From: Candidatus Eiseniibacteriota bacterium
GTDB lineage: Bacteria > Eisenbacteria > RBG-16-71-46
Assembly (NCBI GenBank): GCA_963717505.1
Contig: OY970342.1
Span: forward strand, 704,001 to 768,000
Direction of reading: 5' to 3'
DNA length: 64,000 nucleotides
In this document: positions 1-64,000 of the stretch, in pieces
How positions within the stretch are numbered: the first letter of the stretch is position 1
How the letters are laid out: every line of letters starts with the position of its first letter
Notes under the pieces: model-generated
What the model saw: only the letters and a program-made list of their open reading frames with translations
Told to the model about the DNA's origin: nothing
Databases searched by the model: none
Made by a program: the position numbers and the translations under genes

Positions 1-573
1 GTCGCCGCCTTCGGCGATCCGTGACACCCAGTAGGGGAACCGATCCATGTAGTCGTGCGGCCCGACGATCAGCCCGGGCCGCGGAATCGCGGCGCGATCG
101 GGAAACGCTTCCAGCACCACCTGCTCGCACGCTGCCTTGAGCGGCCCGTAGAGTTCCAGAAAAGCAGCCGATTTCCGGGGCTCGGAAGCATCGATCGTCT
201 CGACCGCGCTCCATTGTTCGGAGGTGAGCGTCGACACCGGCGAATGCTCGTCCATACCGATCGTCGAGAAATTCGCATAGACCGAGATGCTCGAGACGAA
301 CGTGTAGTGGCCGACGCGACCACGCAGCGCTCTCGTGGCCTGCTCGACCACCCGTGGCAGGAACCCCGACGTATCGATCACCGCGTCCCACGTCCGCCCG
401 TCGAGCGCGGACAGATCGCGCGCACGGTCTCCGCGCAGCTTCTCGACCTCGGGGAACAGCTCGGGCTCGGTGCGTCCGCGATTGAACAGGGTCACGCGGT
501 GCCCTCGAGCCTGCGCGGCGACCACCAGGTGGCGCCCAACGAAGCGCGGGCCACCGAGGATCAACAGCTTCAC
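1..573 (-). CDS. NAD-dependent epimerase/dehydratase (atypical SDR) family protein, runs off the left edge of the window
   Basis: Manual translation from GTG at 573: VKLLILGGPRFVGRHLVVAAQARGHRVTLFNRGRT...WDAVIDTSG...YTFVSSISVY, a Rossmann GGxxxxG start. GGAG upstream and GTGA overlap with the upstream stop. Confidence 0.85.
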   Translation of the reverse strand, partial: MKLLILGGPRFVGRHLVVAAQARGHRVTLFNRGRTEPELFPEVEKLRGDRARDLSALDGRTWDAVIDTSGFLPRVVEQATRALRGRVGHYTFVSSISVYANFSTIGMDEHSPVSTLTSEQWSAVETIDASEPRKSAAFLELYGPLKAACEQVVLEAFPDRAAIPRPGLIVGPHDYMDRFPYWVSRIAEGGD

Positions 574-1169
574 GAGATTGCTCCTGGCATCTGCCGTGAG
601 AGTGCAGCCCAGCGTCGTTCCGCCTCACGTCGGATTGCGGGAAGCAGGAAAAGCCGAATGCCGATGATGCCAAAACGAGCCCAGCCCCAGTAGCTCCGGA
701 ATCGAGCGTGGGCGTCGGCATCGGTCGCCACGGCGCGCGTTTCCTGCACGAATCGAGTCACGGCTGCGTCGAGGGGCTCGGACTCGATCGTCCAGGCGAT
801 CTTCACCTGGCTCGGCTCGGAATACGACGCGAAACGATCGGCCGCAATCGGCGTGAATCGCACGTTGGCCTGCCACGGCTGGCAGGTCGCGCCACACACG
901 ATCAACCGGCCCGGGTGCTCGGCCAGGAGGCCCCAGCCCATGGCCCGCGTGTCGGCCAACAGGCCTTGCGGCTTTCGTGAGACCCGGGGCGTCGTGCCCA
1001 GGATTCGCTCTCGCATTCGGATGATCCCACGCACGATCGCCACCGATTCGAGGTCGAAGGTTCCCGCCACGTCCATGACCAGGTTCGCCGGAGCCTTGAT
1101 CGTGGTGTGAAACCGCTCCTGAATGTCGGGATTCGGGATGAACGGATCGAGAGGTGAGGGCTCGGCCAT
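570..1169 (-). CDS. Hypothetical protein (DUF2867/SRPBCC-like)
   Basis: Start trimmed to ATG 1169 (MAEPSPLDPFIP); the longer ORF overlaps the next gene. Motifs ERFHTTIKAP, ETRAVATD, RFRSYW; family assignment is from memory. Confidence 0.65.
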   Translation of the reverse strand: MAEPSPLDPFIPNPDIQERFHTTIKAPANLVMDVAGTFDLESVAIVRGIIRMRERILGTTPRVSRKPQGLLADTRAMGWGLLAEHPGRLIVCGATCQPWQANVRFTPIAADRFASYSEPSQVKIAWTIESEPLDAAVTRFVQETRAVATDADAHARFRSYWGWARFGIIGIRLFLLPAIRREAERRWAALSRQMPGAIS

Positions 1170-1180
1170 GAGAGTTTGGA

Positions 1181-1594
1181 TCAGCCTCCTCTCGGCAGGG
1201 GCGCCAGGTCTGGCTCCACGAAGGTGGCCTTGGCCGCCGGGGTGAGTATTCGCTCCCGCGTATAGTAGAGGCGCAGCAGGGTCTTCTGCAGCAAGTGCGG
1301 ATTGGCGGAGACGAACTCTTCGAAGCTGGCAATCGGTCCGTGTGCGTTCATGGTGGTTTGGATCACCCTGGCCCATGCGGTTGTGACCGTCTCGTGATAG
1401 CCCGATGTGTTGCTGTCGACGACCTGGTTGACCTGATTGAGGGCTCGAATCCCTGATCGCATTCGAGACAGCGCCTCTTCATACGGAAGATCCCGAAGGT
1501 AGAGGAACGCCATTCGGACGTGATCGCGATGGGTCCAGCGATCCTTGGGAATGGCAGCCGCCTCGAAGTCGGTCAGGAACTGTTGATCGTTCAT
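1181..1594 (-). CDS. Conserved hypothetical protein (THxxHxR...YHETxT motif)
   Basis: 137-aa ORF with normal protein composition; motifs WTHRDHVRMAF, GYHETVT, FVEPDL. Confidence 0.75.
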   Translation of the reverse strand: MNDQQFLTDFEAAAIPKDRWTHRDHVRMAFLYLRDLPYEEALSRMRSGIRALNQVNQVVDSNTSGYHETVTTAWARVIQTTMNAHGPIASFEEFVSANPHLLQKTLLRLYYTRERILTPAAKATFVEPDLAPLPRGG

Positions 1595-1655
1595 TCAGGA
1601 GGACTGCAAGACCATCGAGCGTTGGGTTGCGGGTGACGCCAATACCATGCGTCGC

Positions 1656-2486
1656 CTACTTCTTGTCGAAAGAACCGTTGATCTCGGCGTAGGGAATCGC
1701 CCGGGCGAGGTGGGTGAACGTCCCCTGTTCCGCGATCTCCCGGGCCGCCTGCAGGAAACCGGCCCAGGCCGCGCGCGCCAAGGCGCCGCCCACGCTGATC
1801 CGCCGGACTCCGAGTTCAGCGAGCATGGCGACAGTAGCGAAGTCGCTGCCGACCAGAACGTTGACCGGCTTGGGTGCGACCGCCTTCACGACCGCCTCGA
1901 TATCGGCCTTCGAACGAATGCCCGGCGCGTAGAGGCAGTCGGCCCCGGCCTCGGCAAATGCGGTAAGCCGGCGGAGCGTTTCGGCAAGATCCGGGCGCCC
2001 GACGATGAAACCCTCGGAGCGCCCGGTGAGCAGAACGCCGGTTCCGCTGTCGTCGATGGCTCGTCGGGCGGCCCGGACCCGCTCTACTGCCAGGGTGAAC
2101 TCGTGGAGCGGGCTCGAATCGTCGCCCGTCGAATCCTCGATCGACAGGCCTGCGATCCCAGTGGCGGTGGCGGCCGCGACATTGACGGCGACGGCGTCCG
2201 GGGCAATCGCAAAGCCTCCTTCGAAGTCCGCGTTGACCGGCACCTCGACGGCGCGGGCGATCGCTCGGAGGTGGCTCAGCGCGTCCACCAGCATGATCCC
2301 GTTGTCGGGACGACCCAGCGTCCAGGCGAATCCGGCGCTGGTCGTGGCCAGTGCCTTGAAGCCGAGCTGGGCGAGCAGGCGCGCGCTGCCGGCGTCCCAC
2401 GGGTTGGGAATCACGAAACAGCCCGACTCGTGGAGCTGGCGGAAGATTCGACAGCGATCGCCGACGGAAGACTCGAGTTTCGTCAC
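1656..2486 (-). CDS. Isocitrate lyase/phosphoenolpyruvate mutase family protein
   Basis: PNPWDAGSARLL, ATTSAG, PVNADFEGG, GLSIED, AGADCLYAPG, GVRRISVG; start placed at GTG 2486. Confidence 0.9.
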   Translation of the reverse strand: MTKLESSVGDRCRIFRQLHESGCFVIPNPWDAGSARLLAQLGFKALATTSAGFAWTLGRPDNGIMLVDALSHLRAIARAVEVPVNADFEGGFAIAPDAVAVNVAAATATGIAGLSIEDSTGDDSSPLHEFTLAVERVRAARRAIDDSGTGVLLTGRSEGFIVGRPDLAETLRRLTAFAEAGADCLYAPGIRSKADIEAVVKAVAPKPVNVLVGSDFATVAMLAELGVRRISVGGALARAAWAGFLQAAREIAEQGTFTHLARAIPYAEINGSFDKK

Positions 2487-2517
2487 GGGTACTCGCCCCC
2501 AGGTAGCCTGTGGTTCA

Positions 2518-3174
2518 TCACTCTGTTGTGTATGACGACACCGCGATCGAATGAATCTTGCCGCCGGGGGCGAACTCTCGGGTCCTTTGCGAATCCGCTG
2601 GAAAGATCCCCGTGTAATCCAACCTGAAGGTGAGGCCGACGGGCTGATTCTCGAACACGATGTACTCGCGCGACTCGATCTCGCTCTTCTCGATCGTCTT
2701 CGTCTTGCCCAGCACCGTCTCGACCTCGGTGACCAGGGAACCGGGATGAACTCCATCGGTGGTGTGCATTTCCGGGCTGAATGTTTCGATCACTCGGACC
2801 TCTCGCGACCAATCGATCGGGGCCTCCGCATCACCCTCGTCAGCCCAGATCGTCATCGCGGCATTGGGCCCGAGCCGGACCTCCACGAGCGCGGCCCCAT
2901 CGCCGTCCGACGTCCGCTCGAACCTGGCGTCGGGGAGCGCGCGCCGGGCTTCATCCAGAGTCATTCCGAGTCGGATGCCGCCGATTCCGTTTGCTGACAC
3001 GAGGTACGGGTCCAAGGTCGTCGACGCACTTGACGCTGGCGCCCGACTGTCGAGCACCGCGGGAGTTGCAGCATCGCCAGACGACTGCCGGTCACGTCCG
3101 CAACCCACGACGCCCACCGCGACCGCGATGGCCGCAATGGCCGTCCAACGACTTGGGACCTTCGCCATGTGCAT
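2518..3174 (-). CDS. Hypothetical lipoprotein
   Basis: Signal peptide with lipobox VVGC, then GIGGIRLGMTL and GVHPGS motifs; start at 3174 or 3168. Confidence 0.7.
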   Translation of the reverse strand: MHMAKVPSRWTAIAAIAVAVGVVGCGRDRQSSGDAATPAVLDSRAPASSASTTLDPYLVSANGIGGIRLGMTLDEARRALPDARFERTSDGDGAALVEVRLGPNAAMTIWADEGDAEAPIDWSREVRVIETFSPEMHTTDGVHPGSLVTEVETVLGKTKTIEKSEIESREYIVFENQPVGLTFRLDYTGIFPADSQRTREFAPGGKIHSIAVSSYTTE

Positions 3175-3285
3175 GGAGCTTCTCCGCTTCGAGCCGCCGG
3201 CGATGCTACCACGGCCCATTTCTCAAGTTTGTCGCCGACGACACTTTCCCGTCGCGCGCCCCGACGGCTATCGTCGTCGACCGAC

Positions 3286-5937
3286 ATGCCATCCCGATCC
3301 CGAAAGCCCACACCGCCACCGCCCGGCCTCGACACCTATCGACAGAAGCGCAGCCCGGACCGCACGCCCGAGCCATTCGGCGGGCAGGCGCGCCCGGCCG
3401 GTGGACCACTGCGCTTCGTCGTTCACCAACACGCCGCACGCAACCTGCACTACGACCTGCGGCTGGAACTCGATGGCACGTTCAAGAGCTGGGCGGTGCC
3501 CAAGGGACCCTCGAGCCACGTCGAGGAAAAGCGCCTCGCGGTCCACGTCGAAGATCATCCCCTCGAATACGGGAGCTTCGAGGGCGTGATTCCCGCCGGC
3601 AACTACGGCGCCGGCAGCGTGATCATCTGGGACCACGGCTGGTACCGGTCGTTCAAGCCCGAGGACCTGCTCGCGCAGTACCAAAGCGGAAAACTCGAGC
3701 TGGAGCTGTTCGGCTTCAAGCTGCGCGGCCGCTGGACGCTGGTGCGCATGGGCGGCTCGGCGCGCAAGGGCAACGAGTGGCTGCTGCTCAAGAAGGTCGG
3801 CGCCGGGGTCAGCGAGCAGGAGCTAATCGAGCGCTACCCGCACTCGGTGGTCACCGGGCTCACCGTGCACGAGATGGCCGACATGGCTGGCCACGTCGCC
3901 GCGGTGCGCGAACACGTGGAGGGCATTGGCGCTCCCAAGGCCACGGTGAAGCCGAAGGAACAGTCGCCGATGCTCGCGAACCTCGAGGAGAAGCCGTTCG
4001 ATCGCGAAGGCTGGATCTTCGAGATCAAGTACGACGGCGTGCGGGTGATCGCCGGGCGCAAGGGCTCCGACGTCGAGCTGATCGGGCGTAGCGGCCAGAA
4101 CGTCGCCAGCCGCTATCCCGAGATCGCCGAGGCGCTGCGCGCACTTCCCTATGAAGACTTCGTCGTCGACGGCGAGATCGTGTCGCCGGACGAGAGCGGC
4201 CAGCCGAGCTTTCAGCACCTGCAGGCGCGCATGCAGCTCGTGAACCCGCACGACATCGCGCGCGCGCGAGTTCAAGTGCCGGTGGCGATGATCGGGTTCG
4301 ACTGTCTCGCCCTGTTCGGCCACGACCTGCGGCGGAGGACGCTGCTCGAGCGCAAAGAGTGCCTGCGCCGCATCCTGCCGCCGCTCGGTACCGTGCGCTA
4401 CGGCGACCACGTCGCGACGCGCGGCGCCGCGTTTTTCGCAGCCGCGGACGCCATGCACCTGGAAGGCATCGTGGCCAAGCGCGCGGCCAGCTCGTACGTC
4501 GGGAAACGGACCAGCGACTGGATCAAGATCAAATGCCAGCGCCGGCAGGAGTTCGTGATCGGGGGCTGGAGCGATCCCCAGGGCGCGCGCGGCGGGTTCG
4601 GGGCGTTGCTGGTCGGACTCTACGAGCCGGGGCCCGACGGCAAACCGCGACTGATCTACGTGACCAACGTCGGCACCGGCTTCGACCAGAAGACGCTCAA
4701 GTCGATCCGAGAGAAGCTCGACGCGATTGCGCGTGACACCTCGCCGTTCGCGGTGCGCTCACCCAAGGACGCCGGCAACCACTGGGTCGAGCCCAAGCTG
4801 GTGTGCGAAGTGCGCTTCACGGAGTGGACGCACGACGGCGGCTTGCGGCACCCGGCGTTTCTCGGCCTGCGCGACGACAAGAAACCGGAAGAGTGCGTGC
4901 GCGAAACTCCGGTGACGCTGGCGACGGCGGAACCGGATCCCGCCGAGGATGGTACCTCGCCCAAGTCCGCGGGTGCTCGAAACAAGCGATCGAAGGGTAC
5001 CAAGGCCTCGGGAGCCAAGACCGCAGCGCCCCCCGCGGTCCCACGCCCGACCGTGGCGCTCACCAATCTCAAGAAGATCTTCTGGCCCGCGGACGGCTAC
5101 ACCAAGGGCGACCTGATCGCCTACTACGACGCGATCGCGCCCTGGATCCTTCCCTACCTCGAAGATCGACCGATCTTCCTGACCCGTTACCCCGACGGCA
5201 TCGAGGGCAAGTCGTTCTATCAGAAGGATGCGCCGGTGTTCGTCCCCGAGTGGGTGCGCACCGAGGTCATCTACTCGGGCGACGGCGAGCGCGAGAACCG
5301 ATTCTTCGTGGTCAACGACACCGAGACGCTGCGCTACATCGCCAACCTGGGCACGATCCCGATCCACATGTGGAGCTCGCGGATCGGCACGCTCGAGCAG
5401 CCGGACTGGATGATCCTGGATCTGGATCCCAAGGGCGCCCCGTTCGCCAACGTCGTTCGCATGGCCAAGGTGTTGAAAGAGATCCTCGACGAGCTAGACC
5501 TGCCGGGCTTTCCCAAGACTTCAGGAGCGAGCGGACTTCACATCTTGGTGCCGCTCGGCGCTCGCTACACCTACGAGCAGTCGCGAGCATTCGCACGCCT
5601 GCTCGCCATGCTCGCGGTGCAGGAAGAGCCCGAGATCTCGACCATCGTGCGCGCGGTCCAGGCCCGCGGCGGCAAGGTCTACGTCGATTGGGGGCAGAAC
5701 GGCCACGGCCAGTCGATCGTCTCGCCTTATTGCGTGCGGCCGCTGCCGGGTGCTCCGGTCTCCTGCCCGCTCGAGTGGAAGGAAGTGAACGCCAAGCTCG
5801 ATCCCGCGAAGTGGACGATCAAGACCGTGCCGCCGCGGTTCGAGAAGATGAAGGACCCCCTGCTCGGCGTGTTCGGCGAAGGGATCGAGATGTCCGGAGC
5901 GATCGGGAAGATGGAAGGGATGCTGAAGTCGCGATAG
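3286..5937 (+). CDS. ligD: NHEJ DNA ligase D (phosphoesterase-ligase-polymerase)
   Basis: PE domain (HAARNLHYDLRLE, SWAVPKGPS), ligase (EIKYDGVR, EGIVAK, WIKIK), primase-polymerase (RYPDGI, DLDP, KTSGASGLH). Confidence 0.97.
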   Translation: MPSRSRKPTPPPPGLDTYRQKRSPDRTPEPFGGQARPAGGPLRFVVHQHAARNLHYDLRLELDGTFKSWAVPKGPSSHVEEKRLAVHVEDHPLEYGSFEGVIPAGNYGAGSVIIWDHGWYRSFKPEDLLAQYQSGKLELELFGFKLRGRWTLVRMGGSARKGNEWLLLKKVGAGVSEQELIERYPHSVVTGLTVHEMADMAGHVAAVREHVEGIGAPKATVKPKEQSPMLANLEEKPFDREGWIFEIKYDGVRVIAGRKGSDVELIGRSGQNVASRYPEIAEALRALPYEDFVVDGEIVSPDESGQPSFQHLQARMQLVNPHDIARARVQVPVAMIGFDCLALFGHDLRRRTLLERKECLRRILPPLGTVRYGDHVATRGAAFFAAADAMHLEGIVAKRAASSYVGKRTSDWIKIKCQRRQEFVIGGWSDPQGARGGFGALLVGLYEPGPDGKPRLIYVTNVGTGFDQKTLKSIREKLDAIARDTSPFAVRSPKDAGNHWVEPKLVCEVRFTEWTHDGGLRHPAFLGLRDDKKPEECVRETPVTLATAEPDPAEDGTSPKSAGARNKRSKGTKASGAKTAAPPAVPRPTVALTNLKKIFWPADGYTKGDLIAYYDAIAPWILPYLEDRPIFLTRYPDGIEGKSFYQKDAPVFVPEWVRTEVIYSGDGERENRFFVVNDTETLRYIANLGTIPIHMWSSRIGTLEQPDWMILDLDPKGAPFANVVRMAKVLKEILDELDLPGFPKTSGASGLHILVPLGARYTYEQSRAFARLLAMLAVQEEPEISTIVRAVQARGGKVYVDWGQNGHGQSIVSPYCVRPLPGAPVSCPLEWKEVNAKLDPAKWTIKTVPPRFEKMKDPLLGVFGEGIEMSGAIGKMEGMLKSR

Positions 5938-5940
5938 CCC
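5851..5940 (+). repeat. Direct repeat copy 1 (ligD 3' end)
   Basis: 90 bp matching 6507-6596 with 12 mismatches (manual alignment). Confidence 0.9.
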
Positions 5941-6001
5941 GGGGTGGCGCGACGCACGAGATCTCGTGCCGATGTCAGCCTCCGCAGCGGCCGCACTACG
6001 C

Positions 6002-6214
6002 CTATGGTTTGATGGTCACCGTGTCCGGCAAGTCGACCTTTACATGGATATCGTTGTCCGACGGCGGGCTCGTCGTGCTGGTGTTCGTTGCTTCGGGCTT
6101 CTGAGCGCTTCTCGAGCACCCCCAGCTGGCCCAGGCAACCGATGCTGCCAAAGTGATCATCGCCAGAATCGAAACGAATCCCACGCTCTTGTTCCTGCTG
6201 CTCGCGTCCGACAT
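6002..6214 (-). CDS. Small hypothetical secreted protein or lipoprotein
   Basis: 70 aa with a hydrophobic N-region, SWGC and a Thr/Ser/Pro-rich tail; GGAGG upstream of the ATG. Confidence 0.5.
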   Translation of the reverse strand: MSDASSRNKSVGFVSILAMITLAASVAWASWGCSRSAQKPEATNTSTTSPPSDNDIHVKVDLPDTVTIKP

Positions 6215-6506
6215 GGTTCATCCTCCATCTTGAAGCAGTGAAGAGTTGGGAGCAGCCGGCGAGGCGAACACCTCGGACGCTCCAGATTGCAATATGACTT
6301 CGAATGGCATTCGCCAGCACGATCGTCGGGTTCGTCACAGCGCATCACTCCGTCATTTCGCACGTCGCGTGCCCACATCGCCAAGAGTTTCCTCGAGTTC
6401 CTATCATCAACGGAGAGAGTCGCTTCGGCGATCCGGCCCTCCGCCCTCCACGATCCCATTCCGATCGGGGTCTGCATTCCGTGGGCATAGCTTTGGAGAA
6501 TTTCCC

Positions 6507-6596
6507 AAGCACCCGCTGCTTGGCGTGTTCGGCAAGGGGATCGAGATGTCCGGAGCGATCGGGAAGATCGAGGGGGTGCTCGAGTCCCGCTAGCCC
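6507..6596 (+). repeat. Direct repeat copy 2 (orphan ligD 3' end)
   Basis: Encodes KHPLLGVFGKGIEMSGAIGKIEGVLESR* versus LigD KDPLLGVFGEGIEMSGAIGKMEGMLKSR*. Confidence 0.9.
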
Positions 6597-6629
6597 CTAC
6601 GGGGCGTTCCGGCGCTTCCCACCCTCCAA

Positions 6630-6638
6630 TGCTAGAAT
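6630..6638 (+). promoter_or_regulatory. Putative extended -10 promoter element for the amidase gene
   Basis: TGCTAGAAT lies 27 nt upstream of ATG 6666. Confidence 0.4.
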
Positions 6639-6665
6639 CGTTCACCGGATTGGGGAACAACGACA

Positions 6666-8273
6666 ATGCGGCAGGCTATGCGGTCCCTGGCAATCATCGT
6701 AGCGATTGTGGCTCTGTCGCGCCCTGCGGCATGCGCCGATCTTGTTGAAGACAAGTCGATGGTCGAGTTGCAAGCCATGCTTGCGAACGGCGCCACGACG
6801 TCGGAAGCGCTGGTCGCGGCCTACCTTGCCCGCATCGAGGCGATCGACCGCTCGGGACCCACCCTGCGCAGCGTGCTGGCGCTGAACCCACGGGCGGCCG
6901 ATGACGCCCGCGCGCTCGATGCCGAGCGCAAGACGGGCAAAGTGCGCGGGCCCTTGCACGGCATTCCCATCCTGCTCAAGGACAACATCGAAAGCGCCGA
7001 CCCGTTGCCGACGACCGCAGGGTCGCTCGCGCTCACCGCCAACGTGACCGGCCGCGATGCGCCGTTCGTCGCCCGCCTGCGTGCCGCCGGCGTCATCATC
7101 CTGGGCAAGACGAACTTGTCCGAGTGGGCGAACATCCGCTCGTCGCGTTCGATCAGCGGCTGGAGCGCGGTGGGTGGCCTGACACGCAACCCGTATGCAT
7201 TGGACCGCAGTGCGTGCGGTTCGAGTTCAGGTTCGGGTGCTGCCGTCGCGGCAAGCCTTGCGGCCGCGGCCATCGGCACCGAGACCAACGGCTCGATCGT
7301 GTGTCCGTCCACGATGAACGGCCTCGTCGGCATCAAGCCGACGGTGGGTCTTGTCTCGCGCACGCACGTCGTGCCGATCAGCCACTCGCAGGACACGCCA
7401 GGTCCGATGACGCGTACTGTCGCCGACCTCGCCGCGCTCTTGACCGTGATGGCGGGAAGCGATCCCGCCGACGCTGCAACCAAACCCGCCGATGCGCGCA
7501 AATCCGACTACAGCACGGCTCTCGACGCCGGCGCGCTGAAAGGCAAGCGTATCGGCGTCATGAAGTTCGCAAGCGGATACCACGCGCTCACCGACAGCGT
7601 CTTCGCGAAAGCGCTCGAGGACATCAAGGCCGCGGGCGCCGAGCTCGTCGAAATCGCGGAACTCCCCACCCTCGACCAGATCAACGAGTCCTGGGCTCCT
7701 GTCTTGCTGACCGAACTGAAAGCCGACCTCAACGCCTACCTCGCGACCACGCCGCCCGCCGTGAAATCACGGACGCTGAAGGACGTGATTGCATTCAATG
7801 CCGCGAGCCCGGCCGAACTCGCGCTCTTCGGCCAGGACCTGTTCGAGCAGGCGGAGCAAACCAAGGGCCTCGCCGACTCCACCTACCGCAAAGTGGCTGC
7901 GACGGCGAAGCGCCTCGCCGGTCCGCAAGGCATCGACAGCCTGCTGAAGCAGCACCAGCTCGATGCGCTCGTCGCGCCTACCGGCGGCCCCGCATGGACG
8001 GTCGACGTCGTCACCGGCGACCACTTCCTGGGCGCGTCCTCGACTCTGCCTGCGGTCGCCGGCTACCCGAGCATCACGGTGCCGATGGGCGAAGCGCGCG
8101 GCCTGCCGGTCGGCCTCTCCTTCATAGGCACGGCATGGTCGGAGGCGAAGCTGATTGGCCTCGCCTATGCTTTCGAACAGAAGACCAAGGCGCGCAAACC
8201 GCCGCGCTATCTGCGCAGCGTCGAAGACCTGGACGACGTGCGCCCGGCGCTCGCACCCGCCAAAGCGAATTAG
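6666..8273 (+). CDS. Secreted amidase (amidase signature family)
   Basis: Signal peptide; GPLHGIPILLKDNI, GKTNLSEWAN, GSSSGS, GTETNGSIVCP. Confidence 0.95.
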   Translation: MRQAMRSLAIIVAIVALSRPAACADLVEDKSMVELQAMLANGATTSEALVAAYLARIEAIDRSGPTLRSVLALNPRAADDARALDAERKTGKVRGPLHGIPILLKDNIESADPLPTTAGSLALTANVTGRDAPFVARLRAAGVIILGKTNLSEWANIRSSRSISGWSAVGGLTRNPYALDRSACGSSSGSGAAVAASLAAAAIGTETNGSIVCPSTMNGLVGIKPTVGLVSRTHVVPISHSQDTPGPMTRTVADLAALLTVMAGSDPADAATKPADARKSDYSTALDAGALKGKRIGVMKFASGYHALTDSVFAKALEDIKAAGAELVEIAELPTLDQINESWAPVLLTELKADLNAYLATTPPAVKSRTLKDVIAFNAASPAELALFGQDLFEQAEQTKGLADSTYRKVAATAKRLAGPQGIDSLLKQHQLDALVAPTGGPAWTVDVVTGDHFLGASSTLPAVAGYPSITVPMGEARGLPVGLSFIGTAWSEAKLIGLAYAFEQKTKARKPPRYLRSVEDLDDVRPALAPAKAN

Positions 8274-8372
8274 CGCAATTTAGGCGCTGCGCGTCCATTC
8301 GCGCTGCGCTATCCTCTTGTCATTCCATTCCAAACTGCGGTTCGCCCGTCTGCCTGCCTGATAGGAGTTCCG

Positions 8373-11042
8373 ATGAGCGCGCTCCCCCGCTGCGCCCTAC
8401 CCGCCGCTCTGGCCACCTTGCTGCAGTTCGCCCCTTCCCGTGCGGTTCCCGCCGAGCAGGCGCCGCCGCGCCTGGATCGCACCGCCATCCCCACCGCACA
8501 GTCCGTGGATCTGACGTGTGATCCAGAAAAGCCCGACTACACGGGAACGGCGCGCATCACGCTCGACGTGAAGCAACCCACCGACGTCCTGCGTTTCCAC
8601 GCGCGCGCGTTGACGATCGACAGTGCCACGCTCGAAGGTCCTCGTGGCACGCTCAAGGCCTCTGCGATCGAGCCGCTCGAGCCCGAACAGGTGCGTCTGC
8701 GCTTCCCGGCCACGGTCGCACCCGGCACGTACACGTTGACGCTCGCCTTCCACAACGCCTACAACACGCGGTCGATCTCGCTCTACAAGGTGTCGACTGG
8801 TGGGCACGCGTACCTTTTCACTCAATTTGAAGACACCGAGGCGCGCGAGGCGTTCCCCTGCTGGGACGAGCCGGAGTTCAAGATCCCCTGGCGCATGACG
8901 CTCCGGGTGCCCGCCACGGACCTGGCGGTGAGCAACACGCCCATCGCCAGCGAGACGCGTTCGGGAGCGAACAAGATCGTGGTGTTCGAGCCGACGCGCC
9001 CGCTGCCCTCCTACCTCATCGCGATTGCGGTCGGACCCTTCGAGACGGTGCCGATCCCCGCGATGTCGGTGCCGGGCCGCGTGGTCACGGTGCAGGGCGC
9101 GGGCCCATTGGCGGCCGACGCAGTGAAGGCCGCGGCACCGCTGCTCAAGTCACTCGAGCGCTACTTTGGCCGGCCCTATCCCTACACGAAGCTCGACCTG
9201 ATCGCCGCTCCCGAATTCTTGTACGGCGCCATGGAAAACGCCGGCGCCATCGTGTTTGCCGACCGCGCGCTGCTGATCGACCCGGCGATCGCGAGCCCCC
9301 AGCAGCGCACGCGTGTGTTCAGCGTCATGGCGCACGAAATGGCGCACATGTGGTTCGGCGACCTGGTCACCATGAAATGGTGGGACGACCTGTGGCTCAA
9401 CGAGTCGTTCGCCACGTGGATGGCGGACAAGGCGATGGACGACGTCTACCCTCGCGATCGGGAAGGCGTGACAGCGCTATTCAGCGTCCAGCGGGCATTC
9501 ACCACTGATTCCCGGCTCTCGACGCGCGCCATGCGCGGCAAGATCGAGGGCGCCACCACGCTGCAAGAGACCGCCAACGAGCTGACGTACAACAAGGGTG
9601 GCGCCGTGCTCACCATGTTCGAGGGCTGGGTGGGGCCCGACAAGTTCCGCGCCGGCGTGCTCGACTACTTGAAGGCGCACGAGTGGGCAAACGCGGAAGG
9701 CCGCGACCTGTGGCTCGCGATCGGCAAGCAATCGGGTGAGGACATCGACGCCGCCATGGCGAGCTTCCTGGACCAGGCCGGTGTTCCGCTGGTCACGTTG
9801 GAGCCGGTGGGCGGCGGGCGCGTGAAGCTCTCGCAGCGCCGATTCCTTACGGTGGGCGAAGCTCCGGCGGATACTCAGGTGTGGCGGATCCCCGTGATCC
9901 TGCGCTATCCGTCGGGCCGCGACCTGCGCACGCTGCGTGTATGGCTCTCCCAGCGCGACACCATCGCGGATCTGGGCGTTGCCGCCTTGCCGGCCTGGAT
10001 CATGCCCAACGCCGGAGCGAGCGGCTACTACCGCTGGCGCGTTCCCGAGGCGATGCGGGACTCACTGCTCCGCGCGGCGCGTGGTTCGCTCAACGAGCGA
10101 GAACGGATCGATGTGATCTGCAACCTCACGGCCCAGCTTCGGGCGGGCGCCGAGCGTGGCGACCGCTACCTGCAGATGATCGCCACGATGGCCGACGATC
10201 CCGACCCCGACGTCCTGCGCGCGGGCATGGGGTCGTTCGACGACACGCGAATCGCTCTCACCACACCGCGCTCCTCCACTGCCCTCGCCGCCTACGTGCG
10301 CACCACGTTCGACCCGGCTCTTCATCGCCTGGGGCTCGTGCCGAGCCCCGACGAACTGCCCGGTGCCTCGGTCGCGCGCGCTCAGTTGTTGCGCCTGCTC
10401 GCCGACGCCGGGAACAGCACGCCGGTGCTCGCATACGCGGAAAGCTTGAGCCAGGTCTATCGGAATTCACCGACTTCCGTAGCGCCGTCGTTGGTCGACT
10501 GTTCGATCGTGCTGGGGGCGCGCCGGGGGAACTCGGCGATGTTCGAGGACTACCGCCAGCGCTTCGAGACCACCACCGTGCCGAATGACCGCACGCTCTA
10601 CCTGGTTGGAATGGGCTCGTTCCGGGACCCGACGATTCGGGCGTCTGCGCTCGAGTACACCCTGAAGGGCCCGCTCCGCCCGCATGAGACCCAGGTCATT
10701 CCTGCCTCGATGGGCGAGACCGGCCTCACGTCGTACGGGGGTCGCGGCGGCGGCGGTGAATTCTCGGATGAAATGGCCAAGTGGACGCTCGACCATTGGG
10801 ACGAGCTGGTGGCGAAAATGCCGCCGAACTTCGCCACGCGGAATCTGCAAATGACCGGGGGTTGTTCCCGGGAACGCGTCGCCGGGCTCAAGCAGTTTTT
10901 CGCGGATCCCAGGCGCGACACCCCGGGAATCCGGGCCACGCTGCGGCGCATGGCCGATGCGATGGAGGAGTGCTCGAGCCTGCACGATCGCGAAGCAGGT
11001 CGGGTCGAGCAGTGGCTGAATTCCGCGGCAACCGCCCCGTAA
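8373..11042 (+). CDS. M1 family aminopeptidase with ERAP1-like C-terminal domain
   Basis: GAMEN motif, HEMAH-x18-E zinc motif, YNKG; signal peptide. Confidence 0.95.
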   Translation: MSALPRCALPAALATLLQFAPSRAVPAEQAPPRLDRTAIPTAQSVDLTCDPEKPDYTGTARITLDVKQPTDVLRFHARALTIDSATLEGPRGTLKASAIEPLEPEQVRLRFPATVAPGTYTLTLAFHNAYNTRSISLYKVSTGGHAYLFTQFEDTEAREAFPCWDEPEFKIPWRMTLRVPATDLAVSNTPIASETRSGANKIVVFEPTRPLPSYLIAIAVGPFETVPIPAMSVPGRVVTVQGAGPLAADAVKAAAPLLKSLERYFGRPYPYTKLDLIAAPEFLYGAMENAGAIVFADRALLIDPAIASPQQRTRVFSVMAHEMAHMWFGDLVTMKWWDDLWLNESFATWMADKAMDDVYPRDREGVTALFSVQRAFTTDSRLSTRAMRGKIEGATTLQETANELTYNKGGAVLTMFEGWVGPDKFRAGVLDYLKAHEWANAEGRDLWLAIGKQSGEDIDAAMASFLDQAGVPLVTLEPVGGGRVKLSQRRFLTVGEAPADTQVWRIPVILRYPSGRDLRTLRVWLSQRDTIADLGVAALPAWIMPNAGASGYYRWRVPEAMRDSLLRAARGSLNERERIDVICNLTAQLRAGAERGDRYLQMIATMADDPDPDVLRAGMGSFDDTRIALTTPRSSTALAAYVRTTFDPALHRLGLVPSPDELPGASVARAQLLRLLADAGNSTPVLAYAESLSQVYRNSPTSVAPSLVDCSIVLGARRGNSAMFEDYRQRFETTTVPNDRTLYLVGMGSFRDPTIRASALEYTLKGPLRPHETQVIPASMGETGLTSYGGRGGGGEFSDEMAKWTLDHWDELVAKMPPNFATRNLQMTGGCSRERVAGLKQFFADPRRDTPGIRATLRRMADAMEECSSLHDREAGRVEQWLNSAATAP

Positions 11043-11060
11043 CGAGTAGGCAAACGACTA

Positions 11061-11453
11061 TCAAGTCTCGAGGTCTTTGATCAGGCAGAACTTGTTGCCG
11101 AACGGATCCAGCATCACGGCCCATTCCAGGTAGGGACGGTCCGCCCCGATCGGGTAGGTCCCCTTCTCGCGAAAGAGCGTCGCGCCCAGCGCTAGGGCCT
11201 GCTGAACGGCGACGTCGACATCCGCGACGGTCAGATCGAGGTGGGCGTTGTTCGTGGGGGCCGGCTGCTGCTTGGTCACTCCCTGGAGCAGGATCGAATG
11301 CGACGCCTTGTCGCCCAGCCTGGAATAGGGCGTCGGGTGCCCGACCCTGCTGAAGCGAAGCGGCAGCCCGGTCATCGCCATCCAGAAGCTCTCTCCTCGC
11401 TCCAGATCGGTGACGTTCATCACGATGCAGCGAAAGGTTCCGACGGCCATCAC
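11061..11453 (-). CDS. VOC/glyoxalase family protein
   Basis: NNAHLDL and MLDPFGNKFCLI; GAGGAGG RBS. Confidence 0.85.
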   Translation of the reverse strand: MMAVGTFRCIVMNVTDLERGESFWMAMTGLPLRFSRVGHPTPYSRLGDKASHSILLQGVTKQQPAPTNNAHLDLTVADVDVAVQQALALGATLFREKGTYPIGADRPYLEWAVMLDPFGNKFCLIKDLET

Positions 11454-11482
11454 TGCCTCCTCGCGCGAAACGCGGTACCCGT

Positions 11483-12172
11483 CTAGAAGCCTACCCCGAC
11501 GCCGAAGGTCACCACCGGCTCCCAGCTCTCGTACGGCGAGCGGTCATCCTGCAGGACATCGAAGAGAACCTCGGCATAGACGGCCGTGCGCGGACTGATC
11601 GGGCGGATGAAGCCGCCACCCACCAGCAGGAACGGCACCCATTCGCGGGTGGACGAGTTGGGCCCGGTGAAGATTTCGTAGTTGACGTTCTGGTATTCGC
11701 CGTGGGCGTAGAGATTCGGACGCAGGCGGTAATTCGCGAAAACGCTTCCGCCGTAGTTGTTCGAGGACTGATTGGAGCCGTAGCTCACGTACTCGTAGCC
11801 GCCCTCCACGCCTCCGGAAATTTTCGGCGTCAGCTTATAGCCCACCATCGGGAAAAACCCGATGCGTGTCGTCGATCCGACCGAGAGCGTTACCGAACCG
11901 CCATAGTAGATGCGATCGTTCGGCGCGGATTGGTTGGAAGTAGCGGGCGGCGGCGTCGACGCGGGTGGCGGCGTCGACGCGGGTGGCGGCGCTTGCGTGG
12001 CTGCCGCCGGCGGAGTCACGACCGGGGCCACCGCGGTGGTGTCGGGTTCCGCCACCGTGGTGTCGGGTGCGGCCGCGGTGGTGTCGGCGGCCACCGGCAG
12101 AGCCGCGTGCGCGGTTACTGCTGACCCCGACACACCAATTGCCAGCAGAATCACGAGAATCTTCGGTTTCAT
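11483..12172 (-). CDS. Outer-membrane beta-barrel-like protein with Pro/Thr/Ala-rich N-terminal linker
   Basis: Signal peptide MKPKILVILL, amphipathic beta-strands, C-terminal GVGVGF; GAGGAG RBS. Confidence 0.75.
   Translation of the reverse strand: MKPKILVILLAIGVSGSAVTAHAALPVAADTTAAAPDTTVAEPDTTAVAPVVTPPAAATQAPPPASTPPPASTPPPATSNQSAPNDRIYYGGSVTLSVGSTTRIGFFPMVGYKLTPKISGGVEGGYEYVSYGSNQSSNNYGGSVFANYRLRPNLYAHGEYQNVNYEIFTGPNSSTREWVPFLLVGGGFIRPISPRTAVYAEVLFDVLQDDRSPYESWEPVVTFGVGVGF
11943..11990 (-). repeat. In-frame 18-bp tandem repeat, about 2.7 copies (PPPAST)
   Basis: gcggg(c/t)ggcggcgtcgac units begin at 11943, 11961 and 11979. Confidence 0.85.
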
Positions 12173-12322
12173 ATCGAGCTCCTCATTGTTGTGGGGGTGC
12201 TTTGGCATGATAGGTGAACTCGCCGGCGCGGGTCGAGCGATCGGAGAGGAAGGAATTCCAAGAGTTCGTGGACGCGGTCCCAGGGCGGCAGGGTCATGTT
12301 TGCGCCAACCCTAGCACGTGAA

Positions 12323-12661
12323 TCATCGACCGCGCGTCACGATCCACACCGCGAGCGTCCAGGTCGGCACCAGTCCCACGAACGGCACCAGCTCCGCGAG
12401 GAAGGTGGGCAGGAACGCCCAATGGAACCCCAGCAGGCCGATCATCGCGAACGCGACCACGACGTCGAGCACGTCGGCCACCGGCGACGTTGCGCCCCAC
12501 ACGAACATCGGGAGCGCCGCCCACTGAACGACGTCGGCGGCGATCGCGACGGCGAAGGCGATGCGACGCCTGGCGGGTGCGAGCGGAGGCGCACGCCGTT
12601 CGCCCGCCCGAGAGATTCTTTCGACATCGGGCTCCTCGATCTTCGGAGGGACCTCGATCAT
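12323..12661 (-). CDS. Small hypothetical membrane protein
   Basis: Hydrophobic helices; FHWAFLPTFLAELVP...PTWT motif; GGAGAG RBS. Confidence 0.7.
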   Translation of the reverse strand: MIEVPPKIEEPDVERISRAGERRAPPLAPARRRIAFAVAIAADVVQWAALPMFVWGATSPVADVLDVVVAFAMIGLLGFHWAFLPTFLAELVPFVGLVPTWTLAVWIVTRGR

Positions 12662-12772
12662 GCACTCTCTCCACGAGCGGGCGGCCTCTGCATCGGATGG
12701 GTGCGATCGTCACGCCTCGAACCCCGCCCGAGACGATACTTGATCCCGCGGGCGTGCATCACATCCGACCGG

Positions 12773-13846
12773 TCACGACGGCGTGGCAATACCCTCGACC
12801 ATCGAGTGATCCAGCCTGGGAACCAAGTGCAGCAGCAGCTCCAAAGCCGCGAGATAGTCGTCGATGTCGACGATCGACACGTGACTATGGATGTACCGCA
12901 CCGGAACTCCGAGCACGATCGAGGGCACGCCTCTCCCCACCTGGTGAATCGCCCCACCATTGGTCCCTCCCGCCTGCCAGACGGCGACCTGATGAGCGAT
13001 CCCCCGTGACTTCGCGGTTTCCAGCACCAGCTCGCACAGGCGCGGATTCGGAATCATCGTGGGGTCGTAGAGCCGCACGTGAACCCCCGCGCCCAATCGG
13101 CACTGCGCCGCCAGGCGATCCCCCGGCGGCGCGTCATCGGCATAGGGTCCTTCCAGGACGATCGCCAGGTCGGGCTTCACCGCCTCGGTCACGGTGCGTG
13201 CGCCGCGCAGGCCGATTTCCTCCTGCGCGCTTCCCGCGCCGATCACCGTGTTCGGATGCTCACCCAGGCGTTCTAGAGTCTCGATCACGAGCGCCACGCC
13301 CACGCGGTTGTCGAAGGCCTTCGCCGAGAACAACCGCTCGCTGGTCATTGGCAGGAACGGGGCGTAGGGCACGATCGGGCAGCCTGGGAGCACGCCGTAT
13401 TCCGCCGCGTGTTCCCGGGTTCCTGCCCCGACGTCGATGAACAGCTCGCTGAAATCGAGGACGCGGTCGCGCTCGCTGGGTTTGAGCACATGTGGCGGCC
13501 GGGAGCCGATGACCCCGTGCACCTTGCCGCGTCGAGTCAGGATGCGGACTCGCTGCGCGAGAAGCGCGTGCGCCCACCAGCCACCGAGTGGAAGGAACTT
13601 GACCAGTCCCGCCGGCGTGACGCTTTGCACGATGAAGCCCACTTCGTCGAGATGCGAATCGAGAAGGATGCGTGGGACGTCGCCCGCGCCACGCTTGGTG
13701 CAGAAGATGCTCCCCAATCGATCGCTCCCGATCTCTCCGACTCCCGACAGTCGCGACCGGAAGATCTCGCGCACCTCGGCCTCGTGCCCGGGCACGGCGT
13801 CGGCCTGAGTCAGGTCGCGAAGGAGATCGATCGAAGCCCGGCTCAC
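12773..13846 (-). CDS. M42 family metallopeptidase
   Basis: SHLDEVG, KAFDNRVG, QEEIGLRGA, RYIHS. Confidence 0.93.
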   Translation of the reverse strand: MSRASIDLLRDLTQADAVPGHEAEVREIFRSRLSGVGEIGSDRLGSIFCTKRGAGDVPRILLDSHLDEVGFIVQSVTPAGLVKFLPLGGWWAHALLAQRVRILTRRGKVHGVIGSRPPHVLKPSERDRVLDFSELFIDVGAGTREHAAEYGVLPGCPIVPYAPFLPMTSERLFSAKAFDNRVGVALVIETLERLGEHPNTVIGAGSAQEEIGLRGARTVTEAVKPDLAIVLEGPYADDAPPGDRLAAQCRLGAGVHVRLYDPTMIPNPRLCELVLETAKSRGIAHQVAVWQAGGTNGGAIHQVGRGVPSIVLGVPVRYIHSHVSIVDIDDYLAALELLLHLVPRLDHSMVEGIATPS

Positions 13847-13862
13847 CCGTTTCTCCGATGGG

Positions 13863-14882
13863 TCATACGGACACCGAGGTCCTCGCCGCCAGCGTCACGG
13901 TTTGTCCACGACCCGTGGCCACCGAGCGTTCGTAGGCGAGCACCGCGGCCGCAACGTCCTGAATCGCCGTCCCGGTGCTGTCGAACAAGGTCAGCTCGTC
14001 GTCCGACGACCTGCCGCGCTTGGCGCCGGTGACGACTTGGCCCAGCTCGGCGTGGACGCCGTCCACGGTCATGACACCAGCGGCGACCGCGTGGTGCAGA
14101 TCCCCGATGCTCAGACACTGGTCGAGCACGTCGACCACCACGGTGGCGCCCCGAAAGAGCTCGGCGTGGATTTCATGCTTCTCGGGGTGATCCGCGCCGA
14201 CTGCGGCCACGAACGCGCCGGGTCGAACGTGCTCGGGACCGAGGAACGGCTGGCGCGAGGGCGTGCAAGTCACCCAGACGTCACTCGCGCGACAAGAGGA
14301 CAAGTCCCGAACCGCCGTCACCGGAAGGCAGAGGGTTGCCGACATCTCCTTCGCAAAGCGCCGGGCCTTGTCTTCGTCATGGTCCAGGACCTGGACTCGC
14401 TCGATCGGCAGCACGGTGGCCAGCGCGCGGAGCTGCGCACGACCCTGGATCCCGCAGCCGACGATCGTGGCGGTCGAGCTGTCGGGACGCGCCAGGTACT
14501 TTGCCGCGACCGCCGTGGCTGCTGCCGTGCGGAGCGTGGTGATTTCGATCGAGTCCATGAGCGCGAGCACGCGGCCGTCGGCGGCGTCGCAGAGCACGAT
14601 GACGCCCTGGATCGTCGGCAGCCCCCGTCGCGCCGGGTTCTCCGGAAAATTGCCGTTGGTCTTGGCCGCGAAATAGGAACGGCCCAGGGTCGCGGACGCC
14701 GCCTTGATGTGGAATCCGCCGCCCTCGACGTGGATTCCCAGCACTCCGGGCGGGCCGACGCCTCCGGTGGCGTGAAGCGCATGCACCCGCTCAACGGCGA
14801 GGATGCAGTCCTCGAGGCCGAGGACATCAGCCACGTCCGACGCGGTGAGGATCAAAGTCGATCCGCTGGGGACCCTAGTCAT
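13863..14882 (-). CDS. Ornithine cyclodeaminase/mu-crystallin family protein (archaeal-type alanine dehydrogenase-like)
   Basis: ITTLRTAAAT, GCGIQG, AVGAD, FDSTGTAIQDVA; start at ATG 14882. Confidence 0.92.
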   Translation of the reverse strand: MTRVPSGSTLILTASDVADVLGLEDCILAVERVHALHATGGVGPPGVLGIHVEGGGFHIKAASATLGRSYFAAKTNGNFPENPARRGLPTIQGVIVLCDAADGRVLALMDSIEITTLRTAAATAVAAKYLARPDSSTATIVGCGIQGRAQLRALATVLPIERVQVLDHDEDKARRFAKEMSATLCLPVTAVRDLSSCRASDVWVTCTPSRQPFLGPEHVRPGAFVAAVGADHPEKHEIHAELFRGATVVVDVLDQCLSIGDLHHAVAAGVMTVDGVHAELGQVVTGAKRGRSSDDELTLFDSTGTAIQDVAAAVLAYERSVATGRGQTVTLAARTSVSV

Positions 14883-14911
14883 CGCGGTTTCCCTCGTGAA
14901 TATAGAAAAAA

Positions 14912-14947
14912 GATACACTTGATATACTGTTAGTGCAATTGTATCAT
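14912..14947 (+). promoter_or_regulatory. Sigma70-type promoter of chrBA overlapped by an imperfect inverted repeat (candidate operator)
   Basis: TTGATA(14919-24)-N17-TATCAT(14942-47). IR arms GATACACTTG(14912-21) and CAATTGTATC(14936-45), 1 mismatch, in an AT-rich patch. Confidence 0.7.
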
Positions 14948-14953
14948 TTCTTC

Positions 14954-15961
14954 GTGAAAACCCGGACCGACCCAAGACCCGTCGAGCCCGAGGCACCTCG
15001 TGAATCGGGCTCGGACCATCGCTGGCTCCTGCTGACTCACCAGGTTCCGCCGAGCCCCTCTTATCTCCGGGTCAAGGTCCGTCGTCAGCTGCACCGGATC
15101 GGGGCGGTCGCGCTCAAGAACTCGGTCTACGTCCTGCCGCCCGGCGACGACACGCGCGAGGACTTCGAGTGGCTGTGCCGGGAGATCGAAAGGAACGGCG
15201 GCGAGGCCACGCTTTGCCTGGCGTCGTTCCTGGACGACGCCACGGACGCCCGGATCATTGCCGCGTTTCGCGAAGCCCGAGCCGCGGACTATCGATCGAT
15301 TGCCCAGGCGGCCCGTGAGCTCTACACCCGAAACGAGGAGGAAGTGATGAAGGACACGGTACCGGTCACGCAGAAACGCGGCAGGAAGCTTCGGAAGTGG
15401 TTGGACCAGGTGACGGCCATCGACTACTTCGACGCCTCGGGTCGCGACGAGGCCGAACGGCGGATCTCGGACGTCGAGTCCTTGATGCGCGACGCGCCCG
15501 AACCGCAACCCGCCACCTCCAGTCGCACAAAGTCTCGACCCACCGGACGCACCTGGGTGACGCGACAGGGCGTCAAGGTCGATCGTATGTCGAGCGCCTG
15601 GCTCATTCGTCGTTTCATCGATCCAGCCGCGACGCTCAAGTTCGTCCCGGCCCGTGGCTACGAGGCACAGCCTGGAGAACTCCGTTTCGACATGTTCGAC
15701 GGCGAGTTCACGCACGAGGCCGACCACTGCACATTCGAAACGCTGCTCGATCGATTCGAGCTCGACGATCCAGCGCTCGCCACGCTCGGCCAGATCATTC
15801 ACGACATCGATTGCAAGGACGAGAAGTTCAGCCGCGCCGAGGTCAGCGGGGTATCGGCGATGATCGACGGCATCACTCGAGCCCACGACCAGGACGAGGA
15901 TCGGATTCAGCGCGGAACGGCGTTGTTCGACGGCCTTTACGAGCACTTCAGTTCACGGTGA
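14954..15961 (+). CDS. chrB: Chromate resistance protein ChrB
   Basis: N-terminal WLLL...YLRVKVRRQL..GAVALKNSVYVLP; C-terminal WVTR..VDR.SSAWLIRRFID, FDMFDGEFTH..CTFE. Confidence 0.92.
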   Translation: MKTRTDPRPVEPEAPRESGSDHRWLLLTHQVPPSPSYLRVKVRRQLHRIGAVALKNSVYVLPPGDDTREDFEWLCREIERNGGEATLCLASFLDDATDARIIAAFREARAADYRSIAQAARELYTRNEEEVMKDTVPVTQKRGRKLRKWLDQVTAIDYFDASGRDEAERRISDVESLMRDAPEPQPATSSRTKSRPTGRTWVTRQGVKVDRMSSAWLIRRFIDPAATLKFVPARGYEAQPGELRFDMFDGEFTHEADHCTFETLLDRFELDDPALATLGQIIHDIDCKDEKFSRAEVSGVSAMIDGITRAHDQDEDRIQRGTALFDGLYEHFSSR

Positions 15962-17286
15962 TCCGAGCGGACGGTCGCGGAACGGTACCGCTCTCGACCG
16001 CGATGCCGGTGTGGACCCGGATCGCGCTGCTCAGCTTCGGCGGGCCCGCGGGACAGATCGCCGTGATGCATCGGCTCCTGGTGGACGAGCGCAAGTGGGT
16101 GAGCGAGGAGCGCTTCCTCCATTGCATGAGCTACTGCATGTTGCTGCCCGGCCCCGAAGCCCAGCAGCTGGCGACCTACCTGGGCTGGCTGCTGCACGGG
16201 ACGCGAGGCGGCCTGATCGCCGGAGTCTTGTTCGTCGTGCCCGGATTCGTGTCGATTCTGGTTCTCAGCCTGCTCTACGCCCAGTTCCGTGATACTACGA
16301 TCCTCCAAGGCATCTTCTTCGGGCTGAAGCCGGCCGTCATGGCGGTCGTGATCGAGGCGCTGCTCCGGATCGGACGGCGTGCCCTGGTCGGCCGCGGGCG
16401 AATGCTGCTCGCCCTGGTCGCGTTCATCGCGATCTTCTTCCTGCAGGTGCCGTTCCCGTTGATCGTCGCGTGTGCGGGTCTTCTCGGGTACCTCGGAAGT
16501 CGGTGGACCCGTGTGGAAGCGCCGGCCGGGGACGGACCCGAACCTGGGCTCGAGGCGATGCGGCGCCCGACGGTTCGCTCGACCGCGAGAACGATCGCCG
16601 TGTGGCTCGTGATCTGGTTCGTCCCGGTCTGGTTGCTGGCCCGCACCTTCGGAAGTCGAAGCATCTTCGTCGAGGAAGCGCTCTTCTTCAGCAAGACCGC
16701 GGTGGTCACGTTCGGGGGCGCCTACGCCGTCCTCTCGTACATCGCGCAGCAGGCGGTCGAGGCCTACCGTTGGCTGAGCCCCGGTGAAATGCTCGACGGA
16801 CTCGGCATGGCCGAGACGACGCCCGGTCCGCTCATCCAGGTCGTCCAGTTCGTCGGCTACTTGGCCGCCTACCGCAATCCCGGTGACCTTTCACCGGTGG
16901 CGGCGGGCGTGCTCGGCTCGGTGGTCACCGCATGGGTGACGTTCGTTCCCTGCTTCCTGTTCATCTTCGCCGGCGCCCCGTTCGCCGAACATCTGCGGGG
17001 CCGGCCCGGACTCAAGGGGGCGCTCTCGGCCATCACCGCAGCGATCGTCGGCGTCATCCTGAACCTTGCCGTATGGTTTTCTCTGCACACGCTGTTCGGC
17101 GAAGTCCACGAGCTGCGGTTCGGACCGCTCAGGCTCCTGACGCCCGAGTGGCGCAGCATCGACTGGTTCTCACTGGCGCTGGCGCTGGGAGCCGGAGTGG
17201 CGATGCTGCGCTTTCGTGCCAGCATGCTGGCCACGCTCGGCGTGGCCGCGGCGATCGGCCTGGCCTACGCAACACTGTTTCGTTGA
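15958..17286 (+). CDS. chrA: Chromate efflux transporter ChrA (long-chain CHR)
   Basis: Duplicated CHR motifs SFGGPAGQI..LPGPEAQQ and TFGGAYAVL..ETTPGPLI; GTGA overlap with chrB. Confidence 0.95.
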   Translation: MIRADGRGTVPLSTAMPVWTRIALLSFGGPAGQIAVMHRLLVDERKWVSEERFLHCMSYCMLLPGPEAQQLATYLGWLLHGTRGGLIAGVLFVVPGFVSILVLSLLYAQFRDTTILQGIFFGLKPAVMAVVIEALLRIGRRALVGRGRMLLALVAFIAIFFLQVPFPLIVACAGLLGYLGSRWTRVEAPAGDGPEPGLEAMRRPTVRSTARTIAVWLVIWFVPVWLLARTFGSRSIFVEEALFFSKTAVVTFGGAYAVLSYIAQQAVEAYRWLSPGEMLDGLGMAETTPGPLIQVVQFVGYLAAYRNPGDLSPVAAGVLGSVVTAWVTFVPCFLFIFAGAPFAEHLRGRPGLKGALSAITAAIVGVILNLAVWFSLHTLFGEVHELRFGPLRLLTPEWRSIDWFSLALALGAGVAMLRFRASMLATLGVAAAIGLAYATLFR

Positions 17287-17293
17287 CGTGCGC

Positions 17294-17318
17294 TCCGCCA
17301 CGGAGTTCCGGTGGCGGA
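17294..17318. terminator. Hairpin between convergent chrA and fdh genes (possible terminator)
   Basis: 8-bp stem TCCGCCAC/GTGGCGGA; no clear U-tract. Confidence 0.4.
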
Positions 17319-17412
17319 ATCCGAGAGCACGTTACTGACGCTGAAGTAGGACTTGCGGACAGATGTTCGCGCCAATGGGCGACAGTCGGCAGAACGACCG
17401 GGGACGCGAGCG

Positions 17413-20253
17413 CTACTTGCGCTTCTGCACGAAGCGCCAACCGAAACGCCCCTTGATGCACAGGTTGCCGAGCGTAATGTCGTTGTCGAGCGGTGACGTA
17501 GCCTTGACGATGCTCCCGTCCTGCACGTGCAGCGTGAGCGTGCAGCCGACGCCGCAGTAGGGGCAGATGGTGTCGGTCGTGGTCTGCGCGGCCTCGTTCC
17601 ACGTGCCCTTCTCGCGCATCTCGTACTCGCCGCGATCCATGAGCGCACCCGTCGGGCACACGGCGATGCAATTGCCGCAATAGACGCACGCAGAATCGGT
17701 GAGCGGCACGTTCATTTCCGTCGAGATCCGCGCGTCGAAGCCGCGCCCGGCGACGGCGATGGCAAACGTGTTCTGGTGATCCTCGCCGCACGCCTCGACG
17801 CACTTGTAGCACAGCACGCACTTGCCGTAGTCGCGCACGTAGAGATCGTTGTCGATCTTGACCGGTTGGTGAACGGTCGCAGCACGGCCGAGAACGGGCG
17901 CCCCGTGATGGCCCACCGTTGAGCGATCGCGATCGGCGGCCGGCGCAGGCGGGCCGTAGCCCCGCGCGTCGGCGCCGTACTCCGCGATTTGTCGCTGCAG
18001 GTCTGGCGCAGTGGACAGGTCCACCGACGAAGCGAGCATCTCGAGCACCATGCGCCGCGAGCCAACCACGCGCTCGGAGCGGGTACGCACCACCATGCCC
18101 GGCTCGACGGCGCGCGAGCAGCTTGGCGCCAACACCCGGGCACCTTCGACCTCGACCACGCATAGCCGGCAGGCGTTTGCGGGTTTCAGCGTCTCGAGCC
18201 AGCACAGCGTCGGCACCTCGATGCCGAGCCCGCGGCACGCGTGCAGGATCGTCGTGCCCTCGTGCACCGCGGTGCGGCGGCCGTCGATTTCGAGCTCGAC
18301 CATGCCGGGCGCGGCAGCCGGGCGCGGGCCCGCGGGCTTGGGTGGCGCCGCGATGGTGGGCGGGTCGGCGGGTACTTCGCCGAACAGTCTCAGCCGGCGG
18401 ATCGCCGACTCGACGGCGGCATACGCCGTCTGGCCAAGACCACAGATCGAGGCGTCGCGCATCCCCGCGCCGACATGGTCGATCAGCACGAGCTCGGTGC
18501 TCGTGCCACCGCGCGGCTGACCCTCGATCAGCCGATGCAGTGCTTCTTCCTGCCGCACGGTGCCGACACGGCACGGCACGCACTGGCCGCACGATTCGTC
18601 GCGGAAGAAGGCGGCGATCCGCAGCACCATGTCCTTCATGTTGGTGCGGTCGTCGAACAGCATCACGACGCCCGAGCCGAGCGTGGCGTTGGCGGCGCGC
18701 GCGTCTTCGAGCGTGAGCCGCAGATCGACCTCGTCGGCGCGCAAGAACACACCCGCCGCGCCGCCGAGCAACACCGCCTGCAGCGCGTGGCCGTCCGGCA
18801 CGCCCCCCGCGCGCTCGATCAGCGCGCGCAACGTGGCGCCGTGCGGCAGCTCGTAAACGCCGGGCTTCGCGACGTGGCCGCTCACGCAGAAGAGACGCGC
18901 GCCCGTGGACTGCGGGGTGCCGGTGCCCGCGTAGGCCGCGCCGCCCTCGAGCACAATCGGCAGTACGTTGACCAGGGTTTCGACGTTGTTGACGACAGTC
19001 GGCCGCCCGAACAACCCGACCTGCACGGGAAACGGCGGCTTGCTGCGGGGCTCCCCGCGGTAGCCCTCGATCGACTCGAACAACGCGGTCTCCTCGCCAC
19101 AGATGTAGGCGCCGGCGCCGCGGCGGATCTCGAGATCGAACGTGAAGCTCGTGCCGAAGACGCGCGGGCCCAACAGGCCCGCCGCGCGAGCCTGATCGAT
19201 CGCGCCTTGCAGCCGCTCGTGCGCCAGCGGGTACTCGGCGCGCAGGTAGACGTAGCCTCGATCGCACCCCGCGGCGAATGCGGCGATCGTCATGGACTCG
19301 ACGATGGCGAACGGGTCGCCGCACATCAGCAGGCGGTCCTTGAACGTACCGGGCTCCGACTCGTCGGCGTTGCAGACAATGTATTTCGTTCCCGCCGGCT
19401 GCTCCCGCACCGCCTGCCACTTGCGCCCGGTCGGGAACGCCGCGCCGCCGCGCCCGGTGAGCTTCGACTCGACCACTTCCCGGATCACGGCGTCGGGACC
19501 CATCTCGAGCGCGCGGCCGAGCGCGCGGTAACCGCCGGCCCCGCGGTAGGCGTCGAGGCGCGTCGGATCGACGGCGCCAATCCGCGCGAGCAGCTTGAGC
19601 GACGGATCCCCGCGCTGGGGCAGCGCGGGCTCGGCCGCCGCGTCCGCTCCGGGCGCCGCGCCATCGAGCAGCGCGCGCAGATCCTTGGCGCTCGTCTCGC
19701 CGATCTGGCGCTCGAGCGGTGACGCACCGGCCTCGGTGACCAGCGCCGCGGGCGCGCGGTCGCAGAGACCGAGGCAGGGCGAGCGCATCCACGCCGGCTT
19801 CTCCGGATGATGGTGCACGTGATCGCCCGCGGGTGCGTGCGGCAACGGCGGCCCGACCTCGCGTTCGAGGCGCTCGCACAGCTCGCGACCGCCGCGAGCG
19901 CGGCAGGCGATATCGTCACACACGTGGACGACGCGCCGCGGCCGTGGTGAGGTGGCGAGCATCGCGTAGAACGTCGCGACCCCCCACGCCTCCGCCGGCG
20001 GCACGCCGAGCCGCTCGCAGACGTAATTCAGCCCGCCCTCGCTGATCCAGCCGACCCGAGCCTGCAGGGCCTGCAACGCCGGGAGCAGTTCGGTGCGCCG
20101 TTCGCGCTGCGCGCGGCCGCCGTGTGCCACGTGCGCGTCGCGGGCGCTGCCGCGTTCGCCGCCGTCCCATGCGGAGCGTGGCGCCCCGAGCACCCCGTCG
20201 ACCACCTCCCGCTCCTCGGCCGTGGCTTCGGCGTCGAGCAGGCGAACGTCCAT
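17413..20253 (-). CDS. NAD-dependent formate dehydrogenase diaphorase/Fe-S subunit (NuoE-like + NuoF-like + NuoG/FdsA N-terminal Fe-S fusion)
   Basis: CDDIAC/CLGLC (2Fe-2S); GRGGAAFPTG, NADESEPGTFKDR, GAGAYICGEETAL, CGQCVPC (NuoF); PTLC..CRLC..C (2Fe-2S); two ferredoxin motifs; terminal CPYCGVGC...LCIKG. Confidence 0.92.
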   Translation of the reverse strand: MDVRLLDAEATAEEREVVDGVLGAPRSAWDGGERGSARDAHVAHGGRAQRERRTELLPALQALQARVGWISEGGLNYVCERLGVPPAEAWGVATFYAMLATSPRPRRVVHVCDDIACRARGGRELCERLEREVGPPLPHAPAGDHVHHHPEKPAWMRSPCLGLCDRAPAALVTEAGASPLERQIGETSAKDLRALLDGAAPGADAAAEPALPQRGDPSLKLLARIGAVDPTRLDAYRGAGGYRALGRALEMGPDAVIREVVESKLTGRGGAAFPTGRKWQAVREQPAGTKYIVCNADESEPGTFKDRLLMCGDPFAIVESMTIAAFAAGCDRGYVYLRAEYPLAHERLQGAIDQARAAGLLGPRVFGTSFTFDLEIRRGAGAYICGEETALFESIEGYRGEPRSKPPFPVQVGLFGRPTVVNNVETLVNVLPIVLEGGAAYAGTGTPQSTGARLFCVSGHVAKPGVYELPHGATLRALIERAGGVPDGHALQAVLLGGAAGVFLRADEVDLRLTLEDARAANATLGSGVVMLFDDRTNMKDMVLRIAAFFRDESCGQCVPCRVGTVRQEEALHRLIEGQPRGGTSTELVLIDHVGAGMRDASICGLGQTAYAAVESAIRRLRLFGEVPADPPTIAAPPKPAGPRPAAAPGMVELEIDGRRTAVHEGTTILHACRGLGIEVPTLCWLETLKPANACRLCVVEVEGARVLAPSCSRAVEPGMVVRTRSERVVGSRRMVLEMLASSVDLSTAPDLQRQIAEYGADARGYGPPAPAADRDRSTVGHHGAPVLGRAATVHQPVKIDNDLYVRDYGKCVLCYKCVEACGEDHQNTFAIAVAGRGFDARISTEMNVPLTDSACVYCGNCIAVCPTGALMDRGEYEMREKGTWNEAAQTTTDTICPYCGVGCTLTLHVQDGSIVKATSPLDNDITLGNLCIKGRFGWRFVQKRK

Positions 20254-22190
20254 CAGCGCGTCGCCCGGCCGGCCAGCGTGGCGGCCGGCTCGACCTTCAC
20301 CGCGCAGGCCTTGAACTCCGCGGTGCCCGATAGCGGGTCGGTGGCGTCGATGGTGAGTTCGTTGGTCGCGACGTCGTCGGGAAAATGCAGGGTCATGAAC
20401 ACCACCCCCGCACGCAGCCCGACGTCGATCCGCACCGGCGCCGTGAGCGATCCCCGCCGCGACGAGACGCGCACCACGTCACCATCGGTAACGCCGAGAT
20501 GCCCGGCGTCCTCTGGGGAGATATCGAGCGTCTCGCCAAATCGCAGCGGCGAGGAGTAACCGGCGGTCTGGACACCGGTGTTGAACGATTCGAGCCGCCG
20601 CCCGGTGGTGAGCAGCAGCGGGTAGTCGTCGTCCGGCTGCTCGACCGGCCCCTCCTGGTGCACGACCGTGAACGGAGCCGCACGGCCGCCGCGCGGCGTC
20701 TCCCACAGGCGGCTGTGGAGGAACGGCGAGCCGGGATGGTTCTCATTCGGGCAGGGCCACTGGATGCCATCGAGCGCCTCCAGGCGCGCGTAGCTCATGC
20801 CGCCCGCGAAGTCTGGGGCGACCGCTCGGAATTCGTTCCATACGTCTTCGCCGGTCGGGTGACCGAACTCGACGCCCAGACGGCGTGCAATCTCGCACAG
20901 GATCCAGAGTTCGTCGCGCGCGCCCGCGGGCGGCTCGACCGCCTTGCGCACGCGCTGCACGCGACGCTCGCTGTTGGTGACCGTGCCCTCGGCCTCGCAC
21001 CACGAGGCCGCTGATGGCAGCACGACGTGTGCGAGCTGTGCGGTGCGGGTGAGGAAGAGCTCCTGCACGACCAGGTGGTCGAGGCCCTTGAGCAGCTTCT
21101 CGACGTGGCCCGAATCGGCGTCGGACTGAGCCGGGTTCTCGCCGATCACAAACAACGCCGTGAGGTCACCGCGGTCCATGGCGCGCAGCATTTCTGTGAG
21201 GTTCCAACCGACGTTGGGCTGGAGCTTCACGTTCCACGTCTTTTCGAACCTCGCGCGCACGACTGGATCCAGGATGTCCTGGAAGCCGGGAAGGCGGTTG
21301 GGGATCGCACCCATGTCCCCGCCACCCTGAACGTTGTTCTGGCCACGCAGGGGATTGCATCCCGAGCCCCACCGGCCGACGTGACCGGCGAGAAGAGAGA
21401 GGTTGATGAGCGCGAGCACGTTGTGCACGGCATCGTGATGCTCCGTGATCCCGAGCGTCCAGCAGATCATGGCCGTGTCGGCGCCCGCGTAGGTGTGCGC
21501 GGCCTCGCGGATCACGTCGGCGGGAATGCCGGTCAGGCGCTCGCCCTCCGCCAGCGTGTAGCGCTCGACCGCCTCACGGTACTCCTCGAAGCCCTCCGTG
21601 GCGCTGGCGATGAAGTCGCGGTGGTGGAGCCCGGCGTGGATGATCTCGCGCGCCATCGCGTTCGCGAGCGCGATGTCGCTGCCGACGTGCAAGCCAAGCC
21701 ACACGTCCGCCCACTGCGCGGATGTGGTGCGCCGCGGATCCATGACGTAGAGGCGCGTCCCGTTGTGGATCCCCTTGAGGAGATGGTGGAACCAGATCGG
21801 GTGCGCTTCGCGCGCGTTCGAGCCCCAGAGGAAGACAACGTCCGTCTCCTCCACCTCGCGGTAGGAGTTCGTGCCACCTCCCGCACCGAAGACCGTCGCC
21901 AGACCGACGACGCTAGGCGCGTGTCAAGTTCGGTTGCAGCTGTCGATGTTGTGCGTCCCGAACGCGACCCGGGCCAGCTTCTGCGCCACGAAGTTCATCT
22001 CGTTCGTGGACTTGGAGCAGCTGAATATCCCGAGCGCATTCGGGCCGCGCGCTTCGCGGTTCCGCCGAAAGCCTTCCGCCGCGCGATCGAGCGCCTCGTC
22101 CCAGGTGGCCGGACGAAGCACGCCGCCCTCGCGGACCAGTGGTTCGGTGAGCCGTTCGTAGGAGCGCGAATCCCTGCGTGCTGGCACCAT
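20253..22190 (-). CDS. fdhA: Formate dehydrogenase catalytic (Mo/W-bisPGD) subunit, selenocysteine-containing
   Basis: ORFs 21924-22445 and 20253-21854 are in the same frame and join through TGA 21924-26, giving NIDSCNRT-U-HAPS. Also PLRGQNNVQG and a C-terminal molybdopterin-binding domain; GGGGAGG RBS; 645 aa. Confidence 0.92.
21894..21912 (-). promoter_or_regulatory. Bacterial SECIS element
   Basis: Stem CGUCGUC/GGCGACG with loop GGUCU, starting 11 nt 3' of the UGA; resembles the E. coli fdhF SECIS (GGUCUG). Confidence 0.8.
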
Positions 22191-22318
22191 GCACCTCCCC
22201 GAATGTGATGCGTGATGCGGTTGAGCATCGCGCAGCGGGCAGGGAGAGGCAAGCCCCACGGAGTCCCCCACGGCATAGGGGATGGACTCCCCTGATCCGA
22301 TCCGTGACAATGGGGACC

Positions 22319-23332
22319 ATGATCGAACGCACGATTGGCTCCACCGGTCCCCGCGTGTCGGCGGTCGGCCTGGGTTGCATGGGGATGTCCGACCTCTATG
22401 GCCCGGCCGACGAAGGCGAGAGCATCGCGACGGTGCGCGCGGCACTCGACGCCGGGATCACGCTGCTCGACACCGGCGACTACTACGGCATGGGTCACAA
22501 TGAGCTGCTGCTACGCGACGCGCTCAAGGGCCGCGGCCGAGATCGGGTCGTCCTCAGCGTCAAGTTCGGCGCGCTGCGCGACGCGGAAGGCGCGTGGCTC
22601 GGGTTCGACGGACGCCCGCAAGCGGTGAAGAACTTCCTGGCCTACTCGCTGCGCCGACTCGGAACCGACTACATCGACATCTACCGTCCCGGCCGGCTGG
22701 ACCCGTCGGTGCCCATCGAAGACACCGTCGGCGCGATCGCGGAACTAGTGAAGGCCGGCCACGTGAGGCATGTGGGGCTGTCGGAGGTCGGCGCCAGCAC
22801 GTTGCGGCGTGCGCGAACCGTCCACCCCATCTGCGACCTTCAGATCGAATACTCGTTGCTGTCGCGAAGCATCGAGGCCGAGATCCTGCCGACCTGCCGG
22901 ACGCTCGGGATTGGGGTCACCGCCTATGGCGTGCTATCCAGGGGTCTGCTCAGCGGCCACTGGGCGAAGGATCGCGTGCTGACCAAGGGAGATTTTCGCG
23001 GATTCGCCCCGCGATTCAGCGGTGAGAACCTCGAGCGCAACCTCTCGCTGGTGGATGCACTGCGGGACATCGCAAACCAGAAGAAGCTGACGGTGGCTCA
23101 GGTGGCGATCGCCTGGGTGCTCTCCCGCGGTCCCGACATCGTGGCCCTGATCGGAGCCCGCCGACGCGACCGGCTCACCGAGGCCCTGGCGGCCGTCGAC
23201 GCGACTCTGACTCCCGAGGATCTCGGTCGTATCGAGCAGACCGTGCCGCTGGGCGCCGTCTCGGGAGAGCGCTACCCCGCGCCCGTGCTCGCCCACATGG
23301 ACAGCGAGCGGGTCGGATCCGGTCCAACGTAA
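22319..23332 (+). CDS. Aldo/keto reductase
   Basis: GLGCMGMS, LDTGDYYG, SLRRLGTDYID, GLSE, QIEYSL. Confidence 0.95.
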   Translation: MIERTIGSTGPRVSAVGLGCMGMSDLYGPADEGESIATVRAALDAGITLLDTGDYYGMGHNELLLRDALKGRGRDRVVLSVKFGALRDAEGAWLGFDGRPQAVKNFLAYSLRRLGTDYIDIYRPGRLDPSVPIEDTVGAIAELVKAGHVRHVGLSEVGASTLRRARTVHPICDLQIEYSLLSRSIEAEILPTCRTLGIGVTAYGVLSRGLLSGHWAKDRVLTKGDFRGFAPRFSGENLERNLSLVDALRDIANQKKLTVAQVAIAWVLSRGPDIVALIGARRRDRLTEALAAVDATLTPEDLGRIEQTVPLGAVSGERYPAPVLAHMDSERVGSGPT

Positions 23333-23355
23333 CGCCTGGAAATCAGCGCCGCGTT

Positions 23356-23778
23356 CTACGTCCCCGGCTTCTTCGCCTTGGTGTGCTCGAATACCCGGTA
23401 CTCGCCGTCGCCGGTGACCCGCACACCCATGTCCTCGCGCGGCGCCGCGCCTTCCGGAACCACGGTCAGGATGATGTTGCCCTCGTCGTCGGTTTCCTTC
23501 GTCGCGCCGGGCAGGGCCTGTTCGTAGAAGGCTGCGATTTCGGCTTTGGTCCCCTCGGCCTTGCACCACCAGGTCATGCCATAGAGATAGGAGTCGGGCT
23601 CGTCACCCCAGCCCTCGTGCCCCATGGCGTCTTCGATCTTGGTGCCGGGGTACAGGGGGATCTTGGTGGCGTAGACGGCGTACTGCGCGGCCTCCGCGTC
23701 CCACTTGGTCTGCGATGCGCCGCAGCCGACCACGGCCAGCGCGGCGATAACGATGACAGCCGGAACGAAGTTCTTCAT
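23356..23778 (-). CDS. Hypothetical lipoprotein
   Basis: MKNFV...LAVVGC lipobox; IPLYPG motif; GGAGG RBS. Confidence 0.75.
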   Translation of the reverse strand: MKNFVPAVIVIAALAVVGCGASQTKWDAEAAQYAVYATKIPLYPGTKIEDAMGHEGWGDEPDSYLYGMTWWCKAEGTKAEIAAFYEQALPGATKETDDEGNIILTVVPEGAAPREDMGVRVTGDGEYRVFEHTKAKKPGT

Positions 23779-23980
23779 TGCGGTCCTCCGTGTGGCCACC
23801 CACGGTCATCGAGGGTCGGGGTCTAAGTCCTATCGGCATTCCCGCCCACGGGCTTGACGGGCCGGGGGCGCCCGGTGGTCGTGGCGGAGGCAGGGCGATA
23901 CGGCTCGCGGCGGCATCCGGAACCGGTGTAGCCTCGGGCTCGTTCGTGTGTCCGCCCCCACTCAACGAAGGACAAGACCC

Positions 23981-25753
23981 ATGACGCCAGGACGAGCTTC
24001 GATCGCCATGACCTGCATGTTCCTTCTCTCACTCGTGACTTCGGCCGCCGGCGCCACCGCCGACCAGCAGTTCGAGGCCCTGGCCAAACGCTACGTCGAC
24101 GAGTTCCCGGCGCTGAATCCGGTGGCCGCCACGGAACTGGGGGACCATCGGTTCGACGGCAAACTGAACCAGGTCAGCACCAAGGCGCGAAAGCAGCAGG
24201 CGGACTTCTATCGTCGCTACCAGAAGGACCTCGCGAAGATCGACCGCGCCGCGCTGTCGCGCGCCAATCAAATCGACGCCGCGCTGCTGGCGCATTCGCT
24301 AGAAGCCGGGATCTTCCGGCTCGAGGTGTTGCAGGAGTGGGCCTGGAATCCTCTGACCTACACGCAGCTGGCCGGAAACGCGGTGTATTCGCTGACCGCT
24401 CGCGAATTCGCCCCGCTGCCCGACCGCCTGCACAACGTGACCCTGCGCCTCGAGCAGTTGCCGAAGCTGCTCGAACAGGTACGCGCGACGCTTCAGCCGG
24501 CGCGCGTGCCCGAGATCCACGCTCAGACCGCGGTGCGCCAGAACCGCGGCGTCCTTTCCACGATCAAGGAAATGGTCGAACCCAACCTCGGCTCATTGCC
24601 CGAAGCGGACCAGAAGAAACTCGCGGTGGCCATCGCGTCGGCGCGCGAAGCGGTGGAGGCCCACCAGAAGTGGCTCGAAACCGAACTGCTGCCCAACGCC
24701 AAGGGCGACTTCCGCATCGGCCAGAAGATGTTCGACCGCAAGCTTGCGGCCACCTTCCACACGCCGCTCACCCGCCAGGACATTCGCGAGCGCGCCGAGC
24801 GGGAATTCACACGCGTGCGCCAGGAGATGTACGCGACCTCCGTCGAGATCTACAAGAAGGCGCATCCCATGACGGAGTTCCCGGCAGAGCCCGACGAGGC
24901 GTTCCGGCAGGCGATCATCCGCGCGGCGATCGAGCAGGCCTGCAAGAAGCTGCCCGGTCGCAACGACATCGTGACCACTGCCAAGGCGCAGCTCGAGCAA
25001 GCCACGAAGTTCGTCCGCGAGAAGGACTTCGTCACCGTGCCCGACGATCCGATCGACATCATCGTCATGCCCGAGTTCCAGCGTGGGGTGGCGATCGCCT
25101 ACTGCGACTCACCCGGCCCGCTCGACGTCGGACAGAAGACCTTTTACGCGGTGGCGCCGCTGCCCGACGACTGGACCGAGCAGCAGGTCGAATCGTTCCT
25201 GCGCGAATACAACCTGTTCTCGCTTCAAGATTTGACCATCCACGAGGCGATGCCCGGCCACTTCCTGCAGTTGGCGCACTCCAATCGCTATCCGTCGACC
25301 CTGCGCGCGGTGCTCTCGTCCGGTCCGTTCGTCGAGGGCTGGGCGGTATACGCCGAGAAGGTCATGGTCGAGCAGGGTTACCTCGACGGCGACCCGCTGC
25401 TCAAGCTGGTCAACCTCAAGTGGCTGCTGCGGGTGATCACCAACTCGATGATCGACCAGGCGATCCACGTCGACGGGATGACGAAGGACCAGGCCATGAA
25501 ACTTATGGTCGAGGGCGGTTTCCAGGAGGAGCGTGAGGCGGCGCTCAAGTGGGTGCGCGCGCAGCTAACCTCGACCCAGCTATCGACCTACTTCATTGGC
25601 TACCAGGAACACAGCGACTTACGGGCGGCGGTGACGGAAAAGCGGGGCAGTAGCTTCGCGCTCAAGGCGTTCCACGATGAGCTGCTGTCGTATGGCTCGC
25701 CGCCAGTCCAGTTCGTGCGCGCGTTGATGCTCGACCAGCCGATCCCGGAGTAG
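23981..25753 (+). CDS. DUF885 family protein (secreted, zinc-peptidase-like)
   Basis: ATELGDHRFD, HEAMPGHFLQ, FVEGWAVYAE, FHDELLSYGS. Confidence 0.92.
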   Translation: MTPGRASIAMTCMFLLSLVTSAAGATADQQFEALAKRYVDEFPALNPVAATELGDHRFDGKLNQVSTKARKQQADFYRRYQKDLAKIDRAALSRANQIDAALLAHSLEAGIFRLEVLQEWAWNPLTYTQLAGNAVYSLTAREFAPLPDRLHNVTLRLEQLPKLLEQVRATLQPARVPEIHAQTAVRQNRGVLSTIKEMVEPNLGSLPEADQKKLAVAIASAREAVEAHQKWLETELLPNAKGDFRIGQKMFDRKLAATFHTPLTRQDIRERAEREFTRVRQEMYATSVEIYKKAHPMTEFPAEPDEAFRQAIIRAAIEQACKKLPGRNDIVTTAKAQLEQATKFVREKDFVTVPDDPIDIIVMPEFQRGVAIAYCDSPGPLDVGQKTFYAVAPLPDDWTEQQVESFLREYNLFSLQDLTIHEAMPGHFLQLAHSNRYPSTLRAVLSSGPFVEGWAVYAEKVMVEQGYLDGDPLLKLVNLKWLLRVITNSMIDQAIHVDGMTKDQAMKLMVEGGFQEEREAALKWVRAQLTSTQLSTYFIGYQEHSDLRAAVTEKRGSSFALKAFHDELLSYGSPPVQFVRALMLDQPIPE

Positions 25754-25777
25754 GGATCATCAGGGAGCGACCTTCAC

Positions 25778-26455
25778 TCAACGAGCTTTGTCGTCGAGCC
25801 GGGTGACCGCGACGTTGTCGTAGTAGACGGTGCACTTCGCGCTGCCGCCGGTATAGGCGGCCAGCGCGATCCCGCCGTTGTCGCGATCGCCGTCCTCGAC
25901 CTCGAGCACCTGCTTGCGGTTCACGAACACGCGGTAGCGCGTGCCCTGGACCTCGACCCGGATGTGGTGCCACTTGCCGTTCGGATTCTGCACCGAGGCC
26001 TTACCGAGTTGCGACATCCCGCGATGCACCACGAGGTCGTCGTAGCCGGGACCGCGTAGGTCGATGCCGATTCCCTCGTCACCCTGCACGCGAACGGCGA
26101 CCCCTTTGTCGACGCCCCGCGTCATGCACACGTCGAGATCCACCGCGTAGTCGGTCCAGTCAGGATCGCCTGCGTGTAGAAACGACTTCTGTTGTTTCTT
26201 GTCCGGGAGCCGGGCGCGCAGCATCCCGTTCTTCACGGTCCAGACTCCCTGCTGGTCCGGCTTCCATCCCGAGAGACCGGACTTCGAGAAGTCGTCGGTC
26301 CACAGCGCGTTCTTGGGCTTCTCGAATCGCGGAGATTCTCTTACCGTGGCCCCCGCCGTTCCGTCCTTCGATGGCCGCGGGTCGACCCACAGAATCCAGG
26401 CGACTACGGCTGCTGCGGTGGCGAGCACGAGTCCGAGTCGAAGACGAGGCGTCAT
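25778..26455 (-). CDS. Membrane-anchored DUF1080 / concanavalin-like domain protein
   Basis: N-terminal TM helix; DDFS..LSGW, W.VKNG, W.DY, WHHIRVEV.G, GGIAL, YYDNV. Confidence 0.75.
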   Translation of the reverse strand: MTPRLRLGLVLATAAAVVAWILWVDPRPSKDGTAGATVRESPRFEKPKNALWTDDFSKSGLSGWKPDQQGVWTVKNGMLRARLPDKKQQKSFLHAGDPDWTDYAVDLDVCMTRGVDKGVAVRVQGDEGIGIDLRGPGYDDLVVHRGMSQLGKASVQNPNGKWHHIRVEVQGTRYRVFVNRKQVLEVEDGDRDNGGIALAAYTGGSAKCTVYYDNVAVTRLDDKAR

Positions 26456-26556
26456 CTGCGCATCATAGCCCTTTGGCATTCGAGGCTCAGAGCCGATAAC
26501 CCGAACGGTCATCTGGCTTCCGCCGGACCGCCCGTTCGCCGCCCTCGAGGATGTCC

Positions 26557-27069
26557 ATGAAGGACGCACTTCCCTATGCGTTCGATACCACGCGTGTCGT
26601 GCGCCTGATCCTTCGCGGGGTCCTCGGCTTCGAGATCGTCATGATTGCGGGCATCGTCTATGCGCTGGCCGCGGGGCGTGGGCTCATGGTGATTGCGTTC
26701 CTGATCGTGTGCGGCTCATTCATGCTGGCATTCGGCTGGATCGTGATGCGGTTCCTGGATGCGACCTCGGGGACGATCACCCACGAGTCCGTTATCGTCG
26801 AGCCCATGAACTTCTGCGGGATCCGCCTGCCCGGGCCGCAAGGCACCCTTCCGATCGGTTCCTTCCAAGGGATTCGGGTCGAGCGCGTGTCGGGGAGGAT
26901 CGACACGGCGAATCCGACGGGGCCGAGCACGCGCGTCTACTTGATTGGCCGGAATGGAACGTCAGATCTTTTGATCGCGCGCGCGAGTGTCGAGGAAGGA
27001 TCGGCGCTCGGACAGGATCTCGGCGCCGCGCTTCGCCTGCCGCGCATCGATTCCTCCTCCCCGTACTGA
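26557..27069 (+). CDS. Hypothetical membrane protein (2 TM helices plus soluble domain)
   Basis: Two hydrophobic helices; GAGG upstream of ATG 26557. Confidence 0.65.
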   Translation: MKDALPYAFDTTRVVRLILRGVLGFEIVMIAGIVYALAAGRGLMVIAFLIVCGSFMLAFGWIVMRFLDATSGTITHESVIVEPMNFCGIRLPGPQGTLPIGSFQGIRVERVSGRIDTANPTGPSTRVYLIGRNGTSDLLIARASVEEGSALGQDLGAALRLPRIDSSSPY

Positions 27070-27072
27070 GCC

Positions 27073-28948
27073 GTGAGAGCGACCTCTAGACCCACTCCGC
27101 CCGAGGGACCCGAGCGGATCCCAACCGTCGTCACCGACGAGCACGACGACATTGCTCGGCGGATCGCGGGCCGCATGGCCGAGGTCATTCGCAATCGAAA
27201 CCGCGCAGGGAAGCTCGCGGTGCTGGGACTGGCCACCGGCTCCACACCGATCGGGGTCTACCGCGAGCTGATTCGCCTGCATCGCGAAGAGAGCCTCGAC
27301 TTCACCCGGGTCGTCACCTTCAATCTCGACGAGTACTACCCGATGGCCCGCGACAGCCTGCACAGCTATCACCGCTTCATGTGGGAGAACTTCTTCGAGC
27401 ACGTCAACCTCGATCCCTCCCACGTCCACATCCCGCGCGGTGATCTCTCACGCGGAGAGGTCGACGCCCACTGCCGCGAGTACGAGCGCGCGATCCACGA
27501 TTCGGGCGGCATCGACTTCCAGATTCTGGGCATCGGGCAGACCGGGCACATCGGTTTCAACGAACCCGGCTCGAGCGCCGCGTCGCGCACACGCCTGGTC
27601 GCGCTCGATACGATCACCCGCAGGGCCGCGGCCGCTGACTTCTTCGGCACCGAGAACGTCCCGATCGAGGCGATCACCATGGGCGTCGGGACCATTCTCG
27701 AAGCCCGCGAGATCGTCCTGATCGCAACCGGCGAGCACAAGGCCGCGATCGTCAAGCGCGCGATCGAGGGCCAGGTCGACCACGAGGTCGCCGCCACCTA
27801 TTTGCAGGGCCACCCGAATGCCACCGTGTACCTGGACGCCGCGGCCGCCGCTGAATTGACGCGCATGAAGACGCCCTGGGTGCTCGGCGAGCTCGAGTGG
27901 ACCCGCGCGCTCGAAGTCCGGGCCGTGGTCTGGCTCAGCGAGGTGACCGGCAAGTCCGTGCTCAAGCTCGACGACATCGACTACCGCGAGCACCACCTGA
28001 GCGCGCTCATCCGGCGGCACGGTTCGTCATCGACCCTCAACGGCATTGTGTTCAACGACCTGATCGCCAAGATCCGAGGACGCAGCAAGCTGCCGAGCAA
28101 GAAGCGCGTCATTGTGTTCTCCCCCCACCCCGACGACGACGTGATCTCGGCCGGCGGCATCCTGTCGAAACTGAACCAGAACCAAAATGACGTCCTGGTC
28201 GCCTATCAGACGTCGGGGAACATCGCCGTCTTCGACCACGAGGTCCGCCGCTATCTCGACTTCCTGCGCCGCACGGCCGGCGATTTCGAGTACGGGAACC
28301 CGCGCCTCGGCGGCACTTCTGCAGGACATCGAGTCCTTCCTGGCGCAGAAGGCGCCCGGCCAGGTGGACAGCGACGCCGTCCTCATGCTCAAGCGCCGCA
28401 TTCGCGAGGTCGAGGCGATCTCGGCGATCGAGACCTTGCGCTTGCGCCCCGAGCAGGCCCGCTTCCTCAACCTGCCCTTCTACCAGACCGGCCAGGTGCG
28501 CAAGAACTCGATCGGGCCGCGCGACGTCGAGATCGTCCTCGAGCTGCTCGAGGAGAAACGTCCCGAGATCATCCTGGTGGCGGGCGACTTGTCTGATCCG
28601 CACGGCACGCATCGCTTGTGCAAGGAAGCCGTCGAGCTTGCGCTCGAACGCTACCGCGGCGAGCCACCCGAGGTCTGGCTCTACCGTGGCGCGTGGCAGG
28701 AGTGGTCCGTGGCCGACGCCGACGTGCTCGTGCCGCTCTCGGAGGAAGAGCTGCGGCTCAAGATCAGCGCGATCTTCAAGCACCAGAGCCAGAAGGATCG
28801 TGCGCCGTTCCCGGGGGTCGACGAGCGCGAGTTCTGGCAGCGGGTGGAGGAGCGCAATCGGGGGACGGCGCGTTGGGTGGATCAGCTCGGGCTGCCGGAG
28901 TACTTCGCGATGGAAGCGCTCAAGGTGCGTCGGATGGGCGCATCGTAG
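27073..28948 (+). pseudogene. nagB: Glucosamine-6-phosphate deaminase, long form with PIG-L-like C-terminal domain; +1 frameshift near 28309 (probably a sequencing error)
   Basis: LGLATGSTP, FNLDEYY, GHIGFNEPGS, SPHPDDD in one frame; DPHGTH, HQSQKD in the next. Removing one G in CTCGGCG gives PRLAALLQDIE. Confidence 0.85.
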
Positions 28949-28959
28949 ATAATCCACGC

Positions 28960-29922
28960 ATGACGACGCTCGAAGCTGTCCGCCGGATCGAGCTGGCCGA
29001 GATCCACGAGGCGCGCAGGCGCATTGCGGCAACCGTGGTGCGCACCCCGCTGGTGCGCCTCGAACTCGGACCCGACGCGCCCGAGATCCGCCTGAAATTG
29101 GAGAACCTGCAGCCGATCAACGCCTACAAGCTCCGCGGCGCGGCCAACGCCGTCGCGGCGTTGAGCGAGTCGGAGCGCGGTCGTGGCGTGTGGACGATCA
29201 GCGCCGGCAATGCCGGTCAGGGTGTCGCGTACGCGGCGCGTCAGGCGGGGGTGCCGTGCACCGTGGTCGCCATCGAGACCGCACCCGCTTCGAAGCTCGA
29301 TCGAATGCGGGCGCTGGGCGCCAGGTTGATCCTGGTTTCCTACCAGACCGCCTGGCAGGCGCTCGACGATCGTGCGTACCCCGGAGCCGAAGGAACGTTC
29401 ATCCACCCGTTCGACGACCACGACTTCATCGCCGGTCACGCGACCATGGGGCTCGAGATTCTCGAGGACGCTCCCGACACGGTGGCGGTGATCGCCGCGA
29501 TCGGCGGCGGGGGGTTGATCACCGGCGTCGCCAGCGCGGTCAAGGCCCTGAACCCTCGCATCCAGGTCTGGGGGGCCGAGCCCGAGACCGCCGCACCCGC
29601 CTCACTCTCGTTCGCGAAGGGATCGCCGCAGGTGTTCCCCGGCTGGCAGGCATCGTTCGTCGACGGCGCCGGTGGCCAGAGCGTGTTCCCCCGCATGTGG
29701 GAGCGCATGAGGCCGGTGGTGGACGGCTGCATCGTCGTCAGCCTGGACCAAACCAGGAACGCCATGCGAATGATGGCCGAGAAAGCGCGCGTCATCAGCG
29801 AGGGCGCCGGCGCCCTGTCGCTGGCGGCGGCGCTGACCGGCGGCGCCGGGCGCGGCCCGATTGTCGCGATCGTCTCGGGCGGCAACATCGACCTGAAGAA
29901 GTTCTGCGAACTGGTCGCCTGA
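28960..29922 (+). CDS. PLP-dependent threonine/serine dehydratase family protein
   Basis: RTPL, KLENLQP.AYKLRGA, SAGNAG, IGGGGL, VSGGNID. Confidence 0.92.
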   Translation: MTTLEAVRRIELAEIHEARRRIAATVVRTPLVRLELGPDAPEIRLKLENLQPINAYKLRGAANAVAALSESERGRGVWTISAGNAGQGVAYAARQAGVPCTVVAIETAPASKLDRMRALGARLILVSYQTAWQALDDRAYPGAEGTFIHPFDDHDFIAGHATMGLEILEDAPDTVAVIAAIGGGGLITGVASAVKALNPRIQVWGAEPETAAPASLSFAKGSPQVFPGWQASFVDGAGGQSVFPRMWERMRPVVDGCIVVSLDQTRNAMRMMAEKARVISEGAGALSLAAALTGGAGRGPIVAIVSGGNIDLKKFCELVA

Positions 29923-30014
29923 CCTGAGATCGCGGGGTCCACGATCGGGCACAACGAAGGCGGCGCGTGCCGGCGTTTACGAATCCGGCGCCGCGCCGCC
30001 TCTCGACCCCGGGC

Positions 30015-31076
30015 CTACCTCGCGCGCGCCAGAGCGGCGCTGCCCGCGATGACCGGCAGAATCCAGGTCTCCGAGTTGTAGGGCGCCGTGTCATCGAACA
30101 GCGTGCTGTCCGACAGCGCGTTGACACCGAAGTGGTGACACCCGAACGACTCGGGCACGGTGAACGTCCCCGAATAAGTGTTGTCGCCATTCGACTGCAG
30201 CCGGATTCGCCGGTTGCGAGAGAGCAGCAGCACGATGTCGTCGGATGAGGCCGTGGTCGCAGTGATGGTCATCACCGACCCAGGCGCCAGCGTCGGCAAT
30301 CCTGCCACCGGGAACAACTCCAGGGCGTCGGTGATCGTGGTGTCGAGACCGGACCCCTCGAGCCTCAAGCTGAGGATCCGATCCTGGAAGCCCTCGGTGT
30401 CGATCTCGATGCCGGAAACCGCAGTCAGCTCCCAGCGAGCGCGATTGCCGCCGCGACCCCGTCCATGACCGTGGCCGTTGCCAAGGCCACCGGCAGTTTC
30501 ATCGCGTCCCAGACGGCGGGCGCTGTCGTCATCGCCATCGTCGTCGTCGTCGTCATCGCCATTGTCGTCGCCTCCGCCGCTACTCGTATCACGCTCGAAT
30601 TGCAGGCGCCGGGTCCATCGTTCCGAGATAGGCTTTCGGATCGTCACCGGCGGGTTGAAGCCCCCGGTCGTGTCGTCTGCCAGGATTCGGAAGACTCCGG
30701 TCATGTCCTTGTGCACGGTGAGGATCGCCAGGGTCGGGCGACCGGTGGTATCGGTGTCAGCGAACGCGAACTCGAAAGACTGATCGGTGACTCGAACTCT
30801 GCGCGAAAACGTGATCGGGTCAATGGCGACCGTCGCGGAGAGCGTGCCGTCCGGGCCGAGGGCCTGGGACGACATCGATTCTTCGGACTGGTAGAAACCG
30901 TCATCCATGAACACGGGGTATGCCGCCGCGCCGGCGGCGACCTCCGCCCGATCCTCGGCGGAGCCTTGCACCCAATTGTGACTCTGCCCGGACTGGACGG
31001 CGGTCGGAGAGTCACCGCAGCCGGCGATAGCGCCGGCGACCAGACCGAGGATGATGAGCAGGGCGAGTTTCTTCAT
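30015..31076 (-). CDS. Hypothetical lipoprotein with acidic/Gly-rich insert
   Basis: MKKLAL...IAGC lipobox; GAGGAGG RBS. Confidence 0.8.
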   Translation of the reverse strand: MKKLALLIILGLVAGAIAGCGDSPTAVQSGQSHNWVQGSAEDRAEVAAGAAAYPVFMDDGFYQSEESMSSQALGPDGTLSATVAIDPITFSRRVRVTDQSFEFAFADTDTTGRPTLAILTVHKDMTGVFRILADDTTGGFNPPVTIRKPISERWTRRLQFERDTSSGGGDDNGDDDDDDDGDDDSARRLGRDETAGGLGNGHGHGRGRGGNRARWELTAVSGIEIDTEGFQDRILSLRLEGSGLDTTITDALELFPVAGLPTLAPGSVMTITATTASSDDIVLLLSRNRRIRLQSNGDNTYSGTFTVPESFGCHHFGVNALSDSTLFDDTAPYNSETWILPVIAGSAALARAR

Positions 31077-31181
31077 GGCTGGTCCTCCTCGAGGGGTTTG
31101 GGGCGTGAATGAACCAGCTTGCACCCCGGAGGGGACCTGAATCAAGGGATTTGTGCTGTATTTTCGCGGGTCGGAGCGACC

Positions 31182-31730
31182 CTAATCCGACCAGCGCAGC
31201 AGCTCGACCCCGACCGTAATCCACTGGCGGGTACGCGCCTTCAGGTCCGGCGCGTAGTTATAGGCGGTCACCAGGGCGACACTGGTTTGCCACGACGGCG
31301 ACCAGCGCAGGCCCACTCCGGCGCGCATGCCGAAGCGCAGATCCTCGTTCGGCTCGTTGTATCGGTCCATGCGATAGATCCCGACTCCCACCTGGTAGGT
31401 CGCGGCCCACACGTCCGGCGCAGTCGGGCACCAGTCGGAGCGCAGCTCGAATTGATTCACCGCAGCGACCCCCTCCTGGAAGGGGGCGCCGCCAAAAGTC
31501 GAGTAGCCGAACGCCAGACTCACGACCACGGGATCGTCGCCGACGCCGATCTGAAATTCGAGTGTGCCACCGGGCTCGCCTTCGGTGCCCTCGGTGTCGA
31601 TCGGCAGTGCGCCCGCCAACGCGATCCCGAATCGCGTGCGAAAAACCGGTTCCAGTTGCGCGTCGGCCGGTCTCGCCGCCGCCACGCCGAGCGCAATCGC
31701 GATCAGCGGCCACCACCGTCGACGCATCAT
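31182..31730 (-). CDS. Small outer-membrane beta-barrel-like protein
   Basis: Signal peptide (AARPADA) followed by alternating beta-strands. Confidence 0.6.
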   Translation of the reverse strand: MMRRRWWPLIAIALGVAAARPADAQLEPVFRTRFGIALAGALPIDTEGTEGEPGGTLEFQIGVGDDPVVVSLAFGYSTFGGAPFQEGVAAVNQFELRSDWCPTAPDVWAATYQVGVGIYRMDRYNEPNEDLRFGMRAGVGLRWSPSWQTSVALVTAYNYAPDLKARTRQWITVGVELLRWSD

Positions 31731-32443
31731 CCCGTCACCCCCGAGGTTCCGGCCAGTTCCGCGAAACGGCGTGCGAAGTCCGGGCCGCGGCCTTCGTCCT
31801 CGTGTTTGAAGAACACGTAGGCTTCGGACCAGGCGGGGTTTCGGGCCTTCTCGATCCACCCGTTCAGATCGGCGTCACTGTACTCGTAGTCGCGCAATCT
31901 CAAGTATCCCCAGGGGGCGGTGGCGATGAACGGCGTATCGACGCCTTCCTCATTGTGGGCGATGCACAGCGCGATGCTGCGGGCGCGCAGGGCCTCGTAA
32001 ACTTCGTCGTCGAACCAGGAGTCGTGCCGGAACTCCATCGCCAGGCGTACCGAAGCCGGAACCTGGGCCAGGAAGGCTCCGAGCTTGGCCACGTCCTTCT
32101 TGAAGTTGGGAGGTAGTTGGAACAACAAGGGACCCAGCCGATCCCCGAGCGTCAACGCCGAATTGAGGAAGAAGATGAGCGACTCCGCGATGTCGCCCAA
32201 CCTGCGGTCGTGCGTGATCCGCTTGGGCGCCTTGAGGACGAACTGGAAGTGGGTGGGAACCTGTGCGGCCCAGCCTGCGATCACGGCGGCCGTCGGCATG
32301 CGGTAGAACGTGTTGTTGATCTCGACGGTGTCGAAGCGGGCCGCGTAGTAGCCCAGCATTTCGGCCGGCTTCATCTTCTCGGGATAGAACGTCCCCTTCC
32401 ATGCGGGGTACGAATAGCCACTGGTGCCCACCCTCAGCTTCAT
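31727..32443 (-). CDS. DUF72 family protein
   Basis: VGTSGYSY..W.G.FYP, VEINNTFY, LFQLPP, EFRH.SW, YLRL. Confidence 0.95.
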   Translation of the reverse strand: MKLRVGTSGYSYPAWKGTFYPEKMKPAEMLGYYAARFDTVEINNTFYRMPTAAVIAGWAAQVPTHFQFVLKAPKRITHDRRLGDIAESLIFFLNSALTLGDRLGPLLFQLPPNFKKDVAKLGAFLAQVPASVRLAMEFRHDSWFDDEVYEALRARSIALCIAHNEEGVDTPFIATAPWGYLRLRDYEYSDADLNGWIEKARNPAWSEAYVFFKHEDEGRGPDFARRFAELAGTSGVTG

Positions 32444-32489
32444 CGGCTGCACCAGACTTCGCCTTCAGCCACAACGCGCTCCCCCAGGG

Positions 32490-33207
32490 TCACGACAATC
32501 GCCCCACCCACGACGCGATCGTCTCGGCCAGTTCGTCGAGCACCTCGGGGTCGGTGCGTCCCGAGCGCTTGAGAACGTGGAAGGAGTGATCGCCACCGTC
32601 GACGACGTGCAGTGTCGCGCGTGGACCGAGTCGCTCGCAAACTCCGCGCATCAGGTCGAGATCCGCGAGCGTATCGCGGGTGCCCTGCAGGAACAGCGTC
32701 GGGACCGGCACGCGCATCAGGTGATCGGCGCGCGCCGTGTTCGGCGCCTGACCCATACCGTGCAGCGGAAACCCGACGAGCACGATCCCGCGCACGCCAT
32801 CGATCGGCGTCTCGGCCGCCGCCAGCGTCGTCATGCGGCCGCCCATCGACTTGCCGCCGGCGATCAACAAGGTGCCCGGAGCCAGACGGCGGGCCGCTTC
32901 GGCGGCCGCGCGCACCGTGGCGAGCAGGACCGGCTGCGGATCGGGGCGGCGCGAACCGTTCTCCATGTAGAGGAACTGATAGCGGAGCGTCCCGATGCTG
33001 TGCTTCGCCAGGCATTCCGACAGGGCGCCCATGAATGGATGGCGCATCCCGGCTCCCGCGCCGTGAGCGAAGACGAATAGCGCGCGCGGCGAATCGGGCA
33101 TCGACAACAGGGCCGACACCTGGGCGTCGGCCCGGGACCGGCACCTGGATCTCGCGCGCCGAAGAGGGCGGGCTGGCCGCGACGGCCCGTGCTTTCGCCT
33201 TCGGCAC
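32490..33207 (-). CDS. Alpha/beta hydrolase (KANL3/Tex30-like); probable +1 frameshift near 33133
   Basis: [31 protein letters not shown] in the 32490-33119 frame; a plausible N-terminus (REIQVPV) lies in the neighbouring frame from GTG 33207. Confidence 0.8.
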
Positions 33208-33213
33208 TTGGCG

Positions 33214-36192
33214 CTAGTCCGTGAGCGTGAGATCGATCCGGACTTTTCCGTTCTCGACCTTGCCCGGCTCGGGGTCCATCAGATAGATGCGGGCGTCGTC
33301 GACGCCCTGGGTCACCAACTGATCCTTGATCGTGAGGCCGCGCGCGTTGGCCAGCGACAGGAGATCGGCTTCGTCCACCGGCTGGAGCGCGGTCAGCGTG
33401 TCCTGGATCGCCGTATAGAGCCGCGGACTGTCGATCACCAGCTTCTTCGAGCCTTCCTTGAACTGAGGATGCTTGGGGTCGAGCTCGCCGGCCGGCATCT
33501 CGAACTTCTTCTTGAACTCGGCGAGCCCCTGCTTTTCGAAGCGCTCGGCGTAAAGGTCTTCGAGCAGGCGTGGAGAGTAGCCGACGCCCCCGCCGTACTT
33601 CTTGGGATCGGAGGCCAGCTTCTCCCCGGCCAGCGCCTCGAACTTCGCGTGCCGGATCGCGACTGCGTCCGCCTCGGCGTCCGAGCGTCCGCGCACTTCG
33701 AGGCTGAGCTGCGGGCGCTTGCCGAGGGCTTCCGCCAGCTTGGTCATCGACTCCTTCTGGTCTTCCGGCATCGCGCTGGCGCCGACCGGGAAGTCCACAT
33801 GACTCAGCTCGTCGGCGTCGCCCCCGCCGAACAGGCTGCCGAGCAGCGCGAACGGCGCGGTCGCGACCTTCTTGAGGAGACTCATGATGAAGTCCCAGAT
33901 CACCTTCCAGATGCCGAACTTGGGATCATCGAGGTCGCCCTCGACCGGCATGTCCAGGTTGATCTGACCGTTGCCATCTTTGAGGATTGCGAGCGCGAGT
34001 CCTACCGGCAGCTTGGTGGCCTCGGGACTCTCGACCTTCTCGCCCAGCTCGAATTGGTCGAGCAGGATCTTGTTCTCGCCGACCAGGTGCCGGCCCTCGA
34101 GCCGGTAGTTGAGATCGAGCGTCATCTTGCCCTTGTCGACTTCGCGGCCGAGGAACTGGCCGGTGTAGGGCGTCAGCACCGGCATGTTGAAACCGCTGAA
34201 GTCGACATCGAGATCGACGAACGTCCGCTCCGCGAGCGGATTGATCTCTCCGCGCACGCTGGCAGTACCGCTCGGCTGCATCTTGCCGTCGAGGACCACA
34301 CTGGCGCGCGACGCCGAGTCCGACGACAGCCCCTTCGCCGACCCCGCGATCTGCTCGATCCGGGCCGCGAAGGGCAGGATGAGCGAGAAATCGGCAAAGT
34401 CAGCCGAACCCTCGACGACGTCGATCGTGCCGATGCGGACCGGGATCGCCGAGGACTCGGTTGCGCTCTTGCGCATGGCGGCCAGCGCCTCGGACGGCTT
34501 CTGCGCGGCGACCACCGTGTCGGCCTGCAGCCCGAAGATCTCCTGGATGTTGGTGGTGCGATCCTTGTGGATCAGGATCTTGGCGTAGGGCTGGCTAAGT
34601 CGAACGCCGCCGACTCGAACGCGAGTCGGCGCGTAGTCGATCCCGCTCGCCGTCACCGACTTCCACGCCAGGAACCGGTCGTCGACGATGCGATCGCGCG
34701 CCAGGAACCCGCGGGATTCGACGACACCCTGGTAGCGCAGGTCCGGCTGATCCTTGCGCGCACCCTCCCGGAACTGGACTTTGCCTTTGGCGCCCAGCGT
34801 GCCGCTGACCAGTTGCAGCTTGGCAACCGGGTTCACGTAAGGCTGGAAGATCTTGAGCGGCAGATCCGACAGCATGACCTGGAGGTCGGCTGACGGCGGT
34901 TGCGCCACGGCTTTCCCCGTGGCTTCGAACTTCCCGGTTCCGGCGATGGTCACGTCGGTGGCCAGGTCGATGGAGGCACCCGGCTCGGAGCTGAGGTTGC
35001 GAAGCGTGGCGTTGGCCGGCGCCACCATGACCGCGAACGGCGGCGACACCGTACGATCCTCGAACGCGACTCCGAGATCGCGAACCGAGAATTCCTTCAG
35101 CTCGACCGTCCACGGCGCCACCGGCGCCACGCTGTCCGGGGGCGCGGCGGGCGCCGTTCCACTCGCAGGCGCCGCGGCCGACGCGGGCTTGGTCATCAGC
35201 GCCTGCCAATTGAGCGTCGTATCGGGCTCGAGCCAGGCGACCACGCGCGTTCCCGCCAGCAGCACGCGTTCGATGTTCACCGTCTGCTCCGGGTAGCGGA
35301 CCTGAATTCCGGTGACCCGCAGCGAATCGATGTGCAGAAGATCCGGCTCCTTCCCCGGGGCGCGCATCGTGAAACCGGTGAGGCTGAATCGGGCGTCGTT
35401 GATCCGCGACACGATGCTGTCCCCGCGCACGTCGGTTGCGTAGTCGATCCTGCAATCGGTGATGCCGTCCGTGACCTCGAAACCAAAGCGGCGCTTCGCG
35501 ATCTCCCAGAACTTCCGCAGCCCCGAATCGCTGACCTCGAGCACACCGGCCGAGTGCAAGGGATCGAAGGTCAGGTCCCCGTTCCACTGCCAGCGGCCGC
35601 CGCTGGGATCGGTGGCGACGATGCCGTAGCGACCTTCCTTGTCCGGGATCGTGGTGAAGTTCCTGAGCATGAGATCGATCGGCTCGAGCGTGCCGTCCTC
35701 GGGCTCGGCCGGCATCAGGTTGGTGACGCGCACGGACCCACGCGCGATCTCGAATTTGCCAAGGATCAGGCGCGGTGGCTTCGAGGGCGGCTGGCTGGCC
35801 GCGTAGTCGATCATGTCCGCAAAGTTGGGCCGGCCATCGGGCATCAGCCGAATGTGGGTCCTCGGACCCTCCAGCCGGAATTCCCGGAACGTCAGCGCCC
35901 AGCGCACCAGGCTCGAGAGTTGAAAGTCCGCGTGCATGCGATCGAACGCAACGAACGACGTGCCGTCGGCGTCCTCGAGGTCGAAACCCTCGAGCGTGAG
36001 CGACAGGAACAGCGGGTTGACGCGAACGCGGTCGAGCCGGACCTCGCGCTTGAGGGTCTCGCGAACCCCCTTGATGATCTGGCCGCGCACGATCCCGGGG
36101 AGCGCCAGGAATCCGAACAGCGAATAGACGACCAAGACCGCGAGCGGAATCCACACGCGCTTGCGGCGCAGCTGTTCGAGAACCGGGTTCAC
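33214..36192 (-). CDS. DUF748 (AsmA-like) domain protein
   Basis: N-terminal TM anchor; VRVNPLFLSL, LPVGLALAILKD.NG.I.LD.PVEGDLDDPKF, OmpA-like end LANARG; start at GTG 36192. Confidence 0.9.
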   Translation of the reverse strand: MNPVLEQLRRKRVWIPLAVLVVYSLFGFLALPGIVRGQIIKGVRETLKREVRLDRVRVNPLFLSLTLEGFDLEDADGTSFVAFDRMHADFQLSSLVRWALTFREFRLEGPRTHIRLMPDGRPNFADMIDYAASQPPSKPPRLILGKFEIARGSVRVTNLMPAEPEDGTLEPIDLMLRNFTTIPDKEGRYGIVATDPSGGRWQWNGDLTFDPLHSAGVLEVSDSGLRKFWEIAKRRFGFEVTDGITDCRIDYATDVRGDSIVSRINDARFSLTGFTMRAPGKEPDLLHIDSLRVTGIQVRYPEQTVNIERVLLAGTRVVAWLEPDTTLNWQALMTKPASAAAPASGTAPAAPPDSVAPVAPWTVELKEFSVRDLGVAFEDRTVSPPFAVMVAPANATLRNLSSEPGASIDLATDVTIAGTGKFEATGKAVAQPPSADLQVMLSDLPLKIFQPYVNPVAKLQLVSGTLGAKGKVQFREGARKDQPDLRYQGVVESRGFLARDRIVDDRFLAWKSVTASGIDYAPTRVRVGGVRLSQPYAKILIHKDRTTNIQEIFGLQADTVVAAQKPSEALAAMRKSATESSAIPVRIGTIDVVEGSADFADFSLILPFAARIEQIAGSAKGLSSDSASRASVVLDGKMQPSGTASVRGEINPLAERTFVDLDVDFSGFNMPVLTPYTGQFLGREVDKGKMTLDLNYRLEGRHLVGENKILLDQFELGEKVESPEATKLPVGLALAILKDGNGQINLDMPVEGDLDDPKFGIWKVIWDFIMSLLKKVATAPFALLGSLFGGGDADELSHVDFPVGASAMPEDQKESMTKLAEALGKRPQLSLEVRGRSDAEADAVAIRHAKFEALAGEKLASDPKKYGGGVGYSPRLLEDLYAERFEKQGLAEFKKKFEMPAGELDPKHPQFKEGSKKLVIDSPRLYTAIQDTLTALQPVDEADLLSLANARGLTIKDQLVTQGVDDARIYLMDPEPGKVENGKVRIDLTLTD

Positions 36193-36197
36193 GACTC

Positions 36198-39100
36198 TTA
36201 CTCCGCGACGATCTGAACCAATGCCGGCGGGGAGATCCCTTGTTGTTGGGCCGCCTTCGCCACCTTGACCGGGACGATTTTGGCGAATGCCTCGTGAAAG
36301 CGCCAGCGCTTCCACTCGCCCTCGAGCCGGACGGTCACATGCTCGCCCTCGATCCGAATCGGGAGCCCGCGGCGGAGGGCCTCGGCGGCGACGAACGGGC
36401 CCAGGTCCCGCGTCCACTCCTCGGGGGTGATCGCCGACAGGACATTGCCCGCGTATTGCGCGGGATCGAGCCGAACCAGGGGATCGAACACGAACACGCG
36501 GCCGGCCGCCGCCCCGGACATGAAGAACTTTCCGGAATAGGGCCGCGGCTTGAGCGAAAGCTCGCCGCGGCCGTCGGGCTTGCGCAGGCCCATGACCACG
36601 TGCAGCGAGTTGTCGCCGCCCGCCATCAGGTACTCGAACGCGTACTCGTTGGGCGTGCCGAAGTGGATCGACTTGAAGCCGGGCGCCGGCGTGCGCCCGT
36701 CCTCGAGCAGGACCTTGTTCTGCCCGGCCACTGCGAACCGCGAGCCCGAATCCCAGACGTTGATCGTTCCGCCGTGCGCGGCGTACATGCAGGTGTTGAG
36801 CGAGTCCTGGAGCACGAACAGGTAGCCGGAATCGGCCTTGAAGCCGAGATGGCTCTGACCCTGGCCGAACACATAGACGCGCGCGCCTTCGAGCAGGGCG
36901 CCGATGAAGTCGCCGAATTCGCGGCCGTACAGTTCGAGCGTGACCCCGCGCGCGGCCGTGCCGTCGGGCTGTGCCAGGTTGGTGCCGACGTAGCGCGGAC
37001 CGCCGATGAATCCGTACCCGACGATATTGCGCCACCCCAGTCGCACGGCCTCCGACGTGATGCGCGACGCCGAGTCGAGCCAGAACGACTCGCTGCGAAA
37101 GCCGGCATAGTCGACGACCAGGACATCGCGCAGCGGATCGCGGGGCGCGGCCAGGTCGTCTCGGGTTTCGAGCGTGAGCCGCGCCCACCGGCCGGTCGGC
37201 GACGGCGCCGCCAACGCTTCGTGAATCGGCGCGACCTGATCGAGCAGCCGCACGACGCCGCCTTCAGGCGAGCGGTCGCCGGCACGACCGCCGTCGGTCA
37301 GGTACTCCATGCTCGACAGCGACTTGCCACCGAGGTCGGTGAGCGCGAGCCGCGTGCGGAGTGTGGCGAGCACGCGCAGGACCAACGCCGTGCTCGTGTC
37401 GGAACCTTGCGCCCACTCCGGCAGCGCGTGCTCGACCAGATAGCGGTAGTCCTCGAAATTCAGCGTGCGCTGGCGATCGAGGGTACCGATCACCAGATCG
37501 CGCGCAGCACCGGTCAGCTCCTGATCGGGCCCCCAGGGCCGCGACGCCGGTGCCGCACCCGATTCGACCGCACGCACCTCGGCGGTCATACCCTCGAGCC
37601 AGCGCAGGACCAGGCTCTTCCACTCCGCCGACGCGCGGCCGACCGCCTGCTCGAGCACCACTTCGAAATCCACCTTGGCGCCGCCGCGCTCGACCTCGAT
37701 CGGCTCCCCGAACCGGTTGGTCAGGTCCATGCCCTGGGATCCCGGAGCCGTGAACGCCTCGAACACGCCGCCGAAGTCGCGTCGCTTGGGCGTGCCGCCG
37801 GGACGCATGTTGAAGCGCAGGTCGTGGCCACCGTCGTGGAGCACACCCTGGGCGTGCAGCGTGCGCAGCATGGCGTCGGCGATCTTGGCTTCGCTGCCGT
37901 TGGCCACGGCGTGGACTCCGCCCGGCGTGGTGTCGCGACTGACCACGATCTCGTGCGGGCGCAGGAACTTGATGTCCATGTTCTCGCGGAAGCCGACGAC
38001 CCGGAGCGGCCCGGACGCGGTCCAGCGCCGGCGCGACTCGACGATCGTGAACTTGTACGGGCCGGTCGGCGTCAGCTGGACGTAGTTGGTCATCAGCAGC
38101 GTGAACTTGCGCCGTCGTTCATCGTCCATGTTGGCCAGATCGAAGCCGGTGATCGGCGAAATGATCTGGCTCGCCTCTTCGGTCGACAGACCCAGCACGC
38201 GCCGCGTGAAGTCCACGAGATAGGCGGCGTACTCGGTGTCGGTCAGCGCCTTGCGCTCGTACACCGAGTCGCCGTGGTAGTCGGCGTGGCCCTCGCCCAT
38301 CGTCGGGTCGGCGTGGACGTAGCCGAACTCCATGAGGAACGGGGCGGTCGAGTCGACGGCCACCTGCTCGCCGTTGTGCATGAGCAGGACGTTGTACGCC
38401 TTGAACGGATGGGCGCCCGCGGGATTCCCGCGGCCTTCGGCGTCGATCGCCGGCGAGTTGGTCGGATAGCGGTGGTGCATACCCCAGACGTGCGCGTGGA
38501 GCGCCGGCGTGCGGGACGTTCGCCCTTTGAGCGTGACCGGCAGGCCGCCGGGCGCACCCGGGTATGCGATCCAGAAGCGGTCGAAGTCGAAGTACTCGGG
38601 AATCGTGTGCGTCCAGCCCGAGATCTTGATCGCGCCGAGATCCTCGCCCATCGAGACCACGAAGCCCCGGCGTTTGGCGGCGTACTTGCCCGCCGGTGGA
38701 TGCGATCCCGCCGGCGCGTGGGTCCGGTAGTAGCGCGAGTCCAGCAGGTGCGCGAGTGCGGTGAAGTACTCCTCGCGCACGTCAGCGACGAACCGATCCA
38801 GGCGCTCGAGATTGGCGTCCCCGGGGGGCGCCGGCCGGTCCGGATGGTCGAGCGCATGGGCGAGCGCGAAGTCGGAGAGATCCCCGTAGAGCGTCCGACG
38901 CTGGAGCCAGTGCTCGCTCGCGATCAATTGCCGGCCGTAACGCTGGAGCACCTCGAGCCGAAGCTCGACGAACAGTAGATGGAAGTCGCCCGGGTTCTCG
39001 CGCAGCTCGGCCAGACGCCAGCCGTCGTCCTTCTGGTACTGCGGCCGCACCGGCACCTTGAATTCCGGCAGACGCGCCAGGACCTGATCGAGCGGCAGCT

Positions 39101-42100
39101 CGGCGCCTGCGGCGTCGAAGAACCGGCAACCGGCGAAATGCCCGACCATCTGGCGGATGGTGTCCGCGCGATCGGGTCCGATGGTGTTGACGATCACGCA
39201 GGTCTTCTCGCGCACCGGTTCCGGCGCGAAGCCTGCGAAATCGATGCCGCCGCCGCGGTTGTTGCCGCCATTGAAGCTGAGCCGCGCCGACTCCCAGATC
39301 GCGTGCACGGTCACCGGCTCGGACACCGCCAGCGACCCGACGCGGCACGAATCCCGCTCGACCGTGACCGGGTCCACGGCCGGAGCCGGGCGCGACATCC
39401 GGGCCGGCACGCCGTCGGCGGCCGCGGCGTCGAGCGCACGCAGCGAACCTGCCGGTCCCGCGTGCTTCGGCATCACCAGCAGGTCGGTGCGGCCGCGCAG
39501 TTTGCGAATGTCGTCCAGCAGGCGGTCGGCGTGAACCACCCGGCCCTGCGCGTCGAGCGCGCCGCTCTCACGATTGAACGCGTCGAGCAGCACCGCCAGC
39601 TTGACCAGGTTCATCACCGTCCAATTGCGGAACCGCCGGCGCATCAGATCGCGGTCGTTCTGGATCGTCAGCTCGGGCTTGGTCGTGATGCCGCCGCGCG
39701 GGCAGTCGAGGTGACAATTGCCGCACTGATTGCAGCCGAAGGCCACGGCCTTGCCGATGCTGGCTTCGACCAGCGCGTCGGCGCCGGCGATCAGCACCTT
39801 GATCATGTCCAGCTCGCCGCGCAGCCCGCCCGACGCCAGGAGCCGCGTGCCACCGCCCGCGCCGAACGGAACGCCATTCAGGTCGCGGATCGACTTCAGC
39901 TCGCCGCTGCCGGCCAGGTCGACCTTCTCGCCGACCAGGGCATGATGCGTGTGCAGGATGGTGCGGAAGATGTCGGGCCACCCGACGTGTGAGCTGTCGG
40001 CGTGGTAGTTGCCGGAACCGCCGAGCCCGGAGTCGACCAGCAGGTAGTCGACCACGAAGTTGGACCACATGCCGGCGGCGACGTAGCGCGTGTAGTTGGA
40101 GCCGGTGATCTTGATGCCGCAATGGTTGTGGTAGAGCAGCCACAACCAGACTTCGGCCGGCATGTCCTCGATCGAATAGATGTCGTGCTTGGGATCGGGC
40201 GAGAGCGCGTCGGTGCCGATCGGAATGTTGCGCGCCTTGCTCACCGTGCTGGTGACTTTGGCTCCGGACAGACGCCCGCCCTTGCCCGGCTTGGCGCCCT
40301 GATTGATCTTGATCTCGACGTCGCGCACGCGGCGCAAGTCGGCGGCGTGCATGCCGAAGTGTCCGCTCGCCGCCTGCATGCTCTCCCAGGCCATCGCTTC
40401 GGGCGCGAGCCGAATCGGTCCGCCTTCGCCCGACGAGGTCATGGTCAGTCCGGTGTTGCCCTCGATGCGCGCGATCAGGAAATCCTCGGACGCCGCCCCC
40501 AGCGAAATGCTGGCGTGACACACCGGGCCGTGCCAGATGGGCTCTCGGAAGCCGAAGCCGGAGAGCACCAGGCCGCCGCGCGGCTCGCGCCGCAGCGTGA
40601 CCAACCCGTCCTTCGAGGCGCGCGCGACCGTGACCCCGTGCCCGCCGTGCCCGCGCGCCGAAAGTTCCGTCGAGCGCTCGGCGCCCTCGACATCGCGGGC
40701 GATCATCCATAGCGATTCGCCGCCGTTCAGCACGTTTTCGAGCGCATGGCCCGCCGCGATCTGGACTTCAAAACCTCCGGTGCGATCGGCGGTGAAACTC
40801 AGCAGAGCCGGACCGTCGGCGCGGCCCCGCAACTCGACCGTGGCGCCGGAGGCCACGGCTCCCGGCCGCTGGAATCCACGCGGCACCGCCATCGACACGT
40901 AATCGAGCAGCTTGGGATCGCGCGCCAGACGCGCCAGCGACCACTCGAGCGATTCGCGGGACAGCTTGATGCCGATCCCGTCGAGCGACATCGCGCCCAT
41001 GTCGCTGTCGATCAGGAAGTCGCCGGCCTCGGGCATCTGGCCGGCGGCCATGCGGTAGATGACCTCGAGGAAGTCCGCGCTCAGATTGCGATTCGTGTTC
41101 TCCAAATGGAAGTTGGCGTTGTCGTGGGCCAGGATCTTCGCGGCGGCGACCAGCGGCAGATCCGGGCGGCGCTCGCCGAGTAACGACGAGACTTTGAACC
41201 GCTCTCGCATGGCACTCGGCACCGGCTCGGCGGCGATGCGTGCCGCGTTCAACCCGGCGTTCAGGCCTCCGAACTCGGGCGTCGCCAGGGCGTCGACTTC
41301 GCGAATCCAGTCCTCGGTCATGGTGATCGCCATGGTGTTGCCGGAGGTCTTCTGGATGTCGTCGATCCCCATGCACGACAGGAAGTCGAGGATGCTGTGT
41401 TGCCAGCAAGTCAGCGTGTTAACCGCCAGCTCGCGCAGCTCGGGCAGACCGACCCCGCGCAAGGCGGTGCGCGCCACTTCGAGATTCGCGCCGTGGTGAA
41501 CCTCGATCAGCTCGGGCAGGAGCGCGATCTCGGCGACGTGGGTCATGGCCCCGCCGTTGGCGCCAAGCAGGACCGCCTCGTACACCGTGGCCGCCGAAGC
41601 CTGGGTGTCGGTATCGCCACCGGCCGATACCAGCTGGACGCGCGCCCTGAGAAACCGGGCCTTGAGGAACGCGTCGATGCGCGGGATCAGCCGATACGAC
41701 TTCTCGCGCCCCGAGTGAATGTGCAGCATGGCCACACCGTCCAGGCGCGCCGTGGTCTCGAGCGCCGGCCAGAATTCGGGATTCGCCGCGTCGTAACGCA
41801 TGAAGACCGACACCAGGAGTCCGGCATTCCGCTCGATCAGGGCGGCGACGTGGCGGGCGACGTCCTTGCTCCACGCGATCTCGACGATGCGCGACGCGGT
41901 CACCCATTCGCGCAGGGTTGCCGCCGCCTCCCCCGAGCCCGAGCTCAGTGCGTCCACGTGTCGCGGCTCGAGGCGAGGCATGACGTGCGTGGCATTCGGG
42001 CGCAGGGCTGCCGCGTGCTCCACGCAGCGGTCCGCCTCGATCACGACCAGCGAGCGTGTCTGCAGATCCGCCGCCGGGTTCGCGGCGGCGATCGCCTCGA

Positions 42101-42719
42101 GATAACCGCGCTCGAGCGAGATGTCGACCTTGAACGGCAGCGGTCCGACGATCATCGGCATGTCCAGACGAATCGCACGAACCGGAATGCTCGTCCGACC
42201 CTTGGCCGTGCGGAACAGGACCGCCGGATGCCGACGGGCGATGTCCCACGCGGTCGAGAATTCCTCGCGTAGACCGTCGTTCGCGGGGTGGGTGATCGCC
42301 GCGTGCGAGAAGTACGAGCGCCAGAAGCCATGGTGCCAGGCGGCGCCAATCGTCAGCGGCTCGTGACGGTGGCGTTCCTTGAGCACCTTGTCGAGATCGA
42401 ACGCGGTGATCTCGAGCTGCGGGATCTCGCGCGAGACCCGGGAGAAGTGCGAAAGGAAGAGCCGGCCGCGCCGGCCGCGCCCCAGACGCCAGAACGAGGC
42501 TTCGTCGACCCCGGCTCGCTCGAGCAGGAACGACAGCATGCGCCGCCCGCGATCGCGATCGCGCACGGCCGCGCTGTCAGGATCGACCACCAGCGTGAGC
42601 AGGTCCTCCCACATCGCGATCTGCCGGTGGAACGAACCCGGACGATCCGCCGGATCGGTCGACGGTGCCGGCCCGTGCGACGGTGCTCCGGGCGCGGGGC
42701 GTTCGAGGGTCGCGCTCAT
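36198..42719 (-). CDS. gltB: Glutamate synthase-like polyprotein, 2173 aa, with rearranged domain order (degenerate barrel, FMN, GATase-II, GXGXG)
   Basis: FMN domain (SSGEGG, QAASGHFG, EIKINQGAKPGKGG, SPDPKHDIYSIED, ASGGLR, GRTDLL); GATase-II (ERDSC, HHRYPTN, AHPF, HNGE, TDTE); C-terminal GXGXG-type region. ATGA overlap with the upstream gene and GGAG RBS. Confidence 0.85.
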   Translation of the reverse strand: MSATLERPAPGAPSHGPAPSTDPADRPGSFHRQIAMWEDLLTLVVDPDSAAVRDRDRGRRMLSFLLERAGVDEASFWRLGRGRRGRLFLSHFSRVSREIPQLEITAFDLDKVLKERHRHEPLTIGAAWHHGFWRSYFSHAAITHPANDGLREEFSTAWDIARRHPAVLFRTAKGRTSIPVRAIRLDMPMIVGPLPFKVDISLERGYLEAIAAANPAADLQTRSLVVIEADRCVEHAAALRPNATHVMPRLEPRHVDALSSGSGEAAATLREWVTASRIVEIAWSKDVARHVAALIERNAGLLVSVFMRYDAANPEFWPALETTARLDGVAMLHIHSGREKSYRLIPRIDAFLKARFLRARVQLVSAGGDTDTQASAATVYEAVLLGANGGAMTHVAEIALLPELIEVHHGANLEVARTALRGVGLPELRELAVNTLTCWQHSILDFLSCMGIDDIQKTSGNTMAITMTEDWIREVDALATPEFGGLNAGLNAARIAAEPVPSAMRERFKVSSLLGERRPDLPLVAAAKILAHDNANFHLENTNRNLSADFLEVIYRMAAGQMPEAGDFLIDSDMGAMSLDGIGIKLSRESLEWSLARLARDPKLLDYVSMAVPRGFQRPGAVASGATVELRGRADGPALLSFTADRTGGFEVQIAAGHALENVLNGGESLWMIARDVEGAERSTELSARGHGGHGVTVARASKDGLVTLRREPRGGLVLSGFGFREPIWHGPVCHASISLGAASEDFLIARIEGNTGLTMTSSGEGGPIRLAPEAMAWESMQAASGHFGMHAADLRRVRDVEIKINQGAKPGKGGRLSGAKVTSTVSKARNIPIGTDALSPDPKHDIYSIEDMPAEVWLWLLYHNHCGIKITGSNYTRYVAAGMWSNFVVDYLLVDSGLGGSGNYHADSSHVGWPDIFRTILHTHHALVGEKVDLAGSGELKSIRDLNGVPFGAGGGTRLLASGGLRGELDMIKVLIAGADALVEASIGKAVAFGCNQCGNCHLDCPRGGITTKPELTIQNDRDLMRRRFRNWTVMNLVKLAVLLDAFNRESGALDAQGRVVHADRLLDDIRKLRGRTDLLVMPKHAGPAGSLRALDAAAADGVPARMSRPAPAVDPVTVERDSCRVGSLAVSEPVTVHAIWESARLSFNGGNNRGGGIDFAGFAPEPVREKTCVIVNTIGPDRADTIRQMVGHFAGCRFFDAAGAELPLDQVLARLPEFKVPVRPQYQKDDGWRLAELRENPGDFHLLFVELRLEVLQRYGRQLIASEHWLQRRTLYGDLSDFALAHALDHPDRPAPPGDANLERLDRFVADVREEYFTALAHLLDSRYYRTHAPAGSHPPAGKYAAKRRGFVVSMGEDLGAIKISGWTHTIPEYFDFDRFWIAYPGAPGGLPVTLKGRTSRTPALHAHVWGMHHRYPTNSPAIDAEGRGNPAGAHPFKAYNVLLMHNGEQVAVDSTAPFLMEFGYVHADPTMGEGHADYHGDSVYERKALTDTEYAAYLVDFTRRVLGLSTEEASQIISPITGFDLANMDDERRRKFTLLMTNYVQLTPTGPYKFTIVESRRRWTASGPLRVVGFRENMDIKFLRPHEIVVSRDTTPGGVHAVANGSEAKIADAMLRTLHAQGVLHDGGHDLRFNMRPGGTPKRRDFGGVFEAFTAPGSQGMDLTNRFGEPIEVERGGAKVDFEVVLEQAVGRASAEWKSLVLRWLEGMTAEVRAVESGAAPASRPWGPDQELTGAARDLVIGTLDRQRTLNFEDYRYLVEHALPEWAQGSDTSTALVLRVLATLRTRLALTDLGGKSLSSMEYLTDGGRAGDRSPEGGVVRLLDQVAPIHEALAAPSPTGRWARLTLETRDDLAAPRDPLRDVLVVDYAGFRSESFWLDSASRITSEAVRLGWRNIVGYGFIGGPRYVGTNLAQPDGTAARGVTLELYGREFGDFIGALLEGARVYVFGQGQSHLGFKADSGYLFVLQDSLNTCMYAAHGGTINVWDSGSRFAVAGQNKVLLEDGRTPAPGFKSIHFGTPNEYAFEYLMAGGDNSLHVVMGLRKPDGRGELSLKPRPYSGKFFMSGAAAGRVFVFDPLVRLDPAQYAGNVLSAITPEEWTRDLGPFVAAEALRRGLPIRIEGEHVTVRLEGEWKRWRFHEAFAKIVPVKVAKAAQQQGISPPALVQIVAE

Positions 42720-45406
42720 CGCCGCTCCGCCGTCTCGAACGAATCGAGCGCCACGAACCAGGCCGGTGTCGGCGCTTCCATGACGCGCAGCGTCCGCCCG
42801 CCGTTCTGGTGGTTGTTCGGGCAAACCTCGACGCACGACCCGCAGCCAATGCACCGTTCCTGAGCGGTCTGGATCCACCGAGGATCCGCGCCCTCGAACT
42901 CGCGATTGGCGCTGGTGGGACAGACGGCGACACAAGCGCCGCAGTGGATGCAGGTGTCGGCCGGGCCGGCGTCGTTCTCGGAGCGCAAGACCAGGAAGCG
43001 CGGCACCCCCGGGAGTGCTGCCGGACTCCGTTTGATGTAGCCGCCCGGGCGCACGCCCAGGAAGTCGCGCGTGTATCCGGCCGAGCCCCGCACTGCCGCG
43101 ACCACGGCCGCGTGCCGGTTGCGGTCGTACGGACGCACGCGATTCGAAGCTGCTTGCATCTGGTCGTACATCGGCAGATGCGGAATGCCCGCCTGGCAGA
43201 CTTGCTCGCAATTGCCGCAGCGCATGCACAGGTCGAGCAGCGTGCTGCCGGTCGCCGGCACCGCGACGCCGCCGCGCATGGCTTCGCCGATGTGCGTGAG
43301 CATCTGGGGCAGGCGGATCTTCGATTCGTGGAAGATCGGGCAGACTGTGTTGCACTCGCCGCAGTTGACGCAGTGCAGCGCTCGATCCTCGGGCGTCTGG
43401 GCCGGTGATCCGGCCGGTGCGCCCGGGGCGATCGACAACAGCAGTGACTTCCCGCCACCTCCGGCCATCGGCGCCGGCGCGCGGAAGTCGGCGCCAACTA
43501 CCGCGGGTCCGCCACGCCCGCGGGCCGGGCCCGGGAGCACGCTCATTAGTCCGCGCACCGATTTCACCAGCCCGGAGAGCGCGGACTGAGCGTAGATCGC
43601 GCGCAGCAAGGAAACGCCGGGCGAGAAGGTCGATGCGACGACGGCGCCCAACGGCCCTTTGAGGCTCATGTCGACCAGCACGCCGCGATTCACGATGGCG
43701 TGGGGGTCGAGCGATCGCTTCGCCGCGCGGATCAATGCCGCGGGTCCGCGCCCGACCTTGGCGTCGAGCCACGCAGCCTGCCAGCGACCGAGCACGTACG
43801 GCTTGCCCTGGTGATGGTGCATCGCGAGGTCGACCAGCGTCGGCGCGATCATCAGGTCGGCGCCAAATGCACCCGAGCGATGGTCGGTGAGGTAGCCGGC
43901 GATGACCAGCGTCGATCCGTCGTGGACGTAGTAGACCTCGGCGTCCACCTCGCGTCCGACGTTGCGCGCGAGTTGGGCGGCGCGCGGAAGAAAACGCGGC
44001 ACCTCCGCCGCCGGCATCAGGATCTCCGCTGCGAGCAAACCGGGGCCGAGCCGCTTGGTCTGCATCGGCTTGAATCGCTCGGCGGCGAACCGAACGCTCT
44101 CTTCGCCGAGCAGCGCCGGCTGCCCTGGGCATGTCGGCAGCGCCGCGCCGAACGCCCGCGCCGCGGCTTGGTCCATGAAGTCGACGAACAAGTAAGCGCC
44201 GGCGTGATCGAGATCCGGGGCGGTCGCAGGCCCCAGCTCGCGCGGGCCGGTGATCGAGCGCCACGGCAACGACGCATCGCCCGAGAGAGCACCCAGGTGC
44301 TGGCGCCAGGTGCGCGCGTCCTCGTCGGCCCATACCGCACGCACGTGGTGCATGTGCGATCCGCTGAAGAACTTGATGTTGGCCGGTTTCTCCCCGGGCA
44401 ATTGGGTCACCCACTCCGCGGCGGCGAGGGCGTCTTGCTCACGCGCGAACGACAGGAGGAATGGATAGAGCGCCGGCCGCGGCTCGATGCGTACGGTGAG
44501 TCTCAGCAGCACGCCGTAGATGCCTTCACTGCCCGCGAGATCGTCGAGCGTCATGGGCTCGCAGCCTCGGTCGCGGAACCACGCGGCGACTTCGTGCCCG
44601 GCGAGAGTCCGGTGCGAGTGGCCTTCGACTACGTCGAATCGGCCGTCGTCGTGGAAGCGAACCTGGTCGCCCGAAGGCAGCAGCAGGTCAGCAGCGCGAA
44701 CGCTGTCCAGCGCGCGCCCACGCCCGTAGGCGTTGAGCCCGACACCGCCGGTCAGGAACCAGCCCGCGAGCGTGCCCCCCAGGTTCGAGGGATAGACGCC
44801 GAGCGCGAATCCCTGCTCGCCGAGTTGCTTGTGGATCGTGCGCATGCGCGCGCCGGCTCCGATGATGCAAACGCCAGCGGACGGATTGACCTCGATCCCG
44901 TCGAGACGCGACAGGTCGAGCGTCAGTCCTCCGTCGCTCGGCACCGAGCCGCCCATCGCGGTCGAAGCCGCTCCGCGCAGGGTGACCGGCACGCCCAGGT
45001 TGCGCGCCCAGCGCAGTGCCGCCTGGGTCTCGGGCGTGGTCACCGGCTGGAAGATCAGGTCCGGGACCGCGCGCGTCAGGCGTCGCGTGAACAGTCCCCC
45101 GAGGTAGACGTTCTGATCGCGGTCCGCCTCGCCACGCAGGAGTCCGTCAGTGACGATCCGCTCGCGCAGGGTTCTTGCTGATCCCGCGGCATCGGGCAGG
45201 TCGGCCAGGGCCTCGTGCAGCAGGCGCGCCAGCTCGCGCGTGCGCAGCGGCTCGGTGCGGTCGGCGTACGCCCGACCCTCGTCGAAGAAGAAGTTGAGGT
45301 CGGGGATCGAAGCGCGGACGACGGGGGCGCGCTGCTCGGGCGGAAGCGCGGCAAACGCCTCCGGCGACTGCCCTAAATGTCGATCGAGGAACGAGGCTTC
45401 GGACAT
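42716..45406 (-). CDS. FAD-binding (PCMH/VAO-type) oxidoreductase fused to four [4Fe-4S] motifs
   Basis: PDLIFQP, PVTLRGAASTAMGG, GTLAGW, GSEGIYG, KRSLDPHAIVN; CVNCGECNTVCP, CMRCGNCEQVC, CIHCGACVAVCP, CIGCGSCVEVCP. Start uncertain (45406 or 45478). Confidence 0.9.
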   Translation of the reverse strand: MSEASFLDRHLGQSPEAFAALPPEQRAPVVRASIPDLNFFFDEGRAYADRTEPLRTRELARLLHEALADLPDAAGSARTLRERIVTDGLLRGEADRDQNVYLGGLFTRRLTRAVPDLIFQPVTTPETQAALRWARNLGVPVTLRGAASTAMGGSVPSDGGLTLDLSRLDGIEVNPSAGVCIIGAGARMRTIHKQLGEQGFALGVYPSNLGGTLAGWFLTGGVGLNAYGRGRALDSVRAADLLLPSGDQVRFHDDGRFDVVEGHSHRTLAGHEVAAWFRDRGCEPMTLDDLAGSEGIYGVLLRLTVRIEPRPALYPFLLSFAREQDALAAAEWVTQLPGEKPANIKFFSGSHMHHVRAVWADEDARTWRQHLGALSGDASLPWRSITGPRELGPATAPDLDHAGAYLFVDFMDQAAARAFGAALPTCPGQPALLGEESVRFAAERFKPMQTKRLGPGLLAAEILMPAAEVPRFLPRAAQLARNVGREVDAEVYYVHDGSTLVIAGYLTDHRSGAFGADLMIAPTLVDLAMHHHQGKPYVLGRWQAAWLDAKVGRGPAALIRAAKRSLDPHAIVNRGVLVDMSLKGPLGAVVASTFSPGVSLLRAIYAQSALSGLVKSVRGLMSVLPGPARGRGGPAVVGADFRAPAPMAGGGGKSLLLSIAPGAPAGSPAQTPEDRALHCVNCGECNTVCPIFHESKIRLPQMLTHIGEAMRGGVAVPATGSTLLDLCMRCGNCEQVCQAGIPHLPMYDQMQAASNRVRPYDRNRHAAVVAAVRGSAGYTRDFLGVRPGGYIKRSPAALPGVPRFLVLRSENDAGPADTCIHCGACVAVCPTSANREFEGADPRWIQTAQERCIGCGSCVEVCPNNHQNGGRTLRVMEAPTPAWFVALDSFETAERR

Positions 45407-45480
45407 CCCGCGCGTGGGGAATGCGTGCAGCGCTCGGCGGCGTCGGGCCCCGCTCGCGCTGCCCGCGGACCATGGCACTG

Positions 45481-45504
45481 CCCGCGTAAAGCGGGACTAT
45501 AGCA
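45481..45504 (-). promoter_or_regulatory. Putative extended -10 promoter with adjacent short palindrome, upstream of the FAD/GltB-like operon
   Basis: Minus strand reads TGCTATAGT (45504-45496) then CCCGC-TTTAC-GCGGG (45495-45481). Confidence 0.5.
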
Positions 45505-45548
45505 GAGGGTTCGGCAGCCGGTCACGGCGGCCAAGCGAGGACAGCGGC

Positions 45549-47474
45549 TCAGCGCAGCTCGGGCAAGCCCGCGTTCACCGAGCCACGCAGCCGGGTGAAG
45601 AACCGTACGCTCTCGAGCGCCAGGCGGGCCCCATCCAGGGGCAAGACCGGGATGTCCTTCGAGGCAAACGGCGGCGCGAACCCGACCGCGGATTGGGCTG
45701 CCGCCAGCGCGCGATCGTGAAAGCCGTGGCGGGCTTCGTACTGGCTGCGCAGGACCAGGCTCTGGCCGTAGAGAAGATGATGGGTCGCCACGTAGAGGTC
45801 CGCCCTGCCCCGCCACGGCCGCAGCCGAAGCGCGGGGTCCGCACAGGCGACGTAGCCACTGTCTGCGCGGAACTCGACGGCCAGGCCACATGGCGTGGCG
45901 ACAAAGCCGCGCAGCGGGGCCAAGTCGACTTCGCAGGTGGCGAAGATCCCGCGCGTCGGCGCGGCGTGACGAATGATGCCGGCCACCAGGCCGTCGTACG
46001 CCGCCCCCACTCCGGTGCCGCTCCGAGTCGCACGTTCGTGGCCTTCGGCTTCGGTGCGGACCAGCGCCATGAGTTCGGGATCGCGGCGCGCCAGTTCGCG
46101 GACGTACCACGGATGACGCAGCAGCTCGGTGCTGATCACGGTGACGTCAGGGCGTAGCCCTTCGACGATCTGCATGTACAAGGACGGCGAGATGACGTGG
46201 TCCCACAACGACGAGAAGACCACGGATCGCTCGGGCAGCGGCTCGAGCAGATCGCGGACCAGACCCTCGGAGAGCGTCAGGTCGCGTTCGTTGCAGCTTC
46301 GAAAGTGGAGCGCTCCATTGACCACGATCAAGGCGCCGGCCACCGCCAAGGTCACCCGCGCCCCGAACCGTTGGTGCAAGGCCGCCCAGCCCGCGGCGAC
46401 CAGGAGCCCCAACCCCATCAATGCAGGAAGCGCGTAGGGATCGACGTCGCGAATCCCGTACCCAACGAGATAGACCAGGCTGGTAGCCACGATCAGGCAT
46501 GCGAAGACCATCGCGCCGCGATCCCGGCGTGCGAGGAACGTTCCGCCGACGATGGCCACGGCCGCTCCCGCGAACGCGAGATCCCACGGTAGTCGAGAGA
46601 ACGCATACGCGGCTTGCAGCCGGGCATCCTCGGCGCTCGAGAACATCCACAGCTGATACTGCTTGCCGGTGACGTGCGCCATGAGCCGCCCGAAGTCGTG
46701 AGGATCTCCCCAGGACAATCGAGGCTCGGCCGAGGCTCGAAGAAGCAGCCAGACATAGGGCAGCAGACCCACGAGGAGCGCGGGAGCAACCGGCCAGAGA
46801 ATCCGCGCCAGACCCGGTCGCAGTCCGAAGCGAACGAACCACGCCGCCAGGAATGCCGGCGCCAGCACGACAACGGTGAGGTGGTTGGTGAAGGTGAGCC
46901 CGAGAATCAGGCCGAAAAGCATTCCCGACACGATCGTCGGTCGCTCGAGGTCGCGGAGCAGAGCCAGGCCGAGCACCGGCAGCAGGAACAACTGAAACGA
47001 GTACACCTCGAAGCCGTTGGCCTGTTGCCACACGGTCACGCTGGTCGCGATCAGGAGCGACGCGCAGCCGGCGTAGATCGCGCGCATGCTCTCCGACAGG
47101 GTGGAGCGCGAACCCGCGGGTGCTTTTTTGCGCGCGGCCGCCTTGGAATTTGGGCGAGCCCAAGTCGAGCCACCCAAACTCTCGAGAAAACGGTAGGCCA
47201 ACAGGACCAGCAGCGCCGCGCCGAGGGCGACCAGCACCGCGGCCAAGCCGTTCAGCACAACGATCGGCCGGCCGGGGACCACCGCCTGCACCGCATGGGC
47301 GAGAAGGATCAGGGTCGGGTAACCCGTGGGGTGCGCGATGCCCATCGTGCACGCCGCCGCCGCCAGCTCGCCGCGGTCGATGAAGCTGACGCTGCGCGAC
47401 ATCGTGCACAGATACAGCGTCGCGCAGATCGCGAAGACTCCCGCGGCGACCAGCACGCGAGCAGGAAATCGCAC
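45549..47474 (-). CDS. DUF2723 / TMEM260-like GT-C membrane glycosyltransferase
   Basis: D.GEL...GIAHPTGYP, EVYS, NH, SWGDP; many TM helices. Confidence 0.85.
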   Translation of the reverse strand: MRFPARVLVAAGVFAICATLYLCTMSRSVSFIDRGELAAAACTMGIAHPTGYPTLILLAHAVQAVVPGRPIVVLNGLAAVLVALGAALLVLLAYRFLESLGGSTWARPNSKAAARKKAPAGSRSTLSESMRAIYAGCASLLIATSVTVWQQANGFEVYSFQLFLLPVLGLALLRDLERPTIVSGMLFGLILGLTFTNHLTVVVLAPAFLAAWFVRFGLRPGLARILWPVAPALLVGLLPYVWLLLRASAEPRLSWGDPHDFGRLMAHVTGKQYQLWMFSSAEDARLQAAYAFSRLPWDLAFAGAAVAIVGGTFLARRDRGAMVFACLIVATSLVYLVGYGIRDVDPYALPALMGLGLLVAAGWAALHQRFGARVTLAVAGALIVVNGALHFRSCNERDLTLSEGLVRDLLEPLPERSVVFSSLWDHVISPSLYMQIVEGLRPDVTVISTELLRHPWYVRELARRDPELMALVRTEAEGHERATRSGTGVGAAYDGLVAGIIRHAAPTRGIFATCEVDLAPLRGFVATPCGLAVEFRADSGYVACADPALRLRPWRGRADLYVATHHLLYGQSLVLRSQYEARHGFHDRALAAAQSAVGFAPPFASKDIPVLPLDGARLALESVRFFTRLRGSVNAGLPELR

Positions 47475-47483
47475 GCGTCCTCC

Positions 47484-48341
47484 CTAGCGCCCGAGCAGCA
47501 TCCCGGTCACCCGCACGAACGAGAGAACGAATCCCACCACGGTCGTTGCGAGCAACACCAGCGCCAGAACCTGAACCCATAGGCTCTCTCGCCGTTCATG
47601 GCTCAGCGGCATGAACTGGGCGACCACCCATCCTGATGCGAATCCCCCGCCATGAGCCCAGTTGTCGACGCCTCTCATGAAGAAGCCGAACGCGAACAGG
47701 ATCAGCGCCCAGGTCCAGAGTTGGGTGGTCAGCATCTGCGAACCGGTCCGCCGGCCGTAGACGATGAGCGCCGCGAGCAGGCCGAAGATGCTGCCCGAAG
47801 CCCCGACCGAGCTCGATGCCAATACTCCCGGGCCCGTCATGAGATCCCCCGCGATGTTCGACACCAGGAAGCCGAATGCGCCGGCGAGCGAAAAGATGAC
47901 GAAGCCGCGCGCCGGGCCGAACGCTTCGTCGACTTGCGGCCCGAGATTCCGGATCCACATGACGTTGAAGAAGATGTGCAGAATGCCGCCGTGCAGGTAG
48001 ATGGCGGTGAGCAGCGTCCACCACCAGCCGAGCTCCCAGGCGATTCCCCCGGTCATCCCGAGCTGGTAGAGCGCGCGCGAGCCCGGCGAAAGGATCGAGA
48101 ACATCCCCGACGTCTGGAGAATCGCTTCGGGCTGGAGGATCAGGGCCGCGACGTAGAGGACGATGCACGTCATCACGATCAGCGGAACCATGTCGAGCCG
48201 GTTTCCGAACAGCTTCTGGATCGCGGGCGCGTAGCCGTAGAGCCCGGGGCGCCACGCGCCGCAAAACGGGCACTGCTCCTCGCTGACGCTGATCAGCTTC
48301 CCGCAGTTGGGGCAGATCATCGAGCCTTGGGTCTGGCGCAT
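47484..48341 (-). CDS. Rhomboid intramembrane serine protease with N-terminal zinc ribbon
   Basis: CPNC..CPFC; HGGILHIFFN; VGASG; NWAHGGG. Confidence 0.93.
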   Translation of the reverse strand: MRQTQGSMICPNCGKLISVSEEQCPFCGAWRPGLYGYAPAIQKLFGNRLDMVPLIVMTCIVLYVAALILQPEAILQTSGMFSILSPGSRALYQLGMTGGIAWELGWWWTLLTAIYLHGGILHIFFNVMWIRNLGPQVDEAFGPARGFVIFSLAGAFGFLVSNIAGDLMTGPGVLASSSVGASGSIFGLLAALIVYGRRTGSQMLTTQLWTWALILFAFGFFMRGVDNWAHGGGFASGWVVAQFMPLSHERRESLWVQVLALVLLATTVVGFVLSFVRVTGMLLGR

Positions 48342-48429
48342 CGGGGAAAGATACGCCAGGAGGCAGGTGGAGACGATCGGAGCCCCAGGTCTACGTCTAG
48401 CCGACATCCCCGTTAGCCGCGCCTAACGC

Positions 48430-48449
48430 AACTGTCCGCGAGGACAGTT
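48430..48449. terminator. Perfect 8-bp hairpin downstream of the FG-GAP gene
   Basis: AACTGTCC-GCGA-GGACAGTT; a second 6-bp hairpin lies at 48411-48428. Confidence 0.4.
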
Positions 48450-48472
48450 CCTGTGGATGACCTCGGGGAAGA

Positions 48473-51250
48473 TCACCTCATGATCGCGACGCTCTTTTGA
48501 ACCACGACGTCACCCTGTGACAACCGGACGACGAATACTCCAGGCTTCCAGTCCGTGCCGGCTTGGATTCTCGCCGTGTGTTGTCCGATCGTCGTGCCGG
48601 TCGCCCTTCTGTCTCGACGACGCCCCTGAACATCGAACACCTCGATGACTCCAGGTCCTGCTTTCGGCAGGACGTAGTTCAGGGTCGCCCAACCACCGGT
48701 CATTGGATTCGGCTGGATGGACTCGATTGACAGTCGAATCAAGGCCACCTCGACGAACACCTCGGTCGTCCAGCGGTCTACTCCGTCATCGTCGGCATAC
48801 CGAAGCCGGAAAGCGTGGACACCGGGATGGAGATTCCCCTCCTCGAAGTGGATGAACCCAGTTCCATTCACCGTCGGTGCGCCCACAGTTCGCCAGTTGT
48901 CGTCGATCAGCCTCTCTACATTGCCAGAACTCATGCCACCAGCACCGGCATACCAGGTGATCCTCGCTATTCCGTCTTCGCCAGTCGCTTCGACCAGCGA
49001 AATCGCAACGGGCGTCGCTCGGTCAGTCCGATTCATCAACAAGAAGACGGTGCCTCTGGTGGTCGCCACGGCGACGTCCGGCCAAGAGTCGCGATCCGAG
49101 TCCACGATGATGGGTCTCGAGATCAGGCCGCCGAACGCGAAGAAGCGCCTGTCGATCGTGAACCCACCAGCGCCATTCCCCACGTAGACTGCGAGGAAGC
49201 TCGACTGGTATTGCTCTTCCCAACTTGGCGAACCGCCATGCGTCGCGACGGCATCTCTATCTCCGTCTCCATCCAGATCGGCCACCGCGATGTGGTGGGC
49301 ATTGGGCATTCCCGGTGAGTTGATCTCGGCGGAAAACGACCCGTCACCCGCTCCCCGCATCACGCTCAGTCCCTGTCCCGTACCGCCCACAACATCCAAT
49401 GCACCGTCGTTGTCGGCATCCGCCAAGGTCATTGCCCAGAAGCTGTTCGCAATCGGGCTCACGATTGGAGCGCCAAAGGTTCCGTCCCCGAGCGATCGCT
49501 TCACGTAGAGCTGCCGGCTGATGAAGCAAATGCAGTAGCCAGCATGGTCGTAGCCGCAGCATTGCCCCCGCACGTTGATGACCAGGTCATCGAGCCCATC
49601 CTGGTCGACGTCGCCGGCAGCAGCAGCAACGACGCGTTGCTCGTGCAAGACCGGGGTTTCAAATGTTCCGTCCCCTATTCCCCTGGCGGTGAATGCTCGC
49701 TGCGGCCCATGGAGTAGCAAGTCGGGGTGGTCGTCGTTGTCGAAGCGAGCAATTTCGACCGCTTCGACGTTGGCGTGAATCGGAAACGACGGCAGCCTGA
49801 TGAATCCACCCACCACACCGCGAAGTACGCTGACGGAACCGACGCCGTACGGAATCTGATTCAACACGACCAGATCCCCGATTCCGTCCCCGTCGAGGTC
49901 GCCGGCTGCCAGCTCCACCGAGGCTCCATCGGTTGGGTAGTGGACACCCGGTGCATACCCGCCCTCGGGAAGCGCACCGAGAACCGTGGCCGTGCTCACG
50001 ACGCGATTCGCGGTAGCCAGGTCGATGAGTTTGTCGCCGTCCAGATCAGCCGCGGCCACTGCCCGCGGGTCACTTCCACTGCCCACTGGGTACTCGTTTC
50101 GCCTGCCGAAGCCTCCTGAACCGTCACCCGGAAGTACAGCGAGCGTTCCGGTCGTCGACCCGATGGTGAGGAGATCCGGATTCCCGTCCCCCGTCACCTC
50201 GGATATGGCAACCGCCAGGGGCTGCGAAGGCACATAGTGGTCCGAGGGAGGCTCGACCATACCGAATCCTCGGCCCTTGAAGACCAGGATCCGATCCGAA
50301 AAATAAGCTGCGATCGCCACGTCGCCATAGCCGTCGCCATTGACGTCCTCGATATCCACTGAGAACGGATAGGTTGGCGAAGGCAGCGTCATCACTTGGG
50401 CAAAGTTTCCGTCTCCTACACCCCGCAGCGTGGTCATCGTATGGTCGCGCTGATTCGCGGTCGCTATGTCTGGATAGGGATCCCCATCCAGATCGCCAAT
50501 GGCAAAGGCAAGCACCCCCGGCCCAGCCGGAGACACCCGCGCCGGGAGAAGTGTGCCGTCTCCTCTCCCGAGCAGGACCGCAACACCGTCTCTGGCAAGA
50601 CTGGCCGTGAGCACGTCGACATTCCCATCTCCATTCACGTCACCCGCCGCCATGCTGAACGCGCCGGGGGCCGTGGCGAACTTGGACAGAGAGCCGAACC
50701 CACCGTCACCGGCACCGAGCAGCACTGAGACGCTGTCAGGTCCGTAGTTGACGGCGACCAGGTCGCGATTGCCGTCGTTGTTGAGGTCGACGATCTCGAC
50801 GAAGTGTGGGCTGGCACCGCATTCGAGAAGAACCTGAGGTTGGAACGCGTTGCCAGGCATCCCCAGGAAAAGCGACAGAGTCCCGGAACCGTGGTTCGCG
50901 ACCACGATGTCGCCAACGCCGTCGTTGTTGACGTCGCCGGCCGCTGCGCCAACTGGATTCGCCCCGACATTCATCTGCGCGACGATCTGGAACCCGCCGT
51001 CGGCGTCCCCTGAGAGGACCGTTACCGAGCCGGGTGCATTGACGACAATCGCGTCGTCGTAACCGTCCCCGTTGAGATCATGTAGGCGGAAGGACCTCGG
51101 GATATTTCCCGCTCGGTAGAGGTCGTACATGCCCTCGAGGTTGGGCGTCGCCGCGGCGATCGTCGCAAGTGCGGCCAGGGCTGTGCCGATGAGAGCGCAT
51201 GGCAACCAGCGGGCGACCGAAACGGGATCGAAACCTGGGCGAGAAGTCAT
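48473..51250 (-). CDS. Secreted FG-GAP/VCBS repeat protein with C-terminal T9SS/FlgD-like domain
   Basis: More than 10 D(L/V)(N/D)xDGxxD repeats; signal peptide; C-terminal PNP...FDVQGRR...PGVFVVRL. Confidence 0.9.
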   Translation of the reverse strand: MTSRPGFDPVSVARWLPCALIGTALAALATIAAATPNLEGMYDLYRAGNIPRSFRLHDLNGDGYDDAIVVNAPGSVTVLSGDADGGFQIVAQMNVGANPVGAAAGDVNNDGVGDIVVANHGSGTLSLFLGMPGNAFQPQVLLECGASPHFVEIVDLNNDGNRDLVAVNYGPDSVSVLLGAGDGGFGSLSKFATAPGAFSMAAGDVNGDGNVDVLTASLARDGVAVLLGRGDGTLLPARVSPAGPGVLAFAIGDLDGDPYPDIATANQRDHTMTTLRGVGDGNFAQVMTLPSPTYPFSVDIEDVNGDGYGDVAIAAYFSDRILVFKGRGFGMVEPPSDHYVPSQPLAVAISEVTGDGNPDLLTIGSTTGTLAVLPGDGSGGFGRRNEYPVGSGSDPRAVAAADLDGDKLIDLATANRVVSTATVLGALPEGGYAPGVHYPTDGASVELAAGDLDGDGIGDLVVLNQIPYGVGSVSVLRGVVGGFIRLPSFPIHANVEAVEIARFDNDDHPDLLLHGPQRAFTARGIGDGTFETPVLHEQRVVAAAAGDVDQDGLDDLVINVRGQCCGYDHAGYCICFISRQLYVKRSLGDGTFGAPIVSPIANSFWAMTLADADNDGALDVVGGTGQGLSVMRGAGDGSFSAEINSPGMPNAHHIAVADLDGDGDRDAVATHGGSPSWEEQYQSSFLAVYVGNGAGGFTIDRRFFAFGGLISRPIIVDSDRDSWPDVAVATTRGTVFLLMNRTDRATPVAISLVEATGEDGIARITWYAGAGGMSSGNVERLIDDNWRTVGAPTVNGTGFIHFEEGNLHPGVHAFRLRYADDDGVDRWTTEVFVEVALIRLSIESIQPNPMTGGWATLNYVLPKAGPGVIEVFDVQGRRRDRRATGTTIGQHTARIQAGTDWKPGVFVVRLSQGDVVVQKSVAIMR

Positions 51251-51426
51251 CGCGGCACCTCCGAGGCTCCTGAGAGACGGGGGTTCCCAGGTCCCACAGG
51301 GATGACAACCATGCGCCTATTGCGCACCAATAGCGACCAGGCCCGTTGATTCAGCTCGGTTCCAACCGCGAGCGGGGTGCGACTATCCTACTTCACGAAC
51401 GGTCGCGGTTTCCCTGGAGGATTCGA

Positions 51427-52683
51427 ATGCACAGCTCTTGGCTCCTGGCTATCTTGAGTCTGAGTCTTGTCTCCATCTTCTCACTCCCCGCGAGCGCCAT
51501 TATCCGGCGTCACGATCGACCCGATTCTCTGTACCTCGCCGACGGCGCCGAGCGCACCGCCGTCTGCCGGCTCGGCTCGGGACATGGAACGCTGGTCGGA
51601 CCAAAGTGGGTCTTGACCGCGGCGCACGTCGCGCAGGAACTGACTCCCGGCTTCGACAAGTGCCACTTCGACGGCGCCAGCTACGCGATCAAGGCGCGCT
51701 ACATGCACCCGACCTGGGCCGGCAACCTCGGGCCTGGGCATGCCGAACCCGAATGGGTCGACATGGCGTTGGTCGAGCTCGAGGAACCAGTCCAGGGGAT
51801 CGCGCCGCTCCCGATCCATCGCCAGAAGAACGAAGTCGGCAAGCGCGTGCGATTCGTCGGCAGCGGCAAGACCGGCGACGGCATCCAGGGCATCGGCCTG
51901 GCCGACGGCGAATGGCGCGGCGCGTACAACGTGGTCGAGAAGACTTCAGCGCACAACCTGGTGTTTCTGTTCGACGCGCCGCCCGCCGGCGAAGACCTGG
52001 AGGGCATTGCCGGTCCCGCCGACAGCGGCAGCCCCGCGTTGCTGCGCACCAGCAAAGGCTGGGCGGTGATCGGTGTCGCTTCGTACAACGACGGCCCGAA
52101 CATCGGCATGACCGAATGCATCTACGGCACGCGCGAGGTCTATCCACGCACCTCGCATGTGACGTCGTGGTTCGACAGCGTGCTCGCGGGCAATGGCGCC
52201 GCGTGGGCCGAAACCAATGTCCACACCGGGCCCAAGTCCAAGACCGCCGGGGCGGTCGGGGACTCGACCGTGTTCGATCCGGAGCGCTATCTCGCCGTTG
52301 CTCGCGAGTTCGTTCGCAGCGTGAACGCCGACGACATGGAGTCCTACCGCAGACTGTTCACCGACGCCGGCTGGGCCGAGGTCATCGATTGGTTCCACAA
52401 CGCCTTCGCGAACCAGCGCCGGCGTTACGGCCCGATCGTCAGAGCCTATCCTCCGCAGAAGGAACCGGTGCGCATGGGCAAGTTCGGGTGGCAGGGAAGC
52501 TGGGAACAGGGCGCGAATTTCGTCGTGATCTTCGAGAAGAGCGTTGGCGGGGCGCTGAACATCCAGCTCGACGAGCAGGGCCTGATCGCGCACGCTGACG
52601 TGTTCATCAAGGAGGAGATGTTGCAGTACGAAGAGACGGCGCCGAGCAAGCCGTTCTTCGGCGAACCGCCGGCCCAGGAGTGA
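51427..52683 (+). CDS. Secreted trypsin-like (S1) serine protease with extra C-terminal domain
   Basis: Signal peptide; WVLTAAH, DMALVEL, ADSGSP triad motifs; GGAGG RBS. Confidence 0.88.
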   Translation: MHSSWLLAILSLSLVSIFSLPASAIIRRHDRPDSLYLADGAERTAVCRLGSGHGTLVGPKWVLTAAHVAQELTPGFDKCHFDGASYAIKARYMHPTWAGNLGPGHAEPEWVDMALVELEEPVQGIAPLPIHRQKNEVGKRVRFVGSGKTGDGIQGIGLADGEWRGAYNVVEKTSAHNLVFLFDAPPAGEDLEGIAGPADSGSPALLRTSKGWAVIGVASYNDGPNIGMTECIYGTREVYPRTSHVTSWFDSVLAGNGAAWAETNVHTGPKSKTAGAVGDSTVFDPERYLAVAREFVRSVNADDMESYRRLFTDAGWAEVIDWFHNAFANQRRRYGPIVRAYPPQKEPVRMGKFGWQGSWEQGANFVVIFEKSVGGALNIQLDEQGLIAHADVFIKEEMLQYEETAPSKPFFGEPPAQE

Positions 52684-52690
52684 CCGGCTC

Positions 52691-53377
52691 CTAGGGATTG
52701 GTCTCGCGTTCGATTTTCGCGAGCAGCACGCTGGCAGCGTCCACCAGGGCGGCGGACCACTCGTGGCCGCCCTCGAACACCAGCTTTTGCGCATCCGGGC
52801 GGCGCGTGAGTACGAACGCCATGTCCTCCTCCAGCCGCGCCGGAGTGTAGTGCGCATCGCCGGCGCCGGTGACGGCCAGGACCCGCGGCCACGCCCGCGT
52901 CTCGACACTCTTGAGCTCGGGCGGGACGTCGCCGCCCGCCGCAATGATCGCGTCGCACGTCCGTCGCCCCAGCAGCCCCGCGCGGTACGCCATGGCCACG
53001 CCTTGCGAGAATCCTGCATACACGATGGCACGCGGAGCGCCGAATTCGGACTCGAGCTGATCCATCACCGCGTCGACGTAGGCAACGTTGTCGGCGATCG
53101 CGTGCTCGCGATCCTGGCGGGTCATCCAGTTCGCGACCACCTCGTTGGACCGACCGGCGTAGAAGGGATGGAGCGCCTGCACCGACACGATCGCCCATTT
53201 CGAACTGCGCGGTACGCGGGCCAGCGGCTCGAGAAAGGCCTCGGCAGACTGCGCGTAGCCGTGGAAGCCGACGAGCCAGAGAGTGGGCGTCGCCGAGCGT
53301 GGTGGCTGGACGAGGTAGCGGCCGTGCACGGTCGCCGTCGCATGGCGAAGCAGGGGACCAACAGATGGCTCCGACAT
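52691..53377 (-). CDS. Phospholipase/carboxylesterase (alpha/beta hydrolase)
   Basis: FHGYAQ, GFSQG nucleophile motif, GGHEW. Confidence 0.9.
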   Translation of the reverse strand: MSEPSVGPLLRHATATVHGRYLVQPPRSATPTLWLVGFHGYAQSAEAFLEPLARVPRSSKWAIVSVQALHPFYAGRSNEVVANWMTRQDREHAIADNVAYVDAVMDQLESEFGAPRAIVYAGFSQGVAMAYRAGLLGRRTCDAIIAAGGDVPPELKSVETRAWPRVLAVTGAGDAHYTPARLEEDMAFVLTRRPDAQKLVFEGGHEWSAALVDAASVLLAKIERETNP

Positions 53378-53391
53378 TCGGGATGGCGAGC

Positions 53392-56093
53392 CTACCGCCT
53401 CGCCCTCACCTTCTCCGCCAACCGATTCGCCCAACCGATCGAAACCGCGATCTCGCGACGCTCGGCCACGCCCTTGGGTGGACGACTGAACAGGAATCGA
53501 TCGCTCACCGGATCGTAGTCGTAGTCGCGGAATGAAGTCTCGGTCGGCGAGGGCGGCACCTCGAACAGCTGCTCGGGTTGACCGGGGGAAAGTTCGTCGT
53601 TTCGCACTGCGATCGGCACGCGCACGAGACTCTCACCCGTGACGAAGAACAGTTCCCGGCTGTCGCGCCCCCAGCGGACACCGCCGCCACCGCCGGTCGA
53701 TACCTGCCAGCTTCCCCCTCCCGCCAGCGGCCGGATGCAGATCTCCTCGCGTCGGGTCTTATTCGTTACGTAGGCGATCCAGCGGCCGTCGGGCGACACC
53801 ACACCCGCCTGCTCGTAGCCGTCGCCCTCGACCGGGAGCGCACGCGGCGGCTCGTCGCCGTTCACCGAGGCCAGGTGGATCTGGCCGGTGCGGTGGCCGT
53901 AGTCGCTGAAGACTACTGCCTTGCCGTCCGGCGTGACGTCCGTGACTTGCAGCGGATTGTGCGCTCGATAGACTTCTTGCGTCCCGCCGGCGCCGTCCAG
54001 ACGACGGACGACGACAGCCTCCGTCCCTGCGATGTTTGTTGGGTAGGCAATCCGAGTCTCCCCGAGCAGCCATATGCCCGCACCCGACTTGTTCTCGTGC
54101 GTCAGTCGGTTCATCGAGCCCGAGCGAAGATCGGCCAACCAGAGGTCGGCCGCACCGCCCCCGGGCCCGGCCGCCACCAGGGCCCTCGTGCCGTCGGCCG
54201 AGAGTCTCATTTGGAGGTAGGGGCCCGGCGCCACCGGGATCGGCGTCCATCTCCCCGAGCGATCGAGCCACCCGATCTCGCGGGTCTTCTCAGGCTCCCC
54301 ACCCGGGATCCACGCCAGAGTGCCGTCGTCCGCAAGGCTGAAGTAGCACGTTCCACTCGACTCATCACCACTGACATCGGCGAGCACCGGTACTGGATCC
54401 TGCGTGATGCGGGGATTGCGTGGATCGATGGGTACGGCATAGAGGTCACTGCCTCTCGCCAAAACGAGAAATCCCCCCGGCACCCAGGCCGCGCGGCGCG
54501 CACCTTTGAACAAATGACGACGCTCTCCCGTCTTCACCGAGACCGCGTCGATGCTCGCGTCGTCGTAGCCGCCCGGGCTGTCCACGGTCTGGACGGTGAA
54601 CACCACCCATGGCCCGCCATCGAGCGCGCTGGGGAAGCGGTGCGTGCGTTCCCGCTTGGTGGTATCGAGCGTGGTGATCGCGACCGGCGTGCCTCCGGAT
54701 TCGGGGATTCGAAACAGCGGCTCGGTGACTTCGCGCGTGAACACGATCGTGCCATCGTCGAGCCACGTGCCGAGTCTATCCTGTAACGCGTCGGCCAGCG
54801 CCACCGGTGTGCCGCCGCGCACCGACACTTTGTTCATCTTGCGGGTGTCGAAGAATCCGATCCATTCGCCGTCCCGCGAGAAGAAGAGGTTGCGCGCACC
54901 GTCGGCGCCGGCAATCTCGACGTCCTCACGCGTGTCCAGGCGTCGCAGTCGCAGCTTGAGCACGCCGCCCACCCGAACCGTGTACGCGATCGCTCGACCG
55001 TCCGGCGAAATCGCCATCGGGTGGTAGCTGATGTCCTCACCGATCCGCTGCCCGCCCGCGGGCACGACGCTGAGTTCGGTTGCCGTCGGTTGTGCGGGTG
55101 GCCTGCGCCACAGCAGCCCGCCAACCACGGCCAGCGCGACGATTCCGGCCCAGGCGATCGTCCAGAACTTGAGCGCCGGCGAGCGCGGAGCGGTCCCGGG
55201 CGCGGTCTCGGCCACCTCTTCCGCGGGATTCGCCGATAGGTCCTCGAGCGCGACTCGTGCCTCGCCGATCGCCTGCAGTCGCCGTCGAGGATCCTTGACC
55301 ACGCATCGCTCGAGCAGATGGCGCCAGCGCGAAGACAGCCCAGAGGGCAGCGCCGACCAGTCCGGCTCGTCGCGCATCACCGCCGCCATGGTCTCGGAGA
55401 TGGTCTCACCGGCGAACGCGCGCCGGCCGGTGAGCATCTCGTAGAGCACAGCGCCAAACGAGAAGATGTCGGACCTGCGTTCGGCCTCACGCCCGCGCGC
55501 CTGCTCGGGCGACATGTAGGCGGCGGTGCCCAGAATGACACCCGCCTGGGTCATCCGTTGCGTGAGCGTCGGGGACTGGGTGAGGTCCGCGCTCGAACCG
55601 GCGCCTTCGGCTGCGAGCGCACGCGCCAGATCCGAAAGTCGAGCACTTTGACCGTGCCGTCGGGCCTCAGCTTGATGTTCGCAGGTTTGAGATCACGGTG
55701 AATGATGCCGCGGTCGTGGGCGTACTCGAGCGCCTCGGCGAGTTGCCGCCCGATGCGCAGGCACTCGTCGACCTCGATCGGGCCGCTCGCAATTCGCTCG
55801 GCAAGGGTGGGCCCCTCGACCAGCTCCATCACCAGGGCGGTGGCCCCCCCGGCATCCTCGACGCCGTAGATCGCGGCGATGCCCGAGTGACTGAGTGCCG
55901 CGAGCAACCGGGCCTCGCGCTCGAAGCGCGCCAGCCGATCGACGTCGCCGGACAGAAGATCGGGCAGCACCTTGATCGCGACGTCACGCCCGAGCCGCGT
56001 GTCGCGCGCGCGATAGACCTCGCCCATGCCGCCGGCACCGAGCGGCGACAGAATCTCGTAGGGGCCGAGGCGGGTACCGGGACCGAGGCTCAT
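53392..56093 (-). pseudogene. Ser/Thr protein kinase with TolB-like beta-propeller; +2 frameshift at the DFG motif near 55630-55637 (probably a sequencing error)
   Basis: GAGGMGEVY, VAIKVL, HRDLKPAN in one frame; GTAAYMSPEQ onward in another. GACTTTCGGATCTG is GACTTCGGTCTG (DFGL) plus 2 nt; total length is 3n+2. Confidence 0.85.
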
Positions 56094-58807
56094 CGAGCCT
56101 TCAGCGTCTGCGTCCAGTGGGTGACCACGACGAGCGGAGCCTGCCGGTCCGTGGTGGCCGCGTTGACCAGGAAGCGATCGCCATCGCGAGTGACGTCGTA
56201 GGTCGGGATGAGGCCGCGCTGGAAAGCCTGGAAGAGCGGGCGATCGCTCAGGATGCGGAACTGATCGCCGCGGCCATCCACCGAGACGGCAACCATCGTG
56301 TCGTCGGGCCGCTTGTAGAACAGTTCGCGCCCATCGCCGCTCCAGCGCGGACACGCGCCCCCTTCAGCCGACACCTGCCAGCGGCCGGCCGGAGTATCTG
56401 CGGCCGACGAGTCGGCCGACGAACCCGGTCGTGGCATGGGCGCGACATAGATCTCGGGACGCCCCGAGATCCGAGAGTCGAAGGCCAGCCACCTACCATC
56501 CTGCGTCACTTGGGCGTTAGTACATCCGGTGGAGGCCGGGACCAGGAGTCGCGGACGGCCACCCTCGAGGGGATGCCACCACAGAGGATTGTCCGCCCCG
56601 GTCTGGAAGTCCCCGCGACCCAGCAGCAGCGCGCGCTCGCTCGCCAGCCACTGCAATACCCACACGTCCTCGCTCGGTTCTTCGACCAGGGTGCGAGGTG
56701 CCGCCGAACCATCCGCGCGGACGGCATCCACACGGTAGTGCAGTCCGTTCCGCCGTGTGGCAAATGCGATCTGCGTGCCGTCGGGCGACCACACCGGCTG
56801 GGAATCGTCTTCGGGGTGAGCTGCCAGACGCGTGCCCGCGCCCGAGGAGACGTCGTAGACCCACAGATCGGCGTTCGGAGTGTGTTGCGTCTCCACCACG
56901 GCACGGTTGCCGTCGGGCGAGATCGAGACCGTAAAGTGATTGGCTGGACGCCCGAGCGTCCCTAGACGCTGCCCAGACCGGTCGAACCACGAAACGCGGA
57001 ATGCACCCGAGTTTCCGCCAGGGCCGTAGACCAGCGTGCCGCCTTGTGAGGCCGCCAACATCGTCCGCCAGGTCGTGGGGTCGAACTGGACGACCTCCTG
57101 CGTGGGCTGTGGCACACCGCTCAGCCGCCCGCTCGTCGGGTCAAAACGCTGCGCGAGCAGCGTGCTGTCGCGCACGAACAGCAGCCAACCCGAGGCAAAC
57201 TCGGCGTTGCTCGGGCTGGACATGATTCGCCTGCGAACGCGTCCATCGAGCGAGGCGAACCACAGCGTCGCCGACGATTCGGGGGCGTCGTGCTTGGCGG
57301 CGAGGTATACGACATGCTTTCCGTCCGGCATGAAGACCGGCCAGCGGTGGGTGGTTTCACGGGTGCTGTCGAGCGTCGTGAACGGTTGAGGTTCTCCACC
57401 CGAAGCCGAGACGCGGGAAAGCGGAGAGATCCAGTTGGGTGCAAACGCGATCACTCCCTCCCGCGACCAGGTGCCACCCCGCCCGTTCGAAGCCGGGCAC
57501 ACGTTGAGCACCGCGCCGCCTGCGAGATCGATGCGTTTGAGGTGGCCGCGAGCAAAGAAACCCAGCGAGCGAGCGTCGGGTGACCAGAATGGATAGGCCC
57601 CGTTTTCGGTTCCAGGCAGGGGCCGCACCGAAAGATCGTCGAGCGATCGCAGCCACAGGCGCTGGCCGCTGCCCCGTCCCAGCGCACCAAAGACCAGCAT
57701 CCGGCCGTCGGGCGAGAGGGCCGGCGGGCCCGAGTCGTCCCCGGTGATGCTGAGCGCCACATCAGGTGGAACCGTGAGCGCCGCACGCAACACCGGTTGC
57801 TCGCCCGAGCGCTCGCGCAGCAGCAACAGGGCGAGGACTACCGCAACCGCGGCGATCGCCCCAGCCACACCCCAGGCAACGGCGTCGAACCGAGCACGAC
57901 GCGTTGGAGCCGGCGCCCGAACCCCGGATACGGAACTCGCGCCGGCCAGGCTCAACAACTCCCGCCGAAGATCGCCGGCGCTCTGGCGTCGATCATCGGG
58001 ATCCTTGGCGAGACATTCGCCTACCAGTCGATCCAGCTCGGGGGAAGCGCCCGGCTGCAGTCGCGAGATCGGCGTCGGCTCGGCGTTCATGATCGCTCCG
58101 ATCAGGCTCGCCTGGCTCTTGCCTTCGAATGCGCGCTTGCCGGTCGCCATTTCGTACAGCACGCAGCCCAGCGCCCAAATGTCGCTGCGCGCGTCGGCCT
58201 CCTTCCCCTCCAGCTGCTCCGGCGACATGTACTGGAACGTGCCGACGATCGTCCCCTCGGCGGTTAGCGGTGCCGCCACGGTTGGCGATTGGGTCATTGC
58301 CAGCGTCACACTCCCCGCCGGTCCACCCAGTCCGGTCGCCCGCGCCAGGCCAAAGTCCATCAGCTTGGCTCCCGACTTGGTCAGCATCACGTTCCCAGGC
58401 TTGAGATCGCGATGGATCACCCCGGCGCGGTGCGCGCGATCCAGCGCGTCGGCGATCTGCGCTCCGATCCGGAGCACCTCCGCCGTCGGCAGCGCGCCTT
58501 TCGTCAGCCGCGACGCGAGCGTCTCACCCTCGACCAGCTCCATCACCAGGAAGTCGGTGTCGCCCTCCCTCCCCACGTCGTGCAGCACGCAGATGTTCGG
58601 GTGGTTGAGCGACGAAACGGTCTTCGCCTCGCGCTCGAAGCGAGTGCGCAGCTCTGGATTTCCCGACAGGCTCGCCGGCAGGACCTTGATCGCGACGTCG
58701 CGCCCGAGCCGCGTGTCGCGCGCCCGATAGACCTCGCCCATGCCGCCGGCGCCGAGCGGCGACAGAATCTCGTAGGGTCCGAGGCGAGTGCCTGGCGTGA
58801 GGCTCAC
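56090..58807 (-). CDS. Ser/Thr protein kinase with TM helix and TolB-like (PD40) beta-propeller
   Basis: HRDLKPGN, DFGLA, GTFQYMSPEQ; SPDG/WSPD repeats. Confidence 0.95.
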   Translation of the reverse strand: MSLTPGTRLGPYEILSPLGAGGMGEVYRARDTRLGRDVAIKVLPASLSGNPELRTRFEREAKTVSSLNHPNICVLHDVGREGDTDFLVMELVEGETLASRLTKGALPTAEVLRIGAQIADALDRAHRAGVIHRDLKPGNVMLTKSGAKLMDFGLARATGLGGPAGSVTLAMTQSPTVAAPLTAEGTIVGTFQYMSPEQLEGKEADARSDIWALGCVLYEMATGKRAFEGKSQASLIGAIMNAEPTPISRLQPGASPELDRLVGECLAKDPDDRRQSAGDLRRELLSLAGASSVSGVRAPAPTRRARFDAVAWGVAGAIAAVAVVLALLLLRERSGEQPVLRAALTVPPDVALSITGDDSGPPALSPDGRMLVFGALGRGSGQRLWLRSLDDLSVRPLPGTENGAYPFWSPDARSLGFFARGHLKRIDLAGGAVLNVCPASNGRGGTWSREGVIAFAPNWISPLSRVSASGGEPQPFTTLDSTRETTHRWPVFMPDGKHVVYLAAKHDAPESSATLWFASLDGRVRRRIMSSPSNAEFASGWLLFVRDSTLLAQRFDPTSGRLSGVPQPTQEVVQFDPTTWRTMLAASQGGTLVYGPGGNSGAFRVSWFDRSGQRLGTLGRPANHFTVSISPDGNRAVVETQHTPNADLWVYDVSSGAGTRLAAHPEDDSQPVWSPDGTQIAFATRRNGLHYRVDAVRADGSAAPRTLVEEPSEDVWVLQWLASERALLLGRGDFQTGADNPLWWHPLEGGRPRLLVPASTGCTNAQVTQDGRWLAFDSRISGRPEIYVAPMPRPGSSADSSAADTPAGRWQVSAEGGACPRWSGDGRELFYKRPDDTMVAVSVDGRGDQFRILSDRPLFQAFQRGLIPTYDVTRDGDRFLVNAATTDRQAPLVVVTHWTQTLKAR

Positions 58808-58835
58808 GAGTGCGGCGCGGAGGACAATGTCGACT

Positions 58836-59300
58836 TCAACCGGTCAGGGGCCGGTTGAGCTGCGTGCGCCACTTGGCCGGATCCGGGCTCGACTCCGGCC
58901 CCGCGAGGTAGCTCTCCCACATGTCCGTGGCCGGCGTATGCCCTCGAGTGGTGATCCATGCGCCGAATTCGGCCCACGCCGCGCCCAGGCCTTCGTAGGA
59001 GCCGTGGAAAACGGTGCGCGCAACCCTTGCCGAGGGCAGTGTGCCGGCGATCACGCGGCCCGTGGCGGCGACTGCCGTGCGAACCGGCACGCCGACCTCG
59101 AAGTCGAAGACCTTGGGGTCCATCCGGAAGTGGTGCGAGAACACCGGACCAGCCGGGCCAATCCCCTGGGCCGTGACCGCCGCGATCACTTCGCCAATTG
59201 CAGGGCCCATTGCGTTCCGGATCTCTTCGCGCGGAATGGTCAGCCGGATGACGGCGGCGAGCTGAGTGTCGCTCTGAACGACTTCGGGTGTGTCGATCAC
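58836..59300 (-). CDS. GyrI-like small-molecule-binding domain protein
   Basis: FDFEVGVPV, HGSYEGL..AW, WESY..GPE, WRTQL. Confidence 0.88.
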   Translation of the reverse strand: MIDTPEVVQSDTQLAAVIRLTIPREEIRNAMGPAIGEVIAAVTAQGIGPAGPVFSHHFRMDPKVFDFEVGVPVRTAVAATGRVIAGTLPSARVARTVFHGSYEGLGAAWAEFGAWITTRGHTPATDMWESYLAGPESSPDPAKWRTQLNRPLTG

Positions 59301-59343
59301 CAGAGGATCCTCGTTTGCGCAGGCCGCGGCTCGCGGCGCGAGC

Positions 59344-60729
59344 CTAGACCGCGTCGCTCAAGCTCGAGAACGTGAAGTTGGCCGCCTTGATCGCCGGCAC
59401 CAGGCTGTTGCCGGTGCGCAACGCAGGCGACATGCCTTCGATGTTCTGCAGCACGACCGCCGGGCTTTCGTTGAACCGGAAATTCGTGACGGGGCCCACG
59501 ATCTTGCCCTTCTCGATCAGCCACAGTCCGTCGCGCGTCAATCCGGTGAGCTGGAGGGACTGGGGATTCACGGTCCGGATGTACCAGAAGTTGGTCACCA
59601 GCAGCCCCCGCTCGGTCGAGGCGATCAGCGATTCCATCGTCTCCTTGCCGCCCTCGACGATCAACGAGGCCGGCGCCGGCGTCGGCGCGCGTTCGGCCTT
59701 CTTCGCCCAGTAGCGGTCGTACCAGAGATTCTCGAGGACGCCGTTCTTCACCCAGACGATCGGCTTGGCCGCGATGCCGAAGTCCGCGCCGCCGCCGAAT
59801 CCGAATCCGCCGCCACCTCCGCCACCACCACCGCCTCCGCCGCCACCACCCCACGGTGCCGCCGGACGCCGCGCGTCGGACGGGTCGCTCTTGAGCGTCA
59901 CCGACTCGTGGAACACCTTCTCGCCGATGCGCGTGCCGCCGCCCTTCTTCGAGAAATACGAACGCCCTTCCTCGGCCGCTCGCGCGGATAGCGCCTGGGC
60001 ACCGAACGCGCCCCCACCCATGATGCCCGCGACCGCGGCCGGCTCGAGGATCACCGTGTAGTCGCCGGGCTCGAGCGGCTTCGGCTGGCGCGAGTCGCGC
60101 GCCTTGCCGAGCGCGCGGGTGGCGAGGGCCGCCGCGTCGACGTCACCTGCACGCCAGGCGCTGTCTTCCGCCCAACCCGAACCGGTGCCGTCGGCGGTGC
60201 GCACCGTGCTGCTGAACGAGCAATCGGTCGACCGGTGCCAGCCGAAGTTTCCGGCCTTGTTGGCGATGCACTGCACCCGACCGGTGTTGGTGAAGAAGCC
60301 CGAGGCAATCAACGATTCCTTCGCCGCGGGCTCGACCACGGCGCGCACGCCCGGCAGGCGCGCCGCGGCGTCGAGCTTGGAGGTGGCCTCATCCCAGGCG
60401 GCGATCTTCAGGTACTGCTGGGGCTCGAGCGGACCGACGTATTCCGGATCCGGCGGCACGACCCCGGCGATCGCCTCGGCTCGCAACATCGCGCGCTCGA
60501 ACGCCTCGCGCGAGGTCTCGTTGAGCGACACGCGGCCGGTGCGGCCCTCCTTGGTCAACGCCAGCACCACGCTGACCGACTCGGTCGAGCCCGAGGTGGT
60601 GATCTCGTTGTTGGCGAATCGCGTGTTGCCCGAGTGGACGAACGTGAACGACACCGACGCGTCGGCGAACTTGGTGTTCGACAGCGCCCGCTCGGCGAGC
60701 TTCTGGCACTCTTTCTCGGTCGGCAGCAT
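59344..60729 (-). CDS. tldE: TldE/PmbA family protein
   Basis: TRFANNEI, LEPGDYTVILEP.AV, TGLTRDG, NFRFNESP; no HExxxH motif. Confidence 0.85.
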   Translation of the reverse strand: MLPTEKECQKLAERALSNTKFADASVSFTFVHSGNTRFANNEITTSGSTESVSVVLALTKEGRTGRVSLNETSREAFERAMLRAEAIAGVVPPDPEYVGPLEPQQYLKIAAWDEATSKLDAAARLPGVRAVVEPAAKESLIASGFFTNTGRVQCIANKAGNFGWHRSTDCSFSSTVRTADGTGSGWAEDSAWRAGDVDAAALATRALGKARDSRQPKPLEPGDYTVILEPAAVAGIMGGGAFGAQALSARAAEEGRSYFSKKGGGTRIGEKVFHESVTLKSDPSDARRPAAPWGGGGGGGGGGGGGGGFGFGGGADFGIAAKPIVWVKNGVLENLWYDRYWAKKAERAPTPAPASLIVEGGKETMESLIASTERGLLVTNFWYIRTVNPQSLQLTGLTRDGLWLIEKGKIVGPVTNFRFNESPAVVLQNIEGMSPALRTGNSLVPAIKAANFTFSSLSDAV

Positions 60730-60732
60730 GGG

Positions 60733-62346
60733 CTACTCCGTACGCAGGACGTTGATGCGGCGGAACAAGCTCGGCGCGCAGCCATGGCTCATGGCGTTGA
60801 CCTGGCTCGGCTGCCCCTTGCCGTCGTTGGACAATCCGACGTTTTCCCAATGGCGCTGGTCGGCGATCGCGGCGCACGCGTTCCAGAAGTCCTGGGTCCG
60901 GCTCTGGTAGGCGACGTCGGCGAGCATGCGACCCTTCTTGCCGTTCTTGATCTCCCAGAACGCGTCGCCGCCGAACTGGAAGTTGTAGCGCTGCTGATCG
61001 ATCGAGTAAGAGCCGCGCCCGTCGATCAGGATTCCGTCCTCGACCTGGCCGATCAGGTCGTCGAGGCTCGTACCCTCGGCGCCGGCCTCGAGCCAGACGT
61101 TGGGCATGCGCTGGAACGGAATGCTGTCGAAGCTGTCGGCGTAGCAGCAGCCGCGCGATTCCTTCTCGTCTACCAGGTGCGCCTGGTCACGAATCGTCTG
61201 GTAGGCCATGAACACGCCACCCTTGACGATGTGCCAGCGTGTGGCTTTCACGCCGTCGTCGTCGTAGCCGACGGTCGACATCGCTCCCGGCAGCGTGCGG
61301 TCGCCGATCACGTTGACGACCGGGGAGCCGAACTGGAACTTGCCCATCTTGTCGGCGGGCGGCGCGAGGAACGACGTGCCGGCGTAGTTGGCCTCGTAGC
61401 CGAGCGCGCGGTCCAGCTCGGTCGAGTGCCCGATGCTCTCGTGGATGGTGAGCGCCAGGTGCGACGGCATCAGGATCAGGTCCTTCGGGCCCGGCTCGAC
61501 CGAGGGCGCCGACAGATGCTCGACCGCCTCGCTCCCGAGCCGCTCGGCATTCTGCAGCATGCCGGACGACGTGATGTGCTCGTAGCCGCCGGTGACCGGC
61601 GCCACCTGGAAGTTCCGCGACTTGCTCTTGCGCGTGGCGAAATCGACCGCGGTCGCGGTGAAGGTCGGCGCGGTTTGCATGATCAACTGCTGGATCGACG
61701 AGCCATCGGTCGAGGCGAAGTACTTGTCCTCGGTGCGGAACACCATGCCCGAGTTCACCGTCATCACACCCTTGACCTTGCGCGCGGCGTCGTGGACGCC
61801 TTGTAAGAATGCGATCTGGTCCTGGATCGAGACCTCGAAGGGGTCCTGCTTGTGCGGCGTCACGTACTTGTCCTTGTACGGGGGCACCGGCGCGAGCTGC
61901 ACCGGCCGCTTCTGGAGCGCGGCGTTCGCCTTGGCGATCGCCACCGCGTCGGCCGTGGCGCGCGCGATTGCGTCCGTGGTGACGTCGGGGCTCGCGGCGA
62001 ATCCCCACGACCCCGAGTGGATGACGCGCACTCCGAATCCGAAGCTCCCGGTCTCGACCACGCCTGGAACGTGATTCACCTTGTCCTGTGAGCCTCGCTC
62101 GGGACTGGTGCGCAGCGACACCGATCGGTTGCGGTAGCGATTGATGCGGATGTCGGCGTAGGTGGCGCCGAGTTCTTTGGCGCGCTTGAGTGCCGCGCCG
62201 GCCAGACTCTCCAGCTCGGCAAGGCTGAGCGGGGCGGCCTCGACGGACTCGATCAGCCAGAACGGACCGTCGATCAGGTCGACGACCGCCGCGGCCCCGG
62301 CAGTGATGCCGACGCTCCTCAGGAAATCTCGACGCGAGAGCTGCAA
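60733..62346 (-). CDS. tldD: TldD family metalloprotease with Tat-like signal peptide
   Basis: SRRDFL N-terminus; HESIGH zinc motif; YDDDG, QRMPN, DGKGQP; TTG start with GGAGG RBS. Confidence 0.9.
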   Translation of the reverse strand: MQLSRRDFLRSVGITAGAAAVVDLIDGPFWLIESVEAAPLSLAELESLAGAALKRAKELGATYADIRINRYRNRSVSLRTSPERGSQDKVNHVPGVVETGSFGFGVRVIHSGSWGFAASPDVTTDAIARATADAVAIAKANAALQKRPVQLAPVPPYKDKYVTPHKQDPFEVSIQDQIAFLQGVHDAARKVKGVMTVNSGMVFRTEDKYFASTDGSSIQQLIMQTAPTFTATAVDFATRKSKSRNFQVAPVTGGYEHITSSGMLQNAERLGSEAVEHLSAPSVEPGPKDLILMPSHLALTIHESIGHSTELDRALGYEANYAGTSFLAPPADKMGKFQFGSPVVNVIGDRTLPGAMSTVGYDDDGVKATRWHIVKGGVFMAYQTIRDQAHLVDEKESRGCCYADSFDSIPFQRMPNVWLEAGAEGTSLDDLIGQVEDGILIDGRGSYSIDQQRYNFQFGGDAFWEIKNGKKGRMLADVAYQSRTQDFWNACAAIADQRHWENVGLSNDGKGQPSQVNAMSHGCAPSLFRRINVLRTE

Positions 62347-62501
62347 GGGAGCCTCCGCGATTCAAAGGTTGGTGGCAGGACGAGCGGGAAATCTACAGCG
62401 AAAGGAGCGCTTCGCGCCACAGTTTCTCGCGCGATGCCTTCGACTACTGGGACGCGGCCCGACCTTGCCCCTCCCCCTGGTACGGGCGCACAATTGATGG
62501 C

Positions 62502-63908
62502 ATGAAATCTCGCTGGTCGATCGTCGCGTCGCTGTTGCTTCTGGTCCTCGGCGCCACCGAACCCCGCGCGGCAGGCATCAACCTGTCGTGGGATGACTGC
62601 GGGTCCGGCGGCGTGTTGCTCAAGGAATTCGCTTGCGCCGAGAACGAAGGCGATCCGTTCACTCTGGTTGCCTCGTTCGTGCCGCCCGCGGGCGTCACCA
62701 ACATGGAGCAACTGGTCGCCGAGATTTGGATAGATGAAACAGCCACCGAGTATCCAGACTGGTGGAAATTCGGCAGCATCTGTCGATCTGCTGCCGATCT
62801 CGCCGCAAGCCTCGACTATCTGTCGACCCCGGTATCCTGTGAGACCAGTCCCGCCAGCTATGCAGTCGTGTCTCAGACCTACTTCTATCAACCAGGAGGA
62901 AGGTTTTCCGACGCCCATAGTGAGCTGGGAGTCGTCGTTTCGTACACCGAGGCCACGCACGGTGTGTCGGTGAGTCCGGATGTCGAGTACTTCGCATTCA
63001 AGGTGCATCTGGCCAGGAGCAAGTCCACGGGAGCGGGGAGCTGCATTGGCTGCCCGTCGCCGATGAGCATCGAGCTTCAGAAGGTGACGCTCGTCCAGTC
63101 CCCGTTGCTCGGTTTCAGTCCCCAACTCACGACGGCTCAGGATCGCAAAGTCGCCTATTGGCAAGCCAAACCTCTAGCGATCTCCCCGAGCCTCGGCGGC
63201 GCCGGCACGCTGGTAACGTTGACGGGTGAAGGTTTGACGGGTGCGACCGCGGTCACGTTCAGCGGTCAGAACGCGCCCTATTCGGTGGTGTCCGATGCGG
63301 TCATCACGACCGAGGTGCCGCCGGCAGCCCGCTCCGGAAACATTCGGGTCGAAGCCCCGGGTGGTCCCAGCCTCTCACCGACTTTCACTTGTCCGCCGGT
63401 GGTACAGCGGATTTCACCTATGGGCGGCCCCGTCGGATCATTTGTTCGGTTCGATGGGTACAACTTCAATTCATTGTATGAGGTGATCTTCACCGAAGGA
63501 GCGGCGGCCACCCCATTTGGGAACTACAGCGATTCCATGTGGGCACAGGTGCCCTATGGCGCCACGACCGGACCGATCATCGTCGGCAACACCGCCGGCT
63601 TGGACACGACCGAAGTCTTTGTCGTAACGACCACGGATGTTCAGAGCTCGAACACTCCGACCCTCGAGCTCCGGTCCATCGCGTGGAGCCAATCAGAGAT
63701 CGTAGCAATGGTTTGGCTACCCTCGGAGCAGCCGTTTGTTTTCGAGGTGTTCGACCCGGTGGGGCGGCGATGGTTGTCGAGAGAGCTTGCCGGCTCTGCA
63801 GGGGAGCATCGGGTCGTGGTTTCGGCAATGCTCCCCACCGGAGCCTACTTTGGCCGCGTCCGACAGGGCGGTTCTACCGTGAAACGGTCGTTCTTCGTGA
63901 TTCGGTGA
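62502..63908 (+). CDS. Secreted protein with two IPT/TIG-like domains and T9SS-like C-terminal domain
   Basis: Signal peptide; INLSWDDCG domain; ISP..G..GT.VTLTG repeats; FDPVGRR...TGAYFGRV. Confidence 0.8.
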   Translation: MKSRWSIVASLLLLVLGATEPRAAGINLSWDDCGSGGVLLKEFACAENEGDPFTLVASFVPPAGVTNMEQLVAEIWIDETATEYPDWWKFGSICRSAADLAASLDYLSTPVSCETSPASYAVVSQTYFYQPGGRFSDAHSELGVVVSYTEATHGVSVSPDVEYFAFKVHLARSKSTGAGSCIGCPSPMSIELQKVTLVQSPLLGFSPQLTTAQDRKVAYWQAKPLAISPSLGGAGTLVTLTGEGLTGATAVTFSGQNAPYSVVSDAVITTEVPPAARSGNIRVEAPGGPSLSPTFTCPPVVQRISPMGGPVGSFVRFDGYNFNSLYEVIFTEGAAATPFGNYSDSMWAQVPYGATTGPIIVGNTAGLDTTEVFVVTTTDVQSSNTPTLELRSIAWSQSEIVAMVWLPSEQPFVFEVFDPVGRRWLSRELAGSAGEHRVVVSAMLPTGAYFGRVRQGGSTVKRSFFVIR

Positions 63909-63924
63909 CGACGGGCATTCCCCG

Positions 63925-64000
63925 TTACTGGCCGCCTCGTTCCTCCGGCGGCCGAATCCCGCGGAACGCCCGGTAGAGCGCCACGTCATAGATGATCTTG
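63925..64000 (-). CDS. 3' end of a probable MFS transporter (partial)
   Basis: Manual translation KIIYDVALYRAFRGIRPPEERGGQ*, resembling an MFS subfamily C-terminus (recalled, not searched). Confidence 0.55.
   Translation of the reverse strand, partial: KIIYDVALYRAFRGIRPPEERGGQ

Follow-up and report, generated by a model that had tools for sequence, protein, structure and literature searches.

A predicted glutamate-synthase-type flavoenzyme of two iron-sulfur proteins in uncultured bacteria

The 64,000-nucleotide stretch of DNA analysed here (the window) carries on its minus strand a reading frame of 2173 codons plus stop (36198..42719; all features below lie on the same strand), which raises the question of whether the giant protein it encodes is a new kind of glutamate synthase (GltS) and, if so, where its electrons come from. 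Free of stops from 44414 to 36198, the frame extends beyond the giant's ATG; because its first 565 codons are rich in Arg and share their DNA with the upstream gene, the ATG at 42719 is taken as the real start. In the sequence read, this ATG overlaps the TGA stop of the upstream gene (ATGA, 42716..42719) and has a GGAG 7 nt on its 5' side, which suggests that the two genes are translationally coupled.

The upstream gene, here called the partner (42716..45478, 920 aa), matches the Pfam families FAD_binding_4 (residues 139-275), weakly FAD-oxidase_C (residues 343-599) and, twice, the 4Fe-4S dicluster domain (residues 700-765 and 841-889); none of the 16 Cys residues in its four CxxCxxCxxxC motifs varies among 31 sequences. 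The best PDB matches of the family profile, LctD (7qh2_C, E 4e-22) and D-lactate dehydrogenase (8jdb, E 5e-17), are confined to the FAD domain and belong to the D-lactate dehydrogenase/LctD/GlcD branch of the VAO family, a group of Fe-S-linked dehydrogenases. The partner differs from this branch in that its cap domain aligns poorly and that it has two ferredoxin-type dicluster domains and is apparently wired to a GltS-like protein. In a low-confidence alignment it also lacks both presumed metal-binding His residues, which we take to be a feature of D-2-hydroxyacid dehydrogenases. The partner lies upstream of the giant on the same strand in all 56 loci with upstream DNA (49 adjacent, six with glnN between and one with a protease gene between). 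In P0194, P0212, P0259 and P0262 it is fused to the giant's domains, so that FAD_binding_4, Fer4, Glu_synthase, GATase_6 and GXGXG stand on a single chain. We propose that the partner is the electron-input subunit. A sigma-70-like site just 5' of its gene (45496..45525) is a weak lead, one such site being found against 1.1 expected in shuffles.

The giant is not unique to its genome: the family, named “glutamate synthase-related protein” in databases, is present in several phyla, in 70 species-level MAGs. Among the matches listed, 120 clusters of relatives (56-100% identity, the window's own included) were compared; all 120 keep every motif tested, in the same order where checked.

At the N terminus of the giant stands a degenerate TIM barrel of the GltS type, followed in turn by an insert, the FMN barrel with its four-Cys Fe-S motif, a variable linker, a glutaminase, a helical domain and a GXGXG beta-helix. 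The FMN domain alone exceeds its Pfam cut-off; GATase_2, Glu_syn_central and GXGXG all fall under theirs, and the NCBIfam gltB equivalog scores 82 bits against a cut-off of 1047. For the remaining domains the evidence is similarity of fold, together with matches of distant relatives to GATase_6 and GXGXG. Barrel 1 (41310..42437, about residues 95-470) has no Pfam match; its model is a full TIM barrel in structure comparison, close to GltS (6s6s_A, Z 19.0) and mandelate oxidase (6a0m, Z 18.6, 252 aligned, rmsd 3.9). By BLASTP it matches “barrel A” of a split GltS-like operon (L085:4750-6162; E 2e-6, 24% identity, 369 columns), and the ten best named clusters of an Atlas feature search all carry PF01645 (top score 0.93). 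On these similarities barrel 1 is a homologue of a divergent Glu_synthase paralogue; it has no QGAKPG loop and has lost the Fe-S motif that the split-type paralogue retains. The middle region (40536..41309, residues 471-728), helical and then beta-rich in the secondary structure of the model, has no Pfam match and no assigned family.

Barrel 2 (39474..40535, residues 729-1082) is the GltS FMN/synthase domain (PF01645, E 3e-45; PDB GltS chains, E 1e-20; split “barrel B”, E 8e-29 by BLASTP). In and after its EIKINQGAKPGKGG loop (40275..40316, residues 802-815), Q807 takes the position of Q969 of Synechocystis Fd-GltS and K810 that of K972, while R830, further downstream, aligns with R992; K972 and R992 presumably bind 2-oxoglutarate, and the Lys and Arg aligned with them are invariant in the giant's relatives. 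All three aligned residues are kept in 120/120 relatives listed. QGAKPGKGGR is found in 120/120 relatives listed. K813 and R816 stand in place of E975 and Q978 of Fd-GltS, and both changes, which lie in the substrate loop, are likewise invariant; they could indicate a different substrate. A four-Cys cluster motif, C996-x2-C999-x2-C1002-x3-C1006-P (39699..39734), in a region with weak Fer4 matches, occupies the place of the three-Cys [3Fe-4S] site of GltS in an alignment with B. subtilis GltS (7mfm_G) and is kept by all 120 relatives listed.

The linker that follows (39348..39473, residues 1083-1124) is disordered in the model (pLDDT below 50 over residues 1-22 of the C-half model) and all “x” in the family consensus; the spacing from GRTDL (GRTDLL, 39494-39477) to Cys is 20-100 with a median of 27 in the 87 relatives matching both patterns. 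Cys1125 (39345..39347) is the predicted N-terminal nucleophile of a class-II (Ntn) glutamine amidotransferase domain (37656..39347, residues 1125-1688), and the base from which an earlier note on this DNA had drawn this domain, 39347, is the first of its codon. In model superposition Cys1125 coincides with the first residue of the GltS, PurF and GlmS chains, and its D-[SA]-C-R-V-[GAS] motif occurs in 120/120 relatives listed. The domain contains NRGGG, HHRYPT (HHRYPTN, 38477-38457, residue 1415), HNGE (38378-38367, residue 1448) and LTDTE; the Cys, NRGGG, H[HQ]RYPT, HNGE and TDTE are each present in all 120 relatives listed. We assume that the Cys, the HxRYPT Arg, the HNG Asn-Gly and the TDTE Asp bind glutamine.

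No Pfam match was obtained for the GATase region of the giant itself, and its GXGXG match is weak (E 0.02, 14.9 bits against a cut-off of 32.5). The C-half model superposes on Fd-GltS 1ofe_A (Z 18.1, rmsd 4.1, 523 aligned). Cys1125, residue 25 of the model, falls on the first residue of the chain, and the alignment extends through the beta-helix to chain residue 1507; for PurF and GlmS, Z is 9.6-9.9. Distant relatives, at about 30% identity, match both GATase_6 and GXGXG (the latter at E 1e-9 to 1e-16) and have the same glutaminase motifs. Predicted fold and distant relatives together confirm both assignments, and with the Pfam match to the FMN domain they uphold the order of barrel, FMN barrel, class-II amidotransferase and GXGXG that the earlier note had read from the letters. 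The positions given there for EIKINQGAKPGKGG, HHRYPTN, HNGE and GRTDLL agree exactly with the sequence. The helical domain between glutaminase and beta-helix (37215..37655, residues 1689-1835; helices 589-735 of the C-half model) matches generic helical folds weakly; the GXGXG-type beta-helix and C-terminal tail complete the protein (36201..37214, residues 1836-2173).

Compared with GltB/GltD (A. brasilense 1ea0, 2vdc and 6s6s; B. subtilis 7mfm) and Synechocystis Fd-GltS (1ofd, 1ofe and 1llw), the giant has the same substrate loop in the FMN barrel, an Fe-S cluster motif at the equivalent place, a barrel ahead of the FMN barrel, where GltS has its central domain, and an Ntn glutaminase and C-terminal beta-helix that superpose together (the 523 residues above). 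It differs in these respects: (i) the glutaminase follows the FMN barrel inside the chain instead of standing at the N terminus; (ii) the cluster motif has four Cys residues instead of three; (iii) there are extra insert and helical domains; and (iv) electron input is assigned to a FAD protein of the VAO/LctD type that has four 4Fe-4S motifs, instead of GltD or free ferredoxin.

The order itself is not new. In uncultured Thermodesulfobacteriota and similar bacteria that have split GltS-like operons (L085, L086, L094, L111, L116 and L128; 6/8 loci inspected), genes for Fer4 plus divergent barrel, Fer4 plus FMN barrel, and GATase_6 plus GXGXG follow one another as the domains do in the giant, whose C-terminal half is about 30% identical to the split protein (E 1e-20 to 1e-25). 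Since the split relatives already have this order, the giant is, judged from sequence, the product of collinear fusion of the three genes of such an operon (barrel A, barrel B and GATase-GXGXG); the idea of an independent fusion in a new order holds for the fusion of split-type modules and fails for the order. The split operons differ from the giant in their three separate proteins, in an N-terminal Fer4 on each barrel, in the cluster motif kept by barrel A, and in their neighbours, FlpD/MvhD-like and MTHFR genes instead of a FAD_binding_4 protein. A literature search found no biochemical characterisation of such operons. The “GOGAT” operon GSU1235-1239 of Geobacter sulfurreducens, placed in the RpoN regulon in PMC2725144, may be of the same kind.

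Taken together, partner and giant probably make up a glutamate-synthase-type iron-sulfur flavoenzyme of two proteins, with a new module for electron input. Its activity, cleavage, cofactors and direction of electron flow are inferred; the canonical glutamate synthase mechanism is outlined in PMC8097209. The giant chain, with barrel 1 at the position of the GltS central domain, would cut itself at Ser1124|Cys1125, and the freed Cys1125 would hydrolyse glutamine. The ammonia would pass to the FMN barrel and add to 2-oxoglutarate bound by K810 and R830, and reduced FMN would convert the imine to glutamate. Electrons would run from the partner's FAD through its four [4Fe-4S] clusters and the giant's four-Cys cluster to FMN, the partner taking the place of a GltD/NADPH subunit as electron source. 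The proposed cleavage would be required by the internal position of the Ntn Cys, which counts against this reading; stand-alone relatives have 30-40 propeptide-like residues ahead of their CGV motif, and bacterial GltB and B. subtilis PurF shed propeptides by self-cleavage.

By profile search, the window's own genome has no other match to PF01645, PF00310, PF01493 or PF04898, so that the canonical gltB sought elsewhere in it is absent; an orphan GltD-like gene lies 105 kb off. Neither PF00120 nor tblastn with a GlnN detected a glutamine synthetase in this genome. This absence, like the partner gene, had been overlooked in the earlier note. Glutamate dehydrogenase is present, so glutamate could be obtained without the giant enzyme. 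The canonical GltB central domain is lacking in 27/30 carrier genomes, and glutamine synthetase is present in 19 of these 30. Carriers without glutamine synthetase speak against a glutamate synthase, since GOGAT without that enzyme is difficult to account for. Other loci provide a link to glutamine metabolism: glnN, for a type III glutamine synthetase, lies between partner and giant in 6/70 loci, and glnA adjoins the split relative in L085.

It is conceivable, if rather unlikely, that the pair is an amidotransferase-reductase acting on another 2-oxo acid or imine, or with another amide or amine donor, its product not being glutamate, or that the glutaminase stays uncleaved and inactive and free ammonia is used. 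The invariant K813 and R816 flanking the substrate-binding residues, the score far under the gltB cut-off, the undefined substrate of the partner and the lack of glutamine synthetase in most carriers of the window's order and in its own genome would fit such a reaction. The invariant Lys and Arg at the 2-oxoglutarate positions, the presumed glutamine-binding residues kept in 120/120 relatives listed and the operon-internal glnN at six loci argue against it. N-methylglutamate synthase, MgsABC, is likewise assembled from GltB1-, GltB3- and GltB2-like parts. Its reaction is redox-neutral, and it is not known to have a dedicated FAD/poly-cluster partner; a reaction of that type would not need a FAD protein with 16 cluster Cys residues, and no methylamine-pathway genes lie near the giant/partner module.

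A second alternative, which we regard as improbable, is that the enzyme runs backwards: the FMN site would oxidise glutamate, the clusters and then the FAD of the partner would pass the electrons on to an acceptor, and the released ammonia would be used at the glutaminase to make glutamine. It draws on a nearly exclusive pattern in 31 related genomes, in which 13/15 carriers lack glutamine synthetase and 15/16 non-carriers have it (13 giant only, 15 synthetase only, two both and one neither). A canonical GltB central domain is missing from all 31, and the non-carriers have no strong Glu_synthase match. The window's own genome, without glutamine synthetase, retains glutamine-using enzymes (five other GATase_6 genes and carA). 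The (Gln + 2-oxoglutarate)/(2 Glu) couple lies near -0.05 V by a rough estimate from standard free energies, and a high-potential acceptor could pull it. However, no Ntn glutaminase known to us synthesises amides, glutamine synthetase is also present in 22/30 carriers from other lineages, and glnN inside the operon fits a GS-GOGAT pair better. The related genomes are moreover non-independent: a small number of evolutionary events may account for the pattern. Glutamine import could suffice for cells without the synthetase.

That genes were joined by an assembly indel, for instance at TGATG (39471-39475), where an out-of-frame TGA immediately precedes the in-frame ATG of Met1083, is for practical purposes refuted: 116/120 relatives listed, from independent assemblies, are single genes of 2000 aa or more that share the motif order, the surroundings of Met1083 show the conservation of internal sequence (consensus DLLxMPxH), a short-read contig from one public run is identical without gap over 39450-39600 with no indel listed in the covered parts, and GC3 is uniform at 0.81. 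The giant is thus one intact 2173-residue gene, neither a chance reading frame nor a frameshift artefact.

The pair is found in uncultured bacteria only, many of them without glutamine synthetase. The giant may represent a new class of glutamate synthase; if the reaction were instead reversed, the pair would be a redox-driven stand-in for glutamine synthetase.

The 2173-residue glutamate synthase-like protein of the window (here, the giant) is encoded on the minus strand at positions 36198 to 42719. The open frame runs from 44414 to 36198, with a GC3 of 0.81 that resembles the values of neighboring genes; the first 565 codons of the open frame are arginine rich and overlap the upstream gene, and the true start is the ATG at 42719. 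All coordinates that the earlier note had read proved correct when checked against the sequence: EIKINQGAKPGKGG lies at 40316 to 40275, GRTDLL at 39494 to 39477, the start of the Cys1125 codon at 39347, HHRYPTN at 38477 to 38457, and HNGE at 38378 to 38367, each on the minus strand. The same note had warned that a TGATG next to GRTDLL might hide a true stop and start. This TGATG is present at 39471 to 39475; the ATG within it encodes Met1083 in frame. When 5.8 billion proteins were searched for homologues, 120 clusters with 56 to 100% identity were listed, the window's own counted; 116 of these are at least 2,000 residues long, and the surroundings of Met1083 are conserved as internal sequence in the homologues. 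Short reads from four DNA runs gave low-depth contigs that leave parts of 38500 to 40500 uncovered; within the covered parts no indels are listed at this low depth and partial cover, and one contig from a public run spans 39450 to 39600 with zero differences. The long homologues, the conserved Met1083 region, and the clean contig therefore rule out a frameshift or two-gene reading, and the giant is a single open reading frame.

The domain order first proposed, namely, a barrel, an FMN barrel, a class II amidotransferase, and GXGXG, is borne out by Pfam, by fold matches, and by the relatives. In Pfam searches with the whole giant and four segments, PF01645 matched residues 731 to 947 (E value of 3e-45; 155 bits, with a cutoff of 20.4), and the only other matches were weak Fer4 hits and a GXGXG (PF01493) at 14.9 bits, short of its gathering score of 32.5. 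GATase_2, GATase_6, and GATase_7 gave no Pfam match in the giant at E values up to 10, and PF00310 and PF04898 matched neither the giant nor any part of its genome. The middle region (residues 471 to 728), modeled as helices followed by beta strands, had no Pfam family match. The canonical order GATase_2, Glu_syn_central, Glu_synthase, and GXGXG was not found in the giant. The NCBIfam gltB equivalog PRK11750 scored 82.3 bits against a cutoff of 1047, with its match confined to the FMN region, and a profile of 35 family sequences matched PDB sequences only in the FMN domain of GltS.

Structure prediction was performed on two separate halves. The C-terminal half (pLDDT, 77.8; pTM, 0.82), which includes a helical domain of no assigned family at residues 1689 to 1835, found glutamate synthase large chains in all of its best seven Foldseek matches (E values of 2e-6 to 1e-5). 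In a structural comparison (VIA), it aligned with ferredoxin-dependent GltS (Fd-GltS; 1ofe_A) over 523 residues (Z score, 18.1; rmsd, 4.1), with model residues 25 to 1063 covering chain residues 1 to 1507, i.e., up to the GltS C terminus. PurF, GlmS, and GFAT gave Z scores of 8 to 10, with model residue 25 placed on chain residue 1 or 2 (PurF 1ecb_D, Z score of 9.8, 200 residues aligned, rmsd of 4.0; GlmS 1xff_A, Z score of 9.6), whereas unrelated entries in the same comparison scored 7 or less, well below PurF, GlmS, and GltS. Model residue 25 is Cys1125. Because Cys1125 aligns with Cys1 and the fold matches that of GltS, the models indicate that the giant has an Ntn glutaminase fold, the nucleophile position, and a C-terminal beta-helix, placed relative to one another much as in GltS. 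A search with this half against 1.8 billion representatives yielded 216 hits; its distant relatives (about 30% identity) score for GATase_6 and GXGXG in Pfam and share the motifs C-G/R-V, NRG.GG, HxRYPT, HNG, and TDTE. Homology of the giant to GXGXG is thus supported by these relatives as well as by the fold alignment reaching the GltS C terminus.

In the model of the N-terminal half (pLDDT, 73.7; pTM, 0.67; some FMN domain loops of low confidence), the first barrel (residues ~106 to 455) is a full TIM barrel. It resembles mandelate oxidase (Z score of 18.6 with VIA; 252 residues aligned) and GltS 6s6s_A (Z score of 19.0), and in an Atlas feature search the ten best named clusters all carry PF01645 (top score, 0.93). 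The barrel lacks the QGAKPG loop as well as the cluster motif that its split-system paralogue (see below) has kept; therefore, "degenerate barrel", the earlier wording, is a fair name, although long stretches of it are nevertheless invariant. A comparison of the two barrels of the giant with hhalign, using a shallow alignment (Neff of 2.3), detected no similarity (probability, 0.2) and thus gives no evidence of a recent internal duplication.

The QGAKPG..R substrate loop of the FMN barrel is conserved in alignment, and Q807, K810, and R830 align with Q969, K972, and R992 of Synechocystis Fd-GltS, the latter two of which hold 2-oxoglutarate in Fd-GltS; E975 and Q978 of Fd-GltS are invariantly replaced by K813 and R816. 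C996, C1002, and C1006 align with the three cluster cysteines of Bacillus subtilis GltS. A fourth cysteine, C999, completes a ferredoxin-type CxxCxxCxxxCP motif kept in 120 of 120 relatives, and this four-Cys motif makes it likely that the giant carries a [4Fe-4S] cluster where GltS has a [3Fe-4S] cluster. A GG..GA phosphate-loop-like sequence is also present, and FMN and Fe-S binding are predicted from these motifs. The synthase loop, the four-Cys motif, the Cys nucleophile motif, HxRYPT, HNGE, and TDTE are all retained in every one of the 120 listed clusters.

The assignment of the following domain to the class II amidotransferases stands on the Ntn fold matches, on the position of Cys1125, and on the Arg, Asn-Gly, and Asp motifs, each present in 120 of 120 relatives; these motifs presumably have the same roles as in other enzymes of the class. 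An Ntn cysteine inside a chain would need a free amino group, and cleavage after residue 1124 would therefore be required. GltB and PurF propeptides are removed by self-cleavage. The giant may likewise cut itself at Ser1124|Cys1125. A variable linker, disordered in the model, precedes Cys1125, and stand-alone relatives have a propeptide-like leader before the cysteine; by analogy, both features fit such self-cleavage. Accepting it would mean that a 1,124-residue "propeptide" is retained as a working subunit.

The giant had been proposed to be an independent fusion of archaeal-type modules in a new order. The fusion of split-type modules holds, while the novelty of the order does not. A stand-alone GATase-GXGXG relative is present at each of 80 metagenome loci that we retrieved; of these, eight were annotated. 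Six encode, in this order, a protein with Fer4 and a divergent Glu_synthase barrel (~470 residues), one with Fer4 and a strong barrel (~515 residues), and one with GATase_6 and GXGXG (~880 residues); for the other two, ORFs had been picked on the opposite strand, which makes these loci uninformative on order. The first barrel of the giant aligns with the first split protein, a divergent Glu_synthase paralogue (E value of 2e-6), and the FMN barrel aligns with the second (E value of 8e-29). Thus, judged from part-by-part homology in the same order, the giant is a collinear fusion of the split operon, and a new shuffling of modules is ruled out. At one split locus glnA lies immediately upstream, and another has carAB beside it (L094:10734-15130). 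FlpD/MvhD-like genes neighbor the split operons at L085, L086, and L116, and MTHFR genes do so at L094, L116, and L128 (L111 has DUF5981, the MTHFR C-terminal domain); these neighbors hint at yet another electron input arrangement. The Geobacter operon GSU1235-1239, which PMC2725144 places within the RpoN regulon with a GOGAT annotation, may belong to the split type.

Upstream of the giant lies a gene for a 920-residue flavoprotein (42716 to 45478, minus strand; here, the partner), whose stop codon overlaps the giant start (ATGA), with GGAG seven bases upstream. Pfam assigns it FAD_binding_4, a weak FAD-oxidase_C (E value of 5e-4, below the cutoff), and two 4Fe-4S dicluster domains, and none of the 16 cluster cysteines varies across 31 sequences. 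Its FAD_binding_4 is of the D-2-hydroxyacid dehydrogenase branch (GlcD/LctD/D-LDH); with the family profile, the top matches of the FAD domain are LctD (7qh2_C; E value of 4e-22) and D-lactate dehydrogenase (8jdb; E value of 5e-17). The cap domain aligns poorly (i-Evalue of 70), and the His motif of the metal and substrate site of this branch was not seen in it. The giant is found at 70 genome loci. In 56 of them the sequence continues for more than 600 bases on the upstream side of its estimated start, and each of these 56 has a same-strand partner gene upstream: directly adjacent in 49, with a 2.3- to 2.4-kb insert in six, and with a 1.4-kb insert in one. The six longer inserts, all in Eisenbacteria loci, are type III glutamine synthetase (GS) genes (glnN); the insert at locus L016 encodes an unrelated ClpP-like protease. 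Three metagenome proteins (P0194, P0212, and P0259) combine FAD_binding_4, FAD-oxidase_C, Fer4, Glu_synthase, GATase_6, and GXGXG in one chain, and a fourth (P0262) has the same parts with GATase-GXGXG first; these fused chains are 2,526 to 3,152 residues long. No GltD-type subunit (Fer4_20 plus Pyr_redox_2) adjoins the giant, its neighbor being the FAD_binding_4-Fer4 protein. A complex prediction for the FMN/Fe-S domain of the giant (residues 725 to 1090) with the ferredoxin part of the partner (residues 690 to 920) scored 0.22, with the mark at 0.32.

Pfam annotation of 89 flanking ORFs at 16 loci revealed no conserved genes beyond the partner and the giant, only lineage-specific neighbors. 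In the window, a 979-residue DUF748/AsmA-like protein is encoded about 45 nt past the giant stop on the same strand (33217 to 36153, minus) and is not found beside the module at other loci. Upstream of the partner are genes for a TMEM260-like membrane protein (45552 to 47474), a zinc-ribbon rhomboid (47487 to 48407), and a 925-residue FG-GAP repeat protein (48476 to 51250), all on the minus strand; the rhomboid is upstream at 12 of the 70 loci (eight labeled Eisenbacteria and four with another label or none). Three actinobacterial loci, two labeled Actinomycetes and one Thermoleophilia, encode, close to the module and on the other strand, a protein of ~1,220 residues with Fer2_4, Fer4_20, Pyr_redox_2 (GltD-like), Fer4, and a TPP-binding domain (L048:15353-19012, L053:15841-19491, and L067:17848-21519, all minus). 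In another genome, the open frame around the giant (G027:C195) extends to 3,124 residues, enough to hold the partner too, and may be a partner-giant fusion or a mere stop-free overlap.

The genome of the window is a single 4.16-Mb contig with an estimated completeness of 86.7%. Profile searches identified no second Glu_synthase, GATase_2, GXGXG, or central-domain match in it, so that the canonical gltB sought elsewhere in the genome is absent from it by these searches. Nor was a GS found by PF00120 or by tblastn with the type III enzyme (best E value of 0.017). The genome has glutamate dehydrogenase, five further GATase_6 genes, carA, and an orphan GltD-like gene of 442 residues (Fer4_20 and Pyr_redox_2; G000:C1:597491-598816, also L162:5492-6817), which is its sole Fer4_20 match, lies ~105 kb from the window, and adjoins a class III aminotransferase gene. 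A second ELFV dehydrogenase match (G000:C1:2707903-2708533, minus) runs over two open frames of 192 and 279 residues and could be a large or broken glutamate dehydrogenase gene; two overlapping GATase_6 matches, one with an internal TGA (G000:C1:4037021-4037381, minus), may represent a frameshifted amidotransferase gene.

Among 31 genomes that share the family and order of the window's genome, which are kin and hence not independent samples, the giant is present in 15 and PF00120 in 17: 13 carry just the giant, 15 just GS, two both, and one neither, tallies that rest partly on an unpublished genome with GS and without the giant (G020). Completeness reaches 96% or more in five of the 13 genomes that carry just the giant. 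The canonical central domain was found in none of the 31, and strong PF01645 matches occur solely inside giant ORFs. The giant and GS thus show a near-exclusive pattern in this order. In a second set, 30 carriers from several phyla that were reached through giant loci (two of them also among the 31, judging by identical coordinates), GS is present in 22 and the canonical central domain in three, and in 19 GS is accompanied by the giant as the sole GltS-like enzyme. Because 22 of the 30 carriers, in other lineages, possess GS, the notion that the giant replaces GS everywhere is ruled out.

Several lines of evidence suggest that a glutamate synthase, or glutamine:2-oxoglutarate amidotransferase-reductase, is the most likely identity of the pair: glutaminase and synthase residues are conserved, there is a partner with five probable clusters, glnN and glnA occur as neighbors, and most carriers lack another GOGAT. 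The reaction would follow the canonical glutamate synthase scheme, as summarized in PMC8097209, and electrons would enter via a VAO/LctD-type flavoprotein in place of GltD or ferredoxin. The missing GS in the genome of the window and in most same-order carriers is at odds with a plain GS-GOGAT cycle. Three explanations may account for it. (i) Glutamine may be imported. (ii) The giant may act on another substrate. (iii) Least likely, the giant may run in reverse: in GS-less carriers the pair may be the sole enzymatic link between glutamate and glutamine and could then form glutamine in a redox-driven, ATP-independent manner, with glutamate oxidized at the FMN site, ammonia channeled back to the Ntn site, and electrons leaving through the partner. 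At a minimum, the pair may be the center of a nitrogen economy without GS in such carriers. The absence of GS from 13 of the 15 carriers in the order, the window's genome included, speaks for this third explanation, which we nonetheless consider highly improbable. A reading as an N-methylglutamate synthase-like enzyme is ruled out by the redox partner and by the lack of methylamine genes near the module.

We found no paper on this architecture in full-text literature searches, although annotation tables of MAG papers could mention the gene, and databases name the giant just "glutamate synthase-related protein" or "hypothetical." To our knowledge, the only characterized electron inputs of glutamate synthase are NADPH via GltD, ferredoxin, and, for the fused form of eukaryotes, NADH. 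If our reading is true, a VAO-type flavoprotein with four clusters would be a fourth electron input, and nitrogen assimilation would be tied to a further organic or redox donor. Carriers are uncultured Eisenbacteria, Thermoleophilia, Planctomycetota, Latescibacterota, and Krumholzibacteriia of soils and sediments. Since most of them have no GltS-like enzyme besides the giant, the finding bears on nitrogen handling in abundant uncultured groups.

Follow-up and report, generated by a model that had tools for sequence, protein, structure and literature searches.

In class-II amidotransferases the mature chain opens with its catalyst, a Cys whose own free α-amino group serves as the general base. 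Some of these enzymes, such as B. subtilis PurF, are made with a pro-sequence; the pro-sequences we know of are short, about a hundred residues at most. One published account describes them as a small number of residues removed by autocatalytic cleavage (PMC9140057). The 64,000-nucleotide stretch of bacterial DNA analyzed here (the window) raises the question of how such a catalyst could operate from deep within a polypeptide, as it encodes a giant glutamate-synthase-like protein in which the candidate nucleophile is residue 1125. Our literature searches, with subscription journals mostly outside their reach, returned no account of this fused giant family or of an internal class-II nucleophile; every class-II pro-sequence in the literature covered is short, and there a 1,124-residue leader is without precedent.

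The giant gene (36198–42719, minus strand, as are all features below) translates as a single continuous frame of 2,173 aa. It starts with the ATG at 42719, and this ATG shares bases with the upstream gene’s stop codon (ATGA; translation of 36198–44414). Third-position GC indicates the same frame from ~36100 to ~42700 and the gene is thus a single reading frame, unshifted at its internal linker. Full-length homologues are ~2,100–2,250 aa long and share 60–88% identity across bacteria labeled as several phyla in public records. The upstream gene (42716–45478) encodes an unusual 920-aa partner flavoprotein in which Pfam recognizes FAD_binding_4, FAD-oxidase_C and two 4Fe-4S dicluster domains, and a flavoprotein gene lies upstream of the giant gene in all 47 related loci with sufficient reach.

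From its N-terminus the giant protein comprises a TIM barrel, an FMN/Fe-S synthase barrel, a flexible linker, a class-II amidotransferase and a GXGXG β-helix. The N-terminal (β/α)8 barrel (residues ~101–470; 41310–42419) is seen in an AF2 model (pLDDT ~90), in a phmmer match to gene 2 of the split operon L100 described below, and in VIA comparisons, where GltS chains and FMN α-hydroxyacid oxidases tie at Z 18–19. By sequence, this barrel corresponds to what the split operon encodes as a degenerate Glu_synthase gene; we infer that it also corresponds to the central domain of GltS. Because confidence in this model of the N-terminal half is low over the FMN barrel (pLDDT ~40–60, residues 780–1020), we used it for the N-terminal barrel only. 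The FMN/synthase barrel itself (residues ~731–1020; 39660–40529) is identified by Pfam PF01645 (E = 3.4e-45 over residues 731–947, with a further PF01645 stretch besides), the giant protein being the sole match to this family in the window’s genome, and residues 691–1019 match gene 3 of L100 in phmmer. It carries a C-x2-C-x2-C-x3-C-P iron-sulfur motif (residues 996–1007; 39699–39734) whose C996, C999, C1002, C1006 and P1007 show no variation in 51 sequences; GltS has a three-Cys 3Fe-4S motif at the corresponding place, in contrast to these four cysteines (CxxCxxCxxxCP). The FMN domain ends in G-R-T-D-L-L-x-M-P (residues 1076–1084; 39468–39494), invariant or at least 90% conserved, of which G-R-T-D-L-L is presumably also found in E. 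coli GltB. Next comes an Ala/Pro-rich hypervariable linker (residues 1085–1120; 39360–39467; AF2 pLDDT 36–45). At the C-terminus, the GXGXG β-helix (residues ~1861–2150; 36270–37139) is found by Pfam at E = 0.02 from the giant protein sequence alone, by a profile match to FwdC (5t5i_C, E = 1.8e-4) and by phmmer to gene 4 of L100 (i-E = 2.3e-22). The gene is best explained as encoding a fused, rearranged relative of glutamate synthase.

The domain between the linker and the β-helix (residues 1125–~1679, with large insertions; 37683–39347) escapes sequence searches. Pfam and NCBIfam scans of the whole giant protein report the FMN domain only, and Pfam finds zero families in residues 1125–1700 even at E ≤ 10. 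Against PDB sequences, phmmer with the C-terminal half returns noise only (best E = 0.086), and a 91-sequence profile finds only FwdC, for the β-helix, leaving the amidotransferase undetected. A giant-family HMM has no match to E. coli GltB at E ≤ 10, and hhalign against 27 canonical GltB sequences gives a weak alignment (E = 0.0025, probability 11.7%). Relatives from the split family score 25–28 bits with GATase_6 (cut-off 27) and match NCBIfam glmS (E = 2.5e-10) and purF (1.4e-8), and a phmmer search of 1.8 billion proteins links them to the giant protein at E ~1e-12. Because sequence methods alone miss the domain, its assignment rests on predicted structure and motifs.

An AF2 model of residues 1100–1730, in which model residue 26 is Cys1125, has a pLDDT of 84 and a pTM of 0.87. 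The seven best Foldseek matches are all GltS (E = 8e-9 to 3e-7). GltS is also the best structural match in VIA (1ofe_A: Z 22.7, rmsd 3.5, 362 residues aligned, model 26..573 on chain 1..405), ahead of PurF (6ott_A, Z 17.6) and GlmS (3ooj_E, Z 17.1), with lesser matches to EgtC (Z 14.5), ASNS (Z 10.5) and AsnB (1ct9_A, Z 9.8); unrelated Ntn proteasome subunits stay below Z 4. The VIA alignments begin at Cys1125, which falls opposite residue 1 of mature GltS, PurF, GlmS and AsnB and residue 2 of EgtC; throughout the first 37 alignments its counterpart is residue 1 or 2 of the chain, or residue 22 where the precursor is numbered, and the PDB chains of GltS are numbered from Cys1. In the model, then, the residues after Cys1125 adopt the four-layer αββα fold of class-II (Ntn) enzymes, as the preliminary description of this DNA had supposed, and Cys1125 is the predicted structural equivalent of Cys1. 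The motifs agree with this placement: C1125, H-H-R-Y-P-T, A-H-P-F, H-N-G and T-D-T-E show no variation across the giant and split families (91 sequences), and hhalign sets these motifs opposite HQRFSTNT, AQPF, HNGEI and SDSS of E. coli GltB. In the giant protein they read H-H-R1417-Y-P-T-N, H-N1449-G1450-E and T-D1494-T-E, with R1155 as a further motif residue (an Arg stands at +30 from the Cys in 119/119 giant-family homologues). From PurF and GltS, we take the Arg of R-x-x-T, the Asn-Gly oxyanion pair of H-N-G and the Asp of [ST]-D-[ST] to be glutamine-site residues. The best explanation of the predicted structure and the conserved motifs is that Cys1125 is the nucleophile of the amidotransferase.

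Cys1125 lies in V-E-R-D-S-C-R-V-G-S (residues 1120–1129; Cys codon 39345–39347), with 1,049 residues from the Cys to the C-terminus. The preliminary description had reported this string behind an Ala/Pro-rich linker, with chains of about 1124 and 1049 aa to either side of the cut, and translation confirms both the site and the count. The computational tests that it named all favor its reading, beginning with ExDxC in homologues. Among the best 120 homologues listed (140 reached E ≤ 0.001 among 7,999 scored candidates), all 120 have a Cys equivalent to Cys1125, with a sharp boundary of conservation at −4. In the 119 that anchor uniquely, column entropy falls from 2.5 bits at −5 to 0.69 at −4 (E 97, D 22), 0.36 at −3 (H 111, R 8), 0 at −2 (D 119) and 0.07 at −1 (S 118, A 1); the Cys (entropy 0), Arg at +1 and Val at +2 are present in all 119. 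The block [ED]-[HR]-D-S-C-R-V-G-S therefore opens four residues upstream of the Cys, directly after a linker that varies in both sequence (2.5–3.7 bits per column) and length. Measured from L-L-x-M-P to position −4 in the 114 of 120 homologues with a locatable motif, this linker is 12–58 residues long (median 17) and contains 26% Ala and 16% Pro. Judged from these alignments, conservation of the Cys1125 site is far beyond chance. Together with the structural alignment and a match to GltB, it marks E1121-R-D-S1124/C1125 (39345–39359) as a putative cleavage site and N-terminal nucleophile.

To place this junction, we compared the giant protein with canonical glutamate synthases (Azospirillum 1ea0/6s6s, Synechocystis 1ofd/1ofe/1llw, B. 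subtilis 7mfm and E. coli b3212). Both have an Ntn amidotransferase, a second barrel, an FMN barrel and a GXGXG β-helix, and both have an E-[HR]-D-x/C pro-junction before the nucleophile. The GltB propeptide junction given in the preliminary description is real: the N-terminus of E. coli GltB is MLYDKSLERDNC, with the junction ERDN-C, and 21 of 26 resolved actinobacterial gltB junctions read E-[HR]-D-A (EHDA 12, ERDA 9; EHAA, GHDA, HHDS, EHDG and EKDA once each), which gives E at −4 in 24/26, H, R or K at −3 in 26/26 and D at −2 in 25/26. Despite these similarities, the giant protein is permuted. Its order is barrel, FMN, amidotransferase, β-helix, whereas GltS (domain limits from PMC8097209) has its amidotransferase first; the Cys is therefore residue 1125 and not, as in GltB, among the first few dozen. 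Its neighboring partner is the FAD_binding_4/Fe-S flavoprotein instead of GltD or ferredoxin, and the residue after the Cys is Arg where canonical enzymes have Gly. The NCBIfam GltB equivalog model PRK11750, whose cut-off is 1,047 bits, gives it a score of 82.3 and covers only residues 736–854. Both by domain order and by this curated cut-off it falls outside the GltB equivalog, although the FMN/synthase domain is present. We also considered and rejected the idea that the protein simply replaces canonical GOGAT: none of the 121 genomes sampled from the phylum has a PF00310 match, yet the giant gene is in only 16, and among five other carriers one (G122) possesses a canonical gltB alongside the giant gene.

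These observations lead us to favor, at a probability of roughly 0.65, a model based on sequence, predicted structure and analogy in which the precursor is cleaved between Ser1124 and Cys1125, probably autocatalytically. The cut would most likely fall there because the free α-amino group of the Cys is the general base. The conserved E-[HR]-D-S/C, a point corresponding to the junction at which ordinary GltB sheds its short pro-sequence, would probably be cleaved by an N-to-S acyl shift to yield two chains in a 1:1 ratio, one of 1,124 aa carrying the synthase and one of 1,049 aa carrying the glutaminase and β-helix. The two chains would remain associated and act with the FAD/Fe-S flavoprotein encoded directly upstream, presumably with glutamine as the nitrogen donor. 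What can be seen of the preconditions for autoproteolysis is that the nucleophile lies internally, the junction is conserved and the linker is flexible. The N-terminal half does precede the Cys, as the term ‘giant propeptide’ in the preliminary description implies, but the term is loose, as this half is a working synthase module and is not discarded. The proposed cleavage resembles that of the two-chain Ntn hydrolases γ-glutamyltranspeptidase, penicillin G acylase and glycosylasparaginase, in which the nucleophile also lies within a precursor and the two chains left by internal cleavage stay together. Those enzymes use Thr or Ser and build a single Ntn domain from both chains, whereas the giant protein has Cys at this place and its upstream chain would be a separate redox module of 1,124 residues.

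Relatives with a different gene organization bear on this model. Operons in L100 and L101 (proteins P0269–P0387, uncharacterized) are split into four genes encoding FAD/FeS, a degenerate barrel, Fer4 plus an FMN barrel, and GATase plus GXGXG. They are colinear with the flavoprotein and giant gene pair, match the window’s two-gene unit piecewise in phmmer (E = 2e-56, 2e-10, 3e-27 and 5e-38), and share its catalytic motifs and type of flavoprotein partner; the Fer4 domain opens gene 2 there but sits on the flavoprotein in the window. The GATase_6+GXGXG unit of the split operons is a separate polypeptide of ~860 aa with a leader of ~30–39 residues, only 25–30% identical to the giant protein’s amidotransferase domain, and its junction is A-E-G-G/C-G-V-I-G instead of E-[HR]-D-S/C. 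Of 120 sequences of this ~860-aa family examined, the Cys was found in 119, and in 110 of these it is at position 31–40. An exhaustive homologue search found no natural split forms of the giant family itself; short matches that might have been such forms were on inspection contig-end fragments or frameshifted reads. Fusion is the norm: the FMN hallmark lies within the same open frame in 50 of 57 related loci with the Cys site; two others end at a contig edge and five are broken by a stop ahead of the Cys. All five broken loci are from MAGs with isolate names starting ‘MFD’, four have frame breaks elsewhere in the gene too, and in one (L038) the segment from the stop to the Cys lacks a start codon. 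We treat the five as probable assembly errors.

Another way to obtain a separate C-terminal half would be internal initiation, for example at Met1083 of L-L-V-M-P-K-H, which would leave a 42-residue leader like that of the split family. This Met is present in 110/114 homologues, and its distance from the Cys (~18–64 residues) brackets the leaders of 30–39 residues. However, it is within the conserved structural motif G-R-T-D-L-L-x-M-P, 4/114 homologues have I, V, F or L in its place, three more sequences without a strict L-L-x-M-P show L-P there, and the sequence before its ATG, ACCGACCTGCTGGTG, has no GGAGG-like ribosome-binding site. The two internal starts named in the preliminary description as refuting cleavage thus both fail: MPKHAG begins with this same Met of the FMN domain, and MSRPAP is not conserved, as any Met occurs in only 11/114 linkers. 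Even a chain started at Met1083 would have to lose its leader by a cut at the Cys; we consider internal initiation highly improbable.

Larger fusions provide a second comparison. Proteins of ~2,530 and ~2,880 aa, labeled Calditrichota, KSB1, Syntrophaceae and others, contain FAD_binding_4, Fer4, Glu_synthase, GATase_6 and GXGXG; this domain set matches that of the giant system, but the flavoprotein is also fused into the single chain. They are distant from the giant protein (~30% identity in the β-helix), and their junctions are [GA]-Q-[ST]-N/C-G-V-A-A and P-S-D/C-G-V-A-A. The Cys is internal in 72/72 proteins of ~2,880 aa and 28/28 of ~2,530 aa, and in all 100 this invariant Cys follows variable sequence and a short conserved, family-specific junction. 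That fusions leaving the Cys internal recur is accounted for just as well by a clade-specific mechanism independent of a free amino terminus. Three fused families tolerate an internal Cys, which is easy to understand if a free terminus is unnecessary, and this raises the alternative that the giant protein stays uncleaved: its amidotransferase-like domain might lack glutaminase activity, using free ammonia or another amine or only gating a tunnel, or the internal Cys might act with a different general base. The Arg at +1 where canonical enzymes have Gly could point the same way, but in EgtC, which is an active Ntn hydrolase, the Cys is likewise followed by Arg. Glutamine synthetase (PF00120) has no match in the window’s genome, which counts against a glutamine-dependent reading, and is absent from 13 of 16 sampled genomes with the giant gene; on the other hand, a type III glutamine synthetase gene (glnN) lies between the flavoprotein and giant genes, inside the operon, in five related loci. 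The invariance of every class-II catalytic motif, the Cys among them, is hard to explain for a dead domain; with the five glnN operons, this disfavors the loss of glutaminase activity that the preliminary description had offered as its alternative. In addition, the −4 to −1 block matches the processed junction of GltB, and in the split relatives the domain is a chain of its own behind a short leader. The junctions of the other two fused families (QSN/C and PSD/C) contain no His, and therefore no common replacement base is evident. On balance an uncleaved protein appears unlikely.

If the cut between Ser1124 and Cys1125 is made, it might be the work of a separate peptidase and not of the giant protein. 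To our knowledge the mechanism of pro-sequence removal in GltS has not been settled by experiment, and a short conserved junction motif could equally serve as a protease recognition site. In the window, the second gene upstream encodes a rhomboid protease, and eight related loci also have one upstream; rhomboids, however, cleave membrane-spanning segments. The giant gene is carried by several phyla, and the flavoprotein gene is its sole constant neighbor. Moreover, the junctions vary by family (EHDS, AEGG, QSN, PSD) while the Cys and the fold are constant, which suggests chemistry centered on the Cys, and the account cited above describes class-II pro-sequences as autocatalytically removed (PMC9140057). 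A separate peptidase is thus a distinctly improbable source of the cut, and self-cleavage is the route we prefer.

Taken further, and as a tentative proposal that we would not expect to hold in full, these proteins may represent an unstudied superfamily of flavoprotein-coupled glutamate-synthase-like enzymes that exist as split four-gene, two-gene (as in the window) and 2,500–3,000-residue single-chain forms. The fused members would be bacterial metabolic ‘polyproteins’ matured by Ntn self-cleavage at the internal Cys, and the cut could double as an assembly checkpoint that turns the glutaminase on only after the redox module has folded and been loaded with cofactors. Such enzymes might be the sole glutamine–glutamate link in bacteria without canonical GOGAT and mostly without glutamine synthetase, and their electrons would come from a VAO-type flavoprotein, not from NAD(P)H or ferredoxin.

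The new element is the internal Ntn site in a glutamate-synthase-like enzyme: more than 1,100 residues of working enzyme stand before the class-II Cys, in contrast to the first-residue catalyst of textbook class-II enzymes. If cleavage is confirmed, this would be the first class-II amidotransferase to mature by an internal cut into two functional chains, and it would explain how gene fusion could put an Ntn domain anywhere along a chain. Because the junction motif is identical, it would also provide a clean system for studying removal of the GltS-type pro-sequence. Finally, the giant enzyme is enriched in genomes without glutamine synthetase, and its chemistry therefore bears on how uncultured soil and sediment bacteria handle nitrogen.

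Translation of 36198-44414, combined with a start-codon scan, gives the giant glutamate-synthase-like protein as 2,173 amino acids on the minus strand, beginning at an ATG at 42719 that lies where the homologues' consensus N-terminus also starts and that overlaps, as ATGA, with the upstream gene's stop codon. Residues 1120-1129 read V-E-R-D-S-C-R-V-G-S, and the translation agrees with the preliminary description in placing the Cys codon at 39345-39347, with 1,049 residues from this Cys1125 to the C-terminal end. Because third-position GC keeps a single phase from ~36100 to 42700, the linker that precedes the Cys is coding and contains no frameshift.

A word-indexed search with residues 1060-1700 as the query scored 7,999 candidates, of which 140 proteins reached E <= 0.001. 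The preliminary description had asked whether the Cys is conserved; it is kept in all of the best 120 of these 140 homologues, which are 62-100% identical over residues 1060-1700 and mostly 2,100-2,250 amino acids long. Column entropies from the 119 uniquely anchored sequences among these 120 are 2.3-3.7 bits at positions -40 to -5, then 0.69 bits at -4 (E in 97, D in 22) and 0.36 bits at -3 (H in 111, R in 8), followed by D in 119/119 at -2 and S in 118/119 at -1; the Cys itself, R at +1, V at +2 and an Arg at +30 are invariant. The stretch from an L-L-x-M-P motif to position -4 varies from 12 to 58 residues (median 17) and has a high content of Ala, Pro, Glu and Gly. Judged by sequence, a block conserved from -4 onward, immediately behind a spacer that is free to vary in length and sequence, has the look of a processing junction.

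Two Met residues upstream of the Cys had been suggested as internal starts, from which a separate C-terminal chain could be translated. The first, in MSRPAP, falls away, as this Met is not conserved and any Met at all occurs in only 11 of 114 linkers. The second, in MPKHAG, is Met1083 of the L-L-x-M-P motif, and its retention in 110 of 114 homologues is what speaks for it; however, the remaining four have I, V, F or L instead, L-P stands at this spot in three sequences that lack the strict motif, the Met has invariant residues on both sides, the 15 bases before its ATG hold no GGAGG-like site, and a product begun there would still carry a leader needing removal. Internal initiation is judged very improbable.

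The junction resembles that of canonical GltB. The annotated N-terminus of E. coli GltB (NC_000913.3) is MLYDKSLERDNC, and we collected 29 gltB loci from a sample of the actinobacterial phylum to which another genome with the giant gene belongs; one further locus, L097, from an unpublished genome, was excluded. The site was readable in 26 of these 29 loci, with residues -4 to -1 being EHDA in 12, ERDA in nine, and EHAA, GHDA, HHDS, EHDG and EKDA in one each; E. coli GltB and these 26 sites verify the pattern of E-x-D-[AS] before the Cys that the preliminary description gave. GltB thus mostly has E-[HR]-D-A where the giant family has [ED]-[HR]-D-S. In solved GltS structures the chain numbering starts at Cys1, which for 7mfm is residue 22 in precursor numbering. 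On this comparison the giant protein carries a GltB-type junction at residue 1125.

Pfam finds only Glu_synthase in the giant protein (residues 731-947, E 3.4e-45), and the NCBIfam GltB equivalog model, whose cut-off is 1,047 bits, gives it 82. For residues 1125-1700 Pfam has no match even with the threshold relaxed to E <= 10, and sequence searches of the PDB matched nothing for this part. When searched exhaustively with phmmer, which gave 216 hits at E <= 0.001, the region after the Cys was linked to proteins that begin with a short leader and then G-G-C-G-V-[IV]-G, at ~30% identity and E ~1e-12. These form a large family of split proteins (of 8,000 candidates scored, 7,966 have E <= 0.001) of ~860 amino acids with GATase_6 and GXGXG domains, which NCBIfam glmS and purF match at E 1e-10 to 1e-8. 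Residues 1100-1730 were aligned with 35 proteins of the giant family and 55 of the split family, and the same segment was folded. The predicted model has pLDDT 84 and pTM 0.87, with its first 20 residues, the linker, at pLDDT 36-45. Its top seven Foldseek matches are all glutamate synthases (E 8e-9 to 3e-7); GlmS, PurF, GFAT and EgtC come next. In VIA-align comparisons, model residues 26-573 align on residues 1-405 of the glutamate synthase chain 1ofe_A (Z 22.7, rmsd 3.5, 362 aligned), and model residue 26 falls on residue 1 of PurF 6ott_A (Z 17.6), GlmS 3ooj_E (Z 17.1) and ASNS/AsnB (Z ~10), and on residue 2 of EgtC (Z 14.5). Model residue 26 is Cys1125, and its alignment opposite the chain start makes it the predicted counterpart, in structure, of the N-terminal nucleophile. 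All 91 sequences keep C1125, H-H-R1417-Y-P-T, A-H-P-F, H-N1449-G1450 and T-D1494-T-E unchanged, motifs that a weak hhalign match (E 0.0025) pairs with HQRFSTNT, AQPF, HNGEI and SDSS of E. coli GltB; we assume glutamine-binding and oxyanion-hole roles among them following the PurF and GltS literature.

Ntn hydrolases rely on the free alpha-amino group that their nucleophile carries, and it is at this residue that their precursors process themselves. We propose that the giant precursor folds, that the Cys1125 thiol would then attack the Ser1124 carbonyl in an N-to-S shift, and that the resulting thioester would be hydrolysed, with a 1,124-aa barrel/FMN/Fe-S chain and a 1,049-aa glutaminase/beta-helix chain staying in one complex. 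We give self-catalysed cleavage of the Ser1124-Cys1125 bond a probability of roughly 0.65, and scission of this bond by either route is likelier still; that another peptidase makes the cut is improbable, and that the protein stays in one uncleaved piece is rather unlikely. In the self-processed enzyme, glutamine-derived ammonia would reach an imine-forming site at the FMN barrel, and electrons would come from the VAO-type flavoprotein via Fe-S clusters.

The N-terminal half, folded with 51 sequences (mean pLDDT 74), shows at residues 101-470 a confidently predicted (beta/alpha)8 barrel, for which GltS and FMN alpha-hydroxyacid oxidases tie at Z 18-19. The FMN barrel follows, with an invariant C-x2-C-x2-C-x3-C-P (996-1007) and, at its end, G-R-T-D-L-L (1076-1081); a GXGXG beta-helix forms the C-terminus. 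For GltS the reported domain limits are glutaminase 1-422, central 423-780, synthase 781-1202 and beta-helix 1203-1472 (PMC8097209). Relative to GltS, the amidotransferase is shifted from first place to a slot between FMN barrel and beta-helix.

In two genomes from the window's phylum the system occurs in split form (L100:7957-15752 and L101:8025-13373). The four L100 genes encode, in order, FAD_binding_4/FAD-oxidase_C/Fer4 (661 aa), Fer4 with a degenerate Glu_synthase (561 aa), Fer4 with Glu_synthase (598 aa) and GATase_6 with GXGXG (864 aa). By phmmer, the four genes are colinear with the pair in the window: gene 1 matches the flavoprotein (E 2e-56), and genes 2, 3 and 4 match giant-protein residues 131-476 (E 2e-10), 691-1019 (E 3e-27) and 1123-2150 (E 5e-38); this colinearity indicates that the giant gene is a fusion of genes 2, 3 and 4. 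Fer4 heads gene 2 in the split operon, whereas in the window it lies at the flavoprotein's C-terminus (residues 841-889). The Cys is found in 119 of 120 split-family proteins examined, at position 31-40 after A-E-G-G in 110 of the 119. It also recurs in longer single chains that include the flavoprotein (P0388-P0505, P0258, P0209 and P0192): at 1836-1995 in 72/72 fusions of ~2,880 amino acids, with the junction [GA]-Q-[ST]-N|C-G-V-A-A, and at 1651-1681 in 28/28 of ~2,530 amino acids, with P-S-D|C-G-V-A-A. In the 3,152-aa P0260 the amidotransferase comes first and the Cys is near residue 78.

Scanning one genome per species yielded 63 related loci, which carry the public-record labels Candidatus Eisenbacteria, Krumholzibacteriia, Thermoleophilia, Actinomycetes, Planctomycetota and a few others. 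The FMN hallmark Q-G-A-K-P-G shares an open frame with the site in 50 of the 57 loci holding the site; two others end at a contig edge and five (L038, L057, L059, L062, L068) are interrupted before the Cys. All five come from MAGs with isolate names beginning 'MFD', four have frame breaks elsewhere in the gene, and L038 has no start codon between its stop and the Cys; they are probably assembly indels rather than genuinely split genes. The flavoprotein gene lies upstream of the giant gene in 47/47 loci reaching far enough. In the window it occupies 42716-45478 (minus); its best NCBIfam matches, to GlcD/GlcE-type glycolate oxidase subunits and a BagG/FevA2 oxygenase, are weak, with E from 1e-8 to 2e-11 and scores far short of the cut-offs. 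Directly upstream of it, 45549-48407 (minus) holds two genes, one for a TMEM260-like protein of the O-mannosyltransferase type and one for a rhomboid protease carrying a zinc ribbon; a rhomboid homologue is upstream in eight related loci too. On the other side, a 992-aa DUF748/AsmA-like protein (33214-36192, minus) starts 6 bases past the giant gene's stop, and this gene was found beside the giant gene in none of the 63 related loci.

The window's genome is one 4.16-Mb contig (estimated completeness 86.7%) with a glutamate dehydrogenase, no PF00310 match, no PF00120 glutamine synthetase and no Glu_synthase domain besides the giant gene's. PF00310 is absent from all 121 sampled genomes of the phylum. 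Sixteen of these carry the giant gene, and six others have weaker matches in ORFs of ~870-1,090 amino acids, which we take for the split type, two of the six (in G083 and G012) having been inspected. Any PF00120 match is lacking in 13 of the 16 carriers vs 5 of the 105 non-carriers (5/104 without the unpublished genome G015), an association among related genomes that are not independent. One of five other carrier genomes has a canonical gltB besides the giant gene. In five loci (L050:4257-6653, and L006, L020, L021 and L055) the flavoprotein and giant genes are separated by a gene for a type III glutamine synthetase (GSIII_N, Gln-synt_C, Gln-synt_C-ter), which the window lacks at this place. 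Its presence within these loci supports glutamine as the putative substrate of the giant enzyme.

We found no description in the literature of the giant family or of an internal class-II nucleophile. New here are an internal Cys that is the predicted equivalent of Cys1, a GltB-type junction at this Cys, a split operon as the evolutionary source of the giant gene, and the recurrence of the internal Cys in two further fused families of ~2,530 and ~2,880 amino acids.

Follow-up and report, generated by a model that had tools for sequence, protein, structure and literature searches.

A rearranged glutamate synthase-like protein and its genetically coupled four-cluster flavoprotein in Candidatus Eisenbacteria

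The minus strand of the 64,000-nucleotide stretch of Candidatus Eiseniibacteriota DNA analyzed here (the window, positions 704001-768000 of its contig) encodes two overlapping genes, A and B, whose products are a flavoprotein with four [4Fe-4S] cluster motifs and a fused glutamate synthase-like protein of altered domain order. The domain content of the two proteins, the strict genomic coupling of their genes and the fusion of the corresponding modules in relatives are seen directly, and on balance we favor the reading that A and B together constitute an unconventional glutamate synthase-type iron-sulfur flavoenzyme whose reactions include forward glutamate synthesis. We infer that the two proteins form a complex that would take glutamine and 2-oxoglutarate as substrates, with electrons presumably passing from A to B, in the direction of glutamate synthesis.

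Gene A (42716..45406, minus strand, assigned by open reading frame, translation and Pfam) lies in a minus-strand frame spanning 42716..45478, in which an ATG at 45406 gives an 896-residue FAD/iron-sulfur flavoprotein, the likely partner subunit, ending at a TGA stop at 42716-42718. The 142-bp gap upstream of it holds a promoter-like site (45496..45525, minus strand), a sigma-70-like consensus match only and the sole one in 35800-46000, where shuffled sequence gives a mean of 0.5. As an earlier note had read from the translation, the protein joins a PCMH-type FAD-binding domain (residues 115-251, 44654..45064, minus strand; FAD_binding_4 in Pfam, E 1.5e-24), alignable to LctD and mouse LDHD, to a FAD-oxidase_C-like cap domain (residues 319-575, 43682..44452, minus strand; E 4.4e-4, with 20.5 bits slightly below the Pfam cut-off of 21.2) and two ferredoxin-type diclusters. 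The first 2x[4Fe-4S] dicluster (residues 676-741, 43184..43381, minus strand; Fer4_8, E 1.4e-16) contains C679/682/685/689 and C727/730/733/737, and the second ferredoxin domain (residues 817-865, 42812..42958, minus strand; Fer4 families, E about 1e-15), likewise 2x[4Fe-4S], contains C819/822/825/829 and C852/855/858/862 and is followed by a conserved C-terminal tail. The four CxxCxxCxxxC motifs keep their 16 cysteines unchanged across 32 aligned family members, with the single exception of C685, which is nearly invariant. The Pfam listing for A includes no Rossmann or other NAD(P)-binding family, in keeping with the reported lack of an NAD(P)H Rossmann motif, and neither Fer4_20 nor Pyr_redox families, so that the architecture differs from that of the GltD small subunit, which combines an N-terminal two-cluster Fer4_20 region with an FAD/NAD(P)H domain resembling adrenodoxin reductase. 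An AF2 model of A has a pLDDT of 82.6 and a pTM of 0.84, with low confidence at residues 784-880. Among the 273 homologs found, the 120 listed share 55-100% identity and an unchanged architecture; in the databases such proteins are named 'FAD-binding protein', 'glycolate oxidase' or similar.

Structure comparison of the model places the predicted fold of A closest to D-lactate dehydrogenase: mouse LDHD (8jdp) aligns over 431 residues of model region 55-578 with an rmsd of 2.7 and a Z of 26.1 (VIA), followed by LctD (Z 24.8) and D2HGDH (Z 24.3). Residues 55-581 share their fold with the FAD-dependent D-2-hydroxyacid dehydrogenases as a group (mouse LDHD, 8JDx; LctD of Ldh-EtfAB, 7QH2; human D2HGDH, 6LPN), at Z 24-26, about 430 aligned residues, rmsd 2.7-3.0 and target-normalised Foldseek TM scores of 0.81-0.83, whereas sequence identity is only 15-19%. 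The PCMH FAD domain and FAD-oxidase_C cap fold that characterize GlcD, LDHD and D2HGDH are thus present in A, but the metal-binding GEHG stretch of these enzymes is not. In FAD-dependent D-2-hydroxyacid dehydrogenases the metal-binding motif is a His/His/Glu triad that includes this stretch; at its expected place the cap domain of A reads GKPYVLGRW, and the HMM alignment, weak over this stretch, has a gap in A where LctD reads 'sgehg'. That the EHG motif is missing and GKPYVLG stands in its stead had already been noticed, and it holds beyond this one protein, as an alignment of A with 16 distant relatives shows G[KR]PY..G.W in place of the metal-binding motif in every sequence. The residues that mark out the nearest structural relatives of A are absent from its donor site, an observation that counts against the full A-B model. 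A differs from these dehydrogenases further by its four [4Fe-4S] clusters and by the absence of a CCG domain: PF02754 has no Pfam match on A, and the second ferredoxin dicluster occupies the place where fused GlcD-GlcF or YdiJ-type FAD-FeS-CCG dehydrogenases carry CCG domains after the Fer4_8 dicluster. One homolog, P0360, does carry CCG, in another architecture than that of A.

These comparisons bear on the identity of the electron source. The earlier note had proposed that oxidation of an organic substrate is wired directly to glutamate synthesis; in its specific form, the FAD of A would oxidize D-2-hydroxyglutarate, D-lactate or glycolate and the electrons would drive glutamate synthesis in B, 2-hydroxyglutarate also giving 2-oxoglutarate. 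The closest structures of A are indeed D-lactate and D-2-hydroxyglutarate dehydrogenases (Z 26.1, 24.8 and 24.3), and by our own estimate, made without a tool, the glutamine-dependent reaction would be within the thermodynamic reach of a lactate-type couple. Nevertheless, the Z margin over cytokinin dehydrogenase and AGPS (both 23.1) and over VAO-type enzymes (about 22) is small, the FAD-oxidase_C score stays under its cut-off, and above all the entire A clade is without the metal-binding motif of the subfamily, which leaves the 2-hydroxyacid donor unsupported; we regard it as unlikely.

Gene B (36198..42719, minus strand) encodes a protein of 2173 residues with a mean column identity of 67% over 27 sequences and a cross-phylum identity of 51-75%. 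Its domains follow one another as an N-terminal part, an FMN domain (731-1036), an amidotransferase domain (from 1125), a helical insert and a beta-helix. B is the only Glu_synthase-domain gene of the source genome, elsewhere in which no GATase_2 or GXGXG match was found. A search of Pfam at E values up to 10 matched no family in residues 1-700 (40620..42719, minus strand) or 1101-1600. Within the former, residues from about 280 to 480 may form a degenerate barrel of the glutamate synthase type, resembling the central domain, as hinted by weak hhalign matches to an FMN domain and to the barrel protein of a split glutamate synthase (prob 43% with E 2.5e-4, and prob 4.8%) and by ESM Atlas, where residues 1-730 score at best 0.82, to Glu_synthase clusters, a result with the strength of a lead only. 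That no family accounts for the N-terminal 700 residues again counts against the full A-B model.

The FMN synthase domain (39612..40529, minus strand) is recognized by PF01645 (Glu_synthase, E 3.4e-45; the match covers 731-947) and carries the 2-oxoglutarate/FMN loop motifs of GltB and ferredoxin-dependent glutamate synthase (Fd-GltS), QGAKPG.GG.L.G.KVT and SP.P.HDIYSIED aligning with the Azospirillum enzyme (6s6s/1ea0). It is the only part of B matched when a sequence profile of the full protein is compared with the PDB, whereas the amidotransferase domain and the beta-helix are recognizable there by fold and not by sequence profile. Near the end of the FMN domain, C996-x2-C999-x2-C1002-x3-C1006-P (39702..39734, minus strand) is a candidate cluster motif, the putative equivalent of the three-Cys [3Fe-4S] site that glutamate synthases have beside the FMN: CxxCxxCxxxCP is invariant at 996-1007 in 27 sequences, its Fer4 matches are weak, and the 1llw alignment stops at chain residue 1144, beside this four-cysteine motif.

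The region from residue 1125 to about 1680 (37680..39347, minus strand) has the fold of a class II (Ntn) glutamine amidotransferase, with VIA Z scores of 17.6 to glutamate synthase, 12.6 to PurF and 11.4 to GlmS. All of these alignments begin at Cys1125 (model residue 26; codon at 39345..39347, minus strand), opposite residue 1 or 2 of the matched chain, which makes it the structural counterpart of Cys1, the N-terminal nucleophile of class II amidotransferases. In hhalign, residues 1121-1674 match the separate amidotransferase subunit of split glutamate synthases with a prob of 99.4% and an E of 5.6e-22. GATase_2 has no Pfam match on B; the amidotransferase motifs RYPTN, HNGE and TDTE are present and invariant, as is the stretch D1123-S1129 in 27 sequences. 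The pLDDT stays below 50 in the amidotransferase loop of highest conservation (model residues 318-359). As encoded, Cys1125 does not begin the chain but follows 1124 other residues of B, and B may cleave itself just before it. The low loop confidence and the internal position of the cysteine both count against the full A-B model. Shorter B-like proteins among the 120 listed are mostly high-identity pieces, with no clean split form among them; the lower-identity candidates P0224, P0203 and P0194 were rejected as frameshifted translations.

Between the amidotransferase domain and the beta-helix, a helical insert (about 1694-1829, 37233..37640, minus strand; AF2 helices at model residues 599-736) yields helical-repeat matches only (Z 5-7, VIA). 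The C-terminal beta-helix (about 1845-2173, 36201..37187, minus strand) is GXGXG-like, with a GXGXG match (E 0.025) too weak to reach the Pfam cut-off; the structural alignment to glutamate synthase reaches chain residue 1507, so that the C-terminal GXGXG beta-helix of GltB and Fd-GltS is present in B, and the C-terminus is 30% identical over 310 residues to the GXGXG-bearing end of P0269, a distant homolog of A.

The genes are tightly linked. Translation of both frames places the ATG of B at 42719-42717 and the TGA of A at 42716-42718, so that the genes overlap as ATGA (42716..42719, minus strand), as the earlier note had it, and in at least 17 of 43 loci a start codon precedes the stop of A by 3 nt. 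At 43 of 45 loci B is the next gene downstream of A, in the same orientation, and the remaining two loci end inside A. Such pairs occur in at least three phyla, with metagenome-assembled genomes (MAGs) from Candidatus Eisenbacteria, Planctomycetota, Thermoleophilia and Krumholzibacteriia. The two genes had been expected to co-occur across MAGs, and they do: in a sample of 151 genomes of the phylum, B is encoded by 26, A by 25 of these and by none of the 125 that lack B. Furthermore, distant homologs of A unite the modules in one chain. P0269 (2526 residues) contains FAD_binding_4, FAD-oxidase_C, two diclusters, Glu_synthase and GXGXG; P0386 and P0343 resemble it, and P0288, P0304, P0322 and P0326 join an A-type module to a partial glutamate synthase barrel. 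ATGA coupling, strict co-occurrence and fusion in relatives argue that A is a partner of B rather than a neighbor, and very probably a dedicated one. Complex prediction with B 700-1124 and A 665-896, both as alignments, gave scores of 0.18 and 0.11, where 0.32 is the mark, and counts neither way.

If A were a mere neighbor, B could be fed by free ferredoxin or by a GltD-like protein encoded elsewhere. The sole Fer4_20 match of the 4.16-Mb genome (G000:C1:598454-598765) lies outside 704001-768000, so the claim that the window holds no gltD stands, with the correction that the genome does have a GltD-like gene: this match belongs to a 442-residue protein with Fer4_20 and Pyr_redox_2 domains encoded 105 kb from the window (G000:C1:597488-598816). 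This GltD-like gene, however, adjoins a class III aminotransferase gene, and its distribution is independent of that of B: 56 of 59 family genomes have it, among them all members of genera that lack B or any glutamate synthase domain (11/11 and 9/9), and it was not found in two B-bearing genomes. Together with the translational coupling, co-occurrence and fusion of A and B, this makes a remote electron donor extremely improbable. The proposal that A takes the place of GltD as the redox partner of B is instead strengthened by synteny at 43 of 45 loci, co-occurrence, the fusions and a glutamine synthetase gene within the operon, described below.

We return to the glutamate synthase-type enzyme that we favor. 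In this model, the class II amidotransferase domain of B would free ammonia from glutamine and the FMN synthase domain would join it to 2-oxoglutarate, the resulting imine being reduced to glutamate; a cut before Cys1125 would supply the free amino terminus for the nucleophile, and the four-cysteine cluster would sit beside the FMN. A would act in GltD's stead as the electron-transfer subunit: its FAD, in the PCMH/VAO-type domain, would exchange two electrons with an external partner, and its four [4Fe-4S] clusters would hand them singly to the cluster and FMN of B.

Known glutamate synthases receive their electrons either from free ferredoxin or, by way of a GltD-type subunit or domain, from NAD(P)H. 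With GltB/GltD of Azospirillum brasilense (PDB 1EA0, 2VDC, 6S6S), B shares the FMN domain with its loop motifs, a PurF-type amidotransferase domain and the C-terminal beta-helix, and the A-B pair likewise includes a further subunit that bears FAD and [4Fe-4S] clusters. In GltB/GltD, the FAD and [4Fe-4S] subunit feeds a cluster beside the FMN, and the canonical order of domains is glutaminase, central, synthase and beta-helix, both as described in the review PMC8097209. B departs from that order (putative barrel, FMN, amidotransferase, helical, beta-helix) and differs from GltB further in its internal nucleophile cysteine, its four-cysteine cluster motif and the lack of a GATase_2 match; A differs from GltD in being a four-cluster flavoprotein of the PCMH type that lacks an NAD(P)H Rossmann domain. 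Among known structures, the C-terminal half of B comes closest to Fd-GltS of Synechocystis (PDB 1OFD, 1OFE, 1LLW), which also works without GltD: 1ofe_A aligns over 569 residues with a Z of 17.6 and an rmsd of 4.5 (VIA; Foldseek E 1.6e-6) at 11-17% identity. That enzyme uses free ferredoxin, whereas here the ferredoxin-like domains are built into a dedicated flavoprotein. The order seen in B, with a putative partial barrel ahead of the FMN and amidotransferase domains, recurs in split glutamate synthase genes of the 'archaeal type' that L057 and L058, two further genomes from this phylum, carry; their amidotransferase subunit is homologous to B 1121-1674 (prob 99.4%). In these genomes, a search for A-type genes found none, the FMN protein has a ferredoxin dicluster of its own, and the amidotransferase stands alone as a protein with its cysteine 14 residues after the likely start, whereas in B all is fused. 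Individual glutamate synthase domains encoded by their own open reading frames are noted for Archaea in PMC8097209. Full-text literature searches, judged from titles and abstract openings, returned no paper on the A-B architecture.

The departures from known enzymes also leave room for a related chemistry, in which B would exchange amine or amide groups on glutamate/2-oxoglutarate, act on another 2-oxoacid or use another amide donor, with A setting or resetting the redox state. A precedent for amine/amide exchange is N-methylglutamate synthase, which has subunits similar to GltB domains. The domain order, helical insert and 700-residue N-terminal part of B are unlike those of every characterized glutamate synthase, and the module is kept both in genomes without glutamine synthetase and beside another glutamate synthase (see below). 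Yet the synthase-site motifs closely match those of glutamate synthases, B and its relatives keep the motifs with which class II amidotransferases bind glutamine without variation, and the gene inserted in some operons encodes a true GlnN-type glutamine synthetase by GSIII_N (E 6e-68), so that we consider such an activity rather unlikely.

This type III glutamine synthetase (GSIII) lies between A and B at 6 of 45 loci, and by coordinates in five sampled genomes; its position inside the operon ties the A-B pair to nitrogen metabolism. On the B tree, four GSIII operons fall in one clade of eight rows, requiring three changes, a number equaled in 81 of 500 shuffles. Across the 151 genomes of the phylum, B occurs with glutamine synthetase in 7 and without it in 19, while 120 of those lacking B have the synthetase and 5 do not, a cross-table that overstates independence because the sampled genomes are related. 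The source genome is one of the 19 of 26 B-bearing genomes without glutamine synthetase, five of which are 96-100% complete; in these genomes, B would be a glutamine-consuming enzyme without an obvious glutamine source, a point against the full A-B model. The source genome still encodes class I amidotransferase domains, which need glutamine.

That complementary distribution, the completeness of the five genomes and the remaining class I amidotransferase domains could all be accommodated if the enzyme ran in reverse in Eisenbacteria without glutamine synthetase, glutamate being oxidized at the FMN, electrons leaving through A to an acceptor of higher potential, and ammonia being either freed, in a role like that of glutamate dehydrogenase, or caught at the amidotransferase site and made into glutamine without ATP. 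VAO/PCMH enzymes, often oxidases or dehydrogenases that hand electrons to acceptors, would suit this direction. Against it, B genomes of other phyla have glutamine synthetase (5/5), GSIII in the operon better suits a pair of glutamine synthetase and glutamate synthase (GS-GOGAT), simple import of glutamine is possible, the relatedness of the genomes weakens the cross-table, and we know of no class II amidotransferase that runs backwards; reverse running is accordingly quite unlikely. Very unlikely, in our judgment, is the specific form in which A-B replaces glutamine synthetase in these Eisenbacteria, with glutamate oxidized at the FMN, the electrons drained by way of the four clusters and FAD of A to an acceptor of higher potential, and the tunnel ammonia amidating a second glutamate at Cys1125 in an ATP-independent, redox-driven glutamine synthesis, an idea that draws solely on the complementary distribution of B and glutamine synthetase in one phylum.

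Absence of glutamine synthetase as a general rule for A-B was rejected, all five B genomes from other phyla encoding the enzyme, and so was the notion that A-B is always the sole glutamate synthase, given another Glu_synthase gene in three of these five. One A-B genome of Thermoleophilia also has a canonical-type GltB beside glutamine synthetase, and A-B need therefore not be 'the' glutamate synthase of its host.

Should forward glutamate synthesis by A-B prove right, the pair would represent a further wiring of glutamate synthase, in which a dedicated four-cluster flavoprotein of the VAO/PCMH type is coupled to a fused large subunit of altered domain order, and the nucleophile of B would be exposed by a mid-chain cut of a 240-kDa protein. 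The lack of glutamine synthetase in most B-bearing Eisenbacteria, which are abundant and uncultured in soil, raises the question of where they get their glutamine and by what route they assimilate nitrogen, and annotation pipelines based on gltB, gltD and glnA would score A-B genomes as devoid of GS-GOGAT. The A-B family is common in soil metagenomes.

The flavoprotein A lies in an open reading frame at 42716..45478 on the reverse strand, where an ATG at 45406 yields 896 residues and the TGA at 42716-42718 overlaps with the ATG (42719) of the glutamate-synthase-like protein B, whose 2173-residue frame runs on the same strand to 36198; the ATGA overlap described in the earlier note is borne out by these frames. 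Third-position G+C is high in both frames, as in real genes of this 65-70% G+C window, and the source is a single 4.16-Mb contig with 0 N runs. A DUF748/AsmA-type gene lies 3' of B, while TMEM260-like, rhomboid and FG-GAP repeat (925 aa, 48473-51250) genes lie 5' of A, as does a gene whose 720-aa product combines a partial Ser/Thr kinase domain with PD40 repeats (53392-55554), the FG-GAP and kinase-like genes both on the reverse strand. The 142-bp gap 5' of A holds a putative promoter-like site, the sole such site within 10 kb. Apart from the upstream rhomboid, which recurs in Eisenbacteria loci, no flanking gene is conserved across phyla, which leaves A-B as the unit.

The 45 related loci come mainly from Candidatus Eisenbacteria MAGs, the rest from Planctomycetota, Thermoleophilia and Krumholzibacteriia, with identities of 51-75% for B and 42-66% for A (full-length single-piece matches). 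B follows directly 3' of A on the same strand in 43, the remaining two ending within A, and in at least 17 a start codon lies 3 nt ahead of the A stop. In a 151-genome sample of the window's phylum, B occurs in 26 genomes, 25 of which carry A, as does none of the 125 without B; the sole genome with B but not A is 82% complete and has B at a contig end. The co-occurrence of both genes that the earlier note had proposed as a check is found. Furthermore, a fusion search with A, in which all of 1.84 billion representative proteins were scanned, recovered distant homologs (28-33% identity) joined to glutamate-synthase parts in one chain. P0269 (2526 aa) combines FAD_binding_4, FAD-oxidase_C, two diclusters, Glu_synthase (E 6.7e-75) and GXGXG, its C-terminal parts aligning with the amidotransferase and beta-helix of B; P0386 (2508 aa) and P0343 (1662 aa) are alike, and P0288, P0304, P0322 and P0326 pair an A-type module with a partial glutamate synthase (GltS) barrel. 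Synteny, co-occurrence and fusion agree with the proposal that A stands in the place of the small subunit GltD, and on these bases A is very probably the partner of B.

The domain composition claimed for A is recovered by Pfam: FAD_binding_4 (residues 115-251, E 1.5e-24), FAD-oxidase_C (319-575, E 4.4e-4, slightly below cut-off), a Fer4_8 dicluster (676-741) and a second ferredoxin dicluster (817-865), with no match to an NAD(P)-binding family. All four CxxCxxCxxxC motifs are kept throughout an alignment of 32 family members. The structure model (pLDDT 82.6, pTM 0.84) is confident over residues 1-640 and poor in the second ferredoxin domain (784-880). In VIA alignments, modeled residues 55-581 most resemble mouse D-lactate dehydrogenase (Z 26.1, rmsd 2.7, 431 residues aligned), followed by LctD (Z 24.8), D-2-hydroxyglutarate dehydrogenase (Z 24.3), cytokinin dehydrogenase and AGPS (Z 23.1) and VAO-type oxidases (Z about 22), at identities of 15-19%. 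Where the D-lactate and D-2-hydroxyglutarate dehydrogenases carry the metal-binding GEHG stretch, however, A has GKPYVLGRW, as the earlier note had remarked. When A is aligned by MAFFT with 16 distant homologs from among the 150 listed deep-search matches, all share G[KR]PY..G.W at this position, together with a W..RF.P...K.LGP.LL motif. Loss of the predicted metal site therefore characterizes the entire clade and is no accident of the window's gene.

For B, we aligned 27 full-length copies, leaving out that of locus L004 (mean column identity 67%). The sole Pfam family above cut-off is the Glu_synthase FMN domain (residues 731-947, E 3.4e-45), in which the GltS synthase-site motifs are retained; after it comes an invariant CNQCGNCHLDCP, which we take to sit where GltS has its 3Fe-4S ligands. 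No Pfam family is found in residues 1-700, where weak profile similarity may mark a degenerate GltS-type barrel at about 280-480. The model of residues 1100-2173 (pLDDT 75.5, pTM 0.79) has ferredoxin-dependent glutamate synthase 1ofe_A as its top Foldseek match (E 1.6e-6), and VIA alignment yields Z 17.6 for GltS (rmsd 4.5, 569 residues), 12.6 for PurF, 11.4 for GlmS and 8.5 for AsnB. Because all four alignments begin at Cys1125 (model residue 26), which pairs with residue 1 or 2 of each solved chain, the model identifies this cysteine as the structural counterpart of the class II amidotransferase N-terminal nucleophile. Invariant across the 27 copies are DSCRVGS (D1123-S1129), RYPTN, HNGE and TDTE, presumably the glutamine-site motifs of that family. 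The GltS alignment reaches into the C-terminal beta-helix, where Pfam GXGXG matches below threshold (E 0.025). The L004 copy has an in-frame TAA (L004:9237-9239) where all others have an invariant Asp159, which makes this copy a pseudogene or else an assembly error.

Compared with canonical GltB, whose order is given in PMC8097209 as glutaminase, central, synthase and beta-helix domains, the domains of B are rearranged. The same order as in B is found in split GltS genes of two other genomes of the phylum (L057, G083:C1:1465070-1468990; L058, G107:C111:11242-15177): a partial GltS-type barrel, a ferredoxin-FMN protein (598-818 aa) and an amidotransferase protein that matches GATase_6 just weakly. 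No A-type gene was found in these two genomes. The separate amidotransferase is homologous to B 1121-1674 (probability 99.4%) and has its cysteine 14 residues past the likely start; by analogy, we infer that B may be cut before Cys1125.

No gltD lies in the window, as the earlier note had stated. The genome's sole Fer4_20 (GltD-type) match, at 598454-598765, belongs to a 442-aa GltD-like protein (Fer4_20 and Pyr_redox_2) encoded directly downstream of a 441-aa class III aminotransferase on the same strand (G000:C1:597488-600161; L052 5489-8162). The idea that this remote GltD-like protein serves B finds no support in its distribution: counting unpublished genome G015 (Fer4_20 and glutamine synthetase (GS) present, B absent), Fer4_20 is found in 125 of the 151 sampled genomes, and within the window's family in 56 of 59. 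Since it is present in two genera devoid of any glutamate-synthase domain (11/11 and 9/9) and was not found in two sampled genomes with B, the gene has no specific link to B; its near-universality in the family, even without such a domain, suggests that the GltD-like and aminotransferase pair probably has another role.

On the best-supported reading of the sequences, A-B would be an enzyme of the glutamate-synthase type whose flavin/iron-sulfur electron module is A instead of GltD; the literature searched yielded no description of such an architecture. We lean slightly toward forward, glutamine-dependent glutamate synthesis as the simplest function, because the predicted synthase and glutaminase sites are conserved and GS can lie within the operon: a GlnN-type GS gene (GSIII_N, E 6e-68) stands between A and B, same strand, in 6 of 45 loci. 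At L006, the A-B gap holds, instead of GSIII, a gene for a 306-aa ClpP-like SDH-type serine protease (8028-8948; PF01972, E 2.5e-15).

Forward synthesis leaves unaccounted for the electron-exchange partner of A and the glutamine source in GS-less genomes. Neither the GS catalytic domain nor the operon GSIII protein has a match in the window's own genome, which does encode a glutamate dehydrogenase, along with five or six class I glutamine amidotransferase domains. In the 151-genome sample, GS is present in 7 genomes with B and not found in 19 (the window's own and 18 other carriers of A-B), against 120 and 5 without B, a cross-table that is not a statistical test because the genomes are related. 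Completeness is 96-100% in five of the GS-less genomes with B, and in five of the seven with both, GSIII lies by coordinates inside the operon. Canonical GltB (GATase_2) is essentially missing (2/151, both matches weak), and most GS-bearing genomes of the window's family lack a glutamate-synthase domain altogether. The absence of GS is not universal, since all five A-B genomes examined outside Eisenbacteria (Planctomycetota, Thermoleophilia and one further lineage) have it; three carry another Glu_synthase gene, which in one case is canonical-like and sits 3 kb from the GS gene. Finally, the window's copy groups in the B tree as sister to that of L027, an operon with GSIII, and GSIII-bearing operons require three gains or losses.
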